IMG/VR virus record: IMGVR_UViG_3300046462_000479
Length of the DNA: 64,000 bases
Reading direction: 5' to 3' (one strand)
DNA from: a virus
Taxonomy: Duplodnaviria; Heunggongvirae; Uroviricota; Caudoviricetes
Shown: positions 1 to 64,000 of the stretch, one piece after another
How the letters are laid out: each line of letters opens with the position of its first letter
How positions within the stretch are numbered: the stretch's first letter is position 1
Translations under genes and position numbers: made by a program
The notes under the pieces: generated by a model
Database searches by the model: none
Seen by the model: the letters and a program-made list of their open reading frames with translations, nothing else
Told to the model about the DNA's origin: nothing

Positions 1-1
1 C

Positions 2-30
2 TTGACAGGGAATCGAACCAGGAGTAGTGT
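2..30 (+). promoter_or_regulatory. sigma-A/HrdB-like promoter TTGACA-N17-TAGTGT; the ATG at 38 lies ~7 nt after the -10, so the transcript is probably leaderless
   Basis: Hexamers read directly from the sequence; 17-nt spacing. Confidence 0.45.
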
Positions 31-37
31 TCTGGGC

Positions 38-142
38 ATGATCACTTACTTCCTCACCGCGCTGTTCATTGTCGCCGCCGTCCGCTACATCATCCGGTAC
101 GGCATCGGCAACGTCCGCCGCCCGCGGGGCTACCGTGCGTAG
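38..142 (+). CDS. 34-aa hydrophobic membrane peptide (MITYFLTALFIVAAVRYIIRYGIGN...)
   Basis: ATG immediately after the promoter; sequence predicts a transmembrane helix; not in the ORF track because it is under 60 aa. Confidence 0.3.
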   Translation: MITYFLTALFIVAAVRYIIRYGIGNVRRPRGYRA

Positions 143-275
143 CCCCGCGCGCATCATCCGCATCGAGTGGAAAGACGGATGGCAAATCGTCACCTTTGCC
201 GATGGCTACCAGATCGGCGGCCCTGTCACCAGTGTGACAAGTCACACTCGACCCCCTGAAGGGAGGAACCCATGA
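135..275 (+). CDS. hypothetical 46-aa protein (GTG start; same frame as track ORF 69..275)
   Basis: GTG start overlaps the upstream stop; the stop TGA overlaps the next ATG (ATGA coupling). Confidence 0.3.
   Translation: MRSPARIIRIEWKDGWQIVTFADGYQIGGPVTSVTSHTRPPEGRNP
232..247. repeat. 16-bp palindrome family, variant GTGTGACAAGTCACAC
   Basis: One mismatch to GTGTGACATGTCACAC; 24 nt upstream of the ATG at 272. Confidence 0.8.
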
Positions 276-349
276 TCCTCGCAATGTGGATATACGCGGC
301 GCTATGCGTCGCGGCCATAGTCTGGCTATGGTGGCGCTTCGCCCGCTAG
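272..349 (+). CDS. 25-aa membrane peptide (MILAMWIYAALCVAAIVWLWWRFAR)
   Basis: RBS GAAGGGAGGA then ATG; hydrophobic; followed by a terminator. Confidence 0.35.
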   Translation: MILAMWIYAALCVAAIVWLWWRFAR

Positions 350-371
350 ACAATCGAGACTTCGCCCACTA

Positions 372-401
372 AGAGCCCCGCCCACGCGGGGCTCTTTTTT
401 A
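372..401 (+). terminator. rho-independent terminator (10-bp GC stem AGAGCCCCGC/GCGGGGCTCT, loop CCAC, T6)
   Basis: Perfect inverted repeat followed by TTTTTT. Confidence 0.6.
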
Positions 402-411
402 TGCCCAAAAG

Positions 412-1104
412 TCAGACAGTGTGACATGTCACACTCAAAAGCTGATGGCCGAGGAGTTCCGTGTAGGCGGGCGGGATCGCTTCCTTCAACGCCTGCCAAT
501 CAGAGGACCAGTCGATCCCCAAAGCCTCGCGCGCCAGCTGGACTTTCTCCCGCCGGGAAAACTGGCCCTTCCCGACACCGTACTTACGGCGCGCATAAGC
601 CGGATGATGCCCGTAAATCCCGATCGTCTGCTCCCGCCAACACCCGGCACACACCGGCACGAACGGCATCCAGTTCGCCTCAAACAACCGATGCCTACGC
701 AACATATACCGGCCCGCCGGGGCTGAACACCCAGCGTAAGTGACGCCCAACCCGAACATGCTCCCACACAACAACACCGGATCATGGAGTGGAGCACCCT
801 CCACGTTCTCGATCACGAACGGCAAACCCGACGCGGTTAATTTCTCCCGGACCTGCTCGATCAGCCTCGGATGGAAACGATTCGCCCCCGGCAGAATCCT
901 CGTGGACGAGTACGCCTGACATGGAGGCGAAGCGTGCACCGCATCGAACCCGTCCAACGGGAAGGTGAGCGCGTCCGCACATATGAACTCGAACGGATAG
1001 TCCGGCTGCGGCACGATGTCCACGCCCACCACCTCGAAGCCTGCACGCGCATACCCGACGGCCGCGCCACCGAGCCCGCAAAACAGGTCAATTAACTTGA
1101 CCAA
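412..1104 (-). CDS. DNA (cytosine-5)-methyltransferase (Dcm-like), TTG start
   Basis: Motif I FCGLGG, catalytic PPCQ, ENV motif; 230 aa. Confidence 0.85.
   Translation of the reverse strand: MVKLIDLFCGLGGAAVGYARAGFEVVGVDIVPQPDYPFEFICADALTFPLDGFDAVHASPPCQAYSSTRILPGANRFHPRLIEQVREKLTASGLPFVIENVEGAPLHDPVLLCGSMFGLGVTYAGCSAPAGRYMLRRHRLFEANWMPFVPVCAGCWREQTIGIYGHHPAYARRKYGVGKGQFSRREKVQLAREALGIDWSSDWQALKEAIPPAYTELLGHQLLSVTCHTV
419..434. repeat. 16-bp palindrome GTGTGACATGTCACAC
   Basis: Perfect match. Confidence 0.9.
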
Positions 1105-1126
1105 GGGTACCCCCAGGGTGTATACT
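1097..1126 (+). promoter_or_regulatory. promoter TTGACC-N18-TATACT with TG upstream of the -10 and a C-rich spacer; divergent from the methyltransferase gene
   Basis: Consensus hexamers; SD GGAGG 10 nt downstream; one of a family of four. Confidence 0.55.
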
Positions 1127-1174
1127 TTAGTTAATGGAGGAGATGGATTCCTCCCCTAGCGAAAGGAGCGGGAC

Positions 1175-1372
1175 ATGCCGCTCGCAATCGTCCTGAAGTC
1201 CAAGCAGGGCTTCAGCGACTACATCCTCCCCCGCCGGTACGACACCCTCGGGGACGCGCTCGATGCGCGAGCAAAGAAGCGCGAGATGAACGGCGAGTCG
1301 ATGTTCCAGACGCGAGAGATCGCCGAGGTCATCGACACCAAGCGCACCACCAAGATCGTGCGCTTCCTCTAG
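1175..1372 (+). CDS. hypothetical protein (65 aa)
   Basis: ORF track; SD AAAGGAGCGGG upstream. Confidence 0.55.
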   Translation: MPLAIVLKSKQGFSDYILPRRYDTLGDALDARAKKREMNGESMFQTREIAEVIDTKRTTKIVRFL

Positions 1373-1384
1373 CAGACTGAGCCA

Positions 1385-1400
1385 GTGTGACATGTCACAC
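1385..1400. repeat. 16-bp palindrome
   Basis: Perfect match. Confidence 0.9.
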
Positions 1401-1436
1401 TGGCTCGATGTGCTAACGGGAAGGAGGAACAAGCAC

Positions 1437-1553
1437 ATGGCAGCATGGCACGAATACCCCAAGCACCAGCGGCGCAACAACCTGATGTGGACCCTGTTCC
1501 TCATCGGCGAAATCGTCGCCTTCCTCGTCATCCTCTACACCCAATCCCACTAA
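1437..1553 (+). CDS. 38-aa membrane peptide (MAAWHEYPKHQRRNNLMWTLFLIGEIVAFLVILYTQSH)
   Basis: RBS GGAAGGAGGA; transmembrane segment; not in the ORF track. Confidence 0.35.
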   Translation: MAAWHEYPKHQRRNNLMWTLFLIGEIVAFLVILYTQSH

Positions 1554-1567
1554 AGGAGTCCACCCAC

Positions 1568-1807
1568 ATGGACACCAGCTACCCGCTCACCAAGCTCGCG
1601 GGTGGGGCCGCAATCGTCGCCCACAAATGGAACGACCCCTGGGGCACCTGCCCCTGCGGACACCTCGTCTGGGTCGGCGACGACGACACCCACACCTGCG
1701 GCGGATGCGGCACCACGCGCCCCGTCATCCACATCGACGGTGCCCGCACCTACGGGCCGTTCCAAGACTTGACCCACAAGCTCCACGAACGCGCCGTCAC
1801 CGGCTAA
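1568..1807 (+). CDS. hypothetical Cys/His-rich (Zn-binding-like) protein, 79 aa
   Basis: Internal ATG of track ORF 1445..1807, preceded by SD AAGGAG; CPCGH...HTCGGCG. Confidence 0.5.
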   Translation: MDTSYPLTKLAGGAAIVAHKWNDPWGTCPCGHLVWVGDDDTHTCGGCGTTRPVIHIDGARTYGPFQDLTHKLHERAVTG

Positions 1808-1824
1808 CTCCCTTCCCAGAAGGT

Positions 1825-1840
1825 GTGTGACATGTCACAC
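1825..1840. repeat. 16-bp palindrome (20-bp extended GTGTGTGACATGTCACACAC)
   Basis: Perfect match. Confidence 0.9.
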
Positions 1841-1868
1841 ACCCTGGGGGAAAGGAGGTGGCACCCAT

Positions 1869-2123
1869 ATGGCCCGCTTCGCAATCGAAGACCCGCACGA
1901 TCACACGCCGATCGGCACCAGCGGCGACACCGAGTCGCCCTTCCGCGAACTCACGTTCACGGAACTCACCAGCCAGGACAACTTCGGCGACTACTTCCGC
2001 TTCAGCGTCACCGTGCGCCTGAAGCGCGACGAAGCGCTACTGCTCGCACGCAAGCTGGAGTTCTTCATCCAGGAGGCAACACAGCGCGACTGCCGCGTCT
2101 ACCTCGGCGTCAAGAACTTCTAG
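1869..2123 (+). CDS. hypothetical protein (84 aa)
   Basis: ATG after SD GGAAAGGAGGTGG; the track ORF starts inside the palindrome. Confidence 0.55.
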   Translation: MARFAIEDPHDHTPIGTSGDTESPFRELTFTELTSQDNFGDYFRFSVTVRLKRDEALLLARKLEFFIQEATQRDCRVYLGVKNF

Positions 2124-2141
2124 CCTTTCTGACTCCACCCA

Positions 2142-2157
2142 GTGTGACTTGTCACGC
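2142..2157. repeat. palindrome variant GTGTGACTTGTCACGC
   Basis: Two mismatches. Confidence 0.8.
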
Positions 2158-2191
2158 TGGAGTGGGGTGAGAAAGGAGGTGGCCCACCCAC

Positions 2192-2404
2192 ATGAGCTAT
2201 CCAACCACCCACGTAGAGCTGACCACGCTCGACCTGCTCAACCTGAAAAACCTGGTCCGGTACCGCATCACCAGGCTGCAACAGGACAAGCACGACCACC
2301 CGGACCTCGCGCACGTGTTCGAGGAACAGATCCAGGTGCACGAGCAGACGTTCGCACGGCTCGACCGCGCGCACATCGACATGTACCCCGCCCGCGCCGC
2401 CTAG
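2192..2404 (+). CDS. hypothetical protein (70 aa)
   Basis: ORF track; SD GAGAAAGGAGGTGG. Confidence 0.55.
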   Translation: MSYPTTHVELTTLDLLNLKNLVRYRITRLQQDKHDHPDLAHVFEEQIQVHEQTFARLDRAHIDMYPARAA

Positions 2405-2416
2405 CTGACCACACCA

Positions 2417-2432
2417 GCGTGACATGTCACAC
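2417..2432. repeat. palindrome variant GCGTGACATGTCACAC
   Basis: One mismatch. Confidence 0.85.
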
Positions 2433-2512
2433 GCTGGTGGGGTGAGAAAGGAGGTGAAATATCAAGACACAGACCGTGTTGCGATAATCACAACATGCAA
2501 GGAGAAGCAACC

Positions 2513-2788
2513 ATGGCAACGGCCGAGCCCACACTCGCCGACGACCAGATCCTGCTCAACGTGCCACGCACCTCAGCAGACCTGGTCCGCACCACCTGGG
2601 ACTACGAAGTCCGGGTCATCTACCTGCCCGACCTGTCCGCACCCGAATGCGCCTGGGTGTCCATCCTCGACCGCAAAGGCAACATGATCGGCGAACCGAT
2701 CACCCTCACGGTCGAGGACGGAATCGAAGCCTTCAAGAACCCGCGCAAGTTCAGCAACGAGCTGAACGACTTCCTCGCACGGCACTAA
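2513..2788 (+). CDS. hypothetical protein (91 aa)
   Basis: ATG after AAGGAGAAGCAACC; protein-like composition. Confidence 0.55.
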   Translation: MATAEPTLADDQILLNVPRTSADLVRTTWDYEVRVIYLPDLSAPECAWVSILDRKGNMIGEPITLTVEDGIEAFKNPRKFSNELNDFLARH

Positions 2789-2816
2789 CCAACCTCAGTT
2801 GTCAAAGACCAAGGGA

Positions 2817-2832
2817 GCGTGACATGTCACGC
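2817..2832. repeat. palindrome variant GCGTGACATGTCACGC (symmetric)
   Basis: Perfect dyad. Confidence 0.85.
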
Positions 2833-2863
2833 TCCCAAACCTCTACCCACGCAGAGGAGCACC

Positions 2864-3115
2864 ATGGAACGAAACGAACTGCTGCAAGAAATCGAGCGGC
2901 GCTCCACCACCCTCGAACTCGGTGTTCCGATCGCCAACGGCGACGGCACCTTCACCCGGTACAGCCTGCTCGGAGCGGTCGGCCAGAAACTCGCCGCCGC
3001 CGCCGAAAACGCGAAGGAAGAACCGGTCGTCTGTCCCCACTGTGGCGCGGTTAACCGCGCCACCGAGGACCAGGGACTCGTCTACTGCCTGGAGTGCAAC
3101 TACATCGTCGACTAG
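2864..3115 (+). CDS. Zn-ribbon protein (CPHCG...CLECN), 83 aa
   Basis: Two CxxC pairs. Confidence 0.55.
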   Translation: MERNELLQEIERRSTTLELGVPIANGDGTFTRYSLLGAVGQKLAAAAENAKEEPVVCPHCGAVNRATEDQGLVYCLECNYIVD

Positions 3116-3285
3116 CCCGCCCACACGTGCTTTACTATAGGACACGCAAGGGGTGACGCCGTAGCTGAAAATCGCTGCAAACAGGAGCAAATCATACCAC
3201 CCCCAGCCCCAAAAAACCAGTGCCTCTGGCCCCCGTTCCGCCTGAACGGGGGCGAAGCGCATGTCTGCGCCGAGAAGAAACCCCA

Positions 3286-3301
3286 GTGTGACATGTCACA
3301 C
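3286..3301. repeat. 16-bp palindrome
   Basis: Perfect match. Confidence 0.9.
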
Positions 3302-3318
3302 TCCCAAAAGAAGGAGAA

Positions 3319-3675
3319 ATGAGGACCATCTACGCCTACAGCAGCGAGAGAGAAGTCGAGCTGGGCCGCGACCCACACGCCGTCCGCATCATGATCAAAG
3401 ACAGCGACTACAACGCGTTCTCACGCCAACGCGTAGCCGAGAACCAGTACCTCGGCCGCTACCAGATCGGCGAATACATGACCGTCTACGACTACCGGCA
3501 CAAGCGCACCTACAAGCTCGCCAACGCACCCTGCGGACTCGGCTGCCGCTGCGCAGCCGTAGCCATCCAAGTCTGCAGCGAATGCGAACGCGAAGACGGA
3601 ATCATGACCGGAGAAGGATTCTGTGTCACCTGCTACTCCATCCTCAACGGCGAAACCGGAGAAGATCAGCAATGA
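3319..3675 (+). CDS. Cys-rich hypothetical protein (118 aa)
   Basis: ORF track; SD AGAAGGAGAAATG. Confidence 0.55.
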   Translation: MRTIYAYSSEREVELGRDPHAVRIMIKDSDYNAFSRQRVAENQYLGRYQIGEYMTVYDYRHKRTYKLANAPCGLGCRCAAVAIQVCSECEREDGIMTGEGFCVTCYSILNGETGEDQQ

Positions 3676-4007
3676 GCGACCTCACAACTCGCCTCATCGA
3701 ACTCGTCGACGGCGTCCACCTCGCCAGCGAATACGACGACGTAATCGCCAAAGAGCCTGGAACCGCGGCCCTGTTCATCCCTGGCAAAGCCGAAGGAGCA
3801 ATCCCGAACGGCACACGAATCGTCAAGTGCAACACCCAAACAAGCGACTCGTTCTTCGACGGAGACGCGGGAACCGTAAAGGCCAGCCATCTATCCGATG
3901 GGCTGCCAGGAATCCCGCCGTCACCATTCTTCTACTTCGTCGAGTTCGACAAGAAGCCAGGACTGCCTGTCGCGATCTTTGGTAACCGGATCACCACGGG
4001 CATCTGA
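3672..4007 (+). CDS. hypothetical protein (111 aa)
   Basis: ATGA overlap with the upstream stop; the upstream part of track ORF 3261..4007 has an Arg-rich artefactual composition. Confidence 0.5.
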   Translation: MSDLTTRLIELVDGVHLASEYDDVIAKEPGTAALFIPGKAEGAIPNGTRIVKCNTQTSDSFFDGDAGTVKASHLSDGLPGIPPSPFFYFVEFDKKPGLPVAIFGNRITTGI

Positions 4008-4008
4008 A

Positions 4009-4209
4009 ATGAAAGCTGAGCTGCTCACCAAACAAGGCGGCCACGTCGCCTCAATCGAAATGCCGTTCTTCATGACCCCACCCCAAGTGGTGGTATGGGG
4101 TGAACGCATCTTCGTCCACGACGACAGGCCGTTCGTCGAGTCAGAACACGGACACACCTACTACGAAGCATTCGCATGGGCCTACGCAGAACCGATCGGC
4201 GCAACATGA
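4009..4209 (+). CDS. hypothetical protein (66 aa)
   Basis: Internal ATG of the track ORF. Confidence 0.5.
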   Translation: MKAELLTKQGGHVASIEMPFFMTPPQVVVWGERIFVHDDRPFVESEHGHTYYEAFAWAYAEPIGAT

Positions 4210-4301
4210 GCCGCGAAATGAAAGGCATCGTCGCGATCGTCGCCTACGGCATCGTTTTGTGCACCGTGATGCTGTTAAACCACTACGGATATGGAGTGTG
4301 A
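4206..4301 (+). CDS. 31-aa membrane peptide (MSREMKGIVAIVAYGIVLCTVMLLNHYGYGV)
   Basis: ATGA overlap; hydrophobic. Confidence 0.3.
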   Translation: MSREMKGIVAIVAYGIVLCTVMLLNHYGYGV

Positions 4302-4551
4302 CATGTCACACACAGCAGTCGAAACAGTCGGAGAAAGGATCAGACGTCTCCGAACAGAACTCGGCATGAGCCAACGCGACCTCGCAGAACCCGAATACAC
4401 GTTCGCGTACATCAGCCATCTGGAAGCAGGCAACCGGACGGCCAGCCTCACCGCCCTCGTCAAATTCGCGGAAAAGCTCAACACCAGCGCCCTCTATCTC
4501 CTCACTGGCGACGAGCATCGCGACTGCCCATTCTGCGGACGGCACGAGTGA
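4291..4551 (+). CDS. XRE-family helix-turn-helix DNA-binding protein (Cro/CI-like); an alternative start is the ATG at 4303, at the palindrome centre
   Basis: RIRRLRTELGMSQRDLAE...ISHLEAGNR HTH signature. Confidence 0.8.
   Translation: MECDMSHTAVETVGERIRRLRTELGMSQRDLAEPEYTFAYISHLEAGNRTASLTALVKFAEKLNTSALYLLTGDEHRDCPFCGRHE
4296..4311. repeat. 16-bp palindrome; its central ATG is a candidate start codon
   Basis: Perfect match; GGAG 7 nt upstream. Confidence 0.9.
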
Positions 4552-4709
4552 TGCTAGTCGCAATCAGCAGCCTGCAAGCGCTCGTCCGCAACATGCACAA
4601 CCTCGAACGGCAAGGCATGAACGTCCCCGCCAGCATGTACGGGCGGGCACACACCCTCCTCAACGCGCTCAACCACCACATCGAAAGAGAAAGGAAATCC
4701 CATGAGTAA
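4551..4709 (+). CDS. hypothetical 52-aa protein
   Basis: TGATG overlap with the upstream stop; not in the track. Confidence 0.3.
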   Translation: MLVAISSLQALVRNMHNLERQGMNVPASMYGRAHTLLNALNHHIERERKSHE

Positions 4710-4846
4710 AAGAATGCTTGAACTCACGATCCATTACGCGACCGCGTACCGCTGGAACCATGCGTGACCCAGCACGCATCCCCTTGACCCGTGGTACTGG
4801 GAAGAGGACGAGTGGCTGCGACGCATCGACCTATTCAGGAGGGAAC

Positions 4847-5224
4847 ATGGAACTCAAAGTGGGCGACAAGATCACCCGGTACATGAGCGACGAACAGATA
4901 CCCATCCCAGCAGAAGTGTTTGCTGTCGACGACGACTACGTCTACCTCAGCAACGGGGTAATGACCCGCAAAGATCAATGCTGGAAGTTCGACAAAACCT
5001 GCGGGTATGAAGTCGACGAAGAGCTGGGGCTAGGACGGATGGAGGACGGCACCGTTCTGACCAGCAGCTACATCCCCGTCAAGGAATACGGGCCGCCAGA
5101 ACTACTCACTCGCGACCAGCTGATCGCGCTGAAACTCGCCGCCGTCGCCAAACGCGATGGCGTGTCGAAAGAAACGGCGCTCAGCCTCATTTTGGGCTTC
5201 ACAGATAGGCCGGAAGGAGTGTGA
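4847..5224 (+). CDS. hypothetical protein (125 aa)
   Basis: Internal ATG after AGGAGGGAAC; the upstream part of the track ORF is not protein-like. Confidence 0.5.
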   Translation: MELKVGDKITRYMSDEQIPIPAEVFAVDDDYVYLSNGVMTRKDQCWKFDKTCGYEVDEELGLGRMEDGTVLTSSYIPVKEYGPPELLTRDQLIALKLAAVAKRDGVSKETALSLILGFTDRPEGV

Positions 5225-5234
5225 CATGTCACGC
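5219..5234. repeat. palindrome variant GTGTGACATGTCACGC; its central ATG is the start of the next gene
   Basis: One mismatch. Confidence 0.85.
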
Positions 5235-5633
5235 CTAGCGCTTCCCTGCATCGCCTGCGGCCGCGAACTACACAACGTCGACGACATGGCTGGCAATCAG
5301 CCGTACAACGGCACCGCGTTCACGACGCATGGCCACTACGGGTCCACGATCTACGACCCGATGGACGGCCACTACCTCGAAATCAACGTATGTGACGCCT
5401 GCCTCGCACTCCATCCGGAACGGGCACTCGAAGGCCGCGACCGCAGACCCGTCATGGAAGACGGGGTCATCGTCCGATTCGAGGACGTGGAATGGCAGGA
5501 GATGCCGTGGATGCCAGATCCCGAGTCGATCGACTATGCGCTCAAGGTCACGCGCAAGGAGAGCGGCATCGACGACCTCAATCCTCTTCGCCAGATTCCA
5601 GTTCCGGAGTCTGATCCCCCAGCTGCAGCCTGA
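5226..5633 (+). CDS. Cys-rich (CIACG...CDAC) hypothetical protein, 135 aa
   Basis: ATG inside the palindrome; SD GGAAGGAG. Confidence 0.55.
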   Translation: MSRLALPCIACGRELHNVDDMAGNQPYNGTAFTTHGHYGSTIYDPMDGHYLEINVCDACLALHPERALEGRDRRPVMEDGVIVRFEDVEWQEMPWMPDPESIDYALKVTRKESGIDDLNPLRQIPVPESDPPAAA

Positions 5634-6045
5634 ACTTCACCGCGTCCGCGTTCTGGCCCGCGAACTCGATCCGGGTCGGGATGTGGTATTTCTCGGGATG
5701 GCGGCGTTCAAGCAGCCATTCCAGATGTTTGGTGTCGAACTCCTGGACCACGCCGACCAGCTGGCCGCGCTGAAAGATCGGCCGCTCGTTCGGTTCTAGC
5801 GCACGCCGGACGTTCTCGTATTCGAGAGCGTCGTCGATCATTTTTTGCGCGGCGTCGTACAAGGCCGAGAATCGTGGCGACGCTTTCCGTCGTGACTCGA
5901 CCGCGTTCGGGTGTACGCCAGCAGCCCTGGCTGCTTTGCCGATGATCGCGTACTCGTTCACGAGGGCCTCCAGGAAATCTTTCTCCCATGCTTCCGGAGG
6001 CCCTTCGTCCTCGAACAGATTTACTTCGTCTTCGGAGTGTGACAT
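5578..6045 (-). CDS. HTH protein resembling the terminase small subunit N-terminal HTH
   Basis: AIIGKAARAAGVHPNAVESRRK...ALYDAA motif; start ATG at the palindrome centre. Confidence 0.5.
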   Translation of the reverse strand: MSHSEDEVNLFEDEGPPEAWEKDFLEALVNEYAIIGKAARAAGVHPNAVESRRKASPRFSALYDAAQKMIDDALEYENVRRALEPNERPIFQRGQLVGVVQEFDTKHLEWLLERRHPEKYHIPTRIEFAGQNADAVKFRLQLGDQTPELESGEED

Positions 6046-6052
6046 GTCACAC
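6037..6052. repeat. 16-bp palindrome (supplies the ATG of the minus-strand gene)
   Basis: Perfect match. Confidence 0.9.
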
Positions 6053-6937
6053 TACTTCGGTGCGGTATCCGTTGCCGTCCCGGTAGAGGGCGTGCCGTTG
6101 TGTGCAGCGGCCGCAAACGATGTAGCCGAGCGGCCTTTCTGGTCCGTCAACGGGTACGACCTGGACCGGATATTCGCGGCCGAGCGTGTCGATCCTGGTT
6201 TCCGTGGAAGGCCTTTCCACGTCTCGTTCGATCTGGGCTCGGACAGCCTCGACTGTTTCGGGCGCAGGCTGGGCTGTTTCTTCTTGGCGCATCCTGTTCC
6301 GGATGGAGCCGACGGTCGGGTGCGACACTCCGCAAACCTCTGCGATGCGACGGTCCGAGCGCGACCAGTCGCGTTGTAGCTCTTTGCGTACGAGCGACTG
6401 TTTCTGCTCTTTGGTCAGTTGGCGTCGGTTCGCGTTCAGCGCGATCGACAGTTCGTATTCGCCTGCCTGGTCGAGGTCGGACACGAACACGACCGGGATC
6501 TCGGTCAAGCCCAACAGTTTGCTGGCCATCAGCCGGTGACGGCCGTCGATCAGCATGTGGCGGCCGATCACGATCGGCACCCTGACGCCTTCGTCCTCGA
6601 TGCTGTTGATCAGCGCCCGCTGTTCTTCTGCGCTTAGGTCAGGCAGCGGCCCCGATTGCAGCTCGATCTCGCTCCTCAGTTCCGCCAGGAGCGACGAGGC
6701 CGAGGATGGCGAGAGCCCTAGCTCGCTGGCGAGGGTAGTCAGGTTGTAGCCATCGCTCATCTCGTCCGCTAAGAGCAGTTTGATCGCCTGCGCCCTCGGG
6801 GACAACGCCTCCAAGTCCACCGTCCGGTAGTTCGTCGAAAACGTAGTCGGGGGTTCGGGAGCCGTTTCTTCCGAGAACTCGTCTGGGGCCGACGTCGACG
6901 GCTCGTTGGCTACATATCCATCGTCCGTACTGCTCAA
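6047..6937 (-). CDS. ParB-like nuclease-domain protein with C-terminal HTH (TTG start)
   Basis: PIVIGRHMLIDGRHRLMASKLLG ParB/Srx core; HTH VSHPTVGSIRNR. Confidence 0.7.
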   Translation of the reverse strand: MSSTDDGYVANEPSTSAPDEFSEETAPEPPTTFSTNYRTVDLEALSPRAQAIKLLLADEMSDGYNLTTLASELGLSPSSASSLLAELRSEIELQSGPLPDLSAEEQRALINSIEDEGVRVPIVIGRHMLIDGRHRLMASKLLGLTEIPVVFVSDLDQAGEYELSIALNANRRQLTKEQKQSLVRKELQRDWSRSDRRIAEVCGVSHPTVGSIRNRMRQEETAQPAPETVEAVRAQIERDVERPSTETRIDTLGREYPVQVVPVDGPERPLGYIVCGRCTQRHALYRDGNGYRTEVV

Positions 6938-7184
6938 AAGTGGCCATCCTTTCCGGGTTGTAGCGGGCCTCGCATCGGTGCAGGATGATGATTAATTCTT
7001 GGAGCGAGTCGTCGTAGAAGCTGGGGCGTAGGAACATGCCCCAGCCGTCGAAGGCGTCGTCGAGGTACTTGCGGCAGAACACTTCTGCGTCCTCGACTGG
7101 TCCTGGATGCCAGCGGGTCGGCCTGCGGTTGAGGTCGTAGGCTGACGCACCGATTTTCAGGGGCTCGGGTAGGAGACGTTTCAC
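6938..7184 (-). CDS. hypothetical protein (~80 aa; 3' end uncertain, its frame runs on into the ParB gene)
   Basis: N-terminal 80 aa of track ORF 6639..7184 are protein-like; the rest overlaps the ParB gene out of frame. Confidence 0.35.
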
Positions 7185-7222
7185 GCTCGTCCGCGAGTGT
7201 AGTACAGGCGACCGGACAGACC

Positions 7223-7252
7223 TTGATCTACCCCACCCCAGTCATGTATACT
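7223..7252 (+). promoter_or_regulatory. promoter TTGATC-N18-TATACT (TG-extended, C-rich spacer)
   Basis: Same family as 1097, 20082 and 21533. Confidence 0.5.
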
Positions 7253-7329
7253 AATGTAATGGAGGGGAGGTACGGGCTGTCGGTCAGCGGCCCGGAGAGC
7301 GGCTGCAACCCGCAACTCCCCTCCTCACA

Positions 7330-7345
7330 GTGTGACTTGTCACAC
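7330..7345. repeat. palindrome variant GTGTGACTTGTCACAC (centre TT); lies in the 5' leader, ~+75 from the promoter
   Basis: 33-bp block identical to 11411-11444. Confidence 0.85.
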
Positions 7346-7364
7346 TCCTAGCGGAAGGAACCTG

Positions 7365-7571
7365 ATGCTTGCACCAGCAGAAGCGATCGGCGTCGAGCAG
7401 ATCATCCCCTCGACCGGACCGCACGAGCAGATCCTGGTCGGCCACGAGCAGGTGGTGGCACTGCACTTCTTCGAGGCGATCGACTATGACCCGGAGTACG
7501 GTCCGGGCGCGAAGGTGTACCGGCCGGTAGGGCTGGCGGACGCAGCCACGATCAGAGGATGGTTGGCGTGA
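7365..7571 (+). CDS. hypothetical protein (68 aa)
   Basis: ATG after GGAAGGAACC. Confidence 0.5.
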   Translation: MLAPAEAIGVEQIIPSTGPHEQILVGHEQVVALHFFEAIDYDPEYGPGAKVYRPVGLADAATIRGWLA

Positions 7572-7846
7572 TGGGAGAGTTCAAGGAGCTACGTAACGAG
7601 ATTTCTGACAACCCGGCCGGGTTCGATCAGATGAAGGCGCAAGCGCTCGAACTGCTGCGCGACACGGGCGCCTACCTGTTGATGGCGAAGCAGGACAACG
7701 GGTTGCATTGTTTGGCTGCGGTCGAGCCGGGCGTGAACTCGGACGAGTTCATGCTCGGGATAATGCAGGGGATGACAGAAATCCTTGAACGAATGGAGGA
7801 TCTGAGCGAGGAAGCAAGGAGGCTTGACGATGGCCAAGAAGCCTGA
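7571..7846 (+). CDS. hypothetical protein (91 aa)
   Basis: ORF track (GTG/ATG). Confidence 0.5.
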   Translation: MGEFKELRNEISDNPAGFDQMKAQALELLRDTGAYLLMAKQDNGLHCLAAVEPGVNSDEFMLGIMQGMTEILERMEDLSEEARRLDDGQEA

Positions 7847-8036
7847 GCCGGTGCAGGGTTTCATGTTCGAGACTGTCGGGGAAGCTGACGGCCGTAACGA
7901 GACGGTCTGCAAGATCATTGAGCGGGCCACTACCGACAACTCGTTCGAGAACGGATGCGCGTTTCTTGTCGAGTTCGGGGACGGCCACCAGATGGAGGCT
8001 TTCGCGTCTGAGCTGCGACCCTGGTATCCGCTCTAA
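7830..8036 (+). CDS. hypothetical protein (68 aa)
   Basis: ORF track. Confidence 0.45.
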   Translation: MAKKPEPVQGFMFETVGEADGRNETVCKIIERATTDNSFENGCAFLVEFGDGHQMEAFASELRPWYPL

Positions 8037-8038
8037 CA

Positions 8039-8054
8039 GTGTGACATGTCACGC
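8039..8054. repeat. palindrome variant ...CACGC; its central ATG is the start of the next gene
   Basis: One mismatch. Confidence 0.85.
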
Positions 8055-8870
8055 CAATGGGGCATAAGAGAACCGGGCGACCATAAGGTCGTCTGCAAGG
8101 GTTGCGGCACCTTGTTTTACACGCGTGACGGCAAGAAGGCGTATCACTCTCCCGAATGTTCGCAAAACGACCAGAATCGGAAAAAGTCTGCGTCCAATAA
8201 AGGCAAGGCGTTCGAGTTGCGTCGCATGTCTCGCCAGTCGCGGATGCGTGGTTCGACGAGCTTGTTTGATTGGGACCTTGATCCTGACGTGACACGAGCA
8301 GATGATCCGTATGCGCGAGTGTACGATCAGCTGGTGGGGGCTGGGGATGGGACCGCGGACGTTTTGCGGCTTCTTTCCAGGGGGATCGTCTGGGGCAAGC
8401 ACGCCGAGTGTGACATGCCGGAACGGTTCGAAGACCGTCTGATGATCCGGCTGCGGTCGATGGTCGCGAAGCATTGCGGTGTTTCTGAGGTCGATTATCT
8501 GGGGAGGTCCAAGATGGAGCCAAGGCTGCCTGGCATTCAGGTGATCAAGGTCGAGGACGGGTTCGCGGAATCGGTCACTCCGCCCGTCTGCGATTTCTGC
8601 GGGGACATAGGACCCGAGTGGGAGTACGGGTGCGAAGATTTCTACATCGAGGAGATACCGTCCCCGTTCGGGGGGCGGTGTTGGGCGTCCACGGGAGAGT
8701 TCCTGGCCTGCAATGAGTGCTCGGGTCTGATCGACCGGAAGTCAAAGGCGAGCCTGCTGGTTCGGGCCGCTTTCGTTCTGCATTCCGACGAGAAGATGTT
8801 GGAGCAGTCCTCGCGGATCATGCAGGGATTCTTCGACCATATGACCGGAGAAAAGAGGCCGTTTGGCTGA
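8046..8870 (+). CDS. Zn-finger/Cys-rich hypothetical protein (274 aa)
   Basis: CKGCG...HSPEC; C-terminal CDFCGD...CNECS. Confidence 0.6.
   Translation: MSRQWGIREPGDHKVVCKGCGTLFYTRDGKKAYHSPECSQNDQNRKKSASNKGKAFELRRMSRQSRMRGSTSLFDWDLDPDVTRADDPYARVYDQLVGAGDGTADVLRLLSRGIVWGKHAECDMPERFEDRLMIRLRSMVAKHCGVSEVDYLGRSKMEPRLPGIQVIKVEDGFAESVTPPVCDFCGDIGPEWEYGCEDFYIEEIPSPFGGRCWASTGEFLACNECSGLIDRKSKASLLVRAAFVLHSDEKMLEQSSRIMQGFFDHMTGEKRPFG
8408..8417. repeat. isolated half-site GTGTGACATG inside a CDS
   Basis: Half of the palindrome only. Confidence 0.3.
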
Positions 8871-9039
8871 GCGTCAGTCACCATCTCGTGGATTAACGAA
8901 CCATCACTCAATTCGTCTCACAAAAGGCGACGAGGCATTCGTCGAGCTGATTAGGGCAGAGTTGGGTGCGGGGAAAGGAGAGGCTATCAGGACAGCCATC
9001 CGCGTGTACGCGGGCATCCTGATGCAAAAGAAAAAGTAG
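8863..9039 (+). CDS. putative ribbon-helix-helix (CopG/Arc-like) protein, ~58 aa, TTG start (unannotated)
   Basis: IRLTKGDEAFVELIRAELGAGKGEAIRTAIRVYAGIL. Confidence 0.35.
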   Translation: MAERQSPSRGLTNHHSIRLTKGDEAFVELIRAELGAGKGEAIRTAIRVYAGILMQKKK

Positions 9040-9040
9040 A

Positions 9041-9056
9041 GTGTGACATGTCACAC
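9041..9056. repeat. 16-bp palindrome
   Basis: Perfect match; the Ku GTG start is 14 nt downstream. Confidence 0.9.
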
Positions 9057-9912
9057 AGGGAGGTTCGCTGTGAAGACGATAATCAACGCGACGGTGCAGT
9101 TCGGGATGGCTGCCATCCCGGTGGCCGTTGCGTCAGCTCTGAACACGACGAACGATCCGTCGTTCAAGCTGTTGCATGAGCCGTGCCATCAGCCGGTGTC
9201 GAGGTCTGGTGGGGGCGGCTCGAACGGTGGCGGCTACTACTGCCATCACTGTGACACGTCTGCGGACGTGACGGTGCACGGTTTCGAGTACGCAAAGGGC
9301 GAGTTCGTCTGGTTCACGGACGCGGAGATGGCGAACGTGAAGCCGGACCGGGAGCCGGTGATCGTGCTGAAGAAGTTCGTGAAGGCGACGTCGATCAAGC
9401 CGGTGATGGTCGACAAGCACTACTTCTTGAAGCCGTCCGAGATGGCAGCGCTGGCTGACCCCTACGGGCAGCTGTACTCGGCGCTGGCGAAGCTGAAGGT
9501 GGCTGGTGTGGGCACGCAGACGCTGTGGGGGAAGGAGCATCCCTGTGCGATCGTGGCCAACCAGGACTACGCCTCAGGTGGGGTGCTGATGATGCTGACG
9601 CTGATGCTGGCAGAGGATCTGGTTGATCCAGACTTTGCTGCTCCGGTGCCGTCGGCGGCCCTGCGTGCGTCTGCGCAGACGGCGGTGGCCGGTCTGATCG
9701 ACGAGTTGAGGCCGGAAGATGACTTGGTGTCGGAGTCGCGTGACCGGACGAAGGACGCGATCACGGCCAAGGTCGAGGGCCGCGAGATCGCTGTCGTGAG
9801 GCCGCAGGAGACGCTGGAACCGGTGATGGATATCGGGCAGGCGTTGCAGCAGGAGATCGCGGCCCGCAAGAAGGCGTCGAAGCCGAAGCCGAAAGCGAGG
9901 GCGAAGGCATGA
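9043..9912 (+). CDS. ku: Ku-like DNA end-binding protein (the likely real start is the GTG at ~9070)
   Basis: FGMAAIPVAV...SFKLLHEPC...YFLKPSE...MLTLMLAEDLVDPDF align with the bacterial Ku core. Confidence 0.85.
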   Translation: MTCHTGRFAVKTIINATVQFGMAAIPVAVASALNTTNDPSFKLLHEPCHQPVSRSGGGGSNGGGYYCHHCDTSADVTVHGFEYAKGEFVWFTDAEMANVKPDREPVIVLKKFVKATSIKPVMVDKHYFLKPSEMAALADPYGQLYSALAKLKVAGVGTQTLWGKEHPCAIVANQDYASGGVLMMLTLMLAEDLVDPDFAAPVPSAALRASAQTAVAGLIDELRPEDDLVSESRDRTKDAITAKVEGREIAVVRPQETLEPVMDIGQALQQEIAARKKASKPKPKARAKA

Positions 9913-10262
9913 GTATCTCTTCGGGCGACATTGGTCGCCTGTCCGTCGAGCTGCAGGCCCGCTTCCCGGAAGAGGACAACGCGTCCCGTCTGGACGGCTG
10001 GCTGGCGTCAGCTGATATCGACGAGGAGGCGTTCGAGACGCTGATCCAGTCGGCAATCACCGGGTTTTTGCAGCTGTTGCAGGAACGCATCCAGAAAGGG
10101 GGTGACGAGAGGATCGAAGCAGAGGACGCCGACGGTCGCCGGATCGAGATGTTCGGGCTGGACGTCGGCAGCCTGGTCGGCAGCATCGCTTGCAACATGT
10201 TCATTCTCGGTTTCGAAACAGCGACCGAGTACGGCAAGCGTGACATGTCACACGTCGAGTAA
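9909..10262 (+). CDS. hypothetical protein (117 aa)
   Basis: ATGA overlap with ku. Confidence 0.5.
   Translation: MSISSGDIGRLSVELQARFPEEDNASRLDGWLASADIDEEAFETLIQSAITGFLQLLQERIQKGGDERIEAEDADGRRIEMFGLDVGSLVGSIACNMFILGFETATEYGKRDMSHVE
10238..10253. repeat. palindrome variant GCGTGACATGTCACAC
   Basis: One mismatch. Confidence 0.85.
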
Positions 10263-10271
10263 AGGAGAACA

Positions 10272-10607
10272 ATGGACGGTTTGATCCGTCAGGGCGACAT
10301 CATGCTCGTCCCGGTCACAGACAAGTACACGATCGGCATGGTGCGCAAGTCGGTCAAGCAGCGGAAGCGGACCGGGGAAGGTCTGATCGTTGCCGAGGGT
10401 GAGGCGACCGGACATCATCATCGGGTGCGCACCAAGGGTGTGCGGCTGGTCGAGGTCGGCGGCACCTTGTATCTGCAGGGGCCGGAGTCGAAGCTGGAGC
10501 ATGAGGAGCATGAGACGCTGACGGTCCCGAAGGGGACGCACCGGATCGTGCAGCAGCGCGAGCACGCTCCTTCTGTGCCGACCCGGCAGACGTACGTCAG
10601 GGACTAG
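10272..10607 (+). CDS. hypothetical protein (111 aa)
   Basis: SD AAAGGAGAACAATG. Confidence 0.55.
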   Translation: MDGLIRQGDIMLVPVTDKYTIGMVRKSVKQRKRTGEGLIVAEGEATGHHHRVRTKGVRLVEVGGTLYLQGPESKLEHEEHETLTVPKGTHRIVQQREHAPSVPTRQTYVRD

Positions 10608-10609
10608 CA

Positions 10610-11410
10610 GTGACGGGAAGAAGCGGGGCGGGGAAGCCTAGCTCTTCTCCGCCTCTTCCCGACAAGACGCTCGGCCGCATGATCAAGCGGCTGCGCTCGC
10701 AGTACAAGTGGCGTAACTACTGGCGTAACCCGAATGTCCGCACGTTCACGGACAGGGAGATCATGCAGGCGTTGGGGCTGGACCGGAAACGGTTCAACGC
10801 CTGTGTGCGTGCGGCGCCAGCCCATTCGGGGCGTCCATGGAACAAGGAGTCGTGTCTGGCCGCGTTCGAGAAGTTCGTGGACAAGGAGAAGCGGTGGCCA
10901 CACAAGAAGGACTTCCGGAACTGGCGGCAGACGGGGCTTCCGTACCCAGAAACGACCGACAACTGGTGCAGGGACTGGGGCAACAACGTCCGCGGATCGG
11001 TGTGGGTTGTTGACGAGTACTGCCGGAAGTATCCGCACCGGGTGACGACGATGATGGCTATGTCGATCCCGAACCTGACGACCCGCCGCAACGTGCTGCA
11101 ACGGTTGGGCGCGAAGAAGCTGTTGAAAGAAGGAGGTGGCAAAGTTGTGCAGCAGGACGATTTCGGGAAACTGTGGCGGATCGACGCGACCGACGGCGTC
11201 GACAACCGCATCCAGTTCGTCGAGGTCGTCAACAAGAGCCCACGCATAAACGAGGACACAGGCAGGGTGGTGGTCGACCGGAAAGGCAACCTGGTGTTCG
11301 ACCACTATTTCCTGCGTGTTCCTCCGGACATCCGTTCCGCGAAGGATGCCGTGGCTTGGACGGTAAGCGTTCCGGCCGAACGGTTCGTGGGTTTCGCGGC
11401 CGAATCATAA
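10610..11410 (+). CDS. hypothetical Trp-rich protein (266 aa)
   Basis: ORF track. Confidence 0.55.
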   Translation: MTGRSGAGKPSSSPPLPDKTLGRMIKRLRSQYKWRNYWRNPNVRTFTDREIMQALGLDRKRFNACVRAAPAHSGRPWNKESCLAAFEKFVDKEKRWPHKKDFRNWRQTGLPYPETTDNWCRDWGNNVRGSVWVVDEYCRKYPHRVTTMMAMSIPNLTTRRNVLQRLGAKKLLKEGGGKVVQQDDFGKLWRIDATDGVDNRIQFVEVVNKSPRINEDTGRVVVDRKGNLVFDHYFLRVPPDIRSAKDAVAWTVSVPAERFVGFAAES

Positions 11411-11413
11411 CCA

Positions 11414-11429
11414 GTGTGACTTGTCACAC
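11414..11429. repeat. palindrome variant (centre TT), with the same 33-bp block as at 7327
   Basis: Identical flank CCTAGCGGAAGGAA. Confidence 0.85.
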
Positions 11430-11450
11430 TCCTAGCGGAAGGAAACAACT

Positions 11451-11846
11451 GTGAGTGACGACACAAAGCAGACGCTGACGTTCAAGACGACGGACGTCGT
11501 CAAGTCGTTGGAGACGGAGCTGCAGACCCGCGCGGACAAGCGGGCGGCAGCCAAGGAGAAGCAGGACGCCGAGAACAAGAAGAAGTTCGACCAGCTGGTC
11601 GGCCTGATGGGCGACGTGCCGGAGTTCCTCGTCTGGATAGTGAAGGAGGTCAACACCTGCTGGGGTCACGGCAACGTCGGCTCGGAGCAGTTCGACGAGC
11701 ATATCCGCAACACCTACAAGGCGCAGACGGACGGGTCCACGTCCGGCCCGGACACGGATCTGAAGCGGCTGATCCGCGTCTACCAGCTGACGACAGACGA
11801 GACGGTGGTGCTGGCACCGCAGGACGAACCGTACTACTACCTCTAG
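11451..11846 (+). CDS. hypothetical protein (131 aa), GTG start
   Basis: ORF track. Confidence 0.55.
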   Translation: MSDDTKQTLTFKTTDVVKSLETELQTRADKRAAAKEKQDAENKKKFDQLVGLMGDVPEFLVWIVKEVNTCWGHGNVGSEQFDEHIRNTYKAQTDGSTSGPDTDLKRLIRVYQLTTDETVVLAPQDEPYYYL

Positions 11847-11861
11847 ACCGAAGGAGCAGGA

Positions 11862-13400
11862 GTGGCCAAAGCTAACAGCCTGGTCGCTGAGCGTTGGGCT
11901 CACGGCCTGGTCAGTAAGGGCGTGGCCGCGCACCTGTGGGGGGGCACCGTTGTCATCGACGACAGCGGTGTCCTCCACTATCACCGTAAAGGCGGTGATC
12001 GCAGGTATGCGTGGGGGCCTGTCGTGTTGGGCCGGTATCTACCTAAGTCCCGGACGGTGCTGCTGAACGGGGACGGGTTCACGGACCGGCACGCGACCGA
12101 CTGGCAGACGAATCTACGAAACGAGGTGCGCAGACAAGTTCACGCCAATCCGGACAGCAAGTATGTCCGCAATGTGGCCATCGTGCCGTTCGCTGCTTTG
12201 GAGGCGGCCGGGGTCACGGTCGACACGTTCCGTCCCATCCATGTTGTCCAGGACGAAAACGAGCAGGTGTTCCGCCGTCTTCCGCACGTCACCAAGTCGG
12301 AACTGGAGCCGATCGGCGTCCACCAGGAGAAAGACGCTAGGTGGTTGTGGCAGGGGTCGGTGGAAGGACGGCAGTACCAGTACACCGAGTTCGGCGTGTA
12401 CGGATACGTAAACACGAGGACGGGCGAGAAAACAAATGACCGTGACGTCTATGGCGGCTGGCCTCGTTCTGAGTTGAAGTGGCAGGTCGTCGCCCACAGG
12501 GAAACGAATCAGTCGTGGACGGCACGCCAGGCGGTCGGAGGGTGGGCGTGGGTGCGTTCGCTTCCCACCCAGGAGGCGTTTGCCGCGTTAGTACAGGAGC
12601 GTGTCACTGCCAATATCTCCTCGTTGCGGACGGGAAGGCCTTTGAATGTTGGTCCTCTCCCGGAAGAGCCGGGCATGTACATGATCGAGGATATCCACCA
12701 CCTCGGCGCCTGCCTGTTTTCGGCTGAGAGCGTGGATGGCGGCCGCCACAAGTTCTTGTCGGCGTTCGACGAGGCCGAGCCGCAGCAGATGTATTTCCTC
12801 GCTCAGCTTCCGGACGGGTCGGGTGCGAAAACGTATGGGGAGGCGCTGTTGGCGTTGGCTCCTCCGATCGTGCATCAGGCAAGGCTGGAGGGAAGGAACG
12901 TGTTCCGGCAGGGCGACGTGTTCGCCATCGAAACGACTATGAGCGACGGGGAGGTGTATGCGCTAGCGAAAACACGGGTCCGGCGGAACGTCGTCATGTA
13001 TGCCGACACCGTCCACCAGATGGTCGCGGTGATAAACGGGACCGGGACAGAGCCGACGGTACGAGCTGGCGAACTCAGAGAGAAGGTGGAGTGTCCGTGT
13101 AAGTGCGGGCATAAGCGGTGGATCGGCTGGGGGCCGAAAGCGAAGCGGGCCCTGTCGATCTACCGGACCGGACATACGGCCGACGAGGTGGTGGTGTCCG
13201 CGAAAGGCACCACCTACGTCAGGGGACAGATGTACCACGATCCCGGTTTGGAAGATCCGGGGCGGCGGGAGGAGCATCAGTCTGTCGTTCTCGGCAGCGG
13301 GAAGTGGTGTATCGCTGTCCGTAATACGGTTCCGCGCCAGTCGGCGCGGCGGGCCCGGCAGCAGGCCGAGGCAACTACGAGAGAGGAGACACCGGTATGA
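11862..13400 (+). CDS. large hypothetical early protein (512 aa)
   Basis: Long ORF with good composition; C-terminal CPCKCGH; no motif recognised. Confidence 0.65.
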   Translation: MAKANSLVAERWAHGLVSKGVAAHLWGGTVVIDDSGVLHYHRKGGDRRYAWGPVVLGRYLPKSRTVLLNGDGFTDRHATDWQTNLRNEVRRQVHANPDSKYVRNVAIVPFAALEAAGVTVDTFRPIHVVQDENEQVFRRLPHVTKSELEPIGVHQEKDARWLWQGSVEGRQYQYTEFGVYGYVNTRTGEKTNDRDVYGGWPRSELKWQVVAHRETNQSWTARQAVGGWAWVRSLPTQEAFAALVQERVTANISSLRTGRPLNVGPLPEEPGMYMIEDIHHLGACLFSAESVDGGRHKFLSAFDEAEPQQMYFLAQLPDGSGAKTYGEALLALAPPIVHQARLEGRNVFRQGDVFAIETTMSDGEVYALAKTRVRRNVVMYADTVHQMVAVINGTGTEPTVRAGELREKVECPCKCGHKRWIGWGPKAKRALSIYRTGHTADEVVVSAKGTTYVRGQMYHDPGLEDPGRREEHQSVVLGSGKWCIAVRNTVPRQSARRARQQAEATTREETPV

Positions 13401-13585
13401 ATCCGGAGTTCGAGTGTGAGTGTTGCGGTAAGCCGTTGAACGAGAACGGCCATTGCATCAACATCGATTGCAAGGTCGCGCAGGACCAGGCTGCGCAGGG
13501 TGCGGCCAGGTCGACCAGGAAGGCGACAACGTTGGCTGCGGCGAACAACCCGCGGGCGTTTACGTCGTCGGGACGTGTCGACTAG
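13397..13585 (+). CDS. small Cys-rich protein (62 aa)
   Basis: CECCGK...HCINIDC. Confidence 0.45.
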   Translation: MNPEFECECCGKPLNENGHCINIDCKVAQDQAAQGAARSTRKATTLAAANNPRAFTSSGRVD

Positions 13586-13639
13586 CGTCATGCTGTAAGA
13601 CCGGGGGACCTCCTTGCGGTGGGGTCCCTTGGTGTTGCA

Positions 13640-13655
13640 GTGTGACAAGTGTCAT
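13640..13655. repeat. degenerate palindrome (half-site GTGTGACA + AGTGTCAT), followed by an unusually AT-rich 30 nt
   Basis: Half-site only. Confidence 0.3.
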
Positions 13656-13677
13656 TAAGAAATGATTTCAAATTTTG

Positions 13678-13770
13678 TGAGTACAACCGATTGGCAAAAC
13701 TGGCTGGTGGCCGCTTCGGCTCTGGTGGTTGTGGTCATCGTGGGAGTAGTGATGTGGCGTGGACATTAAG
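13678..13770 (+). CDS. 30-aa membrane peptide (GTG start)
   Basis: VSTTDWQNWLVAASALVVVVIVGVVMWRGH. Confidence 0.3.
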
Positions 13771-14301
13771 GTGATTTCTGGCGGTCAGATCGGCGCGGAC
13801 ATTGCGGGTTTGCGGGCCGCGCATAAGGTTGGTTTGGAGACGGGCGGATGGATGCCGTACGGGTACCGGACGCTGTTGGAGCCGTTGCCTGTCGATCTGG
13901 TGGAGCGGTACGGGTTGTCTCAGACGACAACGACGGACTATCCGACGCGGACGCAGATGAACGTGGTTGGGTCGGATGCGACGATCCGGTTTGCGCATCA
14001 TTGGTATACGGCGGGGGAGCGGCTGACCCAGAACCTGCTGGTGAAGAACATGCGTCCCCGTTGGGATGTTGAGTTGCGGCAGGTTCCGGTGGAGGGGAAG
14101 CTGCGGCAGATGCGGTGGACGGTGTTCGGGTTCCCGGATCTGCAGGTTGAGGAGTTCGCTGCGGTGACGGCGGAGTGGGTGCGGGACACGTTGCCTGCGG
14201 AGGGCGGCGTGTTGAACGTGGCCGGGAACGCCGACCTGTCGATCGAGACTGTAGTGGAGGAGTTCCTAGTGTTGGTGTTCGAGCGGCTAAAGACAGTGTG
14301 A
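13759..14301 (+). CDS. SLOG-family / putative molybdenum-cofactor-carrier-like (YpsA-like) protein
   Basis: VISGGQIGADIAGLRAAHKVGLETGGWMP...DATIRF. Confidence 0.65.
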   Translation: MDIKVISGGQIGADIAGLRAAHKVGLETGGWMPYGYRTLLEPLPVDLVERYGLSQTTTTDYPTRTQMNVVGSDATIRFAHHWYTAGERLTQNLLVKNMRPRWDVELRQVPVEGKLRQMRWTVFGFPDLQVEEFAAVTAEWVRDTLPAEGGVLNVAGNADLSIETVVEEFLVLVFERLKTV

Positions 14302-14311
14302 CATGTCACAC
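14296..14311. repeat. 16-bp palindrome
   Basis: Perfect match. Confidence 0.9.
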
Positions 14312-14323
14312 AGGAGGTGACTG

Positions 14324-14713
14324 GTGTTTGCGTCAATGGGTGCGTGGGACATAGCTCAGACCGCAGAGATCTTTCTTGGTTTGTGCATGATCGGCACCGT
14401 GATCGGGGCGATCATCTGGGTGCTCGTCAGGGAGGATAAGGGTCGTCCGATTTTGCCGTGGGGTGAGCGGATGCGCGTCGAGAAGGCGCACGCTCATACC
14501 GAGGTGTTGAAATCGCAGCTGGAACAGGACGGGCTGGAGGTTAAGCGGATCGGGTTGGACCATCACCGCAATTTGGTGATGAGGGCGTTGGAGCAGGGGG
14601 ACGATGAGATGGTGGCACATCTGACCTTGGGGAAGCCGAAACCGAAGCTGGAGAGGGGCGACGAGGAGGTTGTCGGCCAGGTCGTCAACGACGTGTGGGA
14701 GAACCGGTCGTGA
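14324..14713 (+). CDS. membrane protein (129 aa)
   Basis: N-terminal transmembrane segment; GTG after CAGGAGGTGACTG. Confidence 0.55.
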   Translation: MFASMGAWDIAQTAEIFLGLCMIGTVIGAIIWVLVREDKGRPILPWGERMRVEKAHAHTEVLKSQLEQDGLEVKRIGLDHHRNLVMRALEQGDDEMVAHLTLGKPKPKLERGDEEVVGQVVNDVWENRS

Positions 14714-15093
14714 GGGTCCGCTGGTTCGGCGAGTCGTGGCGTGCCCCGATCTGCGAGCCGGAGTATCAAGTCATCGTTCCGGTCGGGACGAAGTGTTTGG
14801 AGTGCACGAAGCCGATCAAAGCGTCGAGCCAGGGGCTTATCACGTCCTGCAGTCCGAGCATCTGGGGGTCGTGGATGATGCAGGTCGACGACGTTGACGT
14901 GACGGTGTGTTCCTACCATCTGCATTGTTGGTTGAAAGAGGTTGTGGGTGGGGAGATGAGCGCGAAGATTCTGGCTCGGATGGACTACCGGGTCACCGAC
15001 GACGAGATCGTGCCGGTCCAGTCTCCTGGGGCGGAAACAGTGGAACCTGGAAGGGGGTGGGGTCGTGAACGAGACGACGGAGACGATTCCTGA
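14695..15093 (+). CDS. Cys-rich hypothetical protein (132 aa)
   Basis: ORF track. Confidence 0.5.
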   Translation: MGEPVVRVRWFGESWRAPICEPEYQVIVPVGTKCLECTKPIKASSQGLITSCSPSIWGSWMMQVDDVDVTVCSYHLHCWLKEVVGGEMSAKILARMDYRVTDDEIVPVQSPGAETVEPGRGWGRERDDGDDS

Positions 15094-15304
15094 TTCGTAT
15101 CAGGCGTATGTTGAGGCTCGTCGGAAGGCTGCGGCGGAGAACCCGGAGCCTGACCCGTTTGTGACTGTGCGGTTGATGCGCGGCGACGTGAACATGTTGT
15201 TGGATCTGATGGCGGCACATGTGCGTGCGTATGGTCCGAAGACGCAGGAGGCGGGTGTGCGTTGCGCGAACGCGCTGGTTGCGTCTCTTCGTGTTGAGCC
15301 GTGA
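15065..15304 (+). CDS. hypothetical protein (79 aa)
   Basis: ORF track. Confidence 0.45.
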   Translation: MNETTETIPDSYQAYVEARRKAAAENPEPDPFVTVRLMRGDVNMLLDLMAAHVRAYGPKTQEAGVRCANALVASLRVEP

Positions 15305-15489
15305 GGTTTGTGGAGGACGGTGCGGTGATCGTTGTCGCCGTCTGGTGCATGTTCGGGTTCTTTTGGTTCCGTTACAGGAAGAGGAGGCAGCATCCTGACG
15401 CTTTAGAGCACATCCACGAGCTGGAAGAGCAGAACGTGGAGATCGACGAGTTCATCCACAAGATTCAAGACCGGGAGGTTCGGAAATGA
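15301..15489 (+). CDS. small membrane/coiled-coil protein (62 aa), translationally coupled to the SPFH gene
   Basis: Transmembrane segment then an acidic helix. Confidence 0.5.
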   Translation: MRFVEDGAVIVVAVWCMFGFFWFRYRKRRQHPDALEHIHELEEQNVEIDEFIHKIQDREVRK

Positions 15490-16412
15490 CTTGGATAATC
15501 CTGACGATCTTGTTTGCGATCGTCGGCGGCATCTCGTTGCTGGTGTGGTTGTTCGGAGACAAAGCTCCGGAGGGGTCGGATGAGATCAGTCCGAAGGCGT
15601 GGGGTGGGATCGCGACCGTCACCATCGGCGTGATCTGGCTGGTGATGACACTGTTTATGTCGGCGACACAGATCAGCGCCGGTCATGTCGGCGTGAAGTA
15701 TCAGTTCGGGAAGATCGTGGGGACGGTCCCTTCGGGCCTTCATGTTGTGGCACCGTGGATCAACGTGGTGTCGGCAAACACGCAGGTCCAGTCGCATACG
15801 TTCGACAACCTGACGTCGTTCTCGAAGGAGACGCAGGACGTGAACGTGACCGCGACCCTGAACTACAGCGTGAACCCGTCCGACGTGAAGAACTTGTACA
15901 CGACTGTCGGGTCGGACTGGTTCGACAAGCTGGTCGCTACCAGGGTGAACCAGTTCTTCAAGGACGAGACGGTTAAGTTTACTGCCGTAGAAATTGCTCC
16001 ACACCGCGACCAGATCCGCAAGGATGTGCGTTCTGTTCTGCGGTCTGCGTTGGCGCCGTACTCGGTGAACGTGGAGGATCTGCTGATCGACAACATTTCG
16101 TTTAGTCCTGCGTTCACGAACGCGATCCAGGACAAGCAGATCGCGACCCAGCAGGCGTTGGCTGCCCAGAACAGGGTGGCGACGGCGAAGTATAAGGCGC
16201 AGCAGATCATCGAGCAGGCGCAGGGACAGGCGAAGGCGAACCTGTTGAAGCGTCAGACGTTGACGCCGTTGCTAGTGGAGCAGAACGCGATCGACAAGCT
16301 GAACCCGAACGTGAGCGTGATCGTGGTCCCGTCGGGCGCGAACTTCATCCTGCCTGGCCTTGCTGCTGCTGCTGCAGCGTCGACGCCGACGGCTCCGACG
16401 AAGAAGCCGTAG
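15486..16412 (+). CDS. SPFH/band-7 (prohibitin/HflC-like) membrane protein
   Basis: N-terminal transmembrane segment; AGHVGVKYQFGKIVG...GLHVVAPWINVV core; C-terminal coiled coil. Confidence 0.8.
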   Translation: MTWIILTILFAIVGGISLLVWLFGDKAPEGSDEISPKAWGGIATVTIGVIWLVMTLFMSATQISAGHVGVKYQFGKIVGTVPSGLHVVAPWINVVSANTQVQSHTFDNLTSFSKETQDVNVTATLNYSVNPSDVKNLYTTVGSDWFDKLVATRVNQFFKDETVKFTAVEIAPHRDQIRKDVRSVLRSALAPYSVNVEDLLIDNISFSPAFTNAIQDKQIATQQALAAQNRVATAKYKAQQIIEQAQGQAKANLLKRQTLTPLLVEQNAIDKLNPNVSVIVVPSGANFILPGLAAAAAASTPTAPTKKP

Positions 16413-16417
16413 TCAAC

Positions 16418-16570
16418 ATGAGCGGGACAGTAGTTAAGCCGTGTACGTGTGCGTCGACACAGCAAGACAAGCTGTACGGACGCGGGCTGCGTCTTCACAA
16501 CCGAATGGTGAAGGATCGCCAAGAGAAGGGATCCCGCTGCACGGTCTGCGGTAAGGAGAAAACTCCCTAG
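16418..16570 (+). CDS. Zn-ribbon peptide (~50 aa; CTC...CTVCG), unannotated
   Basis: ATG after the stop of the SPFH gene. Confidence 0.4.
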   Translation: MSGTVVKPCTCASTQQDKLYGRGLRLHNRMVKDRQEKGSRCTVCGKEKTP

Positions 16571-16616
16571 TGGGACGTGTTCTTCTACGGGCCCAAGCTA
16601 TTCGAGAGGAGGACGC

Positions 16617-16814
16617 GTGATCAGCCGTCTGGTTGAGCGGGTGTTGAGTAGGTTCAATAACGAGGACCGTGAGCTGATCCTGCGCTGGCGGATCTGGAAG
16701 ATGCACTGGCTCCCGTACCGGACGGCCGAATGGATCAAGAACGATCAAGACGAGATGGTTCTCGGCCCGTGGAAATGGCATCTGCCGGACAAGATCACGA
16801 AGAAGTGGCCGTGA
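16617..16814 (+). CDS. hypothetical Trp-rich protein (65 aa)
   Basis: ORF track. Confidence 0.45.
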   Translation: MISRLVERVLSRFNNEDRELILRWRIWKMHWLPYRTAEWIKNDQDEMVLGPWKWHLPDKITKKWP

Positions 16815-17014
16815 ACGCGTGGCTGTGGAACGTGTGGTTGTACGTGTCCCCGTTCGTGTTTGTCGCGTTCGGTTTGCGAGCGGGCCGCTACTGGTGGCAG
16901 GAGGGTTGGCGGCTTAACCGGCCGATGTGTTTCGTGTACGCGTTCGATGCGATCGCGTTCACTACGATGGGCCTGGTTCTCGTGGTGTTGTTGGCTGCAG
17001 GCCAGTTTCCGTAG
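16811..17014 (+). CDS. membrane protein (67 aa), GTG start
   Basis: Two transmembrane segments. Confidence 0.5.
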   Translation: MNAWLWNVWLYVSPFVFVAFGLRAGRYWWQEGWRLNRPMCFVYAFDAIAFTTMGLVLVVLLAAGQFP

Positions 17015-17354
17015 GACTGAGCGGACGGGACGGTCTTCCGGTTTTCTTTTTTTTTAGAGCAGACGCAACACATGCGGACGAAAGATCGGAAGAGCCGAGC
17101 CCCACCCCCCTACCCCCCTCCCCAAACGGGGAGAAGAGATCGGAGGGTGGGGCCATGCGTCCGATGAGTCGGAGTCGCGTCGCCCAGCCGGTTCCCACGC
17201 GGCTCTAGCACCAAACTGAAGGTCGATCGACCGGCACCCTCTAACGGTCGGCACCGGGATCTGCTCACTACCAGAGGGCGATTAACCTGCTCGCTGTGGT
17301 AGTGTTCTCCCTGCTCTGCGTGACGGCGAGCAATGTACCACACAACTGACTGAG

Positions 17355-17385
17355 GGGCCCCTCGCCGGAGGGGCCCTTTCTTTTG
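17355..17385 (+). terminator. rho-independent terminator (9-bp stem GGGCCCCTC/GAGGGGCCC, loop GCCG, then TTTCTTTT)
   Basis: Perfect hairpin plus U-tract. Confidence 0.6.
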
Positions 17386-17401
17386 GTGTGACATGTCACA
17401 C
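17386..17401. repeat. 16-bp palindrome
   Basis: Perfect match. Confidence 0.9.
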
Positions 17402-17405
17402 TGGC

Positions 17406-17433
17406 TTGACTTCTCTCGGCAGAGGTGTAGGCT
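17406..17433 (+). promoter_or_regulatory. promoter TTGACT-N16-TAGGCT (actinobacterial TANNNT -10)
   Basis: Hexamers. Confidence 0.45.
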
Positions 17434-17483
17434 CCGATTATTAACCGCGCGCAGGCGCGGGATCCTTCCCGAGAGGAGCCGAG

Positions 17484-18116
17484 TTGATCCTGGACGTCGA
17501 GATTAAGGGCGTCACCTTCCGTGACGTCACAAAAAAGGCGGACGGCAAGCAGATCCGCATCTTCGAGGTCGAAGACCAGAACGGCATCAAGTGGACGACC
17601 AGCCGCCAGGACATCGCGAACGAGGCGTTCCGTCGGGTCGGCCAGATGGCACAGATCCAAGGCCGTGAGGAACAGAACGGCGCCTACCTGAACCGCTACC
17701 TGGACATGGTGTCTGAGCCGGGCGTCCTGACTCCGCCTCCGTCGCAGGAGTTCCCCATCCCCGGCGTGGTGCAGAGCGCCCTCGATGCATCGCTCCCGCG
17801 CGCTCCAATGGCTCCTACGCCTCCGCCCGCGCCCATTCCTCCTTCGGCACCAGCGCAGCCGACGATCCAGCCGAGCGGGCCGACAGAACACGACTGGCAG
17901 ATCTGGCGGCAGGTCGCAGCCAAGGTGTCCGCCACCGTGTCAACCACTGCCCCCGAGTTCTGGAGCAACCTCGACGACCTGGTCCGCTACTTCGCCTACG
18001 GCACCAAGCCCTCCTACGTTCCCGGAGACGCTCCCCGCTTCATCCCGGAGGGTGCGATCCAGGAGAGCAACGCCGAGGGACCGCCGCCGTACACGGACGA
18101 TGATATTCCGTTCTAA
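17484..18116 (+). CDS. SSB-like protein: noncanonical N-terminal domain, Pro-rich linker, C-terminal DDDIPF acidic tip (TTG start)
   Basis: Terminal DDDIPF is the SSB C-terminal tail signature. Confidence 0.6.
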   Translation: MILDVEIKGVTFRDVTKKADGKQIRIFEVEDQNGIKWTTSRQDIANEAFRRVGQMAQIQGREEQNGAYLNRYLDMVSEPGVLTPPPSQEFPIPGVVQSALDASLPRAPMAPTPPPAPIPPSAPAQPTIQPSGPTEHDWQIWRQVAAKVSATVSTTAPEFWSNLDDLVRYFAYGTKPSYVPGDAPRFIPEGAIQESNAEGPPPYTDDDIPF

Positions 18117-18461
18117 GTGGAGGGGATGGATCAGCTAAGTCTCTTGCCCGATCCAAGTCGGCCAATTAAGGGACGTCACCATACACATGCTAGGGACACA
18201 GAAGAATCTGCGGCTCAAGCTGCTGCACCGAGAGCCGGGACGGCCCGAGCGCGAGTTTTGGAACATCTTCGGCAAGCGGGTTCGTACGGAGCAACTGACT
18301 TCGAGTTGAACGAGATGTTGCTACCAGGGCGTCGCTCGGTGAGTGCGGGAACCAGACGAGCGGAGTTGATTCGCGACGGATGGCCAATCATCGACTCAAA
18401 GCGGCGTCGAGAAACTGATACCGGTACGGCTGCGATCGTATGGGTGCTCAGTGCGCCTTAG
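18117..18461 (+). CDS. hypothetical protein (114 aa)
   Basis: ORF track. Confidence 0.45.
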   Translation: MEGMDQLSLLPDPSRPIKGRHHTHARDTEESAAQAAAPRAGTARARVLEHLRQAGSYGATDFELNEMLLPGRRSVSAGTRRAELIRDGWPIIDSKRRRETDTGTAAIVWVLSAP

Positions 18462-19290
18462 CGGATGGCATGTTCCGATCGAGCATCTGTCCGCGAGTGC
18501 GATCGGGATGCTGGTCCAGTGTCCTGAGCAGTTCAGGCTCAGAAGGGTGTTGAAGATCCCGGAGTCGATGGGCGTGGACAGGTTCGTCGGCATCGTCGAC
18601 CACGGCACGCACGCGGAGAACTTCAGGCAGAAGATCGCGACCGACCAGGACCTGCAGCAGCAGACGATGTGGGAGATCTTCGACAACACCTGGGACCAGA
18701 CGATCCTGCAAGAAGGCGAGCCGGAGTGGAGCAGTCCGGTCGAGCAGACGAAGACGCTGGGTCAGCTGATGGTGGACACCTACCACGCTCAGGTGTCGCC
18801 GACGGTGCATCCGATCAAGGTGGAGGAACGGTTCGAGCAGACCTTCAAGAACATGCCGATCCCGATCGTCGGCTACCCGGACGTCGAGACTCGGTCGCAG
18901 ATCATCGAACGGAAAACGTCGGCGTCGAAGCTATCGAAGCCGAAGTCGAAGTGGGTGGTGCAGGGCCGGATCTACAGCATGGTGTACGCGAAGCCGGTCG
19001 AGTACCACATCATCACGAAACAGAAGACTCCGCAGGTCGTGACGGCAGAGACAGCACCTGCAATGTGTTTACACCCTGAGCACGCAGACTCGACGTTGCA
19101 GGTGATCGAGCAGGCGTTGTTCAGCCTGAACGACTACTGGACACGCTACGGTCCCGACCATCCCTGGCCGACCACCGGCCTCTACCACGACTGGCTGTGC
19201 AACTACTGCTTTGCCGGTCCCAGCTACGGCGGCTTCTGTGTCGCCTGGAAAGGACAGACGAATGAGCAAGATCGCAAGCACGAAGTGTGA
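18451..19290 (+). CDS. Cas4/RecB-family PD-(D/E)xK exonuclease with a 4-Cys cluster
   Basis: GYPDVE...IERK; N-terminal QCPEQF plus C-terminal CNYCFAGPSYGGFC. Confidence 0.65.
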   Translation: MRLSGWHVPIEHLSASAIGMLVQCPEQFRLRRVLKIPESMGVDRFVGIVDHGTHAENFRQKIATDQDLQQQTMWEIFDNTWDQTILQEGEPEWSSPVEQTKTLGQLMVDTYHAQVSPTVHPIKVEERFEQTFKNMPIPIVGYPDVETRSQIIERKTSASKLSKPKSKWVVQGRIYSMVYAKPVEYHIITKQKTPQVVTAETAPAMCLHPEHADSTLQVIEQALFSLNDYWTRYGPDHPWPTTGLYHDWLCNYCFAGPSYGGFCVAWKGQTNEQDRKHEV

Positions 19291-19462
19291 CAAGTGCGGC
19301 AACCTGATCGAGGACGGCACCGGAGGTGAGCTGGTCTTCACTACCAAGACGAACCGGCAGACAGCCGACCTGCACCAGACCTGTGCTGACGGGCTCGGTG
19401 TCGACTTCAAGACGCAGAAGAAGCGCGGCCGCAAGCCGAAGGAACCAGTGACAGTGGTGTGA
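19262..19462 (+). CDS. Zn-ribbon + AT-hook-like small protein (66 aa)
   Basis: CDKCG...; KKRGRKPKEP. Confidence 0.45.
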   Translation: MSKIASTKCDKCGNLIEDGTGGELVFTTKTNRQTADLHQTCADGLGVDFKTQKKRGRKPKEPVTVV

Positions 19463-20085
19463 CCAAGTTCCCCACTGAAAGCAGGGACGTTCAGGGCCTA
19501 GAAGGGGACGAGTACCCGGACTTCAAAGTCGGGCCCGTCTGTGCCGTGCCTGGCTGCAGGCGGCTGACCGACCACGCACACCACCTGTTCAGTAGGGGAA
19601 TGATGGGCGGCGCTTTCAACTGGGTGCTGGTCCCTGACGGCACCGAGATCGGCAACAAGGCCCCGCTCTGCTACCGCCACCACGAACAGGTCACGAACAA
19701 CGAGATCGGCATCACCTACCAAGGGGGCCGCTTCTTCTGGGAGGGCGAGCCACTGTCATGGCAACCACCCAAGAAGGGCGGCCCCGAGGAGGTGTCAGTA
19801 ACAGAGCAGGAGGAACGCCCGGTCTGTCCCGGCTGTGGCCGCAGGATGCCAAAGCCTCGGATCGACACACCCGTTGAGGAGAAGAAGCGCCGCAAAACGT
19901 GGGCGGTGTCTGTCCCGGCAACAGTGGAAGAGGACGGGGCGGACGTGCTGGACGCCCTGTTGGAGTCCGCCCGCGAGAAGATGGACGCGGCTGGACTCGA
20001 CTGGGGTGAGGGCCAGAAGTACTTCGTGTTGTCTACCGCGCTCGGACTGTTCGTGATGCACGCGGAACAAGTCCTCAGCAATTGA
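19459..20085 (+). CDS. HNH endonuclease
   Basis: CAVPGCRRLTDHAHHL...LCYRHH. Confidence 0.75.
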   Translation: MTKFPTESRDVQGLEGDEYPDFKVGPVCAVPGCRRLTDHAHHLFSRGMMGGAFNWVLVPDGTEIGNKAPLCYRHHEQVTNNEIGITYQGGRFFWEGEPLSWQPPKKGGPEEVSVTEQEERPVCPGCGRRMPKPRIDTPVEEKKRRKTWAVSVPATVEEDGADVLDALLESAREKMDAAGLDWGEGQKYFVLSTALGLFVMHAEQVLSN

Positions 20086-20111
20086 ACACCCCCACTGTAC
20101 TGTGGTATAAT
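20082..20111 (+). promoter_or_regulatory. promoter TTGAAC-N18-TATAAT with extended-10 TGgTATAAT
   Basis: Near-perfect consensus. Confidence 0.6.
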
Positions 20112-20132
20112 AGGTTAACCGAGGGGAGGGGC

Positions 20133-20324
20133 ATGGCATCGCGCATACGTTGTGAACGATGCGGCTTCATTGTTGAGAGAAAGGAGCGGATACGGTCAAA
20201 ACACACGAACGCCTACTACTGCAAAGACCTCCACCGATGCGACAGACGCAGACGAGGCGACGTCGGCCTCGAAGACATCTTCTCGCTGACCGAGCAATTA
20301 AGGAGCGACGTTGGAAAACTCTGA
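20133..20324 (+). CDS. Zn-binding small protein (63 aa)
   Basis: CERCG...YYCKDLHRC. Confidence 0.5.
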   Translation: MASRIRCERCGFIVERKERIRSKHTNAYYCKDLHRCDRRRRGDVGLEDIFSLTEQLRSDVGKL

Positions 20325-20592
20325 AGAAAAGCAACGCAAGGCTATCGCCGAGATCCAGCTCCTGTACGAGAAGATCAGCCGCGTCCAGTACGAACTGACC
20401 TGGTTCCCGTTCAAGGTCGGACAGCTAGGAGCGATCGGTCAGCTAGGCCCGCCAGAGACAGCCCGTGCGATGATCGAGTCGATGAGAGCCGACATTAATG
20501 ACCTCATGGACGCGACCGAGGCCTGCGCTCTGCAAATGGGACAGCTGTTAGCCAACGTCGAACAAGCACTAGACCGACAAGAAGAAGTGTGA
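20311..20592 (+). CDS. hypothetical coiled-coil protein (93 aa)
   Basis: ORF track. Confidence 0.5.
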   Translation: MENSEEKQRKAIAEIQLLYEKISRVQYELTWFPFKVGQLGAIGQLGPPETARAMIESMRADINDLMDATEACALQMGQLLANVEQALDRQEEV

Positions 20593-20602
20593 CATGTCAC
20601 AC
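20587..20602. repeat. 16-bp palindrome; its central ATG is the start of the next gene
   Basis: Perfect match. Confidence 0.9.
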
Positions 20603-20911
20603 TCTCCGCGCATCTATATCAGTGGGCCGATCAAAGACAACATCGACTACGAAGAAGACTTCGAACAAGCCAAGGCCACCCTAATAATGCAGGGATGGCA
20701 TCCAGTTAGTCCTGCTGATCTACGTTCAGATCATTGGAGCTACGGCGACTACATGCGAGCAGATATTTTGCTTTTGCTTACATGCGAGTCGATCTACATG
20801 CTCAGTGGTTGGAAGAATTCCAATGGTGCCCGTCTCGAATACGAGATAGCAAAGATGTGCGAGATGACGATAGTGTATGAAGCACTAACCGATTACGAGG
20901 AGGAAACATGA
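20594..20911 (+). CDS. DUF4406-like / nucleoside 2-deoxyribosyltransferase-like protein
   Basis: YISGPI...CESIYMLSGWKNSNGARLEYEIA. Confidence 0.6.
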   Translation: MSHSPRIYISGPIKDNIDYEEDFEQAKATLIMQGWHPVSPADLRSDHWSYGDYMRADILLLLTCESIYMLSGWKNSNGARLEYEIAKMCEMTIVYEALTDYEEET

Positions 20912-21111
20912 AGCTGTACGAAATTGCTGTGCTGAAGAACGAGAAGACGGACAAGGACGGCGAAGTAGTCGACGCGGCCGACATTGTCGTTCCGATCACG
21001 CCGGTACTGGCACGAGACGACGCACAAGCGCAGCTGCTCGCAGCACGTGCCATCCCGGCAGACGAGATCGACAACCTGGACAGACTCGTTGTCGTGGTGC
21101 GCCCTTTCTGA
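20908..21111 (+). CDS. hypothetical protein (67 aa)
   Basis: ATGA overlap. Confidence 0.5.
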   Translation: MKLYEIAVLKNEKTDKDGEVVDAADIVVPITPVLARDDAQAQLLAARAIPADEIDNLDRLVVVVRPF

Positions 21112-21321
21112 CCCAGGATTGGACAGAAGAGCTAGAGGACGTCCACGAACATCAGGAGCATCTCGATCTAGTCGGTCGCGGTGGCGCTAGGTGGTTCGGC
21201 ACCCATCCCGCCAGCTACACGACGACGGGCGGAAACGTGCTTGCTGCCGGTACGACCGGGAACGTGTTGTGGTCGCAGGTGCCTACGACAGCTACGTATA
21301 CGTCGGCCAGCACGGTTCTGA

Positions 21322-21537
21322 ATGGCTGACGAGATCAAGTACACGAAGCGGAAGACCGTGAGGGTGAGCGGTGCTCTCAGTCGCGAGCTGGGAGAGATCC
21401 AGGTGTACGAGGGGGACGCCAAGTTGCTGGAATGGATCGCCGAATTCCTTGGCTGTAGCAAGGCCGAGGCTGTACGTTCTGCTATCCGCTCAATGGCTGC
21501 CCAGTTGACAATGATTGACAAGCGCTCGCCCCCTTGA
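21322..21537 (+). CDS. ribbon-helix-helix-like small regulator (71 aa)
   Basis: KRKTVRVSGALSREL...SKAEAVRSAIRSMAAQL. Confidence 0.5.
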   Translation: MADEIKYTKRKTVRVSGALSRELGEIQVYEGDAKLLEWIAEFLGCSKAEAVRSAIRSMAAQLTMIDKRSPP

Positions 21538-21562
21538 CCCACCCACGTGTACAATGGTATAC
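21533..21562 (+). promoter_or_regulatory. promoter TTGACC-N18-TATACT (TGg-extended), preceded by two further TTGACA hexamers at ~21504 and ~21514
   Basis: Consensus hexamers. Confidence 0.55.
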
Positions 21563-21573
21563 TATAGTAATGG

Positions 21574-21864
21574 ATGGAGGTTCGTGTGCGGTTACGTTTT
21601 CGCAAGAAACCCGTCCTAGATCGGCGGCCGCCGGTAACGGAACGAGAGCTGCAGATCGCTCGCCTCATCGTAAGCGGGATCAGCCGCCAGGAGATCGCTT
21701 CCCGGCTCGGCATCTCAGTCAGCGCGGTTAGCCAAACCAACCGTGCCATCGACGCAAAGCTAGGTCTCCCGTACCGCCCACACGGTCGGCCCACAAAGGC
21801 TGACCGTTTGGCGTACCTAAACGCCCTAGCACAAGCCGTTAGCCAGTGTGACATGTCACACTGA
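21574..21864 (+). CDS. LuxR/GerE-family HTH transcriptional regulator
   Basis: ELQIARLIVSGISRQEIASRLGISVSAVSQTNRAIDAKLG. Confidence 0.8.
   Translation: MEVRVRLRFRKKPVLDRRPPVTERELQIARLIVSGISRQEIASRLGISVSAVSQTNRAIDAKLGLPYRPHGRPTKADRLAYLNALAQAVSQCDMSH
21846..21861. repeat. 16-bp palindrome
   Basis: Perfect match. Confidence 0.9.
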
Positions 21865-21874
21865 AAGGAGGGAG

Positions 21875-22246
21875 ATGACAGCAAAGAAAACTCCGTTCGA
21901 ACGCATCGAGGTGAAAGCAGCCCGAGGCGACTACACGCTGGTAGAGCCGCTCGATCTGATCATCCTCGAATCGCTGCCGAACGAAGGAACGCTGTTCGTC
22001 GGCCTGTACCCGCTCGGCGAGACAGCCGGGAACATCAGCAAGGCGAAGCTGGAAGGAAAGATCCCGGTCAGCGTCGTCGCCCGCAGGCTAGGAACGCTGC
22101 GGCAGCAGGGGCTGGTCGTGAAGAAGCAGGCGATCGGCCAGGGCGCCAACGAGAAGAACGTGGTGTGGCAGCGCACTCCCGCTGCTGTCGCACTCCTAGC
22201 CTCCAAGGAGGGAAAGAATGGCAGCAGCAACAAGAAGTCTGGTTGA
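21875..22246 (+). CDS. putative winged-helix DNA-binding protein (123 aa)
   Basis: ATG after GAAAGGAGGGAG. Confidence 0.45.
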   Translation: MTAKKTPFERIEVKAARGDYTLVEPLDLIILESLPNEGTLFVGLYPLGETAGNISKAKLEGKIPVSVVARRLGTLRQQGLVVKKQAIGQGANEKNVVWQRTPAAVALLASKEGKNGSSNKKSG

Positions 22247-23105
22247 CGAGTTGCACGCCAACTCGGAAATCAAGGAGGTCCAGCTGAGCCAGTTGCAGTC
22301 GGACTTCTCCTACCAGCGCGACACAAACGAGGCGCTGGTCGACGCGATCGCGAACGACTGGGACACCGTCGCATCGGAACTGATCCTTGTCTCCAACCGC
22401 GGGGTCCGCTCCAAGGACGGAGAGATCAAGGGCGGACTGTTCATCGTCAACGGCCAGCATCGCACCAAGGCCGCGCAGAAGCGGAGCATGACCACCATCT
22501 GGGCTCGCGTCATCGACCTGCGCAAGGTCAAGGACCCGGGAGCGATGGAGGCCGGGTTCCGGCTGAAGACGAACAAGCGGATCAGCGACCGCCCACTGGA
22601 ACGGTTCAAGGCGCAGGTGCGTTCCGGTGACGAGGACTCGCTGGCGATCGTGAAGCTGCTCGCCGGATTCGACACGGAGATCAACGCGTCGCCGAGCAGC
22701 GAGGTCGGCATCAACTGCGTATCCACCGTCGAGGGCCTGTACGCGCTCGACAACGGCTCGCTGCTGAGCGACACGCTGGAAGTGGTCCGAGACACGTGGC
22801 GGCACGTCGGCGGCGACTTCACCAAGGCGTCCCTGTTGAAGGGCGTCTGCTGGTTCATCGAGAAGCACGCCGAGGAGTCCGACCGGACCCGGCTCGTGTC
22901 CAAGCTGCAGGGAGTCGGCATCACCGCCCTGGAATCTCGGGCCCGCACCATCGGCCTGACCATGGGCGGCAGCATGTGGATGAACTACTACCGGGCCATC
23001 GTCGATCTGTACAACGAGCAGCTGCGCGAGAAGAACCGGCTGCAGTGGATGCTGCGCGGCAGCCAGCGCGTCGACCGTGGCGGCGGCCAGCAGCGGGCCG
23101 CCTAG
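22218..23105 (+). CDS. ParB-like / DGQHR-domain (DndB/DpdB-like) protein
   Basis: LILVSNRG...GGLFIVNGQHRTKAAQK. Confidence 0.65.
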   Translation: MAAATRSLVDELHANSEIKEVQLSQLQSDFSYQRDTNEALVDAIANDWDTVASELILVSNRGVRSKDGEIKGGLFIVNGQHRTKAAQKRSMTTIWARVIDLRKVKDPGAMEAGFRLKTNKRISDRPLERFKAQVRSGDEDSLAIVKLLAGFDTEINASPSSEVGINCVSTVEGLYALDNGSLLSDTLEVVRDTWRHVGGDFTKASLLKGVCWFIEKHAEESDRTRLVSKLQGVGITALESRARTIGLTMGGSMWMNYYRAIVDLYNEQLREKNRLQWMLRGSQRVDRGGGQQRAA

Positions 23106-23209
23106 TCCGATACCGAACGTCAACAAAAAAGGAGGTACGCCAGACGGACCCAGTTCCGACCAGCCGACGCGTGAGGTTCCGCGTCGGGGAAGCCTGACCT
23201 GGAGGAGAG

Positions 23210-23620
23210 TTGCGCTTACGTATCTGGACAGCGGCCCTGTCCGCGGCGTTCTTCGCTGGGACACCCGCAGCAGCACAACTGTTACCGGCAGCACCACCAG
23301 CACATCATCACCGGCACCACCAGCAACTCTGGCACGCGCCGAAGTGGTGGCTACCTGAAGCCACCTGCATCCACGACCACGAGGGAGCGTGGACCGACTC
23401 CGGCTACTACGGAGGAGGACTGCAGTTCCTCGTTTCCACGTGGAACCGGGCCGCAGCATGGCACCGCACGAAACACGACGAGATCCCGTTCGTCTCATCG
23501 ACGGCAGAAATAGGACGGCTGCCCCCACGCATCCAGCTGCACGCGGCTATCCGCATCTGGCTGCAAGACCATCGCAGCTGGCATGAGTGGGGGACAGCCG
23601 GTATGTGCGGGCTGGGTTAG
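23210..23620 (+). CDS. secreted Rpf-like (resuscitation-promoting-factor / transglycosylase-like) protein, TTG start
   Basis: Signal peptide; EGAWTDSGYYGGGLQFLVSTWNRAA...WGTAGMCGL. Confidence 0.65.
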   Translation: MRLRIWTAALSAAFFAGTPAAAQLLPAAPPAHHHRHHQQLWHAPKWWLPEATCIHDHEGAWTDSGYYGGGLQFLVSTWNRAAAWHRTKHDEIPFVSSTAEIGRLPPRIQLHAAIRIWLQDHRSWHEWGTAGMCGLG

Positions 23621-23635
23621 CGTGACATGTCACAC
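23620..23635. repeat. palindrome variant GCGTGACATGTCACAC
   Basis: One mismatch. Confidence 0.85.
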
Positions 23636-23652
23636 TCACTGAAGGGAGAGCA

Positions 23653-23883
23653 ATGGAAACCATAATCGTCCCCGAGAGACCGCACCGGCTCACGGATGGG
23701 CTCCATCATCTGGTGCCGGTCCGCCGCAAGCAGAAGACGATCGTGATCGAGGCGGACCCGGTAGAGGAGGCCCTTAGCAAGATGGTCGAAGAGGCCAGAC
23801 AGGGGCACGTGATCGCGGGCTCGTTCCATGCGGGCTCGAATCTCCACTGCACGCTCGGCCTGATCGAGCACGTAACCAGCTAA
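23653..23883 (+). CDS. hypothetical protein (76 aa)
   Basis: SD GAAGGGAGAGCAATG. Confidence 0.5.
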   Translation: METIIVPERPHRLTDGLHHLVPVRRKQKTIVIEADPVEEALSKMVEEARQGHVIAGSFHAGSNLHCTLGLIEHVTS

Positions 23884-23888
23884 GTCTG

Positions 23889-24272
23889 ATGCTGGGCTAC
23901 GTTCAGCCCTTCCTCATCCAACGCCACTCGGACGCCATGCCGCTCTGGCCGTGGATCTGGATGGCCTTCTGCTTAATGCTCGTCGCCGTCGTGTCGGTCG
24001 GCCTACTAGCGGCCATGTTGGAGACGAGGAGCGCCAGGAAGAAGTTGAAGAACAGATTCAATTGGCGGAGTTCGGACAGGTGGACTCCGGTCCAGAAGGA
24101 GCTGGTCGAGCGGCTGTACGCCGCAATGCCTCCGCAGTTCCAATTTGTAGCGTCCGGGGCGCTGGCGGAGAAGGCGGCAGTAATCATGAATTACAACGAC
24201 GCGTACGGGCAGTGTGAGGCCGTTGACTGGTATGAGCGCGCACTTGTGGGAGTGCGAACCAAACAAGACTAG
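23889..24272 (+). CDS. membrane protein (127 aa)
   Basis: Transmembrane segment WPWIWMAFCLMLVAVVSVGLLAAML. Confidence 0.5.
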   Translation: MLGYVQPFLIQRHSDAMPLWPWIWMAFCLMLVAVVSVGLLAAMLETRSARKKLKNRFNWRSSDRWTPVQKELVERLYAAMPPQFQFVASGALAEKAAVIMNYNDAYGQCEAVDWYERALVGVRTKQD

Positions 24273-24287
24273 TGTGACATGTCACGC
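24272..24287. repeat. palindrome variant ...CACGC
   Basis: One mismatch. Confidence 0.85.
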
Positions 24288-24343
24288 TGGTATTCCTAGC
24301 GGTCAGGGCCATTCCTAGCCGCCAACCAACAGAAAGGACGGCG

Positions 24344-25834
24344 ATGGCAGCCGTAGCACAATCGGAACAAAGCAAGATCGAGGAGCGTCTCCGCGAATCG
24401 TTGCGGATGCTCGGCGGCGCAGCGTTCAAGGACGAGGACGTGATCAGCCGCGGCAAGCAGATGATCATCCCGGAACGGATGAGCTACCAGGACGCAGTCG
24501 ACTTCCTGGAGAAGCGGATCGCGGAAGAGGAACAGAAGACCTACTACGAGCGGACGTTCCCGTACCGGCCGATGGACGGCGCCTACTGCACCTGGGTGGC
24601 GTTGAAGGAACACTTCGGCTCGGTGTCGCACCGCTCGCAGACGGTGCAGACGATGTTCGGGCCGAAGAAGGCACCCCCGGCCATGATCGACATTCCCGTC
24701 GGACCGGACCGGATCGAGCAGGTGCCGTGGGGCAACTTCGAGATCCCGTTCCTGCCCGGAGTGGTGCTGGAACTCGGCTCGAAGTTCGACCCGGAGTTCG
24801 GACAGCTGTTCCACATCCAGGGGCAGGGCCCGAAGAAGTACCGCAACGAGGTCGAGGGCATCTTCAAGCTCGTCGCCCGGCAGCTGGCAACCTCGTCGAT
24901 CTACCGCGGCCAGGCGATCACCGGCAAGGAGACGCCCGACTTCCTCGACCTGTCCGGCATCGACCCGAAGAAGGTCACCTACAGCGAGGAGGTTCTCGCG
25001 CAGCTGGGCGCGAACGTGTGGAGCCTGATCCGCTACTCGGACGCGTTCCGTCTGGAAGGGCTGCCGTTGAAGCGGGCCGTCCTTCTCCACGGCCCGTACG
25101 GGACCGGCAAGACGCTGGCAGCGATGCTGACCGCACAGGAGTGCGTCCGCCACGAGTGGACGTTCCTGTACGCACGGCCGGGACGTGACGATCTCAACTT
25201 CGTCATGCAGACCGCCCGCCTGTACCAGCCCGCCTGCGTGTTCTTCGAGGACATGGACGTGGTTGCCGACCCCGGCACCGCGGAAGGCGACGACATCACC
25301 CGGCTGCTCGACCTGTTCGACGGCCTCACCGCCAAGAGCACCGAGATCCAGGTGATCCTGACCACCAACCACGTCGAGAAGATCCACAAGGGCATGACCC
25401 GGCCCGGCCGGTTGGACGCGATCATCGAGATCGGCAGCCTGGATGGGGCCGGAATCGAGAAGCTGATCAAGGCGGTCGTTCCGCACGACCAGCTGTCCGA
25501 CAACATCGACTGGGACAAGGTCGTCGCAGCCATGTCGGACAGCGACGGCGTGCCGGACTTCGTGCCCGCCTTCGTCAAGGAGGCGGCAGACCGGACACGT
25601 CGCTACGCGATCGCCCGCACCGGAGGCGACACCAGCGACCTGGAACTGACCACCGACGACTTCGTGCACGCAGCCACCGGCCTCCGGCCGCACCTGGACC
25701 TGATGCACGGAGCGAAGGACATGGTCGAGCGTGACCCGCTGTCGGTCGTGGTCAAGCGCGACGTCGGCCAGGAGATGGAGGTCAAGCTCCGCGAGCTGAT
25801 CCATCCCAAGTTCCTCGTCGAGGACGAAGCCTAA
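24344..25834 (+). CDS. AAA+ ATPase with a ~250-aa N-terminal domain
   Basis: Walker A GPYGTGKT, Walker B VFFEDMD, TTNHVEK...RPGRLD. Confidence 0.85.
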   Translation: MAAVAQSEQSKIEERLRESLRMLGGAAFKDEDVISRGKQMIIPERMSYQDAVDFLEKRIAEEEQKTYYERTFPYRPMDGAYCTWVALKEHFGSVSHRSQTVQTMFGPKKAPPAMIDIPVGPDRIEQVPWGNFEIPFLPGVVLELGSKFDPEFGQLFHIQGQGPKKYRNEVEGIFKLVARQLATSSIYRGQAITGKETPDFLDLSGIDPKKVTYSEEVLAQLGANVWSLIRYSDAFRLEGLPLKRAVLLHGPYGTGKTLAAMLTAQECVRHEWTFLYARPGRDDLNFVMQTARLYQPACVFFEDMDVVADPGTAEGDDITRLLDLFDGLTAKSTEIQVILTTNHVEKIHKGMTRPGRLDAIIEIGSLDGAGIEKLIKAVVPHDQLSDNIDWDKVVAAMSDSDGVPDFVPAFVKEAADRTRRYAIARTGGDTSDLELTTDDFVHAATGLRPHLDLMHGAKDMVERDPLSVVVKRDVGQEMEVKLRELIHPKFLVEDEA

Positions 25835-25839
25835 AGGAC

Positions 25840-25913
25840 GCAGCAGCCGTGAGCTAGGCGCGGCTGCTGCTCTGGGGGCTGGGTGTGACCGAACCTCCCA
25901 CGCCCAGCCCCCA
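25840..25913 (+). terminator. two tandem 10-bp GC hairpins (GCAGCAGCCG...CGGCTGCTGC; GGGGGCTGGG...CCCAGCCCCC) with no clear U-tract
   Basis: Inverted repeats seen directly. Confidence 0.35.
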
Positions 25914-25924
25914 GCCCGCACACC

Positions 25925-26617
25925 ATGAACTACTACGCGATCAAACTCAGGGTGTTCCCCGCCACGCAAGACATGGTGGAGTGGCTGGCCACTCCACCAG
26001 AACAGCTCCGCTTCCCGGCGGGAGAACGCAGCAAAACCGAGTATGTCCGTCTCATCCACGACCCGGAACGGATGCGAGACGGCTTCAGCATCAAACTCCT
26101 AGTCGAAACCGAGGACGACAACCCGCACGAATGGTCGTGGGATGAGGTGTTTGAAGTAGAAGCGGACAGGGTCGAGTTCATCCGCGCCGAACCGATCAGC
26201 GAACCGGACGGCCTCCTCTACTACGACGAAGACGAGCCAGACCGCGGCGAAGAAGCTCCGGAAGAGGAATGCTGCTACCACTGCGGCGGCTACCACAACG
26301 GCAAGCGCTGGTGGCGCGACGAGGACGGCGACGCCTACTGCTCCTCGCACTGCCTGATGGAAGTCCAAGGCGACGATGCCGTCCAGGTGTCGCCGGACGG
26401 CATCAGCTTCCACCGCAACGATGACCCGTGGCGGAAAGCCGTCGTCGGAGACCTGATCCAGCTGACCGGAGAAGGCATCATCGCCCCAGGCTGGGCCGGA
26501 CAAGTCATCCGGGTCACCAACCGGACAGACCAGAAGGTCAACTACAACGGCAAAAACCAGTGGGTTTACAACCAGGAGAACCGGTTCGCGATCGTCACCC
26601 CTAGCGAGGAGGAATAG
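25925..26617 (+). CDS. acidic hypothetical protein with a C-terminal Cys cluster (230 aa)
   Basis: CCYHCGG...WWRDEDGDAYCSSHC. Confidence 0.55.
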   Translation: MNYYAIKLRVFPATQDMVEWLATPPEQLRFPAGERSKTEYVRLIHDPERMRDGFSIKLLVETEDDNPHEWSWDEVFEVEADRVEFIRAEPISEPDGLLYYDEDEPDRGEEAPEEECCYHCGGYHNGKRWWRDEDGDAYCSSHCLMEVQGDDAVQVSPDGISFHRNDDPWRKAVVGDLIQLTGEGIIAPGWAGQVIRVTNRTDQKVNYNGKNQWVYNQENRFAIVTPSEEE

Positions 26618-27426
26618 TGGCCAAGACAACAATCACCTACCAGCCGCAGTGGTACCAGTCAGACGAGTCCCGTATCACCGCCTGGGCCGTCACCCCCGAA
26701 GAACACCTCTGGATCACGTCCATGCCGCAGATGGAGTCTCAGTCGGAGGCGCTCGACTACTGCAGGTCGTGGGACGTGGAGGGCAGCTACCGGGCCAGCC
26801 GCATCGTCGAATACACAGACGGCCTCCCGACGTCGGTCGTGTGGATGAGCGTCTGGGAGTCACCGCTCACCACCACCACCACGGAGGAGGCGGGAGCAGG
26901 ATCCGGCCTGCCAGGCGAAACGATCAAGCTGCTCGTCTGGATGGACCGCGACCAGCCGCTCGACCACTGGAACTTCCAGAACAAACTGAAAGGGCTGAGA
27001 AGCAACAACAACTGGGACCTCGTCTACGCGCGGCCGATCGACACCAAAGGACGGATGGTCCAGTACAGCGTCCGTCTCAACCTGTGGCCGGTCGGCAAGA
27101 AACCCGTCGACGAGTGGAACTGGTGGACCATCTTCGACAAGGACCCGGAAACTCAGGCCGACGAGGTCGAGGTCGTCCGCTCCAACCCGATCCCGCCGAG
27201 AGAGTTCCCGTCCGGCGTCGACACCGTCGACTGCACCAACTGCGGCAAGACTGTCGAGGCGGCCAAGCAATGGCGAGGCTGGGACGACGAACAAGACATG
27301 ATGGTGCCGTTCTGCAGCTGCCGCTGCATCGACGAGATGCACGACACCGATCGGTACCGGCAAGACCCAGACGGAGACGAACACGAGGACCCCGGCTGCG
27401 TCTGCCTGGTGACATCAGCCGCCTAA
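26617..27426 (+). CDS. hypothetical protein with a C-terminal Cys cluster paralogous to the preceding gene (269 aa)
   Basis: CTNCGK...WRGWDDEQD...CSCRC. Confidence 0.55.
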   Translation: MAKTTITYQPQWYQSDESRITAWAVTPEEHLWITSMPQMESQSEALDYCRSWDVEGSYRASRIVEYTDGLPTSVVWMSVWESPLTTTTTEEAGAGSGLPGETIKLLVWMDRDQPLDHWNFQNKLKGLRSNNNWDLVYARPIDTKGRMVQYSVRLNLWPVGKKPVDEWNWWTIFDKDPETQADEVEVVRSNPIPPREFPSGVDTVDCTNCGKTVEAAKQWRGWDDEQDMMVPFCSCRCIDEMHDTDRYRQDPDGDEHEDPGCVCLVTSAA

Positions 27427-27429
27427 CCA

Positions 27430-27445
27430 GTGTGACATGTCACAC
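27430..27445. repeat. 16-bp palindrome
   Basis: Perfect match. Confidence 0.9.
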
Positions 27446-27562
27446 TGAAAGATGCTGGGGGTGCCAGCAGGGGCGCCGGACGGTCGAAGGTAAACTTCCT
27501 CCGGCGCCCCACCTTCCAAAGGAGGTGTCCATGCCAAGCACAGTCTGAGCCTAAGGAGGCAC

Positions 27563-27826
27563 ATGCGACGCTGGCATGAAGAACAGCCGCTGATGTTTCG
27601 GCGGTGGAAGCAGGAGATGGACAAGCACGAGTACGACTGGCGGTGTCCGCCCACCGACCCGAGCGCGTGTCACTGCACGGCGGGTGTGGGGTCGATGCGG
27701 AAGCGGACGCCGCTCGGTTGCGGCAACCCTCGTTGCGGCATCTGCCACTGGTCGAAGTTCTGGGAGCCGAAACGGCGGGCCAACACGAAGCGGCGGGAGA
27801 TCGAGTTCGAGCTGAAGGTTTCATAG
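27563..27826 (+). CDS. Cys-rich hypothetical protein (87 aa)
   Basis: SD CTAAGGAGGCACATG. Confidence 0.45.
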   Translation: MRRWHEEQPLMFRRWKQEMDKHEYDWRCPPTDPSACHCTAGVGSMRKRTPLGCGNPRCGICHWSKFWEPKRRANTKRREIEFELKVS

Positions 27827-27892
27827 CCTGGGACGTCTGGCTCCCTGAACTCCAGGAGAGACAGGGCCGCAGAGCTGGACGTCCCAGAGAAA

Positions 27893-27930
27893 CAGAAAAG
27901 CCCCGAGCCTGAAGCCGGGGCTTTTCTGTG
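27893..27930. terminator. bidirectional terminator-like hairpin (AAAAGCCCCG...CGGGGCTTTTCTGTG)
   Basis: GC stem flanked by an A-run and a T-run. Confidence 0.45.
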
Positions 27931-27993
27931 AGAGGAGACGGCAGCAGGACGTCTCACCCGTGACCTTACAATGAGGGAGGCGATATTACAACC

Positions 27994-28653
27994 ATGGTCG
28001 ATCTGATCGGCAAGAGACTGAAGCTGCAGCAGCTGATGGTGGCAACGATCGCGGACCGGCAACACTGGTTCTACGACGAGGTGCGGCCGATGCCTGTCCC
28101 GGCCGCTTGGGCGAAGGGCCAGCACGTGAAGGGCGACTGTTCCAAGGGCGTCCAGTATCTGTGCCGGTGGGCGAACGCGCCCGACCCGATGCAGAACAAC
28201 TGGTCCCCTTACGGCAACTCGTCCACGATCTGGCTGGCGCTCCACCACGCGCTCGCCGCCTCCGTCCTACAGGTAGGAGACATCGTCACCTTCGGCAACA
28301 ACGGCAACGACCATGCGGCCATGGTCCTGGAAGCAGGCTCTGACCCGCTGCTGTGGAGCTTCGGACACCAGGGCGCACCCGACAGCTACCGGCTGTCCGC
28401 AGACACGCGCCCACATCAGCTGTGCGTGCTCCCCATCGTCGCTCCTCCCCCGACCATGCAAGACAAGCTGCGTGCCGCGACCGGCTACTACGCCTGGGTT
28501 GCTTGGAGGCTCGGAGAGGGCCCCTGGAAGCCGTGGGGGCCAGCCAACAAGTCGGTACGACCGAACGTGCCGAAGCTGATCCCTATGTCCTGGTGGAGGG
28601 ACTACGTGGCCTTCCTGGCAGCCAGAAAGAAAGGCAACACGGCTAGCATCTGA
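27994..28653 (+). CDS. NlpC/P60-family cysteine peptidase (candidate endolysin)
   Basis: GDCSKGVQYLC ... NDHAAMV Cys/His pair. Confidence 0.55.
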   Translation: MVDLIGKRLKLQQLMVATIADRQHWFYDEVRPMPVPAAWAKGQHVKGDCSKGVQYLCRWANAPDPMQNNWSPYGNSSTIWLALHHALAASVLQVGDIVTFGNNGNDHAAMVLEAGSDPLLWSFGHQGAPDSYRLSADTRPHQLCVLPIVAPPPTMQDKLRAATGYYAWVAWRLGEGPWKPWGPANKSVRPNVPKLIPMSWWRDYVAFLAARKKGNTASI

Positions 28654-29148
28654 TCAGGGGGAAGAAGTCGTCGAAGCCGGGACGGTGATCGTCACTATCT
28701 GCGCTGGCGGCGTGGTCACGCGTGGCCGCTCGTAGTAGAGGATGATCGCCGTGATGAACGACACCGCCAGTGCCACCAGCGAGTAGAGGATGGCGCTGAA
28801 CGCGTTCACGCCCTCACGGTGCCCTATCTGCGAGGCCATGTAATCGTTGATCGGCTTCATCGCCACTGCCGTTTTCGCGTCCAAGGCTTCCAGCCGGTCG
28901 TTAGACACGTAGGTACGGCGGATCTCGTCGATCTTGTTGGCGAGATCGTCGTGCTTATCCAGCGTGACGTAGTTGCCGCGCTCACGCTCGATCTGCTGCC
29001 GGAACTGGTTCATTGACTCCAGCCGGTACTCCAACGCGTCCTCCGCCTTATCCAACGCGTCCTTAGTGTCGTCGAAGCGCTGCTCGACGTACTGTTTAAG
29101 GGCGCGTAGCGTCCACCCCTCCCCATCTATTTCCGGTTCGCGAGCCAC
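28654..29148 (-). CDS. coiled-coil protein with a C-terminal transmembrane anchor (164 aa)
   Basis: C-terminal ILYSLVALAVSFITAIILYY. Confidence 0.55.
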   Translation of the reverse strand: MAREPEIDGEGWTLRALKQYVEQRFDDTKDALDKAEDALEYRLESMNQFRQQIERERGNYVTLDKHDDLANKIDEIRRTYVSNDRLEALDAKTAVAMKPINDYMASQIGHREGVNAFSAILYSLVALAVSFITAIILYYERPRVTTPPAQIVTITVPASTTSSP

Positions 29149-29152
29149 CCCA

Positions 29153-29761
29153 TTACACGCCAGGCGGGGTGGCTTTTAGTATGCCTCCTTGCGCCACTAC
29201 TACCTGATGCTCATGCACAAGCTCATCCTTGAACGACAGCATCGAGCGCGGGTCCGTGAACACAAGCAGCGTGTTGTTCTGCGCCTTTCTGGTCCCCGTG
29301 ACCGGGATCGTGCCTTCGCCTGACGCAGACCAGTTCGTCGACCCTTCGAAGCCGACGACGCCGTCCAGGACGCCGCCCTTGGTGTGGCTGATCTGATGGG
29401 TCTCGCTTTGGCCGATGGCGAAGTGGGCCTGGTATGCGGCAGGGTCCTGAGCCGCGTCAGAAGCAAGGATCGCTTTCTCATGCACGCCGCCCGCCTGGCT
29501 CTTATCCAACGTGATCACCGTCAACACGTTCGCGTTCTCGACGGAGTCCATGATCAACCTGTTCAGCGCGTCGTCGTCGTAGCCGAACATGTTCAAGTAG
29601 ATCGACTGTGTCACCATCCCGAACAGATACATGAGAATCCCATGAACATCATCCCGGCCCACGTAGAACAGCCGGTGGTCATCGGACGCGTCGGGAGGGA
29701 ACGCCTTCTCCAGCGTGTACGGTGCCAGATCGCCCAGAGTGAAGCTCTGTAGGCTAGTCAT
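29153..29761 (-). CDS. PLD-family (single HKD motif, Nuc-like) protein
   Basis: HTKGGVLDGVVGFEGSTN = HxK(x4)D(x6)GSxN. Confidence 0.75.
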   Translation of the reverse strand: MTSLQSFTLGDLAPYTLEKAFPPDASDDHRLFYVGRDDVHGILMYLFGMVTQSIYLNMFGYDDDALNRLIMDSVENANVLTVITLDKSQAGGVHEKAILASDAAQDPAAYQAHFAIGQSETHQISHTKGGVLDGVVGFEGSTNWSASGEGTIPVTGTRKAQNNTLLVFTDPRSMLSFKDELVHEHQVVVAQGGILKATPPGV

Positions 29762-29783
29762 CGTCCCCTCCCTTCCGCGCGTG

Positions 29784-30047
29784 TTACGGGGCCGGAGGAG
29801 TGATGCTTGCCAGCTCCGTTGCCACGGCCGCCGCAGCAGTCTGGACCGACTGGTCCTCAGCGGTCAGGTCCGCGGCGGGCTTCGCCGCAATTGCCGCGTT
29901 CACAGCGTCGATCAGCGTGTTGATAGCCGCGACGAGCGCAGCAAGATCGGTGTCGAACGTAGCCTGGTCAATCGCCATCTTGTCTAGCCTCCCTATGATC
30001 TGGTCGAGTTTGTCTTTGATCTGGTCGAATGGGTCCCATCTGCTCAT
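29784..30047 (-). CDS. Ala-rich hypothetical protein (87 aa)
   Basis: ORF track. Confidence 0.45.
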   Translation of the reverse strand: MSRWDPFDQIKDKLDQIIGRLDKMAIDQATFDTDLAALVAAINTLIDAVNAAIAAKPAADLTAEDQSVQTAAAAVATELASITPPAP

Positions 30048-30244
30048 TTGGTAGGTGGGACCTCACGGTTAAGAATCGGTGCCAGCCAGCCGCCAAAAGC
30101 CGAAATGACGCCGACAAGCGCGGCCGCTTCCGGCAACGTCACATGCACATGCATGAGCGACAGCAGCCAGACGGCGACCCCGGCACCAGTGCTGCCGAGC
30201 GCGCCGCCTACAACCTTGGGATGGAAGTCGGTGAAGCTGTTCAT
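30044..30244 (-). CDS. holin-like small membrane protein (two transmembrane segments, 66 aa)
   Basis: GGALGSTGAGVAVWLLSL...LVGVISAFGGWLAPIL. Confidence 0.45.
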   Translation of the reverse strand: MNSFTDFHPKVVGGALGSTGAGVAVWLLSLMHVHVTLPEAAALVGVISAFGGWLAPILNREVPPTK

Positions 30245-30268
30245 TGTTACCTCCTGTTGACTATCGGC

Positions 30269-30814
30269 TCAGAGGTTGGTGTGTGGGGCGTTGTCGATTA
30301 GCCAGATGTACAAGGACGGCTGGAACTGGACCGAGTTCGCATCATAGGTTGTCAGGTACATCGTCCCGCCTGATGGGACTAGCCCTGCTGTGAGGTAGCC
30401 GATCTCGAAGAACCCGGACTGGTTCGCGTACGGGGTCGCGACGTACTTGTAGTCGGGGCTGCCGATCTGCATGAATCCCGGCACGGTCGAGTTGTCCCAG
30501 TAGAGCGTGTACCGGGACCCCGCCGTCCCCGATGCGTAGAAAGAGGCGAGGGCAGCCCAATAGGTTCCCGGCTTGTGGATGATGATGGTGTGCTGTCCCC
30601 CACCACCAAACGTTGTGACCCCGTATGTGAAGATGTCGGGTGCATTGGTCGCAAATTTCGTGCTGGGGAAATCGTATCTCTGGGTGTGGGCTGCCCCTCC
30701 GGTGTTAGTGGTGTAGCTCGTCCCAGAGATGTACGCCCACGAGGTCGTGGCTACAGGATCCGACCCGAAAGGCAGATGCGTTACTGCGTGAAGTCCGATC
30801 GGCTGCCTGGTCAT
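30269..30814 (-). CDS. minor tail / fibre-like protein (181 aa)
   Basis: Position after the Dit-like gene; Gly/Thr/Tyr-rich. Confidence 0.5.
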   Translation of the reverse strand: MTRQPIGLHAVTHLPFGSDPVATTSWAYISGTSYTTNTGGAAHTQRYDFPSTKFATNAPDIFTYGVTTFGGGGQHTIIIHKPGTYWAALASFYASGTAGSRYTLYWDNSTVPGFMQIGSPDYKYVATPYANQSGFFEIGYLTAGLVPSGGTMYLTTYDANSVQFQPSLYIWLIDNAPHTNL

Positions 30815-32826
30815 GGCGTGAAGTAGGTGACGCCGTCAAACTTCGAGTACCAGGAGCGAGGCGACAGGTCCAGGTTCATCGTCCACTGCGGCACGTTCGC
30901 GTAGCCGACACTGACCTGGTTGTGGATGCCCTCGACGAAGAACTGTGTTGCTTTGAAGCCGCCGCCGCCAGGGTTCGTTTCCGTCACGATCACAATGTCT
31001 CCTATCTCGACTCCGGTCACGAACTTCCACCAGGCCGGACCCAGGCTGTCGTTCGGTGGGATCGTCTGGAAGGTGATCTTCGAGATCATCTCGACCGGGT
31101 TCTTGTAGTTGTCCACGAAATACTGGCCGAAGATCGCTGTCTCGTTCACGCCCGACCCGTTCGAGTCTGATGCGGGCTTGTTCACTCCGTCACCTCCCGG
31201 CTGTGTGGCCGGGAACGGAGAGCCGACAGGGCCGACGATGCTGGACGTGATCAGCAGATCGGGGATGGACAGAACACGAGTCCCGTACTGATTAATCGAC
31301 GTCGGATCGGTCTTCAGGTTTGCTGAAATCAGATTCTGCACGATGTTGTACGGCATACACAAGCAGGCGTTGATCACGTTCTTCAGGTCCAACGTCCACT
31401 CGATGTCGCTGATCGGCGCATACCCGAACGTCTGTGCGGCGTTCCTGTCTCCCACGTTCCAGACGATGATCTGTTTCGATCCCGGCTGCGGATTCGCGTT
31501 CACGTCACGCGTCTCGTAGTTGGCCGGGTTCAGTCGTGACCAGCGTCCACGGAACGCGACCTGTCCCCACCTGTCCATGAATACGTTTGCGACGTTCGGG
31601 AACTCGGCGTCCGCAGCGTCCTGCATGACCGCAAGCGTCGATGTCTGCGGGTTATAGACCGTCTGTTGCATGTCCACGTTGCCGGTGAAGATGTTCCTCC
31701 ACGAGGCGGGCCATCCTGCATCGTTCAGGACCGCATTAATGCGATCGTCGACTTGTTGGGCGACATAGGTGGTGGTACCAGTCGAATCCGGGACAACCTC
31801 GGCACGGGAGAGAAGCTCGAACCCGTCAGTCAGGTTGACGACGGGAAGCATCAGCCGTGCCGCCTGGTCGGCGAACGTCCAGTCCCACGACTCCACAAAC
31901 CCGGTGAACATGTCATGGTAGGAGCCGTCGACGGGGTTCTGGACAGTGATTTTTGCCTGGGCCAGCGGGCCGATGTTTCCGAAGAATGGACCGCTCTTAT
32001 TGGTCGGGTCGAACACGCCGGTCGGGTCTTCTAGTGTGATCGTGGCCGTCCCGGCCTGCGTCTTGTCCAGCTCGTACTGGCGTCCTCGATCGGACGTCCA
32101 GGCCGTCACCACGTTCTGGTTGTTCGGAAACGACGCGTTCGGATACGAGGGATCGTCGAGACGAACCCAGACAGGAGACGTCTCATACGTGCTGCTCGTA
32201 AAAGCGATACGGATACCTTCACCGGCCGACGCACCGCTCGCACCAGAAATGCCGCTAAAACCTATACCAGCAGACCCGTTAGAAAACAGTCTCGCCTTGA
32301 AAGCTAGACTTGTATTTGCGCTCGGGTAAAGGATCGCTGACGTCGTCGGGTTGGAACCGAAACTAAGATCGCTGATCGTCAGCGTCTTGGTTCCTCCGTC
32401 ACCGACAACCGTCGGCAGGGTGCCGGACACGTCGGCGGAGAACTTGTAGGTGATGCCGTTGACGCTCGGGAACTGGACGCTCACCACTCCCGTCCCCCCG
32501 GACCCGCCGTCATAGTTCCAGACGACACCCACATATCCCTGATCTACATTGCCGGAAGTAGTCCCGTACTTAAACACGATGATGGAAATAAAGAGGAGAG
32601 GAGCTGCTGTCCTTTGCACATCCGAGAAGAACGTCTGCCCTGACGTCAGCCCGCCTACCGTAGTGATATGCAACGTCAGGTTCCCGGCACCATCAGACGT
32701 CCCGGAAACAGTTGCAGAGTTCGGGTCGCCCGAAAACAAATTATATGACGTTGTTGCCGCCAGACCAGTACACGTAGCGATGATGTCCGTGGAGCCGTTA
32801 TAGCTCCAAGAAACAGCGGCGGCCAT
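30811..32826 (-). CDS. minor tail protein (distal tail / Dit-like, 671 aa)
   Basis: Immediately downstream of the tape measure gene. Confidence 0.6.
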   Translation of the reverse strand: MAAAVSWSYNGSTDIIATCTGLAATTSYNLFSGDPNSATVSGTSDGAGNLTLHITTVGGLTSGQTFFSDVQRTAAPLLFISIIVFKYGTTSGNVDQGYVGVVWNYDGGSGGTGVVSVQFPSVNGITYKFSADVSGTLPTVVGDGGTKTLTISDLSFGSNPTTSAILYPSANTSLAFKARLFSNGSAGIGFSGISGASGASAGEGIRIAFTSSTYETSPVWVRLDDPSYPNASFPNNQNVVTAWTSDRGRQYELDKTQAGTATITLEDPTGVFDPTNKSGPFFGNIGPLAQAKITVQNPVDGSYHDMFTGFVESWDWTFADQAARLMLPVVNLTDGFELLSRAEVVPDSTGTTTYVAQQVDDRINAVLNDAGWPASWRNIFTGNVDMQQTVYNPQTSTLAVMQDAADAEFPNVANVFMDRWGQVAFRGRWSRLNPANYETRDVNANPQPGSKQIIVWNVGDRNAAQTFGYAPISDIEWTLDLKNVINACLCMPYNIVQNLISANLKTDPTSINQYGTRVLSIPDLLITSSIVGPVGSPFPATQPGGDGVNKPASDSNGSGVNETAIFGQYFVDNYKNPVEMISKITFQTIPPNDSLGPAWWKFVTGVEIGDIVIVTETNPGGGGFKATQFFVEGIHNQVSVGYANVPQWTMNLDLSPRSWYSKFDGVTYFTP

Positions 32827-35800
32827 TAGTTCAGCCCGACACTACGTCCGGCGTTAGGGCCGCGTGTTTGTGTCGCGTTTCGGCGAGAGTTACGGATCAG
32901 TTTCGCGCGCAGCTCTCGGGCCAGCTGGTCGGCGTTCACGCTGCTGCTGTTGATCACGATGTCGCCGTGAACGTGGATGCCGCCGCTGTCATACGACTGA
33001 GGATGACGAACGTTCGGATGCTTGTGTGTCGGCACCGGGTGCGGCAAACCCGTGATCGCCCCGATGTTCGAGTGCGGACCCACCCCGGACGGCAGCGCGA
33101 TCCCGGCAGCAGCACCGCCAGTCGGAACCCGGAAATGGTGGGCCTGCGCCTGAGACAGGTTCGCTTCCAACAGCTTCTTCTGCGCATACGACAGACCAGG
33201 AATACGGTTGACCAGGCTCTCGATCGACACCGGCCGGTAGTTCGTCCCCATCCCCGACTGGCCCTTCAGGGTGTTGTTGATGTTCTGCAGCCACGACGTA
33301 ATCTTGTCCTTCTGCGCCGTCGACAACGTGATGTTTTCCTTGCGGGCGAGCGCCAGCACCTCGTGGATCTTCCGCAGCTCCTTCAACGTCGTCGAGTCGA
33401 ACCGGAACCCGGTACCGGTGATCTGCTTCATCAGCTTCGCCAGCGACTCGTTCGCCAGCTGGGACCTGGTGATGCCGAGCGCGGCAGCGGTCACACCAAT
33501 GTCGTGCTTGCGGCCGCCAAGGAGATGCTCCAAGAAGTCGAGCATGATCTTCCGCTCGCGGCCTGCGATCGTCAGCTGCGCGGCCACCGACTTCCCGCTG
33601 CCGATGCCGAGGATCTTGTCGATCGCCAACGAACCAGGAGACCCGGCGCCACCGTGGATCCGTTTCTGTGTCGCCTCGATCTGCTTCGCCAACGCCAGCT
33701 CTTCCCGCTTCTGCGCGAGCAGCTGCTTCCCGGTATACGTCTGCGCCTTCAGCCAATTAAGCGCCTTCTCCTGCTGCGCCAGCAGCGCCTTGTTCGCAGC
33801 CAGCTGCTGTGCCGCAGTACCCGACCCGCCCGCCAACGCGGCCCGCTGACCGGCATTCGACAACGCCGCCTGCATACCAGCAGGAAGCAGACCCAGCCCG
33901 CCACCGCCGCCGGTCGTGGGGACACTGCCAGCCTTAGGAATGTTCCCGGCACCAGCGTTGTTGTTGAGCGTTTTGTACGTGTTTATCTGATCAATGATCG
34001 ACGCCTTCTGCGACGACGTCAGGCCAGGCATTCTGAGCAGGTTGTTGTAGTAGGCGATCGCTCGTTTGTTGGCCCGCACATCGTCAGCCGTGTTTGGGCT
34101 TCCTTGCGCTCGCGAGACAGCCAACTGAATGCTCCCTGGCAGAGTGAGCATCCCCATCGTGAACCGGTCCACAGCGGGCTGGTCCCCTGTTCCGCGTCCC
34201 GGTCCGCCGGGAGCGCCTCCTCCACCACGCGTCGGATGCGTTGCCGCCCCTGAAAGGGTGGTCGGCGTAACGGCTCCGCTCTGACTGACTGTCACATACC
34301 CGGTGTTCTTGCTCCAGTAGACGCCGTTCCCGACAGACTTAAGACCAAGATCTTTGATCGACTGCTTCGCTGATGCCGACGGTTCCGTGAACGCCATCGC
34401 CGCACCCAAGGCACCGGCACCAATAAGTCCAAGCATCGGACCAAACCTTGTCGCTAGAGCCGTAAGAGCCGGGAACAACGTCCCGGTGATCGTTGCCGCC
34501 AGCCCGGTAGTGGCACCAGCGGCAGTCGTTTCCGCGCCCGCCATCCCGTAGAACAGTCCGGTCGTTGCTGTCGTGGCTCGGCCGACCCCGAGGATGCTTC
34601 CGAGCAGCCCAGCACCAGAGTTGAGGCCCATCATTACCGTCACAGACCGGAGCGCGCTCCGCATCAGGTAGAGCGCAAACACCCAGCCCAACAGCGTCTT
34701 CGCCAACGGAATCCGCAGGATCTGATTGATCATCCACACGAACACTCTCAGGGCGCCAGCAACAACCTGGGAGACGGCCGCCTCGACCTTAATGAACGCC
34801 AGCGCAGTCTGTTCCAGTACAGGCAGCAGGACATTGAGGAGACCGAAAAGCGCCTTGATTTGCGCAAGATGCGCCTCGAACAGGCTGTGGAGTGCGGCCT
34901 GGGTTGTGGTCAGGTTAAGCCATGTTCTGATTTTCCCGATGATGTCGGCCAACATGCCGATGAACTGTGTCCCGAAGCCGACGGCAGGCTTAAACACCGC
35001 GAAGAGGGCGCCGCCGATCTGTTTGAACAGGTTCAGCCACACGTCGAACATGTGGATCAGCGACTCGACGACATGGTGGACCTGCCCCCAGTTCTGTGGA
35101 GAGTTCCACTTCGTGAAGAAATGGTCGAGGCCCTTGATCAGGCCGCCGGTGTGCTGGGCTGCAGCGTCGAGCACTTTCATGAACAACTCGAACGCCTGCG
35201 TCAGCATGTGGATCGACTGCGGCAGCCGCTTCTGGAAGATCTTCTCCAAGTCCGTGAAGATGCCCAGACCACCCTGCGGACCCGCTTGCTGCAGCCAAGA
35301 GAACAACGGCTGCAGGCCCTTCTGGATGATCTTCGTGTTCTCGGCGGCGAACTTCCCGATCGTCGGCAAGAACTTCTCGCCGACCAACATGATCTGCCGG
35401 ATAATGTCCGCACCCGTTTTCGCGGCCGGGGCCGTCAGCTTGTGGAACATGTCTCCGAACGCGACCGACGTCTGCGCCGCAGCCATATACGCTTTCCGTA
35501 CCCGCGGATCGAACTCGGCCATCGCCGCGTTAAGCTGCTTCTGCGCAGTAACAGCCTGCCTGCTGTTCTTCCCGTAGGTCGCGATCGCAACGTCAAGCTT
35601 GTCCATCGCCTGCGCGGTCGTCGTAATGCCATGCAACGCCTGGCCCGTACCAGCAAGATCGGTACCCATCCCCACCGCCGTGGTAGCCAAAGCGCCACCA
35701 GCAAGAAGTCCGCCGCCGAGCAGAGCACCGACACCCGACCCAGCAATGCCGAGCGTGCTAGTCAGCGCCCGCTCCGCACCGAACCCGGCCAGGCCTCCCA

Positions 35801-36740
35801 GCGACCCGAACCGTGCCATGCCAGGGAACAGCCGTCGGCCTCTGCCACCGAAGCCACCGCGTCCGAATCCGAACATCCACGGGACAGGGATACCGCCGCC
35901 GCCACCCCAGCCCATGGCCTGCAAGAAGCCGGGCTGGTTATCTCCGCCGCGGCCGCCGATCAACCCGAGAAGGCCGCCCATGAAGTTGTGCGAAGGATCG
36001 TTCGGGTCGATGCCGCGCGACCTGAGATACCGCACTGCGCCAGCAACATCACCGCCGCCCACCTGGCTCATACGCAGGATCGGGTTCGGAGGCAAAGGAC
36101 CTTTGCCGAACGAGCCTACGTCCCGACGGATCCGTTCCGCATACTGCGCGTCCTGCGCGAAGATCCTGTTCTGTAGCAGCAGGTTGGCCGGGTTATAAGG
36201 AACCATCTCCCGACCGGGAGGCACTCCGCCACCGGCAGGCGCTCCGCCTGCCGTGAAGATCCTGTTCGGACGTGTCACCTGCTGCCATGCCGACCCGTTC
36301 CAGATCAGGTCCTGTGACGTGGGGGGCAGGAACGTGCCCAGCGACGACCGGGCACGCCCGACACCCATCGGCATCCCCGAACCACCGTATTCTCCTCTGG
36401 CCCGCCCAACGAGATCGAGCGCTACTTTCGCCTCGACGGCTGCGTTGCGGATGTCATTGATTTGGTCGACTTCCTGCCTGGACGCAAGCGCGTTCTGCGC
36501 GACAGCCGATTGAGGAACGTACAAGTCGGACATCTTGGAACGGACATCGCTGACCGTGTCCATGGTGGACACGAGGGCGCTGTCGATGATCTTCAGGTTG
36601 CCTTTGACCTGAGCGACAGCCCGCTCGGGAAGCTCCATATCTCTCAGGTCGGTATTCAGCCCAGCCATGGCTCGCCGGGCGTCGTCGATTGCCTTCTCGG
36701 TTGCGGCAAGCTGCGTGTCGGCAGCCTTCATCCCTGCCAT
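32826..36740 (-). CDS. tape measure protein (1304 aa)
   Basis: Size; coiled-coil N-terminus; Gly-rich segments; follows G/GT. Confidence 0.85.
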   Translation of the reverse strand: MAGMKAADTQLAATEKAIDDARRAMAGLNTDLRDMELPERAVAQVKGNLKIIDSALVSTMDTVSDVRSKMSDLYVPQSAVAQNALASRQEVDQINDIRNAAVEAKVALDLVGRARGEYGGSGMPMGVGRARSSLGTFLPPTSQDLIWNGSAWQQVTRPNRIFTAGGAPAGGGVPPGREMVPYNPANLLLQNRIFAQDAQYAERIRRDVGSFGKGPLPPNPILRMSQVGGGDVAGAVRYLRSRGIDPNDPSHNFMGGLLGLIGGRGGDNQPGFLQAMGWGGGGGIPVPWMFGFGRGGFGGRGRRLFPGMARFGSLGGLAGFGAERALTSTLGIAGSGVGALLGGGLLAGGALATTAVGMGTDLAGTGQALHGITTTAQAMDKLDVAIATYGKNSRQAVTAQKQLNAAMAEFDPRVRKAYMAAAQTSVAFGDMFHKLTAPAAKTGADIIRQIMLVGEKFLPTIGKFAAENTKIIQKGLQPLFSWLQQAGPQGGLGIFTDLEKIFQKRLPQSIHMLTQAFELFMKVLDAAAQHTGGLIKGLDHFFTKWNSPQNWGQVHHVVESLIHMFDVWLNLFKQIGGALFAVFKPAVGFGTQFIGMLADIIGKIRTWLNLTTTQAALHSLFEAHLAQIKALFGLLNVLLPVLEQTALAFIKVEAAVSQVVAGALRVFVWMINQILRIPLAKTLLGWVFALYLMRSALRSVTVMMGLNSGAGLLGSILGVGRATTATTGLFYGMAGAETTAAGATTGLAATITGTLFPALTALATRFGPMLGLIGAGALGAAMAFTEPSASAKQSIKDLGLKSVGNGVYWSKNTGYVTVSQSGAVTPTTLSGAATHPTRGGGGAPGGPGRGTGDQPAVDRFTMGMLTLPGSIQLAVSRAQGSPNTADDVRANKRAIAYYNNLLRMPGLTSSQKASIIDQINTYKTLNNNAGAGNIPKAGSVPTTGGGGGLGLLPAGMQAALSNAGQRAALAGGSGTAAQQLAANKALLAQQEKALNWLKAQTYTGKQLLAQKREELALAKQIEATQKRIHGGAGSPGSLAIDKILGIGSGKSVAAQLTIAGRERKIMLDFLEHLLGGRKHDIGVTAAALGITRSQLANESLAKLMKQITGTGFRFDSTTLKELRKIHEVLALARKENITLSTAQKDKITSWLQNINNTLKGQSGMGTNYRPVSIESLVNRIPGLSYAQKKLLEANLSQAQAHHFRVPTGGAAAGIALPSGVGPHSNIGAITGLPHPVPTHKHPNVRHPQSYDSGGIHVHGDIVINSSSVNADQLARELRAKLIRNSRRNATQTRGPNAGRSVGLN

Positions 36741-36781
36741 GAACCCGGCAACCTGTGCTTCCAGCTTCGCGGTGAGGACTG

Positions 36782-37401
36782 CTACCTCGATTTGAGCTTC
36801 GCCTCCCGTTCAGCCTGTTCGTACGCCCATTTCTCGTCGGCGGGACGCAACTCGTTCAGCTCGACCATCCACTCGGCCAGCTCCGACGATCCGATCCGTT
36901 GCAGCATCTCGGCCACTGTGCACCCAATCTTTTCCGCGATCAGGAAGTAGAGGCGCCGTTCTGGGTGCTGTCGAAGTTTCCCTCGGCCGCTCCGGCGTAG
37001 GCTCCGAGGGCGGACAGCTTCTCGATCTCATCGACGACGTCGGCGATCTTCGAGCCGCCGATCTTCATGACGCGGTCCATGTCGCCGGGCCGGAACATCG
37101 GCTTCCGGTCACCAGGAGGAGTGGAAGGGTCGACGACACCGGCCTGGATCAGCTGCCGCTGATACATCTTCGCGTCGATCTTCTTCTGGTCTGCGAGCAG
37201 GCCGACCGACTGCCAGCCGACGATCTCGGCTCGCGCTTCGCCGGTGATCTCGGACAGGACGAGCAGGCCGAGGCCGTCGATCTCGACCTCTTTCTCTTTG
37301 AGGACGCCGACGTTGTTCAGCCAGTCTTCGCGGGACGCGAACTTCTTCGTGGCCGGGGCCGTAACCTCGATCGTCGTCTCAGTTGGATTAGCGGGGCTCA
37401 T
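36782..37401 (-). CDS. tail assembly chaperone GT (-1 programmed frameshift product; slippery GGGAAAC at ~36976-36982)
   Basis: The -1 frame after G encodes ...HPERRLYFLIAEKIGCTVAEMLQRIGSSELAEWMVEL. Confidence 0.6.
36940..37401 (-). CDS. tail assembly chaperone G
   Basis: 153 aa, directly upstream of the tape measure gene. Confidence 0.7.
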   Translation of the reverse strand: MSPANPTETTIEVTAPATKKFASREDWLNNVGVLKEKEVEIDGLGLLVLSEITGEARAEIVGWQSVGLLADQKKIDAKMYQRQLIQAGVVDPSTPPGDRKPMFRPGDMDRVMKIGGSKIADVVDEIEKLSALGAYAGAAEGNFDSTQNGASTS

Positions 37402-37912
37402 AGCTCACTCCTTCATCGTTGAAATTAACTTGGATTTGTGCGGATCCGCAGCGCGCGTCCCCGACTCCTACAAACACTCCTGGCCCGAACTCCAGCCAGG
37501 CCAGCACCTGCTCTGTCGGCTCTACTGTGACGTCGACGACGGCCGACATGCCGATGATCTTCGTGGCTGTCTGTGTTGCTTCACCTCCTCCTAGCGTCGG
37601 TCTGTCCTGGGTGACGGCGTCTATGTCGAGCCTCCACCCTCCCTCGCCGATCAGGCTGACCGGATAGCACGTCCCGCTGGCCCTAACACTGGTGAGGCAG
37701 CGGTTGAACCCGACCCGGCCGGAGCGGTGTATCTCAACCGCCCTGACCGGGTCCTCGACGTCGAAGCTGAGAGTTTCCGGCAGCCAACACTGGAGCCCTT
37801 CCGGTGCCCGCCAATCCCAACCTGTCCCGCAATCCTGTAGCCATACGTCCTCGAACTGGTACGGCTCTCCGACGGCGTACACCTTGCCGCCCTTGCCTGT
37901 GAAGTAGCGCAT
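37388..37912 (-). CDS. second major-tail-like protein (174 aa; paralogous N-terminus MRYFTGKGGKVYAVGEP)
   Basis: Internal ATG of track ORF 37388..38242; the N-terminal motif is shared with the adjacent major tail gene. Confidence 0.55.
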   Translation of the reverse strand: MRYFTGKGGKVYAVGEPYQFEDVWLQDCGTGWDWRAPEGLQCWLPETLSFDVEDPVRAVEIHRSGRVGFNRCLTSVRASGTCYPVSLIGEGGWRLDIDAVTQDRPTLGGGEATQTATKIIGMSAVVDVTVEPTEQVLAWLEFGPGVFVGVGDARCGSAQIQVNFNDEGVSYEPR

Positions 37913-37914
37913 GT

Positions 37915-38325
37915 TTACGGCTGGTGCTGCAGAGATCCCGTCCCGACGAAGGTGAAGTCGATCGTGATCAGACCGTCGACCGGGTCGCTGATCGCGAACT
38001 GGGTGATGTTCGCGGTGCCTTCGTAGAAGCCGCCCAGCTGCGCTGACACCTGCAGCTGCAACACAACCGAGCTGGACGTGAGCAGGGCGGTGGAGAGCAG
38101 GAACTGGCCTGTGGTGTCGTTGATCAGGTTCCAGTATCCGTTGATGGCGCCGTTCCAGCCGCGCAGGCCAGGAACGAAGTGGCGCCACGAGTCGCCGAGC
38201 ACGGAGGCGTCGTAGTTGCCTGCGTCCACGGTCAGCGTCCACTGGTGGACGTCGGTGATCGGGGTCAGCGGCGTGCCTGGAATGTAGACGGTGCCGCCTT
38301 TACCCGCGAGAGCAGTCTCAGCCAT
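37915..38325 (-). CDS. major tail protein (136 aa)
   Basis: MAETALAGKGGTVYIPGTP; position upstream of G. Confidence 0.6.
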   Translation of the reverse strand: MAETALAGKGGTVYIPGTPLTPITDVHQWTLTVDAGNYDASVLGDSWRHFVPGLRGWNGAINGYWNLINDTTGQFLLSTALLTSSSVVLQLQVSAQLGGFYEGTANITQFAISDPVDGLITIDFTFVGTGSLQHQP

Positions 38326-38404
38326 ACCTTTCCTCCCTCAAAGAGTTGCCCTGTCTATCGCCCAAACTTGACCGAAATAGCGGCAGCAGCGTAGTCTTTA
38401 ACCC

Positions 38405-38587
38405 ATGGCACACAAACACATAGAGGACCAACGGTCCTACCATAAGGCCTACTACTGGGCGCACAGAGACAAGCGGCTAGCAGAAGCGGCCGCCTACTAC
38501 TGCGAACACAAGAACGACCCTGCCTTCAAAGATCGAAGAAGGCTGTACGCGCAGCGCTACCGGCTACGGAAGAAGTTCGGCCGCTAA
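38405..38587 (+). CDS. dubious basic 60-aa ORF, antisense to the leader of the major tail gene
   Basis: Weak RBS; lies inside the 266-nt leader. Confidence 0.2.
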   Translation: MAHKHIEDQRSYHKAYYWAHRDKRLAEAAAYYCEHKNDPAFKDRRRLYAQRYRLRKKFGR

Positions 38588-38590
38588 CCA

Positions 38591-38606
38591 GTGTGACATG
38601 TCACAC
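38591..38606. repeat. 16-bp palindrome 266 nt upstream of the major tail protein start
   Basis: Perfect match. Confidence 0.9.
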
Positions 38607-38791
38607 TACTGACCTCTGACCCAGGGGGAGGATGGACCGTAGCCGACGAGCAGGGTGGCAAGCACCCAGGCGGACAGCCCGAACGCGATCAGGTCAAGTT
38701 CTGGTTGGCCGAACACGGTCTGGTTGAACCCTGCGAGCAGGAACAGAAAGAACGCGAGAGCACGCAAAACTAGGCTGACCATAACTTCTCC

Positions 38792-39235
38792 CTACCGTTG
38801 GTCGTTTTCCCACATGATGAAGTAGTTCTGGGACCATTCGTGCCGTTGCTTGTCGTCTCTGCCCAGGTAGATGGGCGACTGTTGGGCGCGGATCAGATGG
38901 AAGATCGCTCCACCGGGGTTGAGGGTGGTCTCCACGACGCCTTGCAGCGCCTTGAAGATCCCCTCAACCATGGTGTTTCCAGCCAGGTAGCCCTGCATCC
39001 CGGAGCGGGCGCGCACTTGGATGACAGGCTGGTCGAGCTTTGATTCTGGTCCCCCTCCTCCGGTCAGCACCATGATCGGCGGTAGCCCTCCCCGTTCAAT
39101 GATGGCTGCCGCGAAGTCGGGGGAGTCTGGAAGCAGAGACGAGAACAGGTTGATCGTCCCTGCCTGGTTGAAGTTCAGGCTCAGCCCTTGCCCTTGCAGG
39201 TAGGTGCAGATTTCGTCGCCGAGCGACAGACTCAT
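38792..39235 (-). CDS. tail terminator-like neck protein (147 aa)
   Basis: Internal ATG; 4-nt overlap with the upstream gene. Confidence 0.5.
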   Translation of the reverse strand: MSLSLGDEICTYLQGQGLSLNFNQAGTINLFSSLLPDSPDFAAAIIERGGLPPIMVLTGGGGPESKLDQPVIQVRARSGMQGYLAGNTMVEGIFKALQGVVETTLNPGGAIFHLIRAQQSPIYLGRDDKQRHEWSQNYFIMWENDQR

Positions 39236-39804
39236 TCGGGGCTGGCCGTGTCGAAGATGAGCGGCACACCAGAAACGATGTCCATGAACGGGATGAAGCC
39301 CTTGCCGCTGCCGAGCAGCATCGCTTTGATCTTGTTGGCCATCACCGGCTGCAGCCGCCACGCGTGTTCCAGCACCGGGTCTTCGAGGAACTTCGCTTTG
39401 GTGGGCGGCTCGTGTTCGTGTTCCATGATTTCGTGGACTGGGACGACGTAGCCGGAGGCGGGCAGTTTCCGTACCGGGTTGATCTCGTCGCCGAACCCGT
39501 AGCCCATGACGATCTCGACTTCGCCTTCGACTGTTTCTGACATGACGAACCGGGCAGACCGTTTGGCTGTGCCGGTGTCGACGGGTATCTCCATCAGGGA
39601 CTGGTCCATGATGTCTTGGGCTACGGCTGCGAGCCCGTCGATCATGCCGATCTCCATGCGCATCCCGGCGTTCTCGAACGGACCGAACTTCTGTTCTGTT
39701 CGGCCGAAGCGGACGCCGCCGGACGGCCTCCGCACCATCGGCTGCCCTGCGTTTACGTAGCGGACAACAGGGTCAGCCATCAGGTGGCCACCACGATCAG
39801 CCAC
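39232..39804 (-). CDS. HK97 gp10-like head-tail joining protein
   Basis: PVDTGTAKRSARF motif. Confidence 0.55.
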   Translation of the reverse strand: MADRGGHLMADPVVRYVNAGQPMVRRPSGGVRFGRTEQKFGPFENAGMRMEIGMIDGLAAVAQDIMDQSLMEIPVDTGTAKRSARFVMSETVEGEVEIVMGYGFGDEINPVRKLPASGYVVPVHEIMEHEHEPPTKAKFLEDPVLEHAWRLQPVMANKIKAMLLGSGKGFIPFMDIVSGVPLIFDTASPE

Positions 39805-40163
39805 GGGTTGGCGTTATCGAACGGCGGTCCGATCAGCGTGTTGATGCTGGTCGGTTGTTCCGAGAACCCTTCGTCGCCGACGGCGTTGATCATCGTCAGC
39901 CGGTCCCACAAAGTGAACTGTTCGGCTTTGCAGTCGTCGCCGGAGAAGAACAGGTCGAAGTCAGGGTCGCCGGTTGTTTCGTCGGCCTTACGGATCGCCT
40001 CGACGCCGCCCTGCATCATGCCGTGCGCTTCCCGGTAGCAGCGGAGTATCTGGGCGGGAGCGTAGATCGGTTCGCCGTGGCCGTCGAACCCCTGCCATGA
40101 CTCCCACTTGACGCGGGCGGTCATCATCGCGGAAATCTCAGGAGGGCAGGAAGGGATCGGCAT
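39780..40163 (-). CDS. head closure-like protein (127 aa)
   Basis: Position and size. Confidence 0.45.
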   Translation of the reverse strand: MPIPSCPPEISAMMTARVKWESWQGFDGHGEPIYAPAQILRCYREAHGMMQGGVEAIRKADETTGDPDFDLFFSGDDCKAEQFTLWDRLTMINAVGDEGFSEQPTSINTLIGPPFDNANPWLIVVAT

Positions 40164-40648
40164 CAGAACACCTCTTCGTCAAGGACGAGGCTTTCCCCCT
40201 CGACGGTGTCGGGAAGCGTGTCGGTGGTGTAGCCGCCCACCCACGGGTTCTCCATCATGTTCTTCGTGAACATCGGCGCGATCAGGCCGGAGTCCTGGCC
40301 GATCGTCATCTTGTCGGCCGCGGTCATGCCGCCGATGTAGGGGACGACAGTGCCCATCGCCTTGCTGCGCAGCATCCTGGCCATGGTGAACCAGCCTTGC
40401 GCCATCTTGGTGTACTGCACCTGCATCGACCTGCCCAGCCGGACGTCGGCTTTGCGCAGGACGCGGCGGCCGATCATTTCGGCGCAGCGGGCGCATCCAG
40501 CCCAGAAGTTCCGTTCCTGGGTGAGCGCGTAGGCGATCTCTTCGTCTTGGAGCTGCTGGTCTCTAGGGTCGGTGTCTTGCAGTTCGGCCCGGACCTGGTA
40601 GACCTCGTTGGTGGCCAGCTCGCTGGGGTTGTAGCTCCACGGCATCAT
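40163..40648 (-). CDS. head-tail connector (gp6-like) protein
   Basis: N-terminal SELATNEVYQVRAELQDTDPRDQQLQDEEIAYALTQ. Confidence 0.5.
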   Translation of the reverse strand: MMPWSYNPSELATNEVYQVRAELQDTDPRDQQLQDEEIAYALTQERNFWAGCARCAEMIGRRVLRKADVRLGRSMQVQYTKMAQGWFTMARMLRSKAMGTVVPYIGGMTAADKMTIGQDSGLIAPMFTKNMMENPWVGGYTTDTLPDTVEGESLVLDEEVF

Positions 40649-40956
40649 GTCACCTCTAGGACACCGGATAGCAGCACCGGGATTTCCGGGCTGTCTGTGA
40701 CTTTCACGTACACATCATAGAATCCGGCTGGGAGGACGACGGCTCCGCCGGGGCCGACCAGGCAGCGGGCGTAGTAGATGCCGTTCAGGGTGCTCCACGA
40801 TCCCGCGTAGAACGCGGTCGGTTCGGCTGCGGGGTCGGGGAACGCGAACGTGACTGTGTCTCCGGTCGGGTCGCCTCCGGTTGCTTCCGAGATGGGAACC
40901 CTCACGTATTGCAGCGAGGCGCTGTTGATCTGTAGGTCGGCGAGGCTGGCTGTCAT
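40645..40956 (-). CDS. hypothetical Ig-like protein (103 aa)
   Basis: Internal ATG; 4-nt overlap with the upstream gene. Confidence 0.5.
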   Translation of the reverse strand: MTASLADLQINSASLQYVRVPISEATGGDPTGDTVTFAFPDPAAEPTAFYAGSWSTLNGIYYARCLVGPGGAVVLPAGFYDVYVKVTDSPEIPVLLSGVLEVT

Positions 40957-43900
40957 AGCGGCTTTCCTGCGCTCCAATCTTGGTCTGTGTCGTCTGTCTG
41001 AATATCGACGCTCATTCTTCCGGTAGCCCATCCTGATTCTGGCGGGCAGACGGTGTAGTCGGCACCGACGCAGGTCAGTCTTCCGGTCGCCCAGCCGGAC
41101 TCCGGCAGGCCCGCCTTGAAGTACAGGTTCTGGGCTCTGACCGCGGTCGGCGGAACGATCCGGTACTTGGGCTGGCGTCGGTTGCGTCTGAGCGCGTCCT
41201 TGACCGCGACCAGCACGACGGTGAGGACAAGGATCGCGATCCTGCGTGCCGCCAACGTGGTCGGCGGGAAGATGCGGGTGTGCGGCCCGCGCCGTACCGC
41301 TTCCCGTTGGATGCGGCCGTTAAGGACAACCCTGATCGTCGACTGGCTGCGGTCGGGAAGTCGGTATGCGCCCTGGACGATCTTGCGGACGACAGTCGGC
41401 CGCGGCCTGATGCGGACCAGCCTGACCAGCGGACCGAAGAACACCTGCAGGACGGTCGGCTCTCCGAGAACCTTACTGGTCGGCCTAGGCCGTATACGGG
41501 CCAGCGTGACCCGGATCGTCTGCTCGGCCTGCTCGACGGACGGCACCCTGACCTTGGTCGGAATCCGGAGGAATCGGCTGGTCGGACGCGGCCTGGTGGC
41601 GACGGTATGGACGGACGGTCCAGCGAAGACCCGCAATGTCTGCGGCTCGCCGAGCGTCTTGCTGGTCGGCTTGGGCCTGGCGTGGGTGAGCGTGACCGCG
41701 ACAACGGTCTCGACCGGAGGAGTGGAGACGACGGTCGGCTCTCCGAGAACGTGGATGGTGGGTCTCGGCCTGGTGCGGACGAGACTGATGGCAAGCGTGC
41801 GCAGCTTCTGTTCGACCGACGGGACACGAACAACCTGCGGCTCTCCGAGTGTCTTGACGGTCGGACGCGGCCGAGTGTGGGTGAGCCACACAAACGGCCC
41901 GTAGAACGCCGCCTTAGCGACAACAGCCGGTTCAGCCAGGAACGAGCGCGGAGCCCGTCTCTGAGCTTCCAGGCGCGTCCTGAACGCCCTGGTGACGCTG
42001 ATGCTGCTCGTCTGCGGGTAGAAGATGAGCGGACCGAGCGTGCGCCTCGTCGGCCTCGGCCTGATCCTGGCCAGAGCGACCTGGATCGTCTGCATCCGCT
42101 GGGTCGGCAGCGGGATGACAACCGTCGGCGGCCGCAGGACAGAATGGGCTGGCCTGGTGACCCGCCTGACGGTGGCAACCTTGACCGGCGCCTGTGGCGG
42201 TGCGGCAACAATCGTGGGCGGCTGCAGCCTGCGGACGGTCGGCCTGGGCCTAGTCCGAACCAGGTCGACTCTGATCGTCTGTTCCTGCTGCTCGACAGAC
42301 GGAACACGGACAACCTGTGGCGGGCGCAGGAATGAATGGGCGGGCCGCCGCTTGTCTTCCAGCGGTATCCGTACCGCGACCTCGGTTTCTACCGGGCCGA
42401 AGAACTCCTGCAGTGTCGTCGGAGGCGGCAGGAACGCACGAGTCTTGCGTGGCCTTGTGTGAACGAGCGTGACAACGATCTCGCTGGTCTGCGAGTAGAA
42501 GACGGCAGCGAGACGGCGAACAGTCGGCCGCGGCCGGATCCGTGTCAGCGCGACAAGGATCCTGCTCGTCTGCGAGTAGACGGTGTAGCCGAGCTTGGTC
42601 CCGACTGTCGGCCTCGGCCTGATACGGGCCAGGTGGACGGCAGGGCCGTAGTAGATTTGGCCGACGGGGATGACGACTGCCGGTGGCGACAGTTTGGAAT
42701 GCGGCAGGCGACGGCGGTCCTCGACCGGGATACGTACAGCAACCTCTGCTTCGACCGGACCAGCAAAAACCTGTAGGGCCTGTGGCTGCCCGAGCGTTTT
42801 CGTGGTAGGCCGCGGCCGAGCCCGGACCAGATCGACCCTGATCGTCTGCTCCGCCTGCTCAACCGACGGGACACGAACAACCTGCGGCGGAGCGAGGAAG
42901 TAGCGGGTCTCACGCGGCCTGGTACGGACAGCCGCGACCACGACCTCGCTGGTTTGCGGGTAGACGGTGTAGCCGAGCCGGGTGCCGAGCGTATGCCGTG
43001 GCCGCGTGTGGACAAGATCGACGCGGATGGTGTCTTCGGCCAGCTCGATCGAGTACGGGGTGAGCGTCGCCGGAGGAGCAAGCAGCCAGACGGTGTGGCG
43101 CGGCCGGATACGGGCCAGCTCGGAGACGATCTCCAGCCGCCGGTCGGGAGCCCGCAGGTACGGCTCGACAACGGTGGTCTGGAAGAAACGCCGGGTGGGC
43201 CTCGGCCTGGTATGGACGAGCGGTGCGAGCGGCCCGTTGTAGACAGCACGGTTAATGACCTGCGGCTGGCCGAGATCCTTTGTGGTCGGCCGTGGCCGCG
43301 TGCGGACGAGCGTGACGCTGATCGTCTGCTCTCGGTGCTCAACACTGGGGACACGAACGGCCTGTGGTTCACCGAGAACATGGACGGTTGGCCGCGGCCG
43401 CGTGTGGGCCAGCCATGTTCTCGGACCCTGGAAGATCTGAAGTACGGTCGGCGGGCTAAGGAACGTTCTGGTCTTGCGCGGCCTAGCATGGGCCAGCCCG
43501 ACCAAGATCTCGCTGGTCTGCGCGTAGAAGAACGGCGGCCCGAGGTTCGACATCGGCGGCCGACGGTGCCTCCGGTTGAACCGGTCGATGGAGAGCAGGT
43601 TGACGGACGGCCCTTGGAACGTCTGCAGGACGGTCGGAGGACTGAGGAGCGAAGATGGGAAGTGGCGTCGCCCGAATCCGCGGAGCCGGTTGTCCTGGAG
43701 GTTGACGCTGATCAGCGGAGCAACGAACCCGGTTGCGGCGGGAACAAACCCGAACAGCGTGGCCGTCGTCCGGCGCGGCCGGGTGCGCGTCAGCTTCGTC
43801 TTGACGACGAGCTGGCCGGGCGTCGTGACGACCGCGAGCGGCCGGAGGTACAGGGCCGTCGTGAACGTCTTGGTGGTCGGCCTCGGCCGCGTCTTTACAA

Positions 43901-45494
43901 GGTCGACGCGAATCGGTGACGCGACGAACACGGCCGTCGTGATGACGGCGGGCGGAGCGAGCCGAGAGAACGTCCGGCGCGGCCGCGTCCTGGCGACGGC
44001 GACGGCGACATTCTCGGCGATCGGCGACGAGACGACCGTCGGCCCGTATAGGACGCTCATCGCGAGCCGCGCCGACGTGTTCCGGGACGCGCCGACAGCC
44101 CCCGTCGTCAGCCACGTCTGGACGGTTTCGATCCGCTGCGACGGCGGCGCGTTGAATACCTGCGGTGGCGCGATGCCCGCTACGGTGCGGCGACGGACCC
44201 GCGTGACACGCGACGAGGAGACGGCGACGGTAGTGACACTGACCGGCTCGGGGAGCGGCGGCGGCTGCGCGAGCGTCCCAACGGGGAACAGGAGCGACTT
44301 CGGGGCGCGCCGCTGCGCCTGCGCCCGGAGCATCACTGCGACGTCGAACGCGACCCCTTGGTTGATGGTCTGCTGTTGCTGCGAGATGGGAGCTGCCAGG
44401 ATCAGAGGTGGCTTCGGCCCGAGGAACGGCGACCGGTAAACAACCGATGTCTGCGGGATGGATCCTCCGCTGAAGTTGTCGAGGTTTGCGCCAGTCGCGA
44501 AAACGCTCGTCCGGATGTACGGGTAGTAGACGTCGGGCAGGAACGTGGAGTCACTGACTGAGATAGCGAGGAGCCAGTCGGTCGGGGTGGCGCCGTTCTT
44601 CTTCACCCAGACGGTGAGGCGTGTCCCTTCGCGCCTGAGACGGTACGAGTTACCCGCTGCGACCCCGGCGGCAGTAGACCCGGTACCTAGAGTGCTCCCG
44701 GATCCTTTGACGACCTTTATGAGCGTGATGGCTCCTCCGGACTGGGCGAATTGAACGTCGTAGCCGTTCTGGTCGCTGGCGTTCGGTCCAGCCGGTTGCG
44801 CGTTGAGTCCGAGGTTGAAAAAAGAGGCGACGGGCGCCGTGACGGAGTCGACGGCGACCTCGCAATACGGGCCGAATGGTTCTGCCCGGACAGCGATGGT
44901 CGAGCCAGATGTCGAACAGGCCACGTTCGACGTGATCGTGATAGAGCCAGCGAATCCGAATACCGGAGTCACCCAGTCCGGCCCGAGCGCCGCCCTGTTG
45001 AAGTCGTCGATCAGCCCGGATATCGCCGTCGGGACGTCCGTGTACGCCTGAACGTCGACCCATCCCGGGAGCGGGAACCGGCGCTTCTCCGAGATACGCC
45101 GCGACTGACTAGCGAGCGCGACCGTGATCGTCTGCTGCCGTTGGGTCGGAAGCGGCGTTACGAGTTGCGGAGGCTTCGGACCGAGGAGCGGACTGCGAAG
45201 CTGAACGATCTGCGTTCCGCCATCCGACAGCGACGTAGCTCTAGTGAGGCCGCCGTCCCAGCCCTGTAACGGGAACCGGCGTGTCCGGCCGTGGCCACGG
45301 TCGAGACGGTCGACGGCGAGGTTGACGTCTAGCGTCGTAACGACCGGCGGATTCGACGCGTTGGTGACCTCGGCGGGAGTGTGCGGGCCGATGTTGCTGC
45401 CGGAACCGGCGCCGTAGGAAGTGCCGTCTCCCTGGTCGGCGAGTGCAGGTGTTACGAACGCCTGCTGCTGTATGCCGCGGCCTATGCGCGGCAT
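40953..45494 (-). CDS. giant repeat protein (1513 aa): ~330-aa lectin-like N-terminal domain plus ~22 tandem 30-45-aa repeats ending in (T/I)RPR(P/K)T
   Basis: Uninterrupted 4.5-kb ORF; repeated VRVPSVEQxEQTIRVxLVRTRPRPT units. Confidence 0.7.
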   Translation of the reverse strand: MPRIGRGIQQQAFVTPALADQGDGTSYGAGSGSNIGPHTPAEVTNASNPPVVTTLDVNLAVDRLDRGHGRTRRFPLQGWDGGLTRATSLSDGGTQIVQLRSPLLGPKPPQLVTPLPTQRQQTITVALASQSRRISEKRRFPLPGWVDVQAYTDVPTAISGLIDDFNRAALGPDWVTPVFGFAGSITITSNVACSTSGSTIAVRAEPFGPYCEVAVDSVTAPVASFFNLGLNAQPAGPNASDQNGYDVQFAQSGGAITLIKVVKGSGSTLGTGSTAAGVAAGNSYRLRREGTRLTVWVKKNGATPTDWLLAISVSDSTFLPDVYYPYIRTSVFATGANLDNFSGGSIPQTSVVYRSPFLGPKPPLILAAPISQQQQTINQGVAFDVAVMLRAQAQRRAPKSLLFPVGTLAQPPPLPEPVSVTTVAVSSSRVTRVRRRTVAGIAPPQVFNAPPSQRIETVQTWLTTGAVGASRNTSARLAMSVLYGPTVVSSPIAENVAVAVARTRPRRTFSRLAPPAVITTAVFVASPIRVDLVKTRPRPTTKTFTTALYLRPLAVVTTPGQLVVKTKLTRTRPRRTTATLFGFVPAATGFVAPLISVNLQDNRLRGFGRRHFPSSLLSPPTVLQTFQGPSVNLLSIDRFNRRHRRPPMSNLGPPFFYAQTSEILVGLAHARPRKTRTFLSPPTVLQIFQGPRTWLAHTRPRPTVHVLGEPQAVRVPSVEHREQTISVTLVRTRPRPTTKDLGQPQVINRAVYNGPLAPLVHTRPRPTRRFFQTTVVEPYLRAPDRRLEIVSELARIRPRHTVWLLAPPATLTPYSIELAEDTIRVDLVHTRPRHTLGTRLGYTVYPQTSEVVVAAVRTRPRETRYFLAPPQVVRVPSVEQAEQTIRVDLVRARPRPTTKTLGQPQALQVFAGPVEAEVAVRIPVEDRRRLPHSKLSPPAVVIPVGQIYYGPAVHLARIRPRPTVGTKLGYTVYSQTSRILVALTRIRPRPTVRRLAAVFYSQTSEIVVTLVHTRPRKTRAFLPPPTTLQEFFGPVETEVAVRIPLEDKRRPAHSFLRPPQVVRVPSVEQQEQTIRVDLVRTRPRPTVRRLQPPTIVAAPPQAPVKVATVRRVTRPAHSVLRPPTVVIPLPTQRMQTIQVALARIRPRPTRRTLGPLIFYPQTSSISVTRAFRTRLEAQRRAPRSFLAEPAVVAKAAFYGPFVWLTHTRPRPTVKTLGEPQVVRVPSVEQKLRTLAISLVRTRPRPTIHVLGEPTVVSTPPVETVVAVTLTHARPKPTSKTLGEPQTLRVFAGPSVHTVATRPRPTSRFLRIPTKVRVPSVEQAEQTIRVTLARIRPRPTSKVLGEPTVLQVFFGPLVRLVRIRPRPTVVRKIVQGAYRLPDRSQSTIRVVLNGRIQREAVRRGPHTRIFPPTTLAARRIAILVLTVVLVAVKDALRRNRRQPKYRIVPPTAVRAQNLYFKAGLPESGWATGRLTCVGADYTVCPPESGWATGRMSVDIQTDDTDQDWSAGKPL
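41290..44060 (-). repeat. in-frame tandem DNA repeats (~100-130-bp units) inside the giant gene
   Basis: Recurrent GGCCTCGGCCTG...GATCGTCTGC nucleotide blocks. Confidence 0.6.
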
Positions 45495-45796
45495 CGCGAC
45501 CTACCTAGAGGCGGTTCCCCTGGTCGAGCGGGTCCGGCGCGGACAGCGCGACGGACGCGGCGGACGGTGACGCGGCGGCGGACGCGGGGCCTCCGCGCGA
45601 GCCGTCCAGCGATCAGGCGAACGGTCGTGAGGATCGGCCGGAACCACCTGACCGTGATTCGTTGGAGCGTCCGCGGCTGCCGGACGAGTGCGACTCTGAG
45701 CGTCCGCATTTCTATCGGTGGGAGTGCCATCGGCGCGATGACGGCGGGTGGGGGAAGGGCGCAGTTGGCTCGCACGGCTAGAGGATACTCCGCGGC

Positions 45797-46366
45797 CTAA
45801 AGCATTCCGTAGAGGGTGGCGACGCTTCCAGCAACGAAGTTCGCTCCGCCCGCGGCGACGAGTTGGAGGTCGTTGATGGCGGCGGTGTTCCGCCAGAGGC
45901 CGGTGAGGAGGCCGATGAAGCAGTCGGCCAGCGTCGATGAGAGGTAGCAGGTGTTCCCGAACACGTTCTTGAAGTTGCCGACGGTCGCGTAGCCGGGGAC
46001 GACAAGCTCGCCTGTCCCGAACCGGTTCGCGGGGGACGCGCCACCGCCTTCGAGGACAGCCCACGCGGCCGTCTGCGCTACGCCGCCCGCACCGGACACC
46101 GCGCTCGTCCCTCCGGCGATCATCTCTTCGCGGTCGTAGTTCGCGCCCGAGTCGCCGTTGAAACGGATCAGCGTCTCGGACGCATTCGTGCTACCCCCGT
46201 CGTCGCGGAGGTAGGTGACGCAGCGGAGCGCCCGGAACGTCTGCGGGATGTTCGCGAACTCGATAGTCGGGGTGGCGACACTGATGACGCGCGAGTCGAT
46301 CTCGGTGAGCCCGGACAGGACAGTTGCGCCTGCCGCCGACCCAGGAGTGATGAACACGCTTGACAT
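45797..46366 (-). CDS. hypothetical structural protein (189 aa)
   Basis: ORF track. Confidence 0.5.
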   Translation of the reverse strand: MSSVFITPGSAAGATVLSGLTEIDSRVISVATPTIEFANIPQTFRALRCVTYLRDDGGSTNASETLIRFNGDSGANYDREEMIAGGTSAVSGAGGVAQTAAWAVLEGGGASPANRFGTGELVVPGYATVGNFKNVFGNTCYLSSTLADCFIGLLTGLWRNTAAINDLQLVAAGGANFVAGSVATLYGML

Positions 46367-46391
46367 GCGGGGAGAGTATCGCTGCTTACGG

Positions 46392-47273
46392 CTAGTGGCC
46401 GGGAGGGAGTAGGACCTGCATCGAACTCCACGGCATGTTGTTCGACAAGACCAGGCCGTTCGCGTTGCCGGGGTCGAGGGTGATGCCGAGCGACGACCAG
46501 TCGGCGTCGTTGACGGCTCCGCCAGCCCGGTCTGACCCGTGGATGGTCATGTTGCTGCCGCCGTCGCGGCAGAGCATCCCGTAGTTCTGGAGGGCACGGC
46601 AGACCATCTTCTCAAACAAGTTCAGGGTGAGCGTGTCAGGGTTGACGTTCGGGTTGAGGCGCATCCATGCGCCGAACGTGAGGCCGGTCCCTGCTCCTCC
46701 GAATGATGTGTTGGCCGGGTACGGGCATGGGGCCGGGCCGACGTTCGCCATGTTGAATACGAGGGCGTGGTTGATCTGGCCGGAGGCGACGTCGACGGCG
46801 CTGATGATGGCGCGGCCGAGCGGGAACCGGGCGGCGTTCGCGTTCCCGGGTTGCGGCTCCTGGTCGGCTCCGAGCGGGAACGAGACGCCGAACGCGCAGC
46901 CGGTGATCCGTTGCGTCCCGGAATCGTAGGTGACGCCGCTCATGTCGTGTTCGCGGCTGTGGATCGGGTCCTTGACGGTGAGGTGATGGTCGGTGGAGAC
47001 GCCGGGCTGGGTGCCGAGCGGGATGTAGAGGGTCGCGTCGAGGAACGCGCTTCCGGGGACGGCGTAGCCGGGCGAGTCGGATTGGGTGACGGCGGTCGCG
47101 ACGTCGGCCGCGAACGTAGCCTGGTTAGCGCCGACGCCTGCGGTGGCGACCCACGTGGAGACGAGCGACACGGTGTTGGGGTCGAGGGTGGCTCCTCGGG
47201 CGGACCAGGCCCATGGTCCGAACTGCGGCCCGGGCTGGAGCGCTGGCGGCGTGGGGAAGTGCGGTTGCCGCAT
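46392..47273 (-). CDS. structural-module protein, paralog of 48990..50024 (293 aa)
   Basis: Shared GPWAW...YIPLGTQPG..DHHLTV.DP.HSR...NANAARFPL blocks. Confidence 0.55.
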   Translation of the reverse strand: MRQPHFPTPPALQPGPQFGPWAWSARGATLDPNTVSLVSTWVATAGVGANQATFAADVATAVTQSDSPGYAVPGSAFLDATLYIPLGTQPGVSTDHHLTVKDPIHSREHDMSGVTYDSGTQRITGCAFGVSFPLGADQEPQPGNANAARFPLGRAIISAVDVASGQINHALVFNMANVGPAPCPYPANTSFGGAGTGLTFGAWMRLNPNVNPDTLTLNLFEKMVCRALQNYGMLCRDGGSNMTIHGSDRAGGAVNDADWSSLGITLDPGNANGLVLSNNMPWSSMQVLLPPGH

Positions 47274-48631
47274 CAGGTGAACGTCGGGACGAGGATGTCG
47301 TGGCGGGGAACCCAGAGCCGCCCCTTGCGCGCCCACTTGTCGCCCAGACAGTAGACGGAGGCCCGGTTCACGGCCTGGCCGATCACCTGGAGCGAGAACG
47401 GATCACTCCGATCTTGCGCCTCTTGCCCTTGGAACACGCCGGGGGCGTAGTCGACGTAGATCCCGATCGCGCAGCACATCGCGATACGCGTCGACGAAGT
47501 GACTTGGGTGATCCGGCAGACGGGCGCAGTCCCCTTCACCACTGATGGGAACTGCTGCCTCGCGCCGAACGAACACTTCCAGCCTGCGCCGTAGGTGCCT
47601 GCCGTGAAACCACTCCAAAATGCTCCCGACGTTCCGGTCGCGTTCAATGAAACGTTGGCGACGGTCGGGTTAGACACGATCCCGAACGTGCCCGCCTTCG
47701 CGCTCGTTGTGACGGGGGCTCCAGTGATAACGAACTCCCAGAGCGCCACGATGCCGTCCAGTGCTGCAATACCCGCGGCAGCGTAGGTAGTCATTGTTGC
47801 GTTGTAGTTGACGTTCGCGTTCGAGGTCGCATTACGGATCTGATGGAGACCGTTGCCGCCGGTCGTGTCCGCGATACCAGCAGGCGGCGCGTTATCGACC
47901 GCGTTGAACAATCCGGTCGCTCCTGCGTTGTCGCGCGTCCAGCCTGTCCCGACCGCACTGTCCGCGGTCGGGACGAGCAGCACAACTTTTCCTGGACCAC
48001 ACCAGCCTGTGTTAGCTGTCCCGGTCGAGTCGTTCAGGGCGATGTCGTCGATGTTGATGGTTTTGCTCGCGCCCGGGGCCTCCCACCAGCCCCACTGAAT
48101 GTTCGACGTTCTGGCTACGCTTCCGCTCCAGGTCGCCACGGTGATGCCGTCCAGGAGAAGCGTGGCGGACGTCCAGTTGCTGGTTGCCGTTGCTACGGCT
48201 TGTATCTCGACGCGGTGCCAGGTGCCGTCGTTCATAACTGCCGACGGTGAACCTTGCGCTGCCCCGCTGACGACCAGTTCTAAAGCGCCGTCGGTGCGGA
48301 GACGGGCTGCCGGATTGTTTCCCGCATTCGTCCCGAATCCGAACACCCTGGCCGCAGAGGACGGGGTCGCCGAGGTGAGCAGGTAGGCGCGGATAGAGTA
48401 GGTGACCCCATCGACGCCGAGGGTGTAGCCAGCCTGGCTGGGAAGGTTGTACCCGGTAGGGTTGTTGCCGACACCCGAGTCGGATTTGTATGAGGCGGCA
48501 CCGCTGCGGAACACCACAGTGTCTCGCGTCGCGCCGATTCCACTGTTTCCGTCAGGGCTGGCGTCGGCGAGTGGGCCTCCAGCGGGTACCGCGCCGTCAA
48601 CTTCGGCTCCTGCGTGCCAGAGTCGCGCCAA
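47273..48631 (-). CDS. lectin/ConA-like structural protein (452 aa)
   Basis: ORF track; beta-rich composition. Confidence 0.55.
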   Translation of the reverse strand: MARLWHAGAEVDGAVPAGGPLADASPDGNSGIGATRDTVVFRSGAASYKSDSGVGNNPTGYNLPSQAGYTLGVDGVTYSIRAYLLTSATPSSAARVFGFGTNAGNNPAARLRTDGALELVVSGAAQGSPSAVMNDGTWHRVEIQAVATATSNWTSATLLLDGITVATWSGSVARTSNIQWGWWEAPGASKTINIDDIALNDSTGTANTGWCGPGKVVLLVPTADSAVGTGWTRDNAGATGLFNAVDNAPPAGIADTTGGNGLHQIRNATSNANVNYNATMTTYAAAGIAALDGIVALWEFVITGAPVTTSAKAGTFGIVSNPTVANVSLNATGTSGAFWSGFTAGTYGAGWKCSFGARQQFPSVVKGTAPVCRITQVTSSTRIAMCCAIGIYVDYAPGVFQGQEAQDRSDPFSLQVIGQAVNRASVYCLGDKWARKGRLWVPRHDILVPTFT

Positions 48632-48635
48632 GGGT

Positions 48636-48980
48636 CTAGGTCGCCTGTTCTGTGGTTTCGATGATCAGTGGACCTTCGTAGCCTTGCGCCTGGTAGTCGT
48701 ACTTGTAGACCTCGACCGTGTAGGTGCCCGCTACGGGCGCGGACGCGGTGATCGTCCCGCACGTGTGAACACCCGCAACTGTCCATCTCTGCTCGGTCAG
48801 GTCGGGCGCAACAACGACAACGTCAAGGTAACGGCCTCCAAAGTTGCAGAGGGTGATGTCGAACGTTCCCCCGGCCACGGTCGGGTTGGGGCTAGTGGTG
48901 ACGGTCGCGTTCGTCGCGTCCGCGGACGCGACGACCACCGCGGCAACTAAAGCCGCGCAGATGAGCAGAAGCTTCTTCAC
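48636..48980 (-). CDS. small secreted Ig-like protein (signal peptide; 114 aa)
   Basis: MKKLLLICAALVAAVVVASA signal peptide. Confidence 0.55.
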   Translation of the reverse strand: MKKLLLICAALVAAVVVASADATNATVTTSPNPTVAGGTFDITLCNFGGRYLDVVVVAPDLTEQRWTVAGVHTCGTITASAPVAGTYTVEVYKYDYQAQGYEGPLIIETTEQAT

Positions 48981-48989
48981 GGTTCCTCC

Positions 48990-50024
48990 TTACGGGGACG
49001 GTGGCGTGAGGACCTGCATCCTCGACCAGGGGATCGGCCCGAGCTGACGCGCGTACGGGTAGGCGGGACTGTAGGCCGGGTTTGTGATCGGCAGCGTGAC
49101 GCCGACCGCTCCCCAGGAGGTCGCCTGGCCGCCCTGGTTGACGGCGTCGAGCGCGTAGATGGCGACGTTTGAGCCGAGGTCGCGGAGGAACATTCCGTAC
49201 TGCTGGAGCGCGTAACACATCAGCTTCTCGAGGGTCGGCAGGATGAGCGCGTCGACGTTGACGGTCGGGTCGAGGCGGAGCCAGGTTCCGAGGCCGAGGC
49301 CGGTGCCGCCGGGCGCCTGCCCGTTTGCTGGATACCGGGTCGGGCTTCCGACGTTCGCCATCGAGAACACGAGCGGATGCAGGATCGCGCCGCCCGCGAT
49401 GTCGGCGGGCGTGATCAGCCCCTCGATGAGCGGGAACCGGGCCGCGTTCGAGTTGCCGGGCGCGGGCTCCTGTACGGCTCCGGGAGCGAACGACGTGCCG
49501 CCCTGGCACGACCAGACCGATCCGTTGAAGCTGGCCTCCCAGAGGTCGGACTGGCGGCTGTGGACAGGGTCCTGGACGGTGAGGTGGTGGTCGCTGTTGT
49601 GGCCCGGCTGGGTGCCGACGGGGATGTAGACGGACGCGTCGAACGGGCCGCCGCCCGAGATGGCGTAGGCGGGCGAGCCGCCATCGGTGTCGGCGCGGGC
49701 GACGGACGCCTCGAAGTAGTAGCCGCCGCCGTTGGTGGCGAGCCATGTTGAGATCATCGCCGCCGAGTTCGGGTCTATGGCTGCCTGGGTCGCGTCCCAC
49801 GCCCACGGGCCGCTAGACGGCGGGGGCGGGACAGGCGCAGGTGCTGTCGGTGCAACCAGTTGACCGGCTTCGGCGCGTGCGGCGGCGATCAGCGTGAGCG
49901 CGTTCGCCCAATTCGTTCCCGGAGGAGGCGTCGTCCATTTCCGGTTGATGTAGCCGACCGTCGTCTGCTTCAAGGCTGCAACAGCCTGGTCGAGTTTTGC
50001 TTGAACGTCCTGCGGGGATGCCAT
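48990..50024 (-). CDS. structural-module protein, paralog of 46392..47273 (344 aa)
   Basis: See the paralog. Confidence 0.55.
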   Translation of the reverse strand: MASPQDVQAKLDQAVAALKQTTVGYINRKWTTPPPGTNWANALTLIAAARAEAGQLVAPTAPAPVPPPPSSGPWAWDATQAAIDPNSAAMISTWLATNGGGYYFEASVARADTDGGSPAYAISGGGPFDASVYIPVGTQPGHNSDHHLTVQDPVHSRQSDLWEASFNGSVWSCQGGTSFAPGAVQEPAPGNSNAARFPLIEGLITPADIAGGAILHPLVFSMANVGSPTRYPANGQAPGGTGLGLGTWLRLDPTVNVDALILPTLEKLMCYALQQYGMFLRDLGSNVAIYALDAVNQGGQATSWGAVGVTLPITNPAYSPAYPYARQLGPIPWSRMQVLTPPSP

Positions 50025-50767
50025 TACTCCTCATCTTCAGGTATCTCTGCTGTTTCTATCGCCACCTGGAAGCCGTCGGCGATCGTGAGCCCAGTCATCC
50101 ACCGGTCCTCCTTCTCCGACCAGGACGGCCACACTGTCGTGCCGACAAGATGGCCTAGCCGTGCTGCCGTGTCGACATGGATCTTGAAGCCAGCTTCGGT
50201 GGCGCGGATGCAGAAGTTGACGTCCTCGCTGATTCTTCGTCCTTGGCTGTCGCGTCCGAGTTCGAACCAGGGAGGGTCGATGGTCTCGATTACTGATCTG
50301 CGGATCAGCATCCCGGACGAGCCCGAGAACTGGACCTCGACCAGCTCGTCGGGACCGTACAGGCTGAGGTCCATGAAGTTGTCGTCGACGGTCGGGACGG
50401 GAAGGAACGGCTGCTGGCGGCGGAGGCAGAGCGGGGCAGCAATGTCGACATTGCGGGTGAGGAGCTGCACGAGTATGTCGGGCCGGAACGAGTGGTCATC
50501 GTCGATGAACCAGATCCATTCGCCGTGGATCTCCGCACATGCCTGATTGCGCAGCTCGGAGATGTCGGAACCGATCTTCGGCTTGACAACCGACCCGGCG
50601 GGGATCTGGAGTCCCATCAGGTTTAGCCAGAAGAGGGTGTAGCGGGCCGCCTCGTTGGCGAGCATGACGACGGTTCCAGGCTGGTTCTCCGGCTGGTTCA
50701 TCAGCACAGCCATCTCTTCCAATTGGTCGATCCTCATCAGCGTCCTTTCATGCGTGCATGTCGGCAA
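50024..50767 (-). CDS. putative GT-A-fold glycosyltransferase (DxD: WIWFIDDDH)
   Basis: DxD motif and EDVNFCI; paralogous to 50748..51440. Confidence 0.55.
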   Translation of the reverse strand: MPTCTHERTLMRIDQLEEMAVLMNQPENQPGTVVMLANEAARYTLFWLNLMGLQIPAGSVVKPKIGSDISELRNQACAEIHGEWIWFIDDDHSFRPDILVQLLTRNVDIAAPLCLRRQQPFLPVPTVDDNFMDLSLYGPDELVEVQFSGSSGMLIRRSVIETIDPPWFELGRDSQGRRISEDVNFCIRATEAGFKIHVDTAARLGHLVGTTVWPSWSEKEDRWMTGLTIADGFQVAIETAEIPEDEE

Positions 50768-51440
50768 AAACCCAGCCTGACTTGGGAGGAATCGTGAGCT
50801 GGTAGCCGCCCATCATCGAGAACCCGTAGGTCCAGCCGTCAGGCTCACGGACAGGCCAGACGCAGGACGTGCAGGAATGTCCGAGATACGCGTCCAGGTC
50901 ACACCAGATCCGGAGCCCGGCTTCGCGCGCCTTGATGCAGAAGTTCACGTCCTCTCCTACCCGGTTAGTGATGCCGGTCCCCGTCTCGAACCATGGTTCC
51001 GGAATGTCGTCCAGAACGCTCAGACGGATCAGCAGACCGGCGGCACCGGAAGCGGCCAGCTCGACCAGGCCTCCGTCCGGGTAGTCGTCCAGGTTCAGGC
51101 GGGCCGTCTCGCCGTCTCCTATGTCGATCCAGTTGACGGGACGGTAGGGCGGGTTCCGCATCAGACAGAGCGGGATAACGATGTCGAGGTCGTGGGCGAG
51201 CAGCTTCCGCAGCAGATCAGGAGACCAGACATGGTCGTCTCCCATCAGCCACACCCATTCCTTGCCTCTGTCCAGCGCCTCCTGCAGGAGCGCGTTCTGG
51301 CCGTCAGCGAGGTCCCAGCCGTACCTGAACTTCGTCTCCCACCCGTCCGGCATGTCCGTCTCCGCAAGCGACCCGGCAAAGGTGCTGAAGCGTGCGGACT
51401 CTTGCGCGATCACTCCGATCAGGCCGCCTGCAGGATGCAC
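50748..51440 (-). CDS. putative GT-A-fold glycosyltransferase (WVWLMGDDH)
   Basis: Paralog of the preceding gene. Confidence 0.55.
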   Translation of the reverse strand: MHPAGGLIGVIAQESARFSTFAGSLAETDMPDGWETKFRYGWDLADGQNALLQEALDRGKEWVWLMGDDHVWSPDLLRKLLAHDLDIVIPLCLMRNPPYRPVNWIDIGDGETARLNLDDYPDGGLVELAASGAAGLLIRLSVLDDIPEPWFETGTGITNRVGEDVNFCIKAREAGLRIWCDLDAYLGHSCTSCVWPVREPDGWTYGFSMMGGYQLTIPPKSGWVFADMHA

Positions 51441-51916
51441 GTCAGCCCCCCTTCGCTCAGGTCTCCGTGGACTCGTTCCATCCGCTCGGGGATATCGCTG
51501 TCAAAGAACTCGTAGCCGTAGTCGTGGATGACGGCGAGGCTGCCAACGTCGAGATACGGAGCAAACGTCGCAATCTCCCTAGGCTTATCGGGACCGTCGC
51601 AATGAAGAATTACGGGCGACAGATCAAAATCTCTAACGACATAGGGGATATTCTTCCAAATATCCATCTGGTTAAAGTATCCAGCAAGCCAATCTATCTC
51701 CGGGTCGGCAATGTCGTAGGTCTGAAAGATCATGTTTCTATGCCACGCCTGATCGGAAAGATAGAGAGCGAAGCCGCCGATTCCAGTCCCGAGTTCGATG
51801 ATCTGTTCGACCTCGGGGTGGAGGTTGAGGAGTTTCTCCCAGACGAGGTAGTCGTGCCACCACTGGTGCGCCTCAACGCCGCAGTAGCTGGTGGTCATCT
51901 CCTGGACGGAGATCAC
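51419..51916 (-). CDS. class I SAM-dependent methyltransferase-like (TylF/CmcI-like) protein
   Basis: IIELGTGIGGFALYL motif I; VILHCDG. Confidence 0.5.
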   Translation of the reverse strand: MISVQEMTTSYCGVEAHQWWHDYLVWEKLLNLHPEVEQIIELGTGIGGFALYLSDQAWHRNMIFQTYDIADPEIDWLAGYFNQMDIWKNIPYVVRDFDLSPVILHCDGPDKPREIATFAPYLDVGSLAVIHDYGYEFFDSDIPERMERVHGDLSEGGLTCILQAA

Positions 51917-52152
51917 TTGATCTGTTGCAGCAAGAGCGGGTACGGACCCCTGGCTTTAAGCCTGCCGTCGATCACATACTCGACCTCGTCTAGCGTGCCC
52001 CCGACACCGTTCGCTGTTGGGGGGTCCCACCAGTCCAGCAGCTTGCCTTCCGGGAGAGTGGCCGCAGCCACAATGGGGCTTCCTCCCAGGCAGCGGATCA
52101 CATGCTCGTGGGAGACCTTCTTCGGTTTGCTTGTGCGTTGCCTTGCCATCAT
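51913..52152 (-). CDS. hypothetical protein (79 aa)
   Basis: Internal ATG; ATGA overlap. Confidence 0.4.
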   Translation of the reverse strand: MMARQRTSKPKKVSHEHVIRCLGGSPIVAAATLPEGKLLDWWDPPTANGVGGTLDEVEYVIDGRLKARGPYPLLLQQIK

Positions 52153-52481
52153 TTCTCCTTCGGGATAGGCGGTCCGCTGTAGTCCCACCACAGCCGTTCG
52201 CCTTGGTGGCTGACTTCGAACATCCAGTCGATCCCGTGCTGGTTGGCACGCCGGACGATGTCTGCCAGACAAGAGCCGTCCCGCTGTCGGCCCGGACAGT
52301 CCACAGGACAATCGCAACCAATCTGCATGGTCCTGATACAAGGAGACGGCATCGCCTTGGACTCAACAGGAATCTCGTATCCGTCTTCGTCGACTGGCAG
52401 CTCCACGTCCCGGACGATCTGGCGGCGGCCGGTAAGACCGGCACCCATGATTTCTGGTATCTCGCTCATGGACGGCAGCAT
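52149..52481 (-). CDS. Cys-rich hypothetical protein (110 aa)
   Basis: ORF track. Confidence 0.45.
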   Translation of the reverse strand: MLPSMSEIPEIMGAGLTGRRQIVRDVELPVDEDGYEIPVESKAMPSPCIRTMQIGCDCPVDCPGRQRDGSCLADIVRRANQHGIDWMFEVSHQGERLWWDYSGPPIPKEK

Positions 52482-52549
52482 ACGCCTCCTTAACGACAGA
52501 GGGCCCCCGAAGGGGCCCTCTGAGGTAGCCAGTTCAACCGAGATCTATC

Positions 52550-53074
52550 TTAGACCTCGACCGTGATACCGACGTAGCAGTTGACCGCAGCGCCCGCCGT
52601 GGTGCGATGGCGGAGGAACCCGGCCTGCACGATCTCCGGCTCGCGCCCGAGCGGATACTGGATGTAGATACCAGACGTGGGCGGAACGAAGTGCGTTGAC
52701 AGGTTGCGGACCGTGCCTGTCGGCGTAACCTCCGTCGCCCCGGTACCGAACCCGGAAGCGTTCGAGGCCAGCGAGAACATCGAGCCCGTCGACTGAGACG
52801 ACGCGTTCGGGTCGTTCGCCGGTGCGATGTCCGCGGACGCGTATGTCGTCAGCGTCGTCTGCGGCGCCGTGGTGTTGGCGATCAGCTCAACCGTGATCGG
52901 CGTCGCTGCCGCGGAGCCGTTGAACTCCGTCCACCATTCCACGACACGGTAGGTCCAGCCTGCCGTGGTGAGCAACTGCATCATCGTCTTGATCGCCGTG
53001 CCTGTCGTGATCGACACCGCTGCTGCCGCACCCGGCACCGCTCCGTTCATGATCGTGTAAGTCTTCGCAGCCAT
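52550..53074 (-). CDS. hypothetical virion protein (174 aa)
   Basis: ORF track. Confidence 0.5.
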   Translation of the reverse strand: MAAKTYTIMNGAVPGAAAAVSITTGTAIKTMMQLLTTAGWTYRVVEWWTEFNGSAAATPITVELIANTTAPQTTLTTYASADIAPANDPNASSQSTGSMFSLASNASGFGTGATEVTPTGTVRNLSTHFVPPTSGIYIQYPLGREPEIVQAGFLRHRTTAGAAVNCYVGITVEV

Positions 53075-53090
53075 TTCTCACTCCCTTCGC

Positions 53091-53309
53091 TTACTGCCGG
53101 GGCTGGTTCAGCAGAACCACGCCTTTTTCTTCTGAGTGGTACATGCGGTGATGTTGTTTCATCAGTAAACCCATCTGTCTGCGCGGGCCCATCGCGTGGT
53201 AGCCGCACAGTTCACAGTCGACAACCATGTCTCCGTCAGCGTCGAACGGGCTCCTATACGTCTCCTTGTTGAAGCTGGGAAGACGGGGAGCAACCACAAT
53301 CTGGCTCAT
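53091..53309 (-). CDS. C2H2-like Zn-finger small protein (72 aa)
   Basis: CELCGYH...HHRMYH. Confidence 0.4.
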   Translation of the reverse strand: MSQIVVAPRLPSFNKETYRSPFDADGDMVVDCELCGYHAMGPRRQMGLLMKQHHRMYHSEEKGVVLLNQPRQ

Positions 53310-53611
53310 CAGGATCCCGACGCCAGGAAGGAAACGTTTGATCCGGTCGATGCCACGATCCCGTAGATCGCCTCGTCCAGATGGAGCAGGATCTGCAAGG
53401 TCGTGGACGCAGCCATCGGATACCCGTTGGCCGTTGTCACGCCTTGCGGGCCGAGGAACACGGTCGCTCCTGAGCTGTTGGACAAGAAGATGCTCCTGTT
53501 CGGGTTCTGATACCCGCCCTGCGACTGGCCATAGGTCGGGTTCGGGGCTGGGACGATCTGTTTCCCTCCCACCGTGGTATCGACCGCAACCGTTCCGGAC
53601 GTGAGTGCCAC
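53309..53611 (-). CDS. hypothetical protein (100 aa)
   Basis: ORF track. Confidence 0.45.
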   Translation of the reverse strand: MALTSGTVAVDTTVGGKQIVPAPNPTYGQSQGGYQNPNRSIFLSNSSGATVFLGPQGVTTANGYPMAASTTLQILLHLDEAIYGIVASTGSNVSFLASGS

Positions 53612-53899
53612 TTATGCGCCACCCATTGCCGTCCACACCGCGTTACCGGCAGTACCGGCAGTCGTGCAACGGTAGAAATAGGTGGTCTCACCAGCAGCAT
53701 CCGTTTTGATGTACAGGTCGTTTACGTTGCCGCCGATCGTCGGCAGCCCCGCACCGGCGCTGAGCGTGCAGCCGTTCAGCCGGATCGGCGAAGAGAACGC
53801 GTTCGTGGTGCCGGTGTTCGCGTCCGTGTAGAAATCCATTCCCATCGCCTGGTTTGGGTACTGATCGCCAGGCGGTCCCTCGTCAGCGACATTGCTCAT
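53612..53899 (-). CDS. hypothetical protein (95 aa)
   Basis: SD GGAGGGTGACATG. Confidence 0.5.
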   Translation of the reverse strand: MSNVADEGPPGDQYPNQAMGMDFYTDANTGTTNAFSSPIRLNGCTLSAGAGLPTIGGNVNDLYIKTDAAGETTYFYRCTTAGTAGNAVWTAMGGA

Positions 53900-53900
53900 G

Positions 53901-54371
53901 TCACCCTCCTAACGCGGCCTCTGCCGCCGTTGCCGCGTCTTCGCCGCGTACCCGCGACCCGTCACTCAGCGTGTACCAGCCACCCCCTGTGTGTTCCGGG
54001 AAGGAGTGTGACATGTCACCCTGGTCTTCCTCTTCTTCGGCTTCTGGTTCGTCCTCGCTTACGGGCTGGACGGCATCCCGTTCCACTCCCTCGTAGTTCA
54101 GGTAGGAGTGGGTCGGGTCAGACAGGCCGTGCCCTGTTGGGGCAGCCGGATCAGGCAGCTGCCCCACGCTGGGCCAGTCTTCGCCGTCGTCTGGGACGTT
54201 GATGGCCATCATGGCGGCCTTCCCGAGTTCCACCAGATTGTCGGCCGCGCGTCCCCACTCGCCCGCAGGGATGACATCCCCAGGCTCGTAATCCACGATT
54301 AGACCAGAACCGATCGGATGTTCGGCCTTGATGGGCTTAACCGCGACGTAGGAGAAGACGATGTGAGGCAT
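53901..54371 (-). CDS. acidic hypothetical head-module protein (156 aa), containing an internal palindrome
   Basis: ORF track. Confidence 0.5.
   Translation of the reverse strand: MPHIVFSYVAVKPIKAEHPIGSGLIVDYEPGDVIPAGEWGRAADNLVELGKAAMMAINVPDDGEDWPSVGQLPDPAAPTGHGLSDPTHSYLNYEGVERDAVQPVSEDEPEAEEEEDQGDMSHSFPEHTGGGWYTLSDGSRVRGEDAATAAEAALGG
54006..54021. repeat. palindrome variant GTGTGACATGTCACCC inside a CDS; its central ATG is in frame
   Basis: Two mismatches. Confidence 0.8.
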
Positions 54372-55364
54372 TTACGCAGACACCGCCGTGTGGAAGTAGG
54401 CGCCGAGATCGGCGCCGACGATCTTGACAGCGAAGGCAAGCTCGCCCTCGATGCGGATCGTGCCGATGCCAAGCCACGGCATCGGGATCTGACTGATCCT
54501 GCTTCCGAACGCGCCCGCACCCAGAAGGCCTACCCAGGTGAAGATGTATCCGGCCGACGGAACCATGATCCCCGGCTGCGGCTCCGCGTAGAGCAGCAGC
54601 GCGTCCAGGGTCGGAGCGATGAACGCGAAGCTGTCAGCGCCACCCTGGTTGCCGTTGTTGATGATCGCGGCAGCAACGAGCACCTGGAAGTTGTCCACGC
54701 CAGGCGGAGCGATCAGCGACGCGAGCAGATCGGTCGTAACCACACCACGCTGGGTGTACTTGATGCGCTGCACGATCTCGTCGTGGTTCTTCAAGACCTC
54801 CCACACGCGCGGCCCCAACACGAACTTGTTCGGGAACTTGCCTGTGTTCTGCTTGATCGACCACACCTGCGCCTCGATGTCTTCCAGCGGCGTCGAGTTG
54901 GCCAGGTTCCACTGCGGCGACGGAACAATGTCCGCCCCGGTCGTGGAACCAGTCCACGTGGACACCGCCAGAATCGTTGCCTGAACCAGAACCTCTCTGG
55001 CCAGCAGCATCCGGTGCGTAATCCACAGCGTCGCGTCACGGTCGGCGTTCAGCGGCACATCGGAGTTGGCCCGGATCTGCGGGTCGACGTCCTTGTGGAA
55101 CGCGTAGAGCGGAGCGTAATACGACGGAGTGTTGTCCAGGTTGTATCCGCCACCGACCGACTCGGTCGACGGGGCACGGACCTGTGCTTCGTTCCGGAAC
55201 CAGTCGCCCTTCGTGTACACGAAGTACCTGTCGGACTGCTTCTGTACCGGCACGACAGGGAACACCTTGTCGGCGATGTAGTCCGAAGAGTCCTGCATGT
55301 ACGCCTGGCTGATGTTCGTCAGCGGGCGGTTAACGTGTACTTGGGCAAGATATGGCTCAGCCAT
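54372..55364 (-). CDS. major capsid protein (330 aa)
   Basis: Position after the scaffold; size; capsid-like composition. Confidence 0.6.
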   Translation of the reverse strand: MAEPYLAQVHVNRPLTNISQAYMQDSSDYIADKVFPVVPVQKQSDRYFVYTKGDWFRNEAQVRAPSTESVGGGYNLDNTPSYYAPLYAFHKDVDPQIRANSDVPLNADRDATLWITHRMLLAREVLVQATILAVSTWTGSTTGADIVPSPQWNLANSTPLEDIEAQVWSIKQNTGKFPNKFVLGPRVWEVLKNHDEIVQRIKYTQRGVVTTDLLASLIAPPGVDNFQVLVAAAIINNGNQGGADSFAFIAPTLDALLLYAEPQPGIMVPSAGYIFTWVGLLGAGAFGSRISQIPMPWLGIGTIRIEGELAFAVKIVGADLGAYFHTAVSA

Positions 55365-55385
55365 TTGCTGGTCTCACCCCTTCCC

Positions 55386-55820
55386 TTAGTCGCCCGCCGC
55401 AACCAGCCCGGAAGGCTGGAACAGCATCGAAGAAATGATTCCCGTGGACCCGGCTTCCATTGCCACGCCGAGGACCTGGGTTCCAGACACGGTGTACGGG
55501 GTACCCGTGAACACCGTTGCGCCTGTGTACTTGACTGCGCGGCCGGACGAGTCGGAGGAGAGCAGATCTCCTGCGTTGAACGATCCGCCGCACAGCACCT
55601 TGCTTGGCCCGCCAGTCCTGACCTGGCAGCCGATCGGGATCGCCGTCGTGCCGACCGGAGCGTCCTGCAGGACACCGAGTGCCCTCTGCCCGGTCGCGCA
55701 AGTGGCGATCATCCCGGTCGATGCCAGCTGGATGAACTTGAACTGGTTTGACGCCATCGTCGTGTTACACGTGAAGGTGAAATCCCAGCCTACGTTGGTG
55801 CCGAAAGCAGGTCCAGCCAC
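55386..55820 (-). CDS. putative head decoration protein (144 aa)
   Basis: Lies between the scaffold and the capsid gene. Confidence 0.4.
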   Translation of the reverse strand: MAGPAFGTNVGWDFTFTCNTTMASNQFKFIQLASTGMIATCATGQRALGVLQDAPVGTTAIPIGCQVRTGGPSKVLCGGSFNAGDLLSSDSSGRAVKYTGATVFTGTPYTVSGTQVLGVAMEAGSTGIISSMLFQPSGLVAAGD

Positions 55821-57008
55821 TTATGCCACCCCCCCGTTGCCAGCACCGTAGTGGTACTCCTCGGCCTGGTAACGCTCGTACAGGCGGGCACCCTCGGCGG
55901 TCTTAAGGACCCGGTCGAGCGCCTGCTCCTGCGACAGCTCGCCTGACTTCTCGACCAGGTCGGATGCCATCTTCTCGATCTGCGCCCACGGGCCTTCCTT
56001 GGTCTCGCCGTCGTTCAGTGACGCGCGTCCCATCTCCGTGAACAAGCCGCCCTTGGCGACTCTTTCCTCGGCACCGCTGAGAAGCGCTTCCAGCTTCTCG
56101 AACGTCTCCGGATCGAACTTCTCTGACGCCTCTTTCAGGATCGGAGCGAGGTCGTCGGTCGGAGCGACATGCGAGTAGGAGGCGGCCTTCTGGATCATGT
56201 CGCGGTGACGGAGATCGTCCTGCGACTTGGCCAGCTCCTCCCTCGTCTCTGCCAGCTCACTCTCTGTCTTGTCCGCCTTCGAGATGATCTCCTCGAAGAA
56301 CGGTCGGCTCTCAACAGGGACGCCAGAGAGGTCCCACGTCCCGTCTTCCTTGCGAACCGGCACCTGGACTTCCACTGTGCCCCCTTCGTTGGTTTCTACT
56401 TCGTTTGCCACATCGCCGCTATCGGAATCTGTCTCAGCTTTGCTGAACGGCTTCGCCTTGCGGCCGCCGAACGGCAGCTTCTTTTTCTTCTTGCCCTTAC
56501 TGTCGTCAGCGTCGTCGTCTGGCTCCGCGTCGTTCCCGTCGGAATCTTGGGCGACTTTCGGGGCGGACGCCGTTCCTTCCAGATCGGTGCCGGAACCGGA
56601 ACCGTCCTTGTCGGCCCCGGACGCGGACCCGTACGAGTCGTCCTCGTCGGCGTCTTCGTCGCCGAACAGCTCGGTGGGAGACTTCACCGACGTCGAGTTC
56701 AGCTTCGGGTTGTTACGGCCGTACAGTTCGGTGCCGAGCTTCTCTACCAGCTCGGGAGAAAACTCCCCCTCCACGCCTTTGAGTAGGCGTACGGCAGCGA
56801 CAACGGCCCGCTCGACGGTCTCGTCCATGATCCCGTCCTTGCGGATCTCATCAAGCAGGGCGCCTTCTCGCTCCCAGGGGACTTCGAGAATGTCGTCAAG
56901 CTCGCTGTCCAACTGGTCATCCCCTTTCAGCAGCAGAAAGCGCCGCTTATTCGCGGCGCGGCGGACGACAGAAACCTCGTCCCCATCTACTCCTCCGAGA
57001 AACCTCAC
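55821..57008 (-). CDS. scaffolding-like protein (acidic, coiled coil, 395 aa)
   Basis: Asp/Glu-rich low-complexity segments; position. Confidence 0.5.
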   Translation of the reverse strand: MRFLGGVDGDEVSVVRRAANKRRFLLLKGDDQLDSELDDILEVPWEREGALLDEIRKDGIMDETVERAVVAAVRLLKGVEGEFSPELVEKLGTELYGRNNPKLNSTSVKSPTELFGDEDADEDDSYGSASGADKDGSGSGTDLEGTASAPKVAQDSDGNDAEPDDDADDSKGKKKKKLPFGGRKAKPFSKAETDSDSGDVANEVETNEGGTVEVQVPVRKEDGTWDLSGVPVESRPFFEEIISKADKTESELAETREELAKSQDDLRHRDMIQKAASYSHVAPTDDLAPILKEASEKFDPETFEKLEALLSGAEERVAKGGLFTEMGRASLNDGETKEGPWAQIEKMASDLVEKSGELSQEQALDRVLKTAEGARLYERYQAEEYHYGAGNGGVA

Positions 57009-57026
57009 GTGCAGCGGTATCGGAAG

Positions 57027-59231
57027 CTACCGGCCGACCATCCAATCCTGCGGCTCCTGCCGCATATATCCGGTTTCGGATTGGGGGATCTGCATGTCGC
57101 GGCGGATGCCGGTGCCGCCGATGGACAGGCCCGTGTATTTGCCGTCCAGGACGTCCTGCCACACGGCCGGGTCTTCGCAGTGCAACACCATCACCCAGGT
57201 GCCCTTCTTCACCATCTCTGTGCCGTCGTAGGTGAAATCGGTGGGGGCAATGAACGACTCGACCGGGACTAGGCTTGGCTTGTTCGTTTTGAAGAATCCG
57301 GGGCGTGCGTGCTGCAGCTTCGACACCGACGCTTTCCCCTTGGCCACGTTCTTCATGTACTTGTGGGCGGCCGACTCGACCTCCTGCGGGATCATCCAGT
57401 CGTCCTGGCTGTCCAGGGCGTTTGGTTCCAGTACGACGCCGTAGATCAGCTGCCGGTGCTTGTCCGCCTTCTGTACCTGGTATTTCAGGCGCCGGTTGGC
57501 GTACATGATCGAGATGTTCTTCAGGGGGACATTGACGTGAACGTCTGAGATGGTGGGGCCGGAAACGGCTGCCATCGCGCCAGCCTCGCCCTGCCCTTCC
57601 AGTCCGGCGGCAGCGTCGCCTACGTCGTTGGAGGGGGGAGCGTCTCCGGCCGGACCTTCGGCGAAGTCTTTGCCGAGCATATCTCCGCCGATGATGTCCA
57701 GCACCTCGTTCCACGAATGGGGCGGCATTTCGGTGTAGTGGCTGACCACGTTCGGGTTGGTCCACTGCACGTTCCGGTTGGCGTCCTGCATGAAGTCGTT
57801 GGCCTGCACTTTCAGGCATTCTCCTTTGCGGGCCCGATGCTTGGTCGGGTTGGTGCGGCCGATGTAGTGGCCGTCGCGGGTGATCATCCGGTAGCTGTAG
57901 CCGCCGTCGGGTGTGCGGCTCATCCCGTGCACACGCAGGTTCAGTGTGGCCGGACGTGCCTGCGCTTTCTTCACCTCGAACGCCTTCTTCGCTTTCAGCT
58001 TGCCGCCTTTGAAGTCGATCTCTAGGATGGTGCCGGGACCGATCTCGTCGGCCTGGATCGCTCTGGTGTCGACTTTGCTGCGGTAGCCGTGGCCACCCAG
58101 CCAGCCTTCGGCCAGCTCGATGTTGCGGCTGTGGGTGATCAGCGCGACCGTGTGGCCTTGGTCGACCATCTTCAACAGCTTCTCCAACGCTGGGATGAAC
58201 CGCTTCTGGTAGGCGTTGAAGGATTCGCCGCCGTCGACGGGCTTGTCGGGATGGTCGTCCATGAACGGCTTCAGTTTCGGGATCACGTCCGCGGACGAGT
58301 GGCCTGCGAACGAGCCGAGGTTCCAGGGCCGGTAGGCGTTGTCTGACTTGACCGGGGCCCCGCAGATACGGCTGGCGATCTTCGAGGTCTGCTCGGCCCG
58401 TGTCAGCGTCGAGCTGTAGATCGTCTCCACTCCCGCGTTCTTCAAGAACTTGCCGAGGTTGCGGGCCTGTACGCGGCCTTGCGCGTCCAGCGGGATGTCG
58501 CGCCAGCCTTGCACGATGTCGTGCGGCGCTCCCGGCTTGTTGTAGCGGGTCTTCGCGTGCGAGACCAGGAACAGTTTCCCTGGCGTCGTTTTCATGGTCG
58601 GCTCGATCGCTTCCCCGAACTCGCGCAGCTTGTCACGCAGCCGGGCGGGAGGGTCTTCGGAGTGGCGTTCCTCCTGCACGTACAACGGGTCATGCTTGTC
58701 GATCCGTCCTTCCCAGCGGTCACAGACGTAGCCTTGGTCGACCTGGACGTTGTCGAACATTTCGCAGCGTCCGGCCGTGAAGAAGTCGCAGTTGCCGCAA
58801 TCTTCGTCTGCGTCGTCTGAGGGACGGTAGTGCGCCCAGCCGGGGATGCCGCTCTTCTTCACGGACTCGGCCAGCTCCTGCTTCTCCCATTCCTTTACGT
58901 CGCGGAGCGTCATCACGCCGCCGTTCGCTTCCACTTTCTCCCGGATGTTGGCGTGTTCCGGCTCAGCCAGACCGTCCAGCCAGTAGGACAGCTCCTGGTC
59001 GACAGGGTCGTGGCCGTACTTGTCGTTGCATTCGGACCGCAGGTCGGGATGGGCGGCCCAGAAGCGGCGTAGCTCCTGTTTGGCGTCCTCTTCGATGGCG
59101 CTGACGTTGGCGCAGTCTTTGTCGACGGTGTGGGGAAGCTTGCCTTTGTTGTCGAAATGATGGCGCTTCACCCAGTCGTGTCCAAAGCGGGCGTTCAGGT
59201 ACTCGCGCTGTTGTTGGCTACGGGCAGGCAT
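57027..59231 (-). CDS. prohead protease (HK97/S78-like C-terminal domain) fused to a degenerate histidine-phosphatase (PGAM/SixA-like) domain and a Cys-rich N-terminus (734 aa)
   Basis: C-terminus DSQDDWMIPQEV...LQHA...GLSIGG (His and Ser); middle QGWRDIPLDAQGRVQARNLGKFL...TIYSSTLTRAEQT...ALITHS. Confidence 0.7.
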   Translation of the reverse strand: MPARSQQQREYLNARFGHDWVKRHHFDNKGKLPHTVDKDCANVSAIEEDAKQELRRFWAAHPDLRSECNDKYGHDPVDQELSYWLDGLAEPEHANIREKVEANGGVMTLRDVKEWEKQELAESVKKSGIPGWAHYRPSDDADEDCGNCDFFTAGRCEMFDNVQVDQGYVCDRWEGRIDKHDPLYVQEERHSEDPPARLRDKLREFGEAIEPTMKTTPGKLFLVSHAKTRYNKPGAPHDIVQGWRDIPLDAQGRVQARNLGKFLKNAGVETIYSSTLTRAEQTSKIASRICGAPVKSDNAYRPWNLGSFAGHSSADVIPKLKPFMDDHPDKPVDGGESFNAYQKRFIPALEKLLKMVDQGHTVALITHSRNIELAEGWLGGHGYRSKVDTRAIQADEIGPGTILEIDFKGGKLKAKKAFEVKKAQARPATLNLRVHGMSRTPDGGYSYRMITRDGHYIGRTNPTKHRARKGECLKVQANDFMQDANRNVQWTNPNVVSHYTEMPPHSWNEVLDIIGGDMLGKDFAEGPAGDAPPSNDVGDAAAGLEGQGEAGAMAAVSGPTISDVHVNVPLKNISIMYANRRLKYQVQKADKHRQLIYGVVLEPNALDSQDDWMIPQEVESAAHKYMKNVAKGKASVSKLQHARPGFFKTNKPSLVPVESFIAPTDFTYDGTEMVKKGTWVMVLHCEDPAVWQDVLDGKYTGLSIGGTGIRRDMQIPQSETGYMRQEPQDWMVGR

Positions 59232-59239
59232 CAGAAGGA

Positions 59240-59255
59240 GTGTGACATGTCACAC
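59240..59255. repeat. 16-bp palindrome 9 nt upstream of the protease-fusion start
   Basis: Perfect match. Confidence 0.9.
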
Positions 59256-60697
59256 TAGGATTGTTCGCTTTTCGCTCCGGAAGGCTGCGCGTCCGAGCCG
59301 GGAGGACCGGCCCCGCTCAGCTGCCGCTGGTCGAAGTCGTATTTCTCTGGGTCGTTGATGGCTGGTGCGCCCATCTGTTCGTTGATCCACGGAAGCGTCG
59401 TTTCCCAGTCGATCGGGGCGCCGGTGCGGCCGATCCGGTTGATGAAGTTGCCCAGCGTGTCCAGGTCGATCGTTTCCACCGAGCTATGACACAGCTTCGG
59501 CATCTCGTCGGTGCGGCCGTTCAGCTTCCACAGGATAGGGATGCACTGCGTGTTAAAGACGCTGCTGATGATGTCAAGGTAGGCGCCCAAAGAGGCTGCA
59601 AACAGGTCCTTTTTCGTGACCGACAGCGCGTACGAGCCGACCTTGTCTTGGCCCATCATCACCAGGTCGGCCAACACCGAGGTGGCCATACGGTTCTCGT
59701 AGCGGCCGATGATCTGGCTGGTGTCGAACTGCCGTGATCCGGCTGACGCCATCAGCTGCAGCTCCCACCCGAACGGCAGCACCACGCCTTCCTGTTCGTC
59801 GCGGCGGATCGACGACACCACCGTTTTCGCCATCTGCAACATGTTGGCCATGCTGGTGTCGGACGCATCCCAAATGTCGGTGCCTTCCGGCGGGATCAGC
59901 ACAGGCAGACCGGCCAGGTCGCGCTCGATCCCGATCGCCTCGATCTGCTGGATGTTCTTAATGAACCACCAGGAGCGGTAGGCGTTGCGGAGGATGCTGC
60001 GGCCTTCCGGGTTGTCCTTGAAGATGGTGGTGCGGAAATGGAGCGCCTTGTTGCGCGGAATGAAGCGGAGCAGATAGTCGGGCGGCGGGTTCTGGATCAT
60101 GCCGTCGATCTCTCCGAAGTCGTTGAACACCCATTTCCACAGGCTGTCCTGGGAACGCAACGGGATCTTGGCCAGCCCGATCTGCCCGTCGTTGTACAGG
60201 CTGGACATGGTCGGACTCTGGTCCCAGCCTTTCCGGACCTTGAACACCATCTCGTGGTAGCTGTAGCCGTACTGGAGGAAGCTGATGATCTCGCTGATCG
60301 AGTCGGCCCAGCTGAACGCCATGTCTTCGCGGACCTCGTCGAACCATTTGGCTCCGGGACTGTCTTTCGGTTCGCTCCACCAGGTGACGCGACGCATGAG
60401 CATGGTGATGGCGTAGAGGACGGCCCCGATGATCGGGTCCTGGTCGCCCATCTCCCGGTATACCTCTGCGGCTCGGCGGCCCTGCTGCAGCTGGGTCAGC
60501 CATTCCTCGAAGACGAAGCCGCCCCAGTGTCTGAGACCGGATCGGCCGAACTCTTCTGTCAGGTCGCTACCGCCGTAGCCGAGGTTGTATTTCGTTTGTG
60601 GGCTGGCGGCTTTGCCCAGCATTGTGCGCGGGCCGAAGTCGCCGACGATGCGGCGGCCCTCGTTGGGGTGGTGTCCGTTGGTTCCGGCGAGAATCAC
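59255..60697 (-). CDS. portal protein (480 aa)
   Basis: Size and position upstream of the protease. Confidence 0.6.
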   Translation of the reverse strand: MILAGTNGHHPNEGRRIVGDFGPRTMLGKAASPQTKYNLGYGGSDLTEEFGRSGLRHWGGFVFEEWLTQLQQGRRAAEVYREMGDQDPIIGAVLYAITMLMRRVTWWSEPKDSPGAKWFDEVREDMAFSWADSISEIISFLQYGYSYHEMVFKVRKGWDQSPTMSSLYNDGQIGLAKIPLRSQDSLWKWVFNDFGEIDGMIQNPPPDYLLRFIPRNKALHFRTTIFKDNPEGRSILRNAYRSWWFIKNIQQIEAIGIERDLAGLPVLIPPEGTDIWDASDTSMANMLQMAKTVVSSIRRDEQEGVVLPFGWELQLMASAGSRQFDTSQIIGRYENRMATSVLADLVMMGQDKVGSYALSVTKKDLFAASLGAYLDIISSVFNTQCIPILWKLNGRTDEMPKLCHSSVETIDLDTLGNFINRIGRTGAPIDWETTLPWINEQMGAPAINDPEKYDFDQRQLSGAGPPGSDAQPSGAKSEQS

Positions 60698-61023
60698 GCG
60701 CTGTGAGTATCGCCCTCCGGGCGGATGCTGGTGATCACGCGGACCAGTCCCCCGTGTTTATCGACCAGATACATGCGTTTCAGGTCGGCCGTCCAGACGA
60801 ATCTCATCGTCCGGTCGCGTTCGTTGCCGTTGCGGCGGCCGCGAACACGGTTGCGGCTGGATACCGCCCAGGACGGCTGCCGGGTCGAGTAGCGGCCCGA
60901 GTCGAGCGCCTCGTTTACTTCCTGGGCAACAAGCAGACGCAGGTAGCTGCCGGACGCCATCTCTTCCGGGAACCGCTCCCGAAACTGGTCGACGGCATGG
61001 TGGGTTACCTCAACCGGCCTCAT
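60694..61023 (-). CDS. hypothetical protein (109 aa)
   Basis: ORF track. Confidence 0.45.
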   Translation of the reverse strand: MRPVEVTHHAVDQFRERFPEEMASGSYLRLLVAQEVNEALDSGRYSTRQPSWAVSSRNRVRGRRNGNERDRTMRFVWTADLKRMYLVDKHGGLVRVITSIRPEGDTHSA

Positions 61024-62014
61024 CGAGCACGCTTTTCGCCCTCGACTGTGCCGTGCGGGCCTCCCGCACGAACGCTTCCAGCTCTTCCGGGTCTGACGTT
61101 TCTAGCGCCTGTTTGGCCCGCTCGCTCACTGTCCGCAGTTCTGCTTTCGTCATCGTTTCCAGTGGCGGCATGATCGTGAAGCACTCAATGAGCGCCTGGT
61201 TGGTCTGGGCGATGATGTCCAGGTATTCGCCCGCACGGTCGCCGACCTCGACCAGACCGTCGAATCCGTCCACGACACCGGCGAGAACGTCGAGCAGGTC
61301 GCGCAGTTCTTCTTGCGGGTCGGGCGGAACAGGCAGACATGAGGTCAGAAACGATTCCGTCTGCATGAACTTGTGAATGTCGTCGGCGTACAGTGTTTCG
61401 CTTTGGCCTTTGTCGATCACCCAGACGGACGCTTTGGTGAAGTGGTGGTCGAAGTCGTACCGGTAGAGGTCGCCGTATTGGCGGGCGACACGGATCATCT
61501 CTCTGACGCTGTAGGTGTGGTGGATGAACTCGCCTACCTGTTCGATTGTCTGGCCTTCCCAGGAGGGACGGATGAACCAGCTGACCACAACGAATTCGCG
61601 TGCCGCCCGACACAGGTTGTGGAGCGCCCTTTCTCCGTCTTCGACGTGTTCGAGCAGATGGCGGACGTAGACGATGTCGGCTGTCTCTAGTTCGTCCATG
61701 TCGAACAGGTCGACGACGTCGAAGGTCAGGTCCGGGTACTGCTCTTTGCAGTAGTTGACGAACCGAGGCGTGAAGTCGTAGCCGGTGTAGCCGATCCTGA
61801 CCGCTTCTCCCGGTTCGAAGCCTTTGATTTCGATGCCGGTGCCGCATCCAACTTCGAGGAAGCTGGACGGGCGGGCGCGGCTGACGATCAGCCGGAGGAT
61901 GCGCCTGTCGGGCGCGTCGGGTCCCTGTCCTATCCCCCAGCGGCCAAGTTCTGTTTCATCGGGCTGGCTGAGGAACGTTTCTGCGTCGAGTTTCGACCAG
62001 GGCGTGTTAGGCAT
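61010..62014 (-). CDS. class I SAM-dependent methyltransferase
   Basis: FLEVGCGTGIE motif I; DIVYVRHLLEHV. Confidence 0.7.
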   Translation of the reverse strand: MPNTPWSKLDAETFLSQPDETELGRWGIGQGPDAPDRRILRLIVSRARPSSFLEVGCGTGIEIKGFEPGEAVRIGYTGYDFTPRFVNYCKEQYPDLTFDVVDLFDMDELETADIVYVRHLLEHVEDGERALHNLCRAAREFVVVSWFIRPSWEGQTIEQVGEFIHHTYSVREMIRVARQYGDLYRYDFDHHFTKASVWVIDKGQSETLYADDIHKFMQTESFLTSCLPVPPDPQEELRDLLDVLAGVVDGFDGLVEVGDRAGEYLDIIAQTNQALIECFTIMPPLETMTKAELRTVSERAKQALETSDPEELEAFVREARTAQSRAKSVLDEAG

Positions 62015-62783
62015 GGTGTCTCCGCATCTCTGCTACCAGCTGGCCGCGGTTGGATTCGGCACGGGCGAGCATCCCTTCCGGGTTAGTGGAGTAGTGGAAC
62101 AGGACCTCGTTGACGGCGGCGAAGCGGGTGCCGCGCCGCATCAGGTCGATCCACAGGTCCCAGTCTTCGTAGCCGCCGTGGACGCCAGGCCAGCCTGCCA
62201 TGGCGGGATGGTATCCGCCGCAGTCTCTGAGGATCTGGGTGCGGAACAGGCTGCAGTAGAAGTAGCGGTTGTAGCCCCAGAGGACCTCTTCGTCGACTTC
62301 GTTGTAGGGGCGGTCGTAGCCGGGCATGTAGGTGCCGTTGCGGGTGGGCCCATGTTCTTGTAGGCCGGTGAGGACAACGTCGGCGTCTTGCAACAGGGGC
62401 AGCGTCTTCTCGATGTAGGTCTCTTCGAGCCAGTCGTCTGCGTCTAGGGGCAGGAAGGCGAGGCTGCGGGTGTTCATCAGGCCGGTGTTGCGGGCCGAGG
62501 GGAGGCCGCGGTTGTTGGTGCGGACGATCTTGACGGGCGTGATCGTGCTGAGACAGTTGACCGGTTCGAGGCTGCCGTCGTCGACGAGGATCACTTCGAC
62601 CGGCATCACGGTCTGTCTGAGCGCCGAGTCTAGGGCCCGTTGCAGCTGGCCGAGTTCGACGTTGTAGCAGGGGATGCAGACTGTCACCCCTTCTTCTAGC
62701 CGATGCAGTTTGTCCAGCGCCTGGTCGCGTTCCACGATCGTCTGGTACTGGTCGGTGCTCATAAACGCCTGGGTGATGCTCAT
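62007..62783 (-). CDS. family-2 glycosyltransferase (258 aa from the internal ATG)
   Basis: VCIPCYNVELGQLQRALDSALRQT...VILVDDGS. Confidence 0.7.
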   Translation of the reverse strand: MSITQAFMSTDQYQTIVERDQALDKLHRLEEGVTVCIPCYNVELGQLQRALDSALRQTVMPVEVILVDDGSLEPVNCLSTITPVKIVRTNNRGLPSARNTGLMNTRSLAFLPLDADDWLEETYIEKTLPLLQDADVVLTGLQEHGPTRNGTYMPGYDRPYNEVDEEVLWGYNRYFYCSLFRTQILRDCGGYHPAMAGWPGVHGGYEDWDLWIDLMRRGTRFAAVNEVLFHYSTNPEGMLARAESNRGQLVAEMRRHHA

Positions 62784-63742
62784 GTCCAACCCAGAGAGGA
62801 GAAGTTGTTGTTGTAGATCATTTCCTTCCAGTCCGGCTCGTGTACCCAGTAGTGGGTGGCGTTGAGCGGGATTGCTTTGTGCAGCCATTGCACAGATTCC
62901 ATGTGTTTGTCCTCTCCGCCGAGGCCCATCTGGTAGCCCCAGCTGACGATGAACGAGTTGATGCACAGGTCGTTGTTTTCGTTGGTGGGTGCCGCCAGCA
63001 GGGTCTGGAACGCTTGTTCTCTGTCGTCTTGGAAGTTGATCCAGAAGTCAGCCATCCATGTTCTTCCCCAGCTGCCGATGCCGGGCTGTCTGACGATGTA
63101 GATGCTGTTTTCCTCGGTCGGGTTAAAGATGTTGGAGTACCAGTCCAGGTGCATGGCGTCGAATGGGGGGCCGCAGCGTATGGTGTTCATCTGCAGCCTG
63201 CGATGTTCTGGTCCGGCCGGGAAGACATGGAAGGTGGTGTCGATCGGCCAGTGGCCGTAGGGGATCGTTCCCAGCCATTCCATCGTGTTTTTGTACAGGA
63301 GCCGGGTTTGGGTGGCGAGCACCATGCTGCGTAGCGGGTAGCCGTAGGGGATCTTGTCGTTGACGCGGGTGTGGGGCCCGACAGCACAACCGGTTTTCTT
63401 GGCTACGGCCATGTAGGCGGCAAAGGCGCGGCTGCTGGCGCCTTCGAAGCAGATGTCGGCGTCTGTGACCGCATACCAGTTGTGCGAGTCTCGGTATTGG
63501 TCTTTGAGAGCGATGTTGTAGTTGTCGGTGAGGGCGGGCATGGAGTCGACTTTTCCCAGCTGGTACACCTTTTTCACTTCTGGGAGCTGTTCGACTTTGT
63601 CGAGTAGACGCAGACAGTCGGGATGGTCGGTTCCGTTGTCGACGATGACCAGCTGGTAGAGCATCTTCATGTGCCGGAACGAGTTGATTGTCCGGGCGAG
63701 CGTGTCCAGCCGGTTGTAGGTGCCGAGGAAGACGGTCAGCAT
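62780..63742 (-). CDS. family-2 glycosyltransferase (320 aa)
   Basis: VFLGTYNRLDTLARTINS...LVIVDNGT. Confidence 0.7.
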   Translation of the reverse strand: MLTVFLGTYNRLDTLARTINSFRHMKMLYQLVIVDNGTDHPDCLRLLDKVEQLPEVKKVYQLGKVDSMPALTDNYNIALKDQYRDSHNWYAVTDADICFEGASSRAFAAYMAVAKKTGCAVGPHTRVNDKIPYGYPLRSMVLATQTRLLYKNTMEWLGTIPYGHWPIDTTFHVFPAGPEHRRLQMNTIRCGPPFDAMHLDWYSNIFNPTEENSIYIVRQPGIGSWGRTWMADFWINFQDDREQAFQTLLAAPTNENNDLCINSFIVSWGYQMGLGGEDKHMESVQWLHKAIPLNATHYWVHEPDWKEMIYNNNFSSLGWT

Positions 63743-63960
63743 TAGAGCGTGTCTAGCATCCTCGATAGCAGCATGTCGCGGCCGTCCTGGTCTGGAACGT
63801 CTTTCCAGTGGCTGGCGTTGGTGAAGTGGATCCAGTCGCCCAGCTTTTCGATCCCCCAGGATTGGAGGCCGTGTTCGTCGGGTTCGCGGACGGGCATGTA
63901 GCCGTGCTCGACCGTCCAGAGCAGCTGCCAGTCTTCTTCGCTGAACAGCGGCCAGTTCAT
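63742..63960 (-). CDS. hypothetical protein (72 aa or longer; the frame stays open to the window edge)
   Basis: ORF track. Confidence 0.4.
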   Translation of the reverse strand: MNWPLFSEEDWQLLWTVEHGYMPVREPDEHGLQSWGIEKLGDWIHFTNASHWKDVPDQDGRDMLLSRMLDTL

Positions 63961-64000
63961 GCTGCCGCAGTCTCCGTCGTCGCGTTTGTGTTCGCCGCGG

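What the first reader, a model, noticed from the sequence alone, without database searches (positions are those of the whole stretch)
40953..45494. 1513-aa protein with ~22 tandem Arg/Pro-rich repeats ending in (T/I)RPR(P/K)T
The gene is a single 4.5-kb ORF. The first ~330 aa look like a beta-rich lectin/ConA-like domain. About 920 aa of 30-45-aa repeats of the form ..PP.VV.VPSVEQ.EQTIRV.LVRTRPRPT.K.LG.PQ.. follow, and the repeat is visible at the DNA level as ~100-130-bp units across 41.3-44.1 kb. The C-terminal tail has a duplicated PESGWATGR motif. Arg/Pro-rich periodic repeats are not typical of Ig-like fibre domains, and I do not recognise this architecture. It sits between the head and neck genes. 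It could be a capsid or tail fibre, a polymer-binding ruler, or a substrate for the adjacent glycosyltransferases. Tandem repeats also make it a likely hotspot for length variation.
Basis: seen in the sequence. Interest (0 to 1): 0.75.

Follow-up and report, generated by a model that had tools for sequence, protein, structure and literature searches.

The report
Giant basic repeat protein with lectin plug-ins
An uncultured tailed phage encodes, between its head and neck genes, a 166-kDa very basic protein made of about 40 short repeats with a sugar-binding-type domain plugged into it; it belongs to a rare, undescribed family, probably forms an accessory adhesion fibre on the virion, and that role is inferred, not shown.

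Summary
ORF 40953-45494 (-) encodes 1513 aa with 22 copies of L(V/A)(R/H)(T/I)RP(R/K)xT, against 0.1 expected by chance, inside an array of ~30-aa units covering aa ~358-1470 (net charge +123). Two independent assemblies give the same ORF.

It is not a DNA tandem array. Units are 46% identical on average at DNA level, and unit types are older than the proteins that carry them.

The globular part is aa 146-357, not 1-330. It is a ConA-like beta-sandwich by AlphaFold2 and Foldseek. It sits in a conserved "socket" (RRFPLQGW...LGPKPP) that in relatives is either empty (20-25 aa) or holds one binding-type domain.

About 50 relatives exist among 1.84 billion representative proteins, and none is in a cultured phage. 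No Pfam, PHROG, NCBIfam or PDB sequence match exists. The gene always lies between a glycosyltransferase/methyltransferase/LamG block and the head-tail connector genes.

Best reading, confidence about 0.4: a virion-exposed, head- or neck-attached adhesin that displays lectin modules on a polycationic scaffold. A ruler role and slippage-prone repeats are not supported. The scaffold gave no confident monomer model, and its fold and partner are unknown.

The parts
40953..45494 (-). Whole gene: 1513-aa, 166-kDa protein, pI 11.7, net charge +123
   Evidence: ORF list; composition and charge; identical product in two independent assemblies
45060..45494 (-). aa 1-145: conserved N-terminal motif MPRIGR, followed by repeat-type units. 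It includes one empty socket (RRFPLQGW at 45258-45281, a 24-aa loop, LGPKPP at 45168-45185) and the opening half of socket 2 (RRFPLPGW at 45060-45083).
   Evidence: Relatives' sequences; socket regex survey; coordinates
44424..45059 (-). aa 146-357: 'type I' globular insert (DxFNR...DNF), a ConA-like lectin-type beta-sandwich
   Evidence: 9-member alignment A4; AF2 pLDDT 73.8, pTM 0.77, 14 strands; Foldseek PDB hits to CBM66, ERGIC-53/VIP36 and phage Douge gp20; BFVD hits to actinobacteriophage minor tail proteins; weak phrog_2804 hit, E 0.017
44052..44423 (-). aa 358-481: closing half of socket 2 (LGPKPP at 44406-44423) and degenerate units, e.g. one ending in QRRAPKS
41370..44051 (-). aa 482-1375: core array of 25 clear ~30-34-aa units. 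Unit types are A (VVRVPSVEQxEQTIRVxLVRTRPRPT), B (PTVLQVFxGPxVxLxRxRPRPT), C (YxQTSEIVV..TRPRKT), D (LxPYSIELAEDTIRV) and E (LQxFxGPVExEVAVRIP(L/V)EDxRR, at 42708-42734 and 42345-42371).
   Evidence: Motif list; iterated HMM; unit alignment A1; diverged in-frame DNA repeat families
41115..41369 (-). aa 1376-1460: degenerate terminal units (ending in VRRGPHT and RRQPKY), including a hydrophobic stretch IAILVLTVVLVAV
40956..41114 (-). aa 1461-1513: acidic C-terminal tail with mini-repeats (PESGWATGR at 41079-41105 and 41016-41042; WSAGKP at 40959-40976). Every relative examined that has an intact C-terminus carries an acidic tail with some ~9-aa mini-repeat.
   Evidence: (family D17)
45482..45775 (-). 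Companion small gene: 97 aa, GTG start, pI 12, net charge +23. Its first 35 residues resemble a repeat unit, followed by a hydrophobic stretch and a poly-Arg tail. It overlaps the start of the big gene by 13 nt.
   Evidence: Found by tblastn in 9 of the 10 independent related loci tested (not in L011), E 1e-22 to 1e-4, and mostly not called as a gene; in nearly every locus the ORF's stop falls at or just inside the start of the next gene; alignment and charges
40645..40956 (-). Downstream 103-aa acidic gene (pI 4.05). Its ATG overlaps the big gene's stop codon (ATGA).
   Evidence: Sequence geometry; 58-69% identical orthologues in the same position in L001, L006 and L009; called as a 103-aa gene in L005
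50024..51916 (-). Context block: two GT2-like glycosyltransferases (50024-50767, 50748-51440) and a weak methyltransferase-like gene (51419-51916). It co-occurs with the repeat gene in most relatives with enough flank.
   Evidence: Pfam; the same families upstream of the repeat gene in L001, L007, L008, L010 and the P0002 contig

Best explanation
The gene encodes an accessory virion protein of an uncultured siphophage. The host is probably an actinobacterium; that is inferred. I think the protein is an exposed, head- or neck-attached adhesion fibre.

A long polycationic scaffold of ~40 short beta-type units (two amphipathic strands followed by an RPRPT turn) carries 'sockets' (RRFPLQGW...LGP(K/R)PP). 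One lectin-type domain can be plugged into each socket. In this phage the filled socket holds a ConA-like module.

Proposed action: many weak contacts give reversible first binding to the cell surface before the tail tip engages. The contacts would be lectin to glycan, and basic repeats to anionic envelope polymers.

Shown:
- the ORF, the repeat anatomy and the sockets;
- the fold of the insert;
- conservation of the family;
- the fixed place of the gene in the structural operon.

Inferred:
- presence in virions, exposure and attachment site;
- ligand;
- fold and oligomeric state of the scaffold.
For: 1. The gene sits inside the late structural operon. Its stop overlaps the start of the next gene (ATGA), the connector, major tail and tape-measure genes follow, and no promoter- or terminator-like sites above chance occur within 38-56 kb.
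2. The position is the same in every related contig with enough flank: after a GT2/methyltransferase/LamG block downstream of the capsid gene, and directly before the connector or adaptor genes.
3. In 35 sockets from 18 proteins the content is bimodal: 20-25 aa, or 162-414 aa.
4. The inserts fall into four types, of which three are of extracellular binding kind:
   - a ConA-like type, as in this protein;
   - Pfam Laminin_G_3;
   - a faint FG-GAP match;
   - one all-beta type that remains unclassified.
5. The nearest viral structural matches of this insert are minor tail and tail fibre proteins of Mycobacterium, Gordonia, Arthrobacter and Rhodococcus phages (E 5e-9 and weaker, TM 0.6-0.7), and the central fibre gp20 of mycobacteriophage Douge.
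6. Repeat number is not fixed (10-38 matched units; complete-looking members 689-2533 aa), while the few capsid-gene lengths seen are similar (about 329-339 aa). That suits avidity better than fixed stoichiometry.
7. There is a precedent: the lactococcal phage neck passage proteins are elongated, neck-anchored and end in carbohydrate-binding modules (PMC10747895).
Against: - There is no direct evidence that the protein is in virions.
- AF2 gives no confident monomer fold for six units (pLDDT 38.7, pTM 0.18). A rod or fibre shape is therefore unproven.
- A net charge of +123 per chain is unlike known phage fibres, and would be hard to pack as a homotrimer without a polyanion.
- No recognisable N-terminal anchor domain and no C-terminal trimerisation or chaperone domain was found.
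- Known neck fibres are usually encoded elsewhere in the genome.
- No sugar-binding residues were identified in the insert. Sequence identity to known lectins is only 12-20%.
Confidence: 0.4

Rival explanations
1. Lattice-lacing thread or cement. The chain has no fold of its own. Each ~30-aa basic unit docks, by strand addition plus the RPRPT motif, onto one subunit of a periodic acidic virion surface (capsid lattice or tail tube), and the lectin inserts point outward. It would be a decoration or stabilising protein of a new type.
For: - No confident monomer fold, yet the array lies on the 'foldable' side of the charge-hydropathy line (H 0.48 against a boundary of 0.453). That fits folding on binding.
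- The conserved positions include the exposed basic motif, in all unit types and all relatives.
- Capsid and tail tube proteins are acidic (MCP -7, MTP -7 per subunit, pI 4.3-5.2).
- Specialised unit types (E units, sockets) recur in relatives.
Against: - Unit number varies about threefold among phages whose known capsid genes are of similar size.
- Repeat length does not scale with tape-measure length. The pairs are 1513/1304, 1147/1170, 930/1095, 1915/2448, 1754/1045, 1153/1069 and 1643/1240 aa, giving Spearman about 0.4 after subtracting inserts, with one outlier.
- No tailed phage is known to have such a protein (my own knowledge).
Confidence: 0.2
2. Glycan carrier. The Thr-rich units (RPRPT(T/S)) are acceptor sites for the nearby phage glycosyltransferases and methyltransferase, which would make a mucin-like glycoprotein coat or shield on the virion.
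For: - GT2-like and methyltransferase genes travel with the repeat gene in the window and in L001, L007, L008, L010 and the P0002 contig.
- The array is 11% Thr and 12% Pro, with a Thr fixed after RPRP.
- Precedent: F1 mycobacteriophages such as Che8 attach glycans covalently to capsid proteins (PMC11256854).
Against: - In the known cases the targets are the capsid protein itself, so the glycosyltransferases here may equally serve the capsid or tail tube.
- The strict conservation of Arg and of hydrophobic strand positions is not needed in a mere acceptor.
- Nothing here tests glycosylation. This reading is also compatible with the best explanation.
Confidence: 0.12
3. Internal, DNA-associated protein. 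Together with the 97-aa poly-Arg companion it is packaged in the head. It would neutralise or organise DNA, with one RPRPT motif per helical turn, or be ejected with the DNA.
For: - Extreme basicity: pI 11.7 and +123 for this protein, pI 12 and +23 for the companion. No other structural-operon protein examined comes close except the tape measure (pI 10.2) and a doubtful 162-aa ORF.
- The regular spacing of a Pro/Arg motif recalls minor-groove binders (my own knowledge).
- The gene lies among the head genes.
Against: - Lectin-type, LamG and FG-GAP-like inserts have no obvious role inside a capsid.
- There is no AT-hook core (RGRP) and no DNA-binding Pfam hit.
- About 40 units would cover only ~0.4 kb of a genome of at least 77 kb (my arithmetic).
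Confidence: 0.1
4. Not a virion component. It is an assembly factor, or a released or host-directed protein that happens to be expressed with the late genes.
For: No proteomic evidence exists. The family is known only from metagenomes.
Against: - Its fixed place between head and connector genes.
- Translational coupling to the next structural gene.
- A weak hit to a 'virion structural protein' PHROG.
Confidence: 0.08

Closest known systems
Neck passage structure (NPS) proteins of lactococcal siphophages such as TP901-1
   Same: They are elongated accessory proteins attached near the head-tail junction, they carry carbohydrate-binding modules, and they are auxiliary to the tail-tip adhesion device (PMC10747895).
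   Different: NPS is a trimer with an N-terminal ring-forming anchor and terminal carbohydrate-binding modules. Here the binding domain is inserted laterally into a repeat array, the scaffold is strongly basic and gave no confident model, and no anchor domain is recognisable. There is no sequence similarity.
Ig-like capsid decoration proteins (T4 Hoc, T5 pb10) and the BACON-repeat protein of crAssphage
   Same: They are non-essential virion surface proteins with tandem binding-type modules, thought to mediate weak adhesion to glycans (my own knowledge; BACON repeats in PMC6949934, listed).
   Different: Those repeats are 80-100-aa autonomous Ig-like or BACON domains. Here the units are ~30 aa, basic and Pro-rich, they match no Ig, FN3 or BACON family, and they gave no confident AF2 monomer model.
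ConA-like lectin/glucanase fold: CBM66 of B. subtilis levanase, L-type lectins ERGIC-53/VIP36, and the matching domains of actinobacteriophage minor tail proteins (e.g. Douge gp20)
   Same: The insert at aa 146-357 has this beta-sandwich fold: Foldseek E 8e-7 and weaker, TM 0.53-0.71; BFVD TM 0.6-0.7.
   Different: Identity is only 12-20%. There is no Pfam membership and no significant PDB sequence hit. Ligand-binding residues were not assessed. Here the domain is a loop-out insert, not a terminal module.
Glycosylated mycobacteriophage virions (Che8 and related F1 phages)
   Same: Phage-encoded glycosyltransferases are associated with virion proteins, and glycans are attached covalently to structural proteins (PMC11256854).
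   Different: In those phages the targets are the capsid protein itself. No dedicated repeat protein is known there, and modification of this protein is untested.
Extended tape-measure or cement proteins of icosahedral viruses (PRD1 P30, PBCV-1 P2, ASFV M1249L, adenovirus cement proteins)
   Same: They are long, largely extended chains that run over a periodic capsid lattice. This is the model for the lattice-lacing rival (my own knowledge).
   Different: They belong to double-jelly-roll viruses and set capsid size. Here unit number varies freely among phages with similar capsid genes, and no tailed phage is known to have such a protein.

Membership tests
ConA-like lectin/glucanase superfamily (insert aa 146-357) | Two-sheet jelly-roll beta-sandwich superimposable on solved members | tested here: met
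   AF2 pLDDT 73.8, pTM 0.77, 14 strands; Foldseek PDB top hits CBM66, ERGIC-53, VIP36 and legume lectins at E 1e-6 to 1e-5, TM 0.5-0.7
ConA-like lectin/glucanase superfamily (insert aa 146-357) | Sequence membership in a curated family (Laminin_G_3, DUF1080, DUF7257, etc.) | tested here: not met
   No Pfam hit at E<=1 for any of the 9 aligned domains; the best PDB profile hit to a lectin-type chain is E 0.12
ConA-like lectin/glucanase superfamily (insert aa 146-357) | Sugar- or metal-binding site residues | not tested
   No residue-level comparison with ligand-bound structures was made
Tail tape measure protein | Encoded after the tail chaperone genes and before the distal tail genes; the only such gene in the genome | tested here: not met
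   A separate 1304-aa TMP (32826-36740, phrog_6090) follows the chaperone (36940-37401). The repeat gene lies upstream of the connectors.
Tail tape measure protein | Length proportional to a virion dimension (ruler behaviour) | tested here: inconclusive
   Repeat-protein length against TMP length in 7 phages gives Spearman about 0.4, with P0006 (1754 against 1045 aa) an outlier; n is small
Ig-like decoration proteins (Hoc/pb10 type) | Tandem Ig-like, FN3 or Big domains | tested here: not met
   No such Pfam or PHROG hit; the unit is ~30 aa, too short for an Ig domain
Phage tail or neck fibre (trimeric shaft) | Recognisable shaft repeat (triple beta-helix or beta-spiral, coiled coil), N-terminal anchor, C-terminal trimerisation or chaperone domain | tested here: inconclusive
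   No family hit. The monomer AF2 model of 6 units is unfolded, as can happen with obligate trimers. No multimer modelling was possible.
Beta-solenoid repeat proteins | Units stack into a regular coil that structure prediction recovers | tested here: not met
   AF2 with a 16-row alignment of 6-unit segments: pLDDT 38.7, almost no secondary structure
AT-hook or SPKK-type minor-groove binders | Core RGRP (AT-hook) or S/TPKK motif | tested here: not met
   The motif here is (T/I)RPR(P/K)T, without Gly; no DNA-binding Pfam hit
DNA-level tandem repeat (VNTR-like array) | Head-to-tail copies at least ~70% identical, detectable by TRF | tested here: not met
   TRF finds none within the repeat region; mean unit identity is 46% nt and the longest exact repeat is 27 nt

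The most novel reading that the evidence does not exclude
The repeats are not a free fibre but a docking thread. Each ~30-aa basic unit would bind one subunit of the acidic capsid or tail-tube lattice, nucleated or capped by the conserved 97-aa poly-Arg companion. The chain would lace over the virion and present exchangeable lectin domains from standard sockets. That would be a new class of decoration or cement protein for HK97-fold tailed phages, and a natural modular display scaffold.
Probability: 0.18. Interest if true: 0.85.

Novelty: new variant of a known kind. Interest (0 to 1): 0.6.

Why it matters
If this protein is on the virion, it adds a new building principle to phage adhesion devices. 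A repeat scaffold with standard insertion sockets would swap whole binding domains (ConA-like, LamG, an FG-GAP-like domain) between related phages. That bears on host-range evolution and could be copied for phage display or engineering.

The scaffold itself is about 1100 aa with a net charge of +123. It is strongly conserved and matches no known family or fold, so it is a good target for structure determination. The conserved companion genes and the linked glycosyltransferases suggest a whole virion-surface module that has not been described.

The family is rare and known only from metagenomes, so its general importance may be limited.

Tried and rejected
- Tandem Repeats Finder on 40-46.5 kb found no array in the repeat region.
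- Pfam, PHROGs and NCBIfam on the whole protein gave only sub-threshold hits.
- megablast and tblastn of the protein, and of two relatives, against 50,697 phage records gave nothing.
- A word-index homologue search with the insert alone gave nothing. With the 6-unit alignment it also gave nothing, probably because it was swamped by low-complexity words.
- A PDB sequence search with the insert gave nothing. The profile search gave nothing significant.
- Scans by peptide pattern found no relative in the GTDB species genomes, so no prophage and no host assignment. IMG/VR gave one contig. JGI metagenomes gave two truncated loci.
- AF2 on six repeat units gave pLDDT 38.7, so there is no model to search with.
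- Sliding-window pseudo-alignments meant to deepen the repeat alignment failed, because MAFFT realigns the identical parts.
- The ruler test, repeat length against tape-measure length, showed only a weak relation.
- hhalign of the 103-aa downstream protein against the N-terminus of the 343-414-aa adaptor-like proteins that replace it in other loci gave E 0.13, not significant.
- The unit HMM does not hit the small companion ORF, so its likeness to a unit rests on one tblastn match (60% over 35 aa) and on inspection.
- Rfam and tRNA scans of the window were empty.
- A literature search for the motif strings gave only irrelevant hits.
- I considered and rejected a spurious high-GC ORF. Intact ORFs with the same motifs, complete-looking ones 689-2533 aa long, occur in dozens of contigs. 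The repeat spacing is in frame. GC3 is 0.79, like the neighbouring genes.
Full report
**1. The observation**

The minus strand carries one uninterrupted ORF, 40953..45494, with an ATG start, encoding 1513 aa. Its product is 166 kDa with pI 11.7. It contains 11.5% Arg, 11.1% Pro, 11.6% Val and 10.6% Thr.

A search for RP[RK] finds 22 sites between aa 504 and 1363. All lie in the context L(V/A)(R/H)(T/I)RPRPT, spaced 27-36 aa or multiples of that. In 2000 shuffles of the same residues the motif occurs 0.1 times on average and never more than twice. The duplicated PESGWATGR is real, at aa 1464-1472 and 1485-1493.

The same 1513-aa product is encoded on two independently assembled contigs, a 77.6-kb JGI contig and a 73.4-kb Logan contig. 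An assembly artefact or frameshift is therefore excluded.

Tandem Repeats Finder reports no array in the region. The repeat finder gives only 60-80% identical families whose spacings are all multiples of three. Units average 46% nucleotide identity, and the longest exact repeat is 27 nt. The periodicity is kept at the protein level.

**2. Anatomy of the protein**

An HMM built from the motif-anchored segments and iterated on the protein and its first four relatives defines a unit of ~30 match positions. The consensus from the window's own 25 units is LxxPxVxxxxxxxxVxLVRTRPRPTxxxLxxPx (A1).

The units fall into recurring types:
- A: VVRVPSVEQxEQTIRVxLVRTRPRPT
- B: PTVLQVFxGPxVxLxRxRPRPT
- C: YxQTSEIVVxLVxTRPRKT
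- D: LxPYSIELAEDTIRV
- E: LQEFFGPVExEVAVRIPLEDKRRPxHS, an acidic-patch unit present twice
- degenerate units ending in RRAPxS.

Each unit reads as two amphipathic beta-type segments followed by the basic Pro-rich turn; this is from inspection. The array, aa ~358-1470, has a net charge of +123. The last 43 residues are acidic.

A special unit forms what I call a socket: RRFPLQGW, then a loop, then LGP(K/R)PP. In 35 such sites from 18 family members the loop is either 20-25 aa or 162-414 aa, apart from two longer regex artefacts that run across several sockets in P0009. This protein has one empty socket (aa 72-109) and one filled socket (aa 138-363). The globular part is therefore aa 146-357. 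It is flanked on both sides by repeat-type sequence, and it is not the first 330 residues.

**3. The inserted domain**

The insert has no detectable homologue by word-index search, no PDB sequence match and no Pfam match.

Inserts from relatives cluster by BLASTP into four types:
- type I, DxFNR...DNF, which includes this protein;
- type II, with a PTDNLV..IQTD motif;
- type III, which is Pfam Laminin_G_3 (P0004, E 4e-9);
- type IV, a domain of about 400 aa with a faint FG-GAP_2 match, in P0008.

Nine type I domains were aligned (A4) and used for AlphaFold2. The model has mean pLDDT 73.8 and pTM 0.77, with 14 strands.

Foldseek against the PDB returns:
- CBM66 of B. subtilis levanase, E 8e-7, TM 0.67-0.71 on the target;
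- the L-type lectins ERGIC-53 and VIP36, and legume lectins;
- GH43 accessory sandwiches;
- the central fibre gp20 of mycobacteriophage Douge, TM 0.60.

Against predicted viral structures, most of the named top hits are minor tail or tail fibre proteins of Mycobacterium, Gordonia, Arthrobacter and Rhodococcus phages (E from 5e-9, TM 0.6-0.7).

Sugar binding itself was not tested.

**4. The scaffold**

AlphaFold2 was run on six consecutive units (aa 1187-1375) with a 16-row alignment of equivalent six-unit segments. It gave pLDDT 38.7 and pTM 0.18, with almost no secondary structure.

On a charge-hydropathy plot the array lies slightly on the foldable side, with mean hydropathy 0.48 against a boundary of 0.453. 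I read this as follows:
- not a beta-solenoid that folds on its own;
- not a typical disordered tail;
- either an obligate oligomer or a chain that folds on a partner.

This is the main gap in the analysis.

**5. The family**

The word-index search found four relatives at 33-35% identity, 1147-1873 aa long. A profile of the 25 units, searched against 1.84 billion representative proteins, found 53 proteins at E<=1e-3 and 23 at E<=1e-30. They are 221-2533 aa long with up to 38 matched units. One of the 53 (P0026) is a false positive, and one (P0012) is a fragment of this protein.

Nearly all members that look complete share the same plan:
- an N-terminal M-x-R-(I/L/F)-x-R motif;
- a basic array, with or without inserts;
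- an acidic C-terminal tail with a ~9-aa mini-repeat (W-x-T-G, A-C-L-x-D or S-G-S-D types).

A second subfamily uses LAYSLRGKPKS / RIRPxxT units.

No source gives a name other than 'hypothetical protein' for the eleven members looked up. No member occurs in 50,697 cultured-phage records. None turned up in 185,579 species genomes by the VRVPSVEQ pattern. IMG/VR holds one contig.

Fifteen of the 22 motif-anchored units of this protein have a closer relative in another family member than within the protein itself. The unit types are therefore older than the proteins, and the array is not being homogenised or expanded by recent slippage.

**6. Genomic context**

The window is the structural arm of a siphophage, all on the minus strand:
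- portal (59255-60697);
- a His-phosphatase/S78-protease fusion (57027-59231);
- the major capsid protein (54372-55364, phrog_1005, E 3.5e-70);
- about 9 kb of accessory genes, including two GT2-like genes, a methyltransferase-like gene and a weakly lectin-like 452-aa protein;
- the repeat gene;
- a 103-aa acidic protein whose ATG overlaps the repeat gene's stop;
- connector genes;
- the major tail protein (37915-38325);
- the tail chaperone;
- a 1304-aa tape measure (32826-36740).

No promoter- or terminator-like sites above chance interrupt 38-56 kb.

The same order holds in every related contig with enough flank. The repeat gene follows a GT2/methyltransferase/LamG block. It precedes either a 103-aa gene plus a 158-162-aa connector (58-75% identical to the window's), or a 343-414-aa adaptor-like protein.

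A further conserved element emerged: a small ORF of 85-98 aa. In the window it lies at 45482-45775, with a GTG start, pI 12 and net charge +23.
- tblastn finds it in 9 of the 10 independent related loci tested, at E 1e-22 to 1e-4. L011 gave no significant hit. Gene callers mostly missed it.
- It lies either directly upstream of the repeat gene or upstream of the gene that precedes it (about 165-226 aa). In nearly every locus its stop falls at or just inside the start of the next gene.
- Its first ~35 residues look like a repeat unit, with 60% identity over 35 aa to a unit of P0008. The unit HMM does not score it.

The closest cultured capsid proteins are only ~40% identical, from Roseobacter RDJL phages and Arthrobacter phages. 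The structural matches of the insert suggest an actinobacterial host, but that is an inference.

**7. Tests of function**

*Ruler.* For seven phages I paired repeat-protein length with tape-measure length. The pairs are 1513/1304, 1147/1170, 930/1095, 1915/2448, 1754/1045, 1153/1069 and 1643/1240 aa. After subtracting inserts, the rank correlation is about 0.4, with one clear outlier. I computed this from those outputs. There is no ruler-like proportionality. The few capsid-gene lengths available are also similar (about 329-339 aa) while unit number varies threefold.

*Internal DNA binder.* The basic charge fits, but lectin-type inserts do not, and there is no AT-hook core.

*Glycan acceptor.* The linkage to glycosyltransferases is conserved, and there is a precedent for glycosylated phage capsids (PMC11256854). 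The conserved Arg and strand positions, however, demand more than an acceptor role.

*Adhesin.* Three of the four insert types are of extracellular binding kind. The fold of this one is shared with actinophage host-binding proteins. The gene is embedded in, and translationally coupled to, virion genes.

**8. Verdict on mechanism**

I commit, at about 0.4, to an exposed accessory adhesion protein attached at the head or neck. A polycationic repeat scaffold would display plug-in lectin modules and bind the cell surface by many weak contacts, in the manner of lactococcal neck passage proteins (PMC10747895) or Hoc-type decorations.

The main rival, at about 0.2, is that the repeats are the attachment device themselves, lacing over the acidic capsid or tail lattice. 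The glycan-carrier reading is compatible with either. The steps that are shown and those that are inferred are listed under the best explanation.

**9. Comparison and novelty**

The insert is a new sequence family with a known fold. The whole protein works most like known accessory adhesion fibres and decorations. It fails the membership tests for tape measures, Ig-like decorations, beta-solenoids and DNA-level repeats. No shaft or anchor typical of fibres could be shown.

The ~30-aa basic unit, the socket architecture, and the conserved companion genes are undescribed in the libraries and papers searched. I rate it a new variant of a known kind. It would rise to a new kind if the lacing-thread reading proved true.

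Noticed in passing
window 45482-45775 (-); also L003 240-518, L009 5231-5500, L001 3058-3330, L006 9062-9319, L008 6730-6999, L004 ~1576-1872, L010 ~9729-10013, L007 ~9705-10001: A conserved small gene of 85-98 aa that gene callers mostly missed. Most copies start with GTG ('VRAN...'). The protein begins with a repeat-like unit, then has a hydrophobic stretch and a poly-Arg tail (net charge +15 to +23). In nearly every locus its stop falls at or just inside the start of the next gene.
   Followed up: partly
window 57027-59231 (-); L006 1-1993: The prohead-protease-type domain (Peptidase_S78_2, XkdF-like) is fused to a histidine phosphatase domain (His_Phos_1) in a 734-aa protein. In relative L006 a NUDIX domain is present as well. 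This is an unusual enzyme fusion in a head-assembly gene.
   Followed up: no
window 40000-50000: The accessory block holding the repeat gene and the LamG-like genes has higher GC (0.65-0.67) than the rest of the window (0.56-0.64). It may be a module of separate origin.
   Followed up: no
window 46392-47336 (-) and 48990-50024 (-): Two proteins of 314 and 344 aa both hit the same part of phrog_17388 ('minor tail protein') weakly, so they may be paralogues. They flank a 452-aa protein with a weak lectin-insert hit (47273-48631). The C-terminal motif of that protein (DPFS.Q..GQAV.RA..YCLG..WARK) recurs in a 251-aa protein of L001.
   Followed up: no
L003 6128-7294, L004 7055-8197, L007 15752-16930, L008 12942-14186, L010 15094-16125: In half of the related loci the 103-aa gene plus connector is replaced by one 343-414-aa Cys- and Trp-rich adaptor-like protein. 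Its first ~100 residues resemble the 103-aa protein in length and motif (DP..VTF), but not significantly (hhalign E 0.13).
   Followed up: partly
L006 13477-14148 (-); L007 17732-18346: Homing-endonuclease genes (HNH; LAGLIDADG) are inserted among the neck genes of two relatives.
   Followed up: no
window 15486-16412 (+), 18451-19290 (+), 29153-29761 (-): Elsewhere in the window there is an SPFH/Band 7 protein (E 3e-30), a PD-(D/E)XK nuclease (E 2.5e-12) and a weak PLD-like hit.
   Followed up: no
window 51956-52444 (-): A 162-aa ORF with pI 10.95 (+18), lying in the accessory block among otherwise mostly acidic proteins. It has no family hit, and it may or may not be a real gene.
   Followed up: no
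family members P0013, P0015, P0016, P0019 and P0020-P0053 (C-termini): The acidic C-terminal tails carry subfamily-specific mini-repeats with conserved Cys: ACLxD repeated 4-5 times, or CYGDVVGFDF..EVCG...GGDEKREGC. This hints at disulfide or metal chemistry at the chain end.
   Followed up: no

Follow-up and report, generated by a model that had tools for sequence, protein, structure and literature searches.

A mosaic accessory island between phage head and neck genes combines a mobile glycosyltransferase cassette with adhesion-type proteins and a candidate fiber

What is a block of glycosyltransferase (GT), methyltransferase-like, and orphan genes doing between the head and neck genes of a tailed phage? 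The question arises from a 64,000-nucleotide stretch of viral DNA (IMG/VR record IMGVR_UViG_3300046462_000479; hereafter, the window), which comes from an uncultured, soil-type siphophage whose host is probably in the Actinomycetota. The original prediction described an accessory insertion of about 6 kb at positions 45797-51916. The eight ORFs it named are all present on the minus strand and are real genes, co-directional, tightly packed, and biased in GC3. The flanks also match that description: portal, MuF/protease, scaffold, and major capsid protein lie upstream, and connector, tail terminator, major tail protein, and tape measure lie downstream, with just two proteins (671 and 181 aa) after the tape measure gene. 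The unit itself is larger than had been supposed. It is a three-part mosaic of 14 genes spanning about 40645-53309 (~12.7 kb), all on the minus strand, with the earlier block as its center; the genes at 51.9-53.3 kb, previously counted as head genes, belong to this accessory island. It is bordered on one side by the last conserved head gene, which encodes a 100-aa protein (53309-53611); on the other lies the first conserved connector gene, for a 161-aa protein termed conn161 (40163-40648). The island genes are translationally coupled inside the late operon.

Synteny with related phage loci (designated by L numbers) bears out the predicted accessory insertion. The slot is empty in L018 and L172, where the 156aa, 100aa, and conn161 genes are consecutive, and it holds unrelated cargo (4.6-6.8 kb) in L013, L017, and L023. 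The head-neck slot is hypervariable and accessory in content. In L013 and L023, the cargo includes proteins with collagen repeats (Pfam Collagen, E=1e-27) together with a GT4 enzyme (E=1e-12 and 1e-17) that is unrelated to the island GTs, and on this basis we interpret the slot as a site for virion fibers that are presumably glycosylated. A comparable slot exists in the Streptomyces Hiyaaviruses (Galactica genes 7-12, Hiyaa gp13), the Galactica order being major capsid protein, methyltransferase, two hypothetical proteins, gp11 (1103 aa), and head-to-tail adaptor. As in the window, the slot is flanked by the major capsid protein on one side and the head-to-tail adaptor on the other. In the Hiyaaviruses it carries a small methyltransferase gene and, after it, the gene for a “minor tail protein” of very large size; the first 214 aa of that protein are homologous to a 452-aa protein of the window. 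Unlike that of the window, the Hiyaavirus slot has no GT genes, jelly-roll protein, or paralog pair, and the methyltransferases of the two slots are not detectably related.

The first part of the island is a self-contained, horizontally mobile cassette made up of 72-aa, 174-aa, and 110-aa proteins, one to five tandem GTs, and, optionally, a methyltransferase-like protein. Its first gene in the window, outside the coordinates drawn earlier, encodes a 72-aa protein with a C2H2-like, zinc-finger-like C-x2-C...H-x3-H pattern (53091..53309); homologs with 40-48% identity accompany the 174-aa gene in L026/L094, L093, L098, and L172. The 174-aa protein (52550..53074), a single jelly-roll, is the most conserved cassette member. 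A 110-aa Cys-rich protein (CDCPVDCPGRQRDGSC; 52149..52481) has homologs adjoining GTs in L026, L093, and L172, and for a 78-aa ORF called by the source annotation (51913..52149) no homolog was seen in the relatives. The set 72aa_b, 174aa, GT, GT, 110aa is found at three sites in the structural operons of related phages: between head and neck (window and L026), between portal and MuF (L093 and L098), and between tape measure and minor tail (L172). Phages with unrelated structural proteins carry the cassette too (L095, L096, L106, and L173). The jelly-roll protein is 56-83% identical between phages whose other structural proteins are unrelated; a capsid protein bound into a lattice would not usually be so conserved. 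The GTs of the original block are part of a separately mobile cassette tied to a jelly-roll protein that had gone unmentioned.

How consistent is the pairing of GTs with the jelly-roll protein? Where jelly-roll homologs are at least 56% identical, the GT family lies beside them in 9 of 12 IMG/VR loci; in the other three, the contig runs out within 0.5-4 kb past the gene, in one case inside a methyltransferase-like gene. L172 and L173, the two loci reached from the jelly-roll side, both carry a GT pair. Tandem GT copies range from 1 to 5 (L183, L255), which fits the expectation for stepwise glycan building. Among distant jelly-roll homologs (35-50% identity), blastx detects a nearby GT in 8 of 68, and Pfam identifies 3 of 146 neighbor proteins as GTs. 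That most distant family members have no detectable GT nearby counts against a glycosylation reading. The neighbors of these distant homologs match Gp80 fiber, Gp77, SU10 adaptor, LamG, beta-helix, and polysaccharide lyase families. Jelly-roll homologs number more than 2000 in metagenomes, and none comes from a sequenced phage isolate. Phage capsid cement, decoration, and turret jelly-roll proteins (KHP40 gp16, HFTV1 gp30, PRD1 P5) are among the closest known systems, and we regard the 174-aa protein as a candidate glycan acceptor or surface subunit.

The two GT genes are tandem paralogs, as originally proposed. Their products, of 230 aa (50748..51440; WVWLMGDDH, EDVNFCI) and 247 aa (50024..50767; WIWFIDDDH, EDVNFCI; 237 aa from the source's start), share 38% identity over 215 aa (E=1e-47). 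The 247-aa protein, which has 271 relatives in IMG/VR, passes the Pfam cutoffs for Glyco_tranf_2_3 (33.0 bits versus 27) and Glycos_transf_2 (24.6 versus 23.3). The 230-aa protein, which matches phrog_1574, is by itself sub-threshold for Pfam GT2-type families (19 bits) and is assigned through its identity to the 247-aa GT. In an alignment of four cassette GTs, a DxD-type motif, D90-D91-H92 (DDDH or GDDH), and E181-D182 are invariant. Both proteins are accordingly predicted to be GT-A-fold, GT2-like glycosyltransferases. The neighboring 165-aa protein (51419..51916), an optional cassette member, had been called a TylF/CmcI-like methyltransferase. Its class-I SAM-binding motif IIELGTGIGG stands, with motif I (ELGTGIGG) invariant among six homologs, and homologs adjoin GTs in L026, L106, L173, L180-L183, and L255. 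The TylF/CmcI label has weak support: TylF (PF05711) gave no match, and CmcI (PF04989; E=0.08, 13.1 bits versus 23.2), Methyltransf_23 (E=0.004), and the NCBIfam rhamnosyl O-methyltransferase (E=0.04, 13.2 bits versus 400) were all below cutoff. A profile of the six homologs searched against the PDB matched no CmcI or TylF structure, flavivirus NS5 methyltransferase alone appearing at E=1.6. JGI names one homolog “cephalosporin hydroxylase.” With a CmcI/TylF-type sugar O-methyltransferase identity falling below every curated threshold, the evidence carries this putative enzyme only as far as “SAM-methyltransferase-like.”

Which proteins might these enzymes modify? A second set adjoining the portal, also part of the original prediction, is confirmed on the minus strand at 61010-63742 and consists of two GT2 genes (62780-63742 and 62007-62966; Glycos_transf_2, 25.7 and 78.9 bits) and a SAM methyltransferase gene (61010-62014; Methyltransf_11, 42 bits). 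The GT2 pair is kept across the lineage, and its methyltransferase is not; neither GT2 has sequence similarity to the island GTs. Thus, the four GTs counted earlier are all of GT-A/GT2 type, and of the two methyltransferases one is solid and one putative. Two reports (PMC11600133, PMC11256854) describe Cluster O and F mycobacteriophages whose capsid and tail-tube proteins are modified by phage GTs encoded beside an O-methyltransferase; Cluster O has three tandem GTs downstream of the O-methyltransferase. Actinobacteriophage examples named there are Che8 (Cluster F1) and Corndog (Cluster O) (Freeman et al. 2023, via PMC11600133 and PMC11256854), so the virion glycosylation precedent invoked for the window, including Corndog, is documented.

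By analogy with Che8 and Corndog, the four GTs and two methyltransferases of the window could jointly decorate the major virion proteins (capsid and tail tube) with a methylated O-glycan, the island GTs supplying extra steps. The likeness is considerable in outline: tandem soluble phage GTs beside an O-methyltransferase-type gene, in siphophages of high-GC Gram-positive hosts. Both GT sets lie inside the virion operon, and the lineage-conserved portal-proximal pair could serve conserved capsid and tail proteins. Nevertheless, we consider this shared role unlikely. The window, unlike Che8 and Corndog, has two unrelated GT sets, and its island set, with a putative role in glycosylation, is a mobile cassette bound to jelly-roll and fiber genes, not to capsid or tail genes. 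The GTs have no detectable sequence homology to the mycobacteriophage enzymes, and tblastn with an island GT and a portal-proximal GT2 against 50,697 phage records gave no mycobacteriophage match. The cassette moves independently of capsid and tail genes, as in the four loci with unrelated structural proteins; L013 and L018, whose capsid proteins are 80-84% identical to the window's, manage without it; and capsid and tail-tube lengths are identical whether it is present or absent. Co-occurrence points to cassette-internal or fiber proteins as putative acceptors and lends no support to a link between the GTs and the capsid or tail-tube proteins.

The target need not be in the virion at all. As a moron or auxiliary module merely carried along in the late operon, the cassette could act, for example, on glycans of the host envelope or on a small molecule or peptide, and could serve superinfection exclusion or host takeover. 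In keeping with such a role, cyanomyophage S-TIM5 has a member of the GT family among its auxiliary metabolic genes, away from its structural genes; PHROGs classes related GTs as “moron, auxiliary metabolic gene and host takeover”; and the island GTs have weak NCBIfam matches to polysaccharide and mycofactocin GTs. The island also encodes a secreted orphan, a 114-aa protein (48636..48980) with a Sec-type signal peptide (KKLLLICAALVAAVVVASADA; N-terminal, KD 2.49 over residues 4-22), so it is probably outside the virion; no homolog occurs at any related locus compared. The signal peptide predicted for this protein is clear, and its “Ig-like” description traces to sub-threshold Pfam matches (Cadherin-like, 16.5 bits versus 24.2, E=0.011; PPC, 15.4 versus 25.9, E=0.035). 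It is possibly a beta-sandwich and likely a moron. For the cassette, however, a moron role seems to us quite improbable: it always lies within structural operons, co-oriented and translationally coupled, shows persistent linkage to jelly-roll and fiber-like proteins, and encodes no Gtr-type flippase or lipid-carrier GT, and the island GTs are soluble proteins with neither transmembrane segments nor signal peptides.

The second part of the island consists of adhesion-type proteins, namely a paralog pair, the 452-aa protein, a 189-aa protein with a tail-tip-like domain, and the secreted orphan. Paralog A (344 aa; 48990..50024) has an N-terminal helical hairpin, a Pro-rich linker, and a ~270-aa uncharacterized domain, whereas paralog B (293 aa, in an ORF extending to 314 aa; 46392..47273) is the catalytic-like domain alone, without the hairpin, and it has a start-stop overlap with the upstream gene. 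The two are paralogs, as had been proposed, with 48% identity over 292 aa (E=1e-83), and paralog B retains every residue invariant in the family (D145, H216, R250, Y276, G277, and D282 in paralog A). The family comprises 10,466 representatives at E<=1e-3. Although the AF2 model of paralog A has a pLDDT of 84, the core has no Pfam match and no PDB match by fold or sequence, and the pair matches no characterized carbohydrate-active enzyme or lysin catalytic domain in sequence or fold. Bacterial family members are secreted, and fusions found in bacteria join the domain to partners that include CBM60, ricin, NPCBM, F5/8-C, malectin, and SUEL domains; from these partners, the domain is predicted to act on glycans.

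A cell wall target would give the pair a different purpose: endolysin-like hydrolases carrying a displaced lysis function and serving lysis, not adsorption. The window's other 39 ORFs hold no recognizable endolysin domain, nor is one seen after the tail genes, and in L005 the late operon ends with three small membrane proteins followed by a distant family member, in a lysis cassette-like arrangement; secretion of the bacterial members fits as well. On the other hand, the ~10-13 kb of genome beyond the window may hold a lysin, and the family is fused to lectins and carbohydrate-binding modules rather than to LysM, SH3, or PG-binding domains. Closer homologs in L007 and L005 are located among connector or tail genes, and the N-terminal helical module of paralog A is typical of virion-attached proteins. 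We therefore rate a lysis function as decidedly unlikely.

The 452-aa protein (47273..48631; phrog_14065, phrog_2448) has a TTG start, in support of which the alignment with Streptomyces phage Galactica gp11 begins at residue 1. The first 223 aa are common to the large Hiyaavirus “minor tail protein” at the equivalent head-neck position, with tblastn identities of 30-35% to Hiyaa, Galactica, Keanu, and Spocter and a blastp E value of 3e-14. The earlier description “lectin-like” has weak support, its sole Pfam match being the sub-threshold Sial-lect-inser (16.5 bits versus 25.8, E=0.007). We also set aside a LamG/ConA-like lectin identity; the protein matches neither the Laminin_G_3 profile nor the Laminin_G_3 proteins that L172 and L173 encode, and it has no match among PDB sequences. 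The 189-aa protein (45797..46366) resembles the C-terminal domain of a tail-tip-region protein, with 42% identity to a 183-aa gene product of L007 and 28% identity, over 87% of its length, to the C terminus of Streptomyces phage Intolerant gp29, which sits among minor tail genes. Given the 452-aa N terminus, the 189-aa domain, and the carbohydrate-binding fusions of the paralogs, the receptor-binding role once suggested for the whole block is plausible for part of it.

The third part comprises a giant repeat protein and a small follower gene. The 1513-aa protein (40953..45494), a candidate fiber and candidate glycan acceptor, has a pI of 11.7, about 11% each of R, P, T, and V, and 21 RPR motifs; its gene contains no tandem repeat at the DNA level. 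Homologs travel with the GT cassette in L026/L094, L093, L095, L106, and L173. Glycosylated collagen-like surface fibers include BclA of the Bacillus exosporium and giant-virus fibrils; in contrast, the window's protein is not collagen-like, having an Arg/Pro/Thr/Val-rich basic repeat, and the resemblance to BclA is at the fold-class level only. Its C-terminal W-x-x-G-x-P repeats also occur in unrelated proteins at the same position. The follower gene (40645..41031; 128 aa, 103 aa by the source), outside the conserved connector set, occurs solely in loci whose upstream protein carries W-x-x-G-x-P repeats at its C-terminal end (window, L007, L017, L094, and L260) and is missing in L018, L013, L023, and L172. 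Its product is possibly a docking adaptor or chaperone for the preceding fiber.

Taken together, we lean modestly toward an explanation in which the glycosylation cassette, the adhesion-type proteins, and the Thr/Pro/Arg-rich repeat fiber build a glycosylated attachment apparatus on the virion surface. The island genes would be expressed late, together with the structural operon, and the soluble GTs would make a short, possibly methylated glycan on an island-encoded virion surface protein, either the jelly-roll protein, the repeat fiber, or both. Docking of the fiber in the neck region may involve its C-terminal W-x-x-G-x-P repeats together with the follower protein, and lectin-like and glycan-active proteins would aid in binding or cutting host envelope glycans at adsorption. 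Points against this explanation are the position of the S-TIM5 GT away from structural genes, the nonhomologous mycobacteriophage enzymes, the scarcity of GTs near distant jelly-roll homologs, the high conservation of the jelly-roll protein among phages with otherwise unrelated structural proteins, the sub-threshold methyltransferase, the paralog core without a fold match, and the signal peptide of the 114-aa protein.

A bolder extension, which we consider doubtful, is that the cassette is a portable “glyco-fiber kit,” insertable anywhere in a structural operon. The jelly-roll protein would then be a dedicated acceptor or priming scaffold for a methylated, phage-made oligosaccharide whose length is set by one to five tandem GT paralogs, and interchangeable fibers would dock via a C-terminal W-x-x-G-x-P code read by the follower. 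If this were true, the paralog pair would represent a new family of carbohydrate-active enzymes, and their fold would be new as well.

The late operon of the phage lies on the minus strand of the window (~61% GC, which is high), running from ~64 kb down to 28.6 kb. Its frame was fixed by PHROG and Pfam scans, which place, all on this strand, the portal (59255-60697), a 734-aa MuF/His_Phos_1/S78-protease protein (57027-59231), the scaffold (55386-55820), the major capsid protein (54372-55364), the tail terminator (38792-39361), the major tail protein (37915-38325), chaperones, and the tape measure (32826-36740). The 734-aa head protein is an unusual fusion, in which precomputed Pfam hits join a histidine phosphatase domain to a MuF-like/S78 protease. 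Directly after the capsid gene, a 156-aa protein (53901-54371) matches an Arc-like repressor PHROG over its C-terminal residues 93-153 (E = 1e-8).

Nineteen IMG/VR contigs with capsid proteins 74-84% identical to that of the window were mapped on the window proteins, and we observed a conserved backbone with one hypervariable slot. The slot is empty in contig L018, where the capsid gene is followed by genes for 159-aa and 99-aa proteins and a 161-aa connector gene, and the same empty head-connector junction is found in contig L172. In the window the slot holds 14 genes over ~12.7 kb, from a 72-aa gene (53091-53309) through a 128-aa gene (40645-41031). The original prediction of a ~6-kb accessory block between the head and neck genes (45797-51916) therefore holds as to position and accessory character, but its limits do not: the block is the middle six kilobases of a larger, mosaic island. 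Based on the slot limits in relatives, the genes at 51.9-53.3 kb, previously taken for head genes, are accessory, and the 128-aa gene falls outside the conserved connector set, contrary to what had been assumed. Within the block, all eight predicted open reading frames are confirmed: they share one orientation, most of them overlap or are separated by only a few bases, and they contain the motifs quoted for them. The 344-aa and 293-aa proteins are indeed paralogous (48% identity, E = 1e-83), as are the two GT-A glycosyltransferases (GTs; 38% identity, E = 1e-47). Thus, the observation is confirmed, and its interpretation, virion glycosylation, is in part supported by the results described below.

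We considered whether the island is a recent import, as judged from base composition, and rejected this idea: the GC rise at 40-50 kb reflects amino acid composition, and the island has the same GC3 as the rest of the phage. The ends of contigs L002 and L003 inside a 114-aa island gene likewise do not support a variable junction there, as all four metagenomic contigs that carry this phage are 99.9-100% identical to the window. A megablast search with the block found no match among 50,697 phage records, and a promoter and terminator scan returned nothing exceeding shuffled expectation.

The GTs belong to a cassette that recurs elsewhere. A scan of IMG/VR with an island-GT profile recovered 271 relatives. 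At the closest loci, homologs of a 174-aa jelly-roll protein adjoin the GTs and are better conserved than the GTs themselves (56-66% identity), and homologs of the 72-aa, 110-aa, and 165-aa methyltransferase-like genes are also often adjacent. The cassette is located between head and neck genes in the window and in L026/L094, between the portal and MuF genes in L093 and L098, and between the tape measure and minor tail genes in L172, three different positions in related structural operons; it also occurs in L095, L096, L106, and L173, phages with no other similarity to the window. Searching from the jelly-roll side, we recovered 12 IMG/VR loci whose homolog is at least 56% identical, and the island GT family is present in 9; in the remaining three, the contig breaks off within 0.5-4 kb on the downstream side of the jelly-roll gene, in one case partway through a methyltransferase-like gene. 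Tandem GT copies range from one to five, which fits stepwise assembly of an oligosaccharide; L183 and L255, the latter an Actinomycetes MAG contig, each combine the 174-aa and methyltransferase-like genes with five GTs. The island GTs are soluble, one of them scores above Pfam GT2-type thresholds, and neither the DDH nor the ED motif varies among the aligned GTs. The nearest isolate-phage relatives of this family are cyanomyophage genes (e.g., 16050-16724 of Cyanophage S-TIM5), which lie amid auxiliary metabolic rather than structural genes.

The 174-aa family has more than 2274 metagenomic members and none in Pfam, PHROGs, PDB sequences, or 50,697 GenBank phage records; tblastn of the window protein and of a distant homolog against those records also gave no match. 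Its likenesses to Bacillus endospore appendage subunits, PBSX XepA, a phage cement protein, a turret protein, and TNF/C1q-like domains including BclA assign a fold class, not a function. Distant members (35-50% identical) mostly have no island-type GT nearby. Their neighbors match podophage fiber and adaptor families, LamG, beta-helix, polysaccharide lyase, and collagen proteins, which places the family in a fiber or adsorption neighborhood. The GT-linked subfamily carries extra Thr and Pro in three loop segments (PQTT, TEVTPTGT, and PPTSG), at most suggestive of O-glycosylation sites.

The 165-aa protein retains an invariant SAM motif I. It had been labeled TylF/CmcI-like, a name we do not retain because the protein scores below all curated subfamily cutoffs, those for CmcI and TylF included. 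A subfamily call from the PDB was likewise rejected: searches with the sequence alone and with a profile of six homologs yielded nothing beyond a generic methyltransferase (E = 0.015) and a flavivirus NS5 methyltransferase (E = 1.6). We therefore call the protein methyltransferase-like and no more.

The second GT2-GT2-methyltransferase set, predicted next to the portal (61010-63742), is real and does not resemble the island GTs in sequence. Its GT2 pair, which is conserved across the lineage, would be a better candidate than the island GTs for general glycosylation of capsid or tail of the mycobacteriophage type (PMC11600133, PMC11256854). Among the lineage loci with the GT2 pair, none encodes a close homolog of the 334-aa SAM methyltransferase of this set (61010-62014); the single match, in L098, is 25% identical. 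As for the island GTs, the cassette moves independently of capsid and tail genes, and relatives with highly similar capsids do not have it; the acceptor is thus more likely to be encoded in the island, as the jelly-roll protein and/or the repeat fiber, than to be the capsid or tail tube.

The candidate fiber is a giant 1513-aa protein (40953-45494) with a pI of 11.7, ~11% each of R, P, T, and V, ~21 RPR motifs, degenerate protein repeats of 30-60 aa, and an acidic, Trp-rich C terminus. DNA tandem repeats were not found in its gene. A transmembrane anchor at hydrophobic residues 1413-1431 was rejected, as the homolog in L026 does not conserve the segment. In the window and L026, the slot pairs the giant protein with the GT-A cassette; in L013 (6085-10686) and L023 (15797-17504), the same slot holds collagen-repeat proteins (837 aa and ~210 aa) and a GT4 (Glycos_transf_1) enzyme unrelated to the GT-A pair. 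Fiber plus GT is thus a recurring theme of the slot, with a second, unrelated solution. The proteins immediately upstream of 128-aa homologs have unrelated bodies, yet all end in repeated W-x-x-G-x-P at five loci: the window (40645-41031 and 40953-41110), L017 (8186-9226), L094 (10919-14362), L007 (3163-4260), and L260 (10512-12281), one of the five being an Amycolatopsis prophage-like region. Where the upstream cargo does not have this motif, the 128-aa gene is absent. This association suggests that the motif and the 128-aa protein may form a docking system for interchangeable fibers.

The family of the 344-aa and 293-aa paralogs yielded 17 hits in a word-indexed search but 10,466 representatives at E <= 1e-3 in a full profile search. 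No Pfam model covers the paralog core, and tblastn of the 344-aa protein found no match in 50,697 phage records. Multidomain bacterial members carry signal peptides and CBM60, ricin, NPCBM, F5/8-C, malectin, SUEL, LamG, and Ig/fn3 modules, and both window paralogs retain the invariant Asp, His, Arg, Tyr, and Asp residues. We read the domain as a putative glycan-active enzyme, either virion-associated or lytic. Homologs lie between two connector genes in L007/L008 and after the tail genes in L005. A second, distant copy in L005 (14832-16514) comes after three small membrane proteins where the late operon ends, in a lysis-cassette-like arrangement.

Among the other island proteins, the 452-aa protein shares its N-terminal 223 aa with a 1103-aa "minor tail protein" of Streptomyces Hiyaaviruses, whose gene lies between capsid/methyltransferase and head-to-tail adaptor genes; it has no detectable relationship to the Laminin_G_3 proteins adjoining the cassette in L172/L173. 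The 189-aa protein is similar to the C terminus of a Streptomyces phage Intolerant protein from the tail-tip region, and L007 encodes a homolog of the 189-aa protein. The 114-aa protein, which bears a clear signal peptide and lacks a homolog in all sequences searched, is probably a moron.

Between the tape measure gene and the non-structural genes, the window encodes just two proteins, of 671 and 181 aa (region 28654-32826), with a PLD-like 202-aa protein coming next; the island may therefore supply some of the adsorption apparatus. For a siphophage, this tail-tip module is very small. The plus-strand early region (1-28650) encodes Ku, Band_7/SPFH, circularly permuted YpsA SLOG, C5 DNA methylase, ParB_N, PD-(D/E)XK nuclease, and STAND NTPase proteins. 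By capsid protein, the nearest isolates are Roseobacter RDJL and Arthrobacter phages, at only ~40% identity. Several clues point to a host among the Actinomycetota: distant jelly-roll homologs in Streptomyces, Amycolatopsis, and Acrocarpospora genomes and an Actinomycetes MAG, a Gaiellaceae homolog of the paralogs, and similarities to Streptomyces and Arthrobacter phages.

Taken together, the best-supported reading of these sequence comparisons is that the island is a late-expressed accessory locus that would build a glycosylated fiber or adhesion apparatus. The GT family also occurs amid auxiliary genes of a cyanomyophage, the island GTs show no homology to mycobacteriophage glycosylation enzymes, and an endolysin domain is not recognizable anywhere in the window; these points keep rival readings alive. 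The kind of system is known, namely phage virion glycosylation and variable fiber loci, whereas the jelly-roll/GT cassette, the paralog family, and the putative fiber docking motif are new components.

To our knowledge, phage virion glycosylation has so far been shown in only a few mycobacteriophages. There, it shields particles from antibodies. The locus suggests that virion glycosylation is modular, mobile, and widespread in uncultured soil phages, and it highlights a jelly-roll candidate acceptor, an abundant CBM-associated family without a known fold, and a possible plug-in docking of fibers. If true, this would be of use in phage engineering, for glycan shields and host-range swapping, and would help annotate thousands of "hypothetical" metagenomic proteins.
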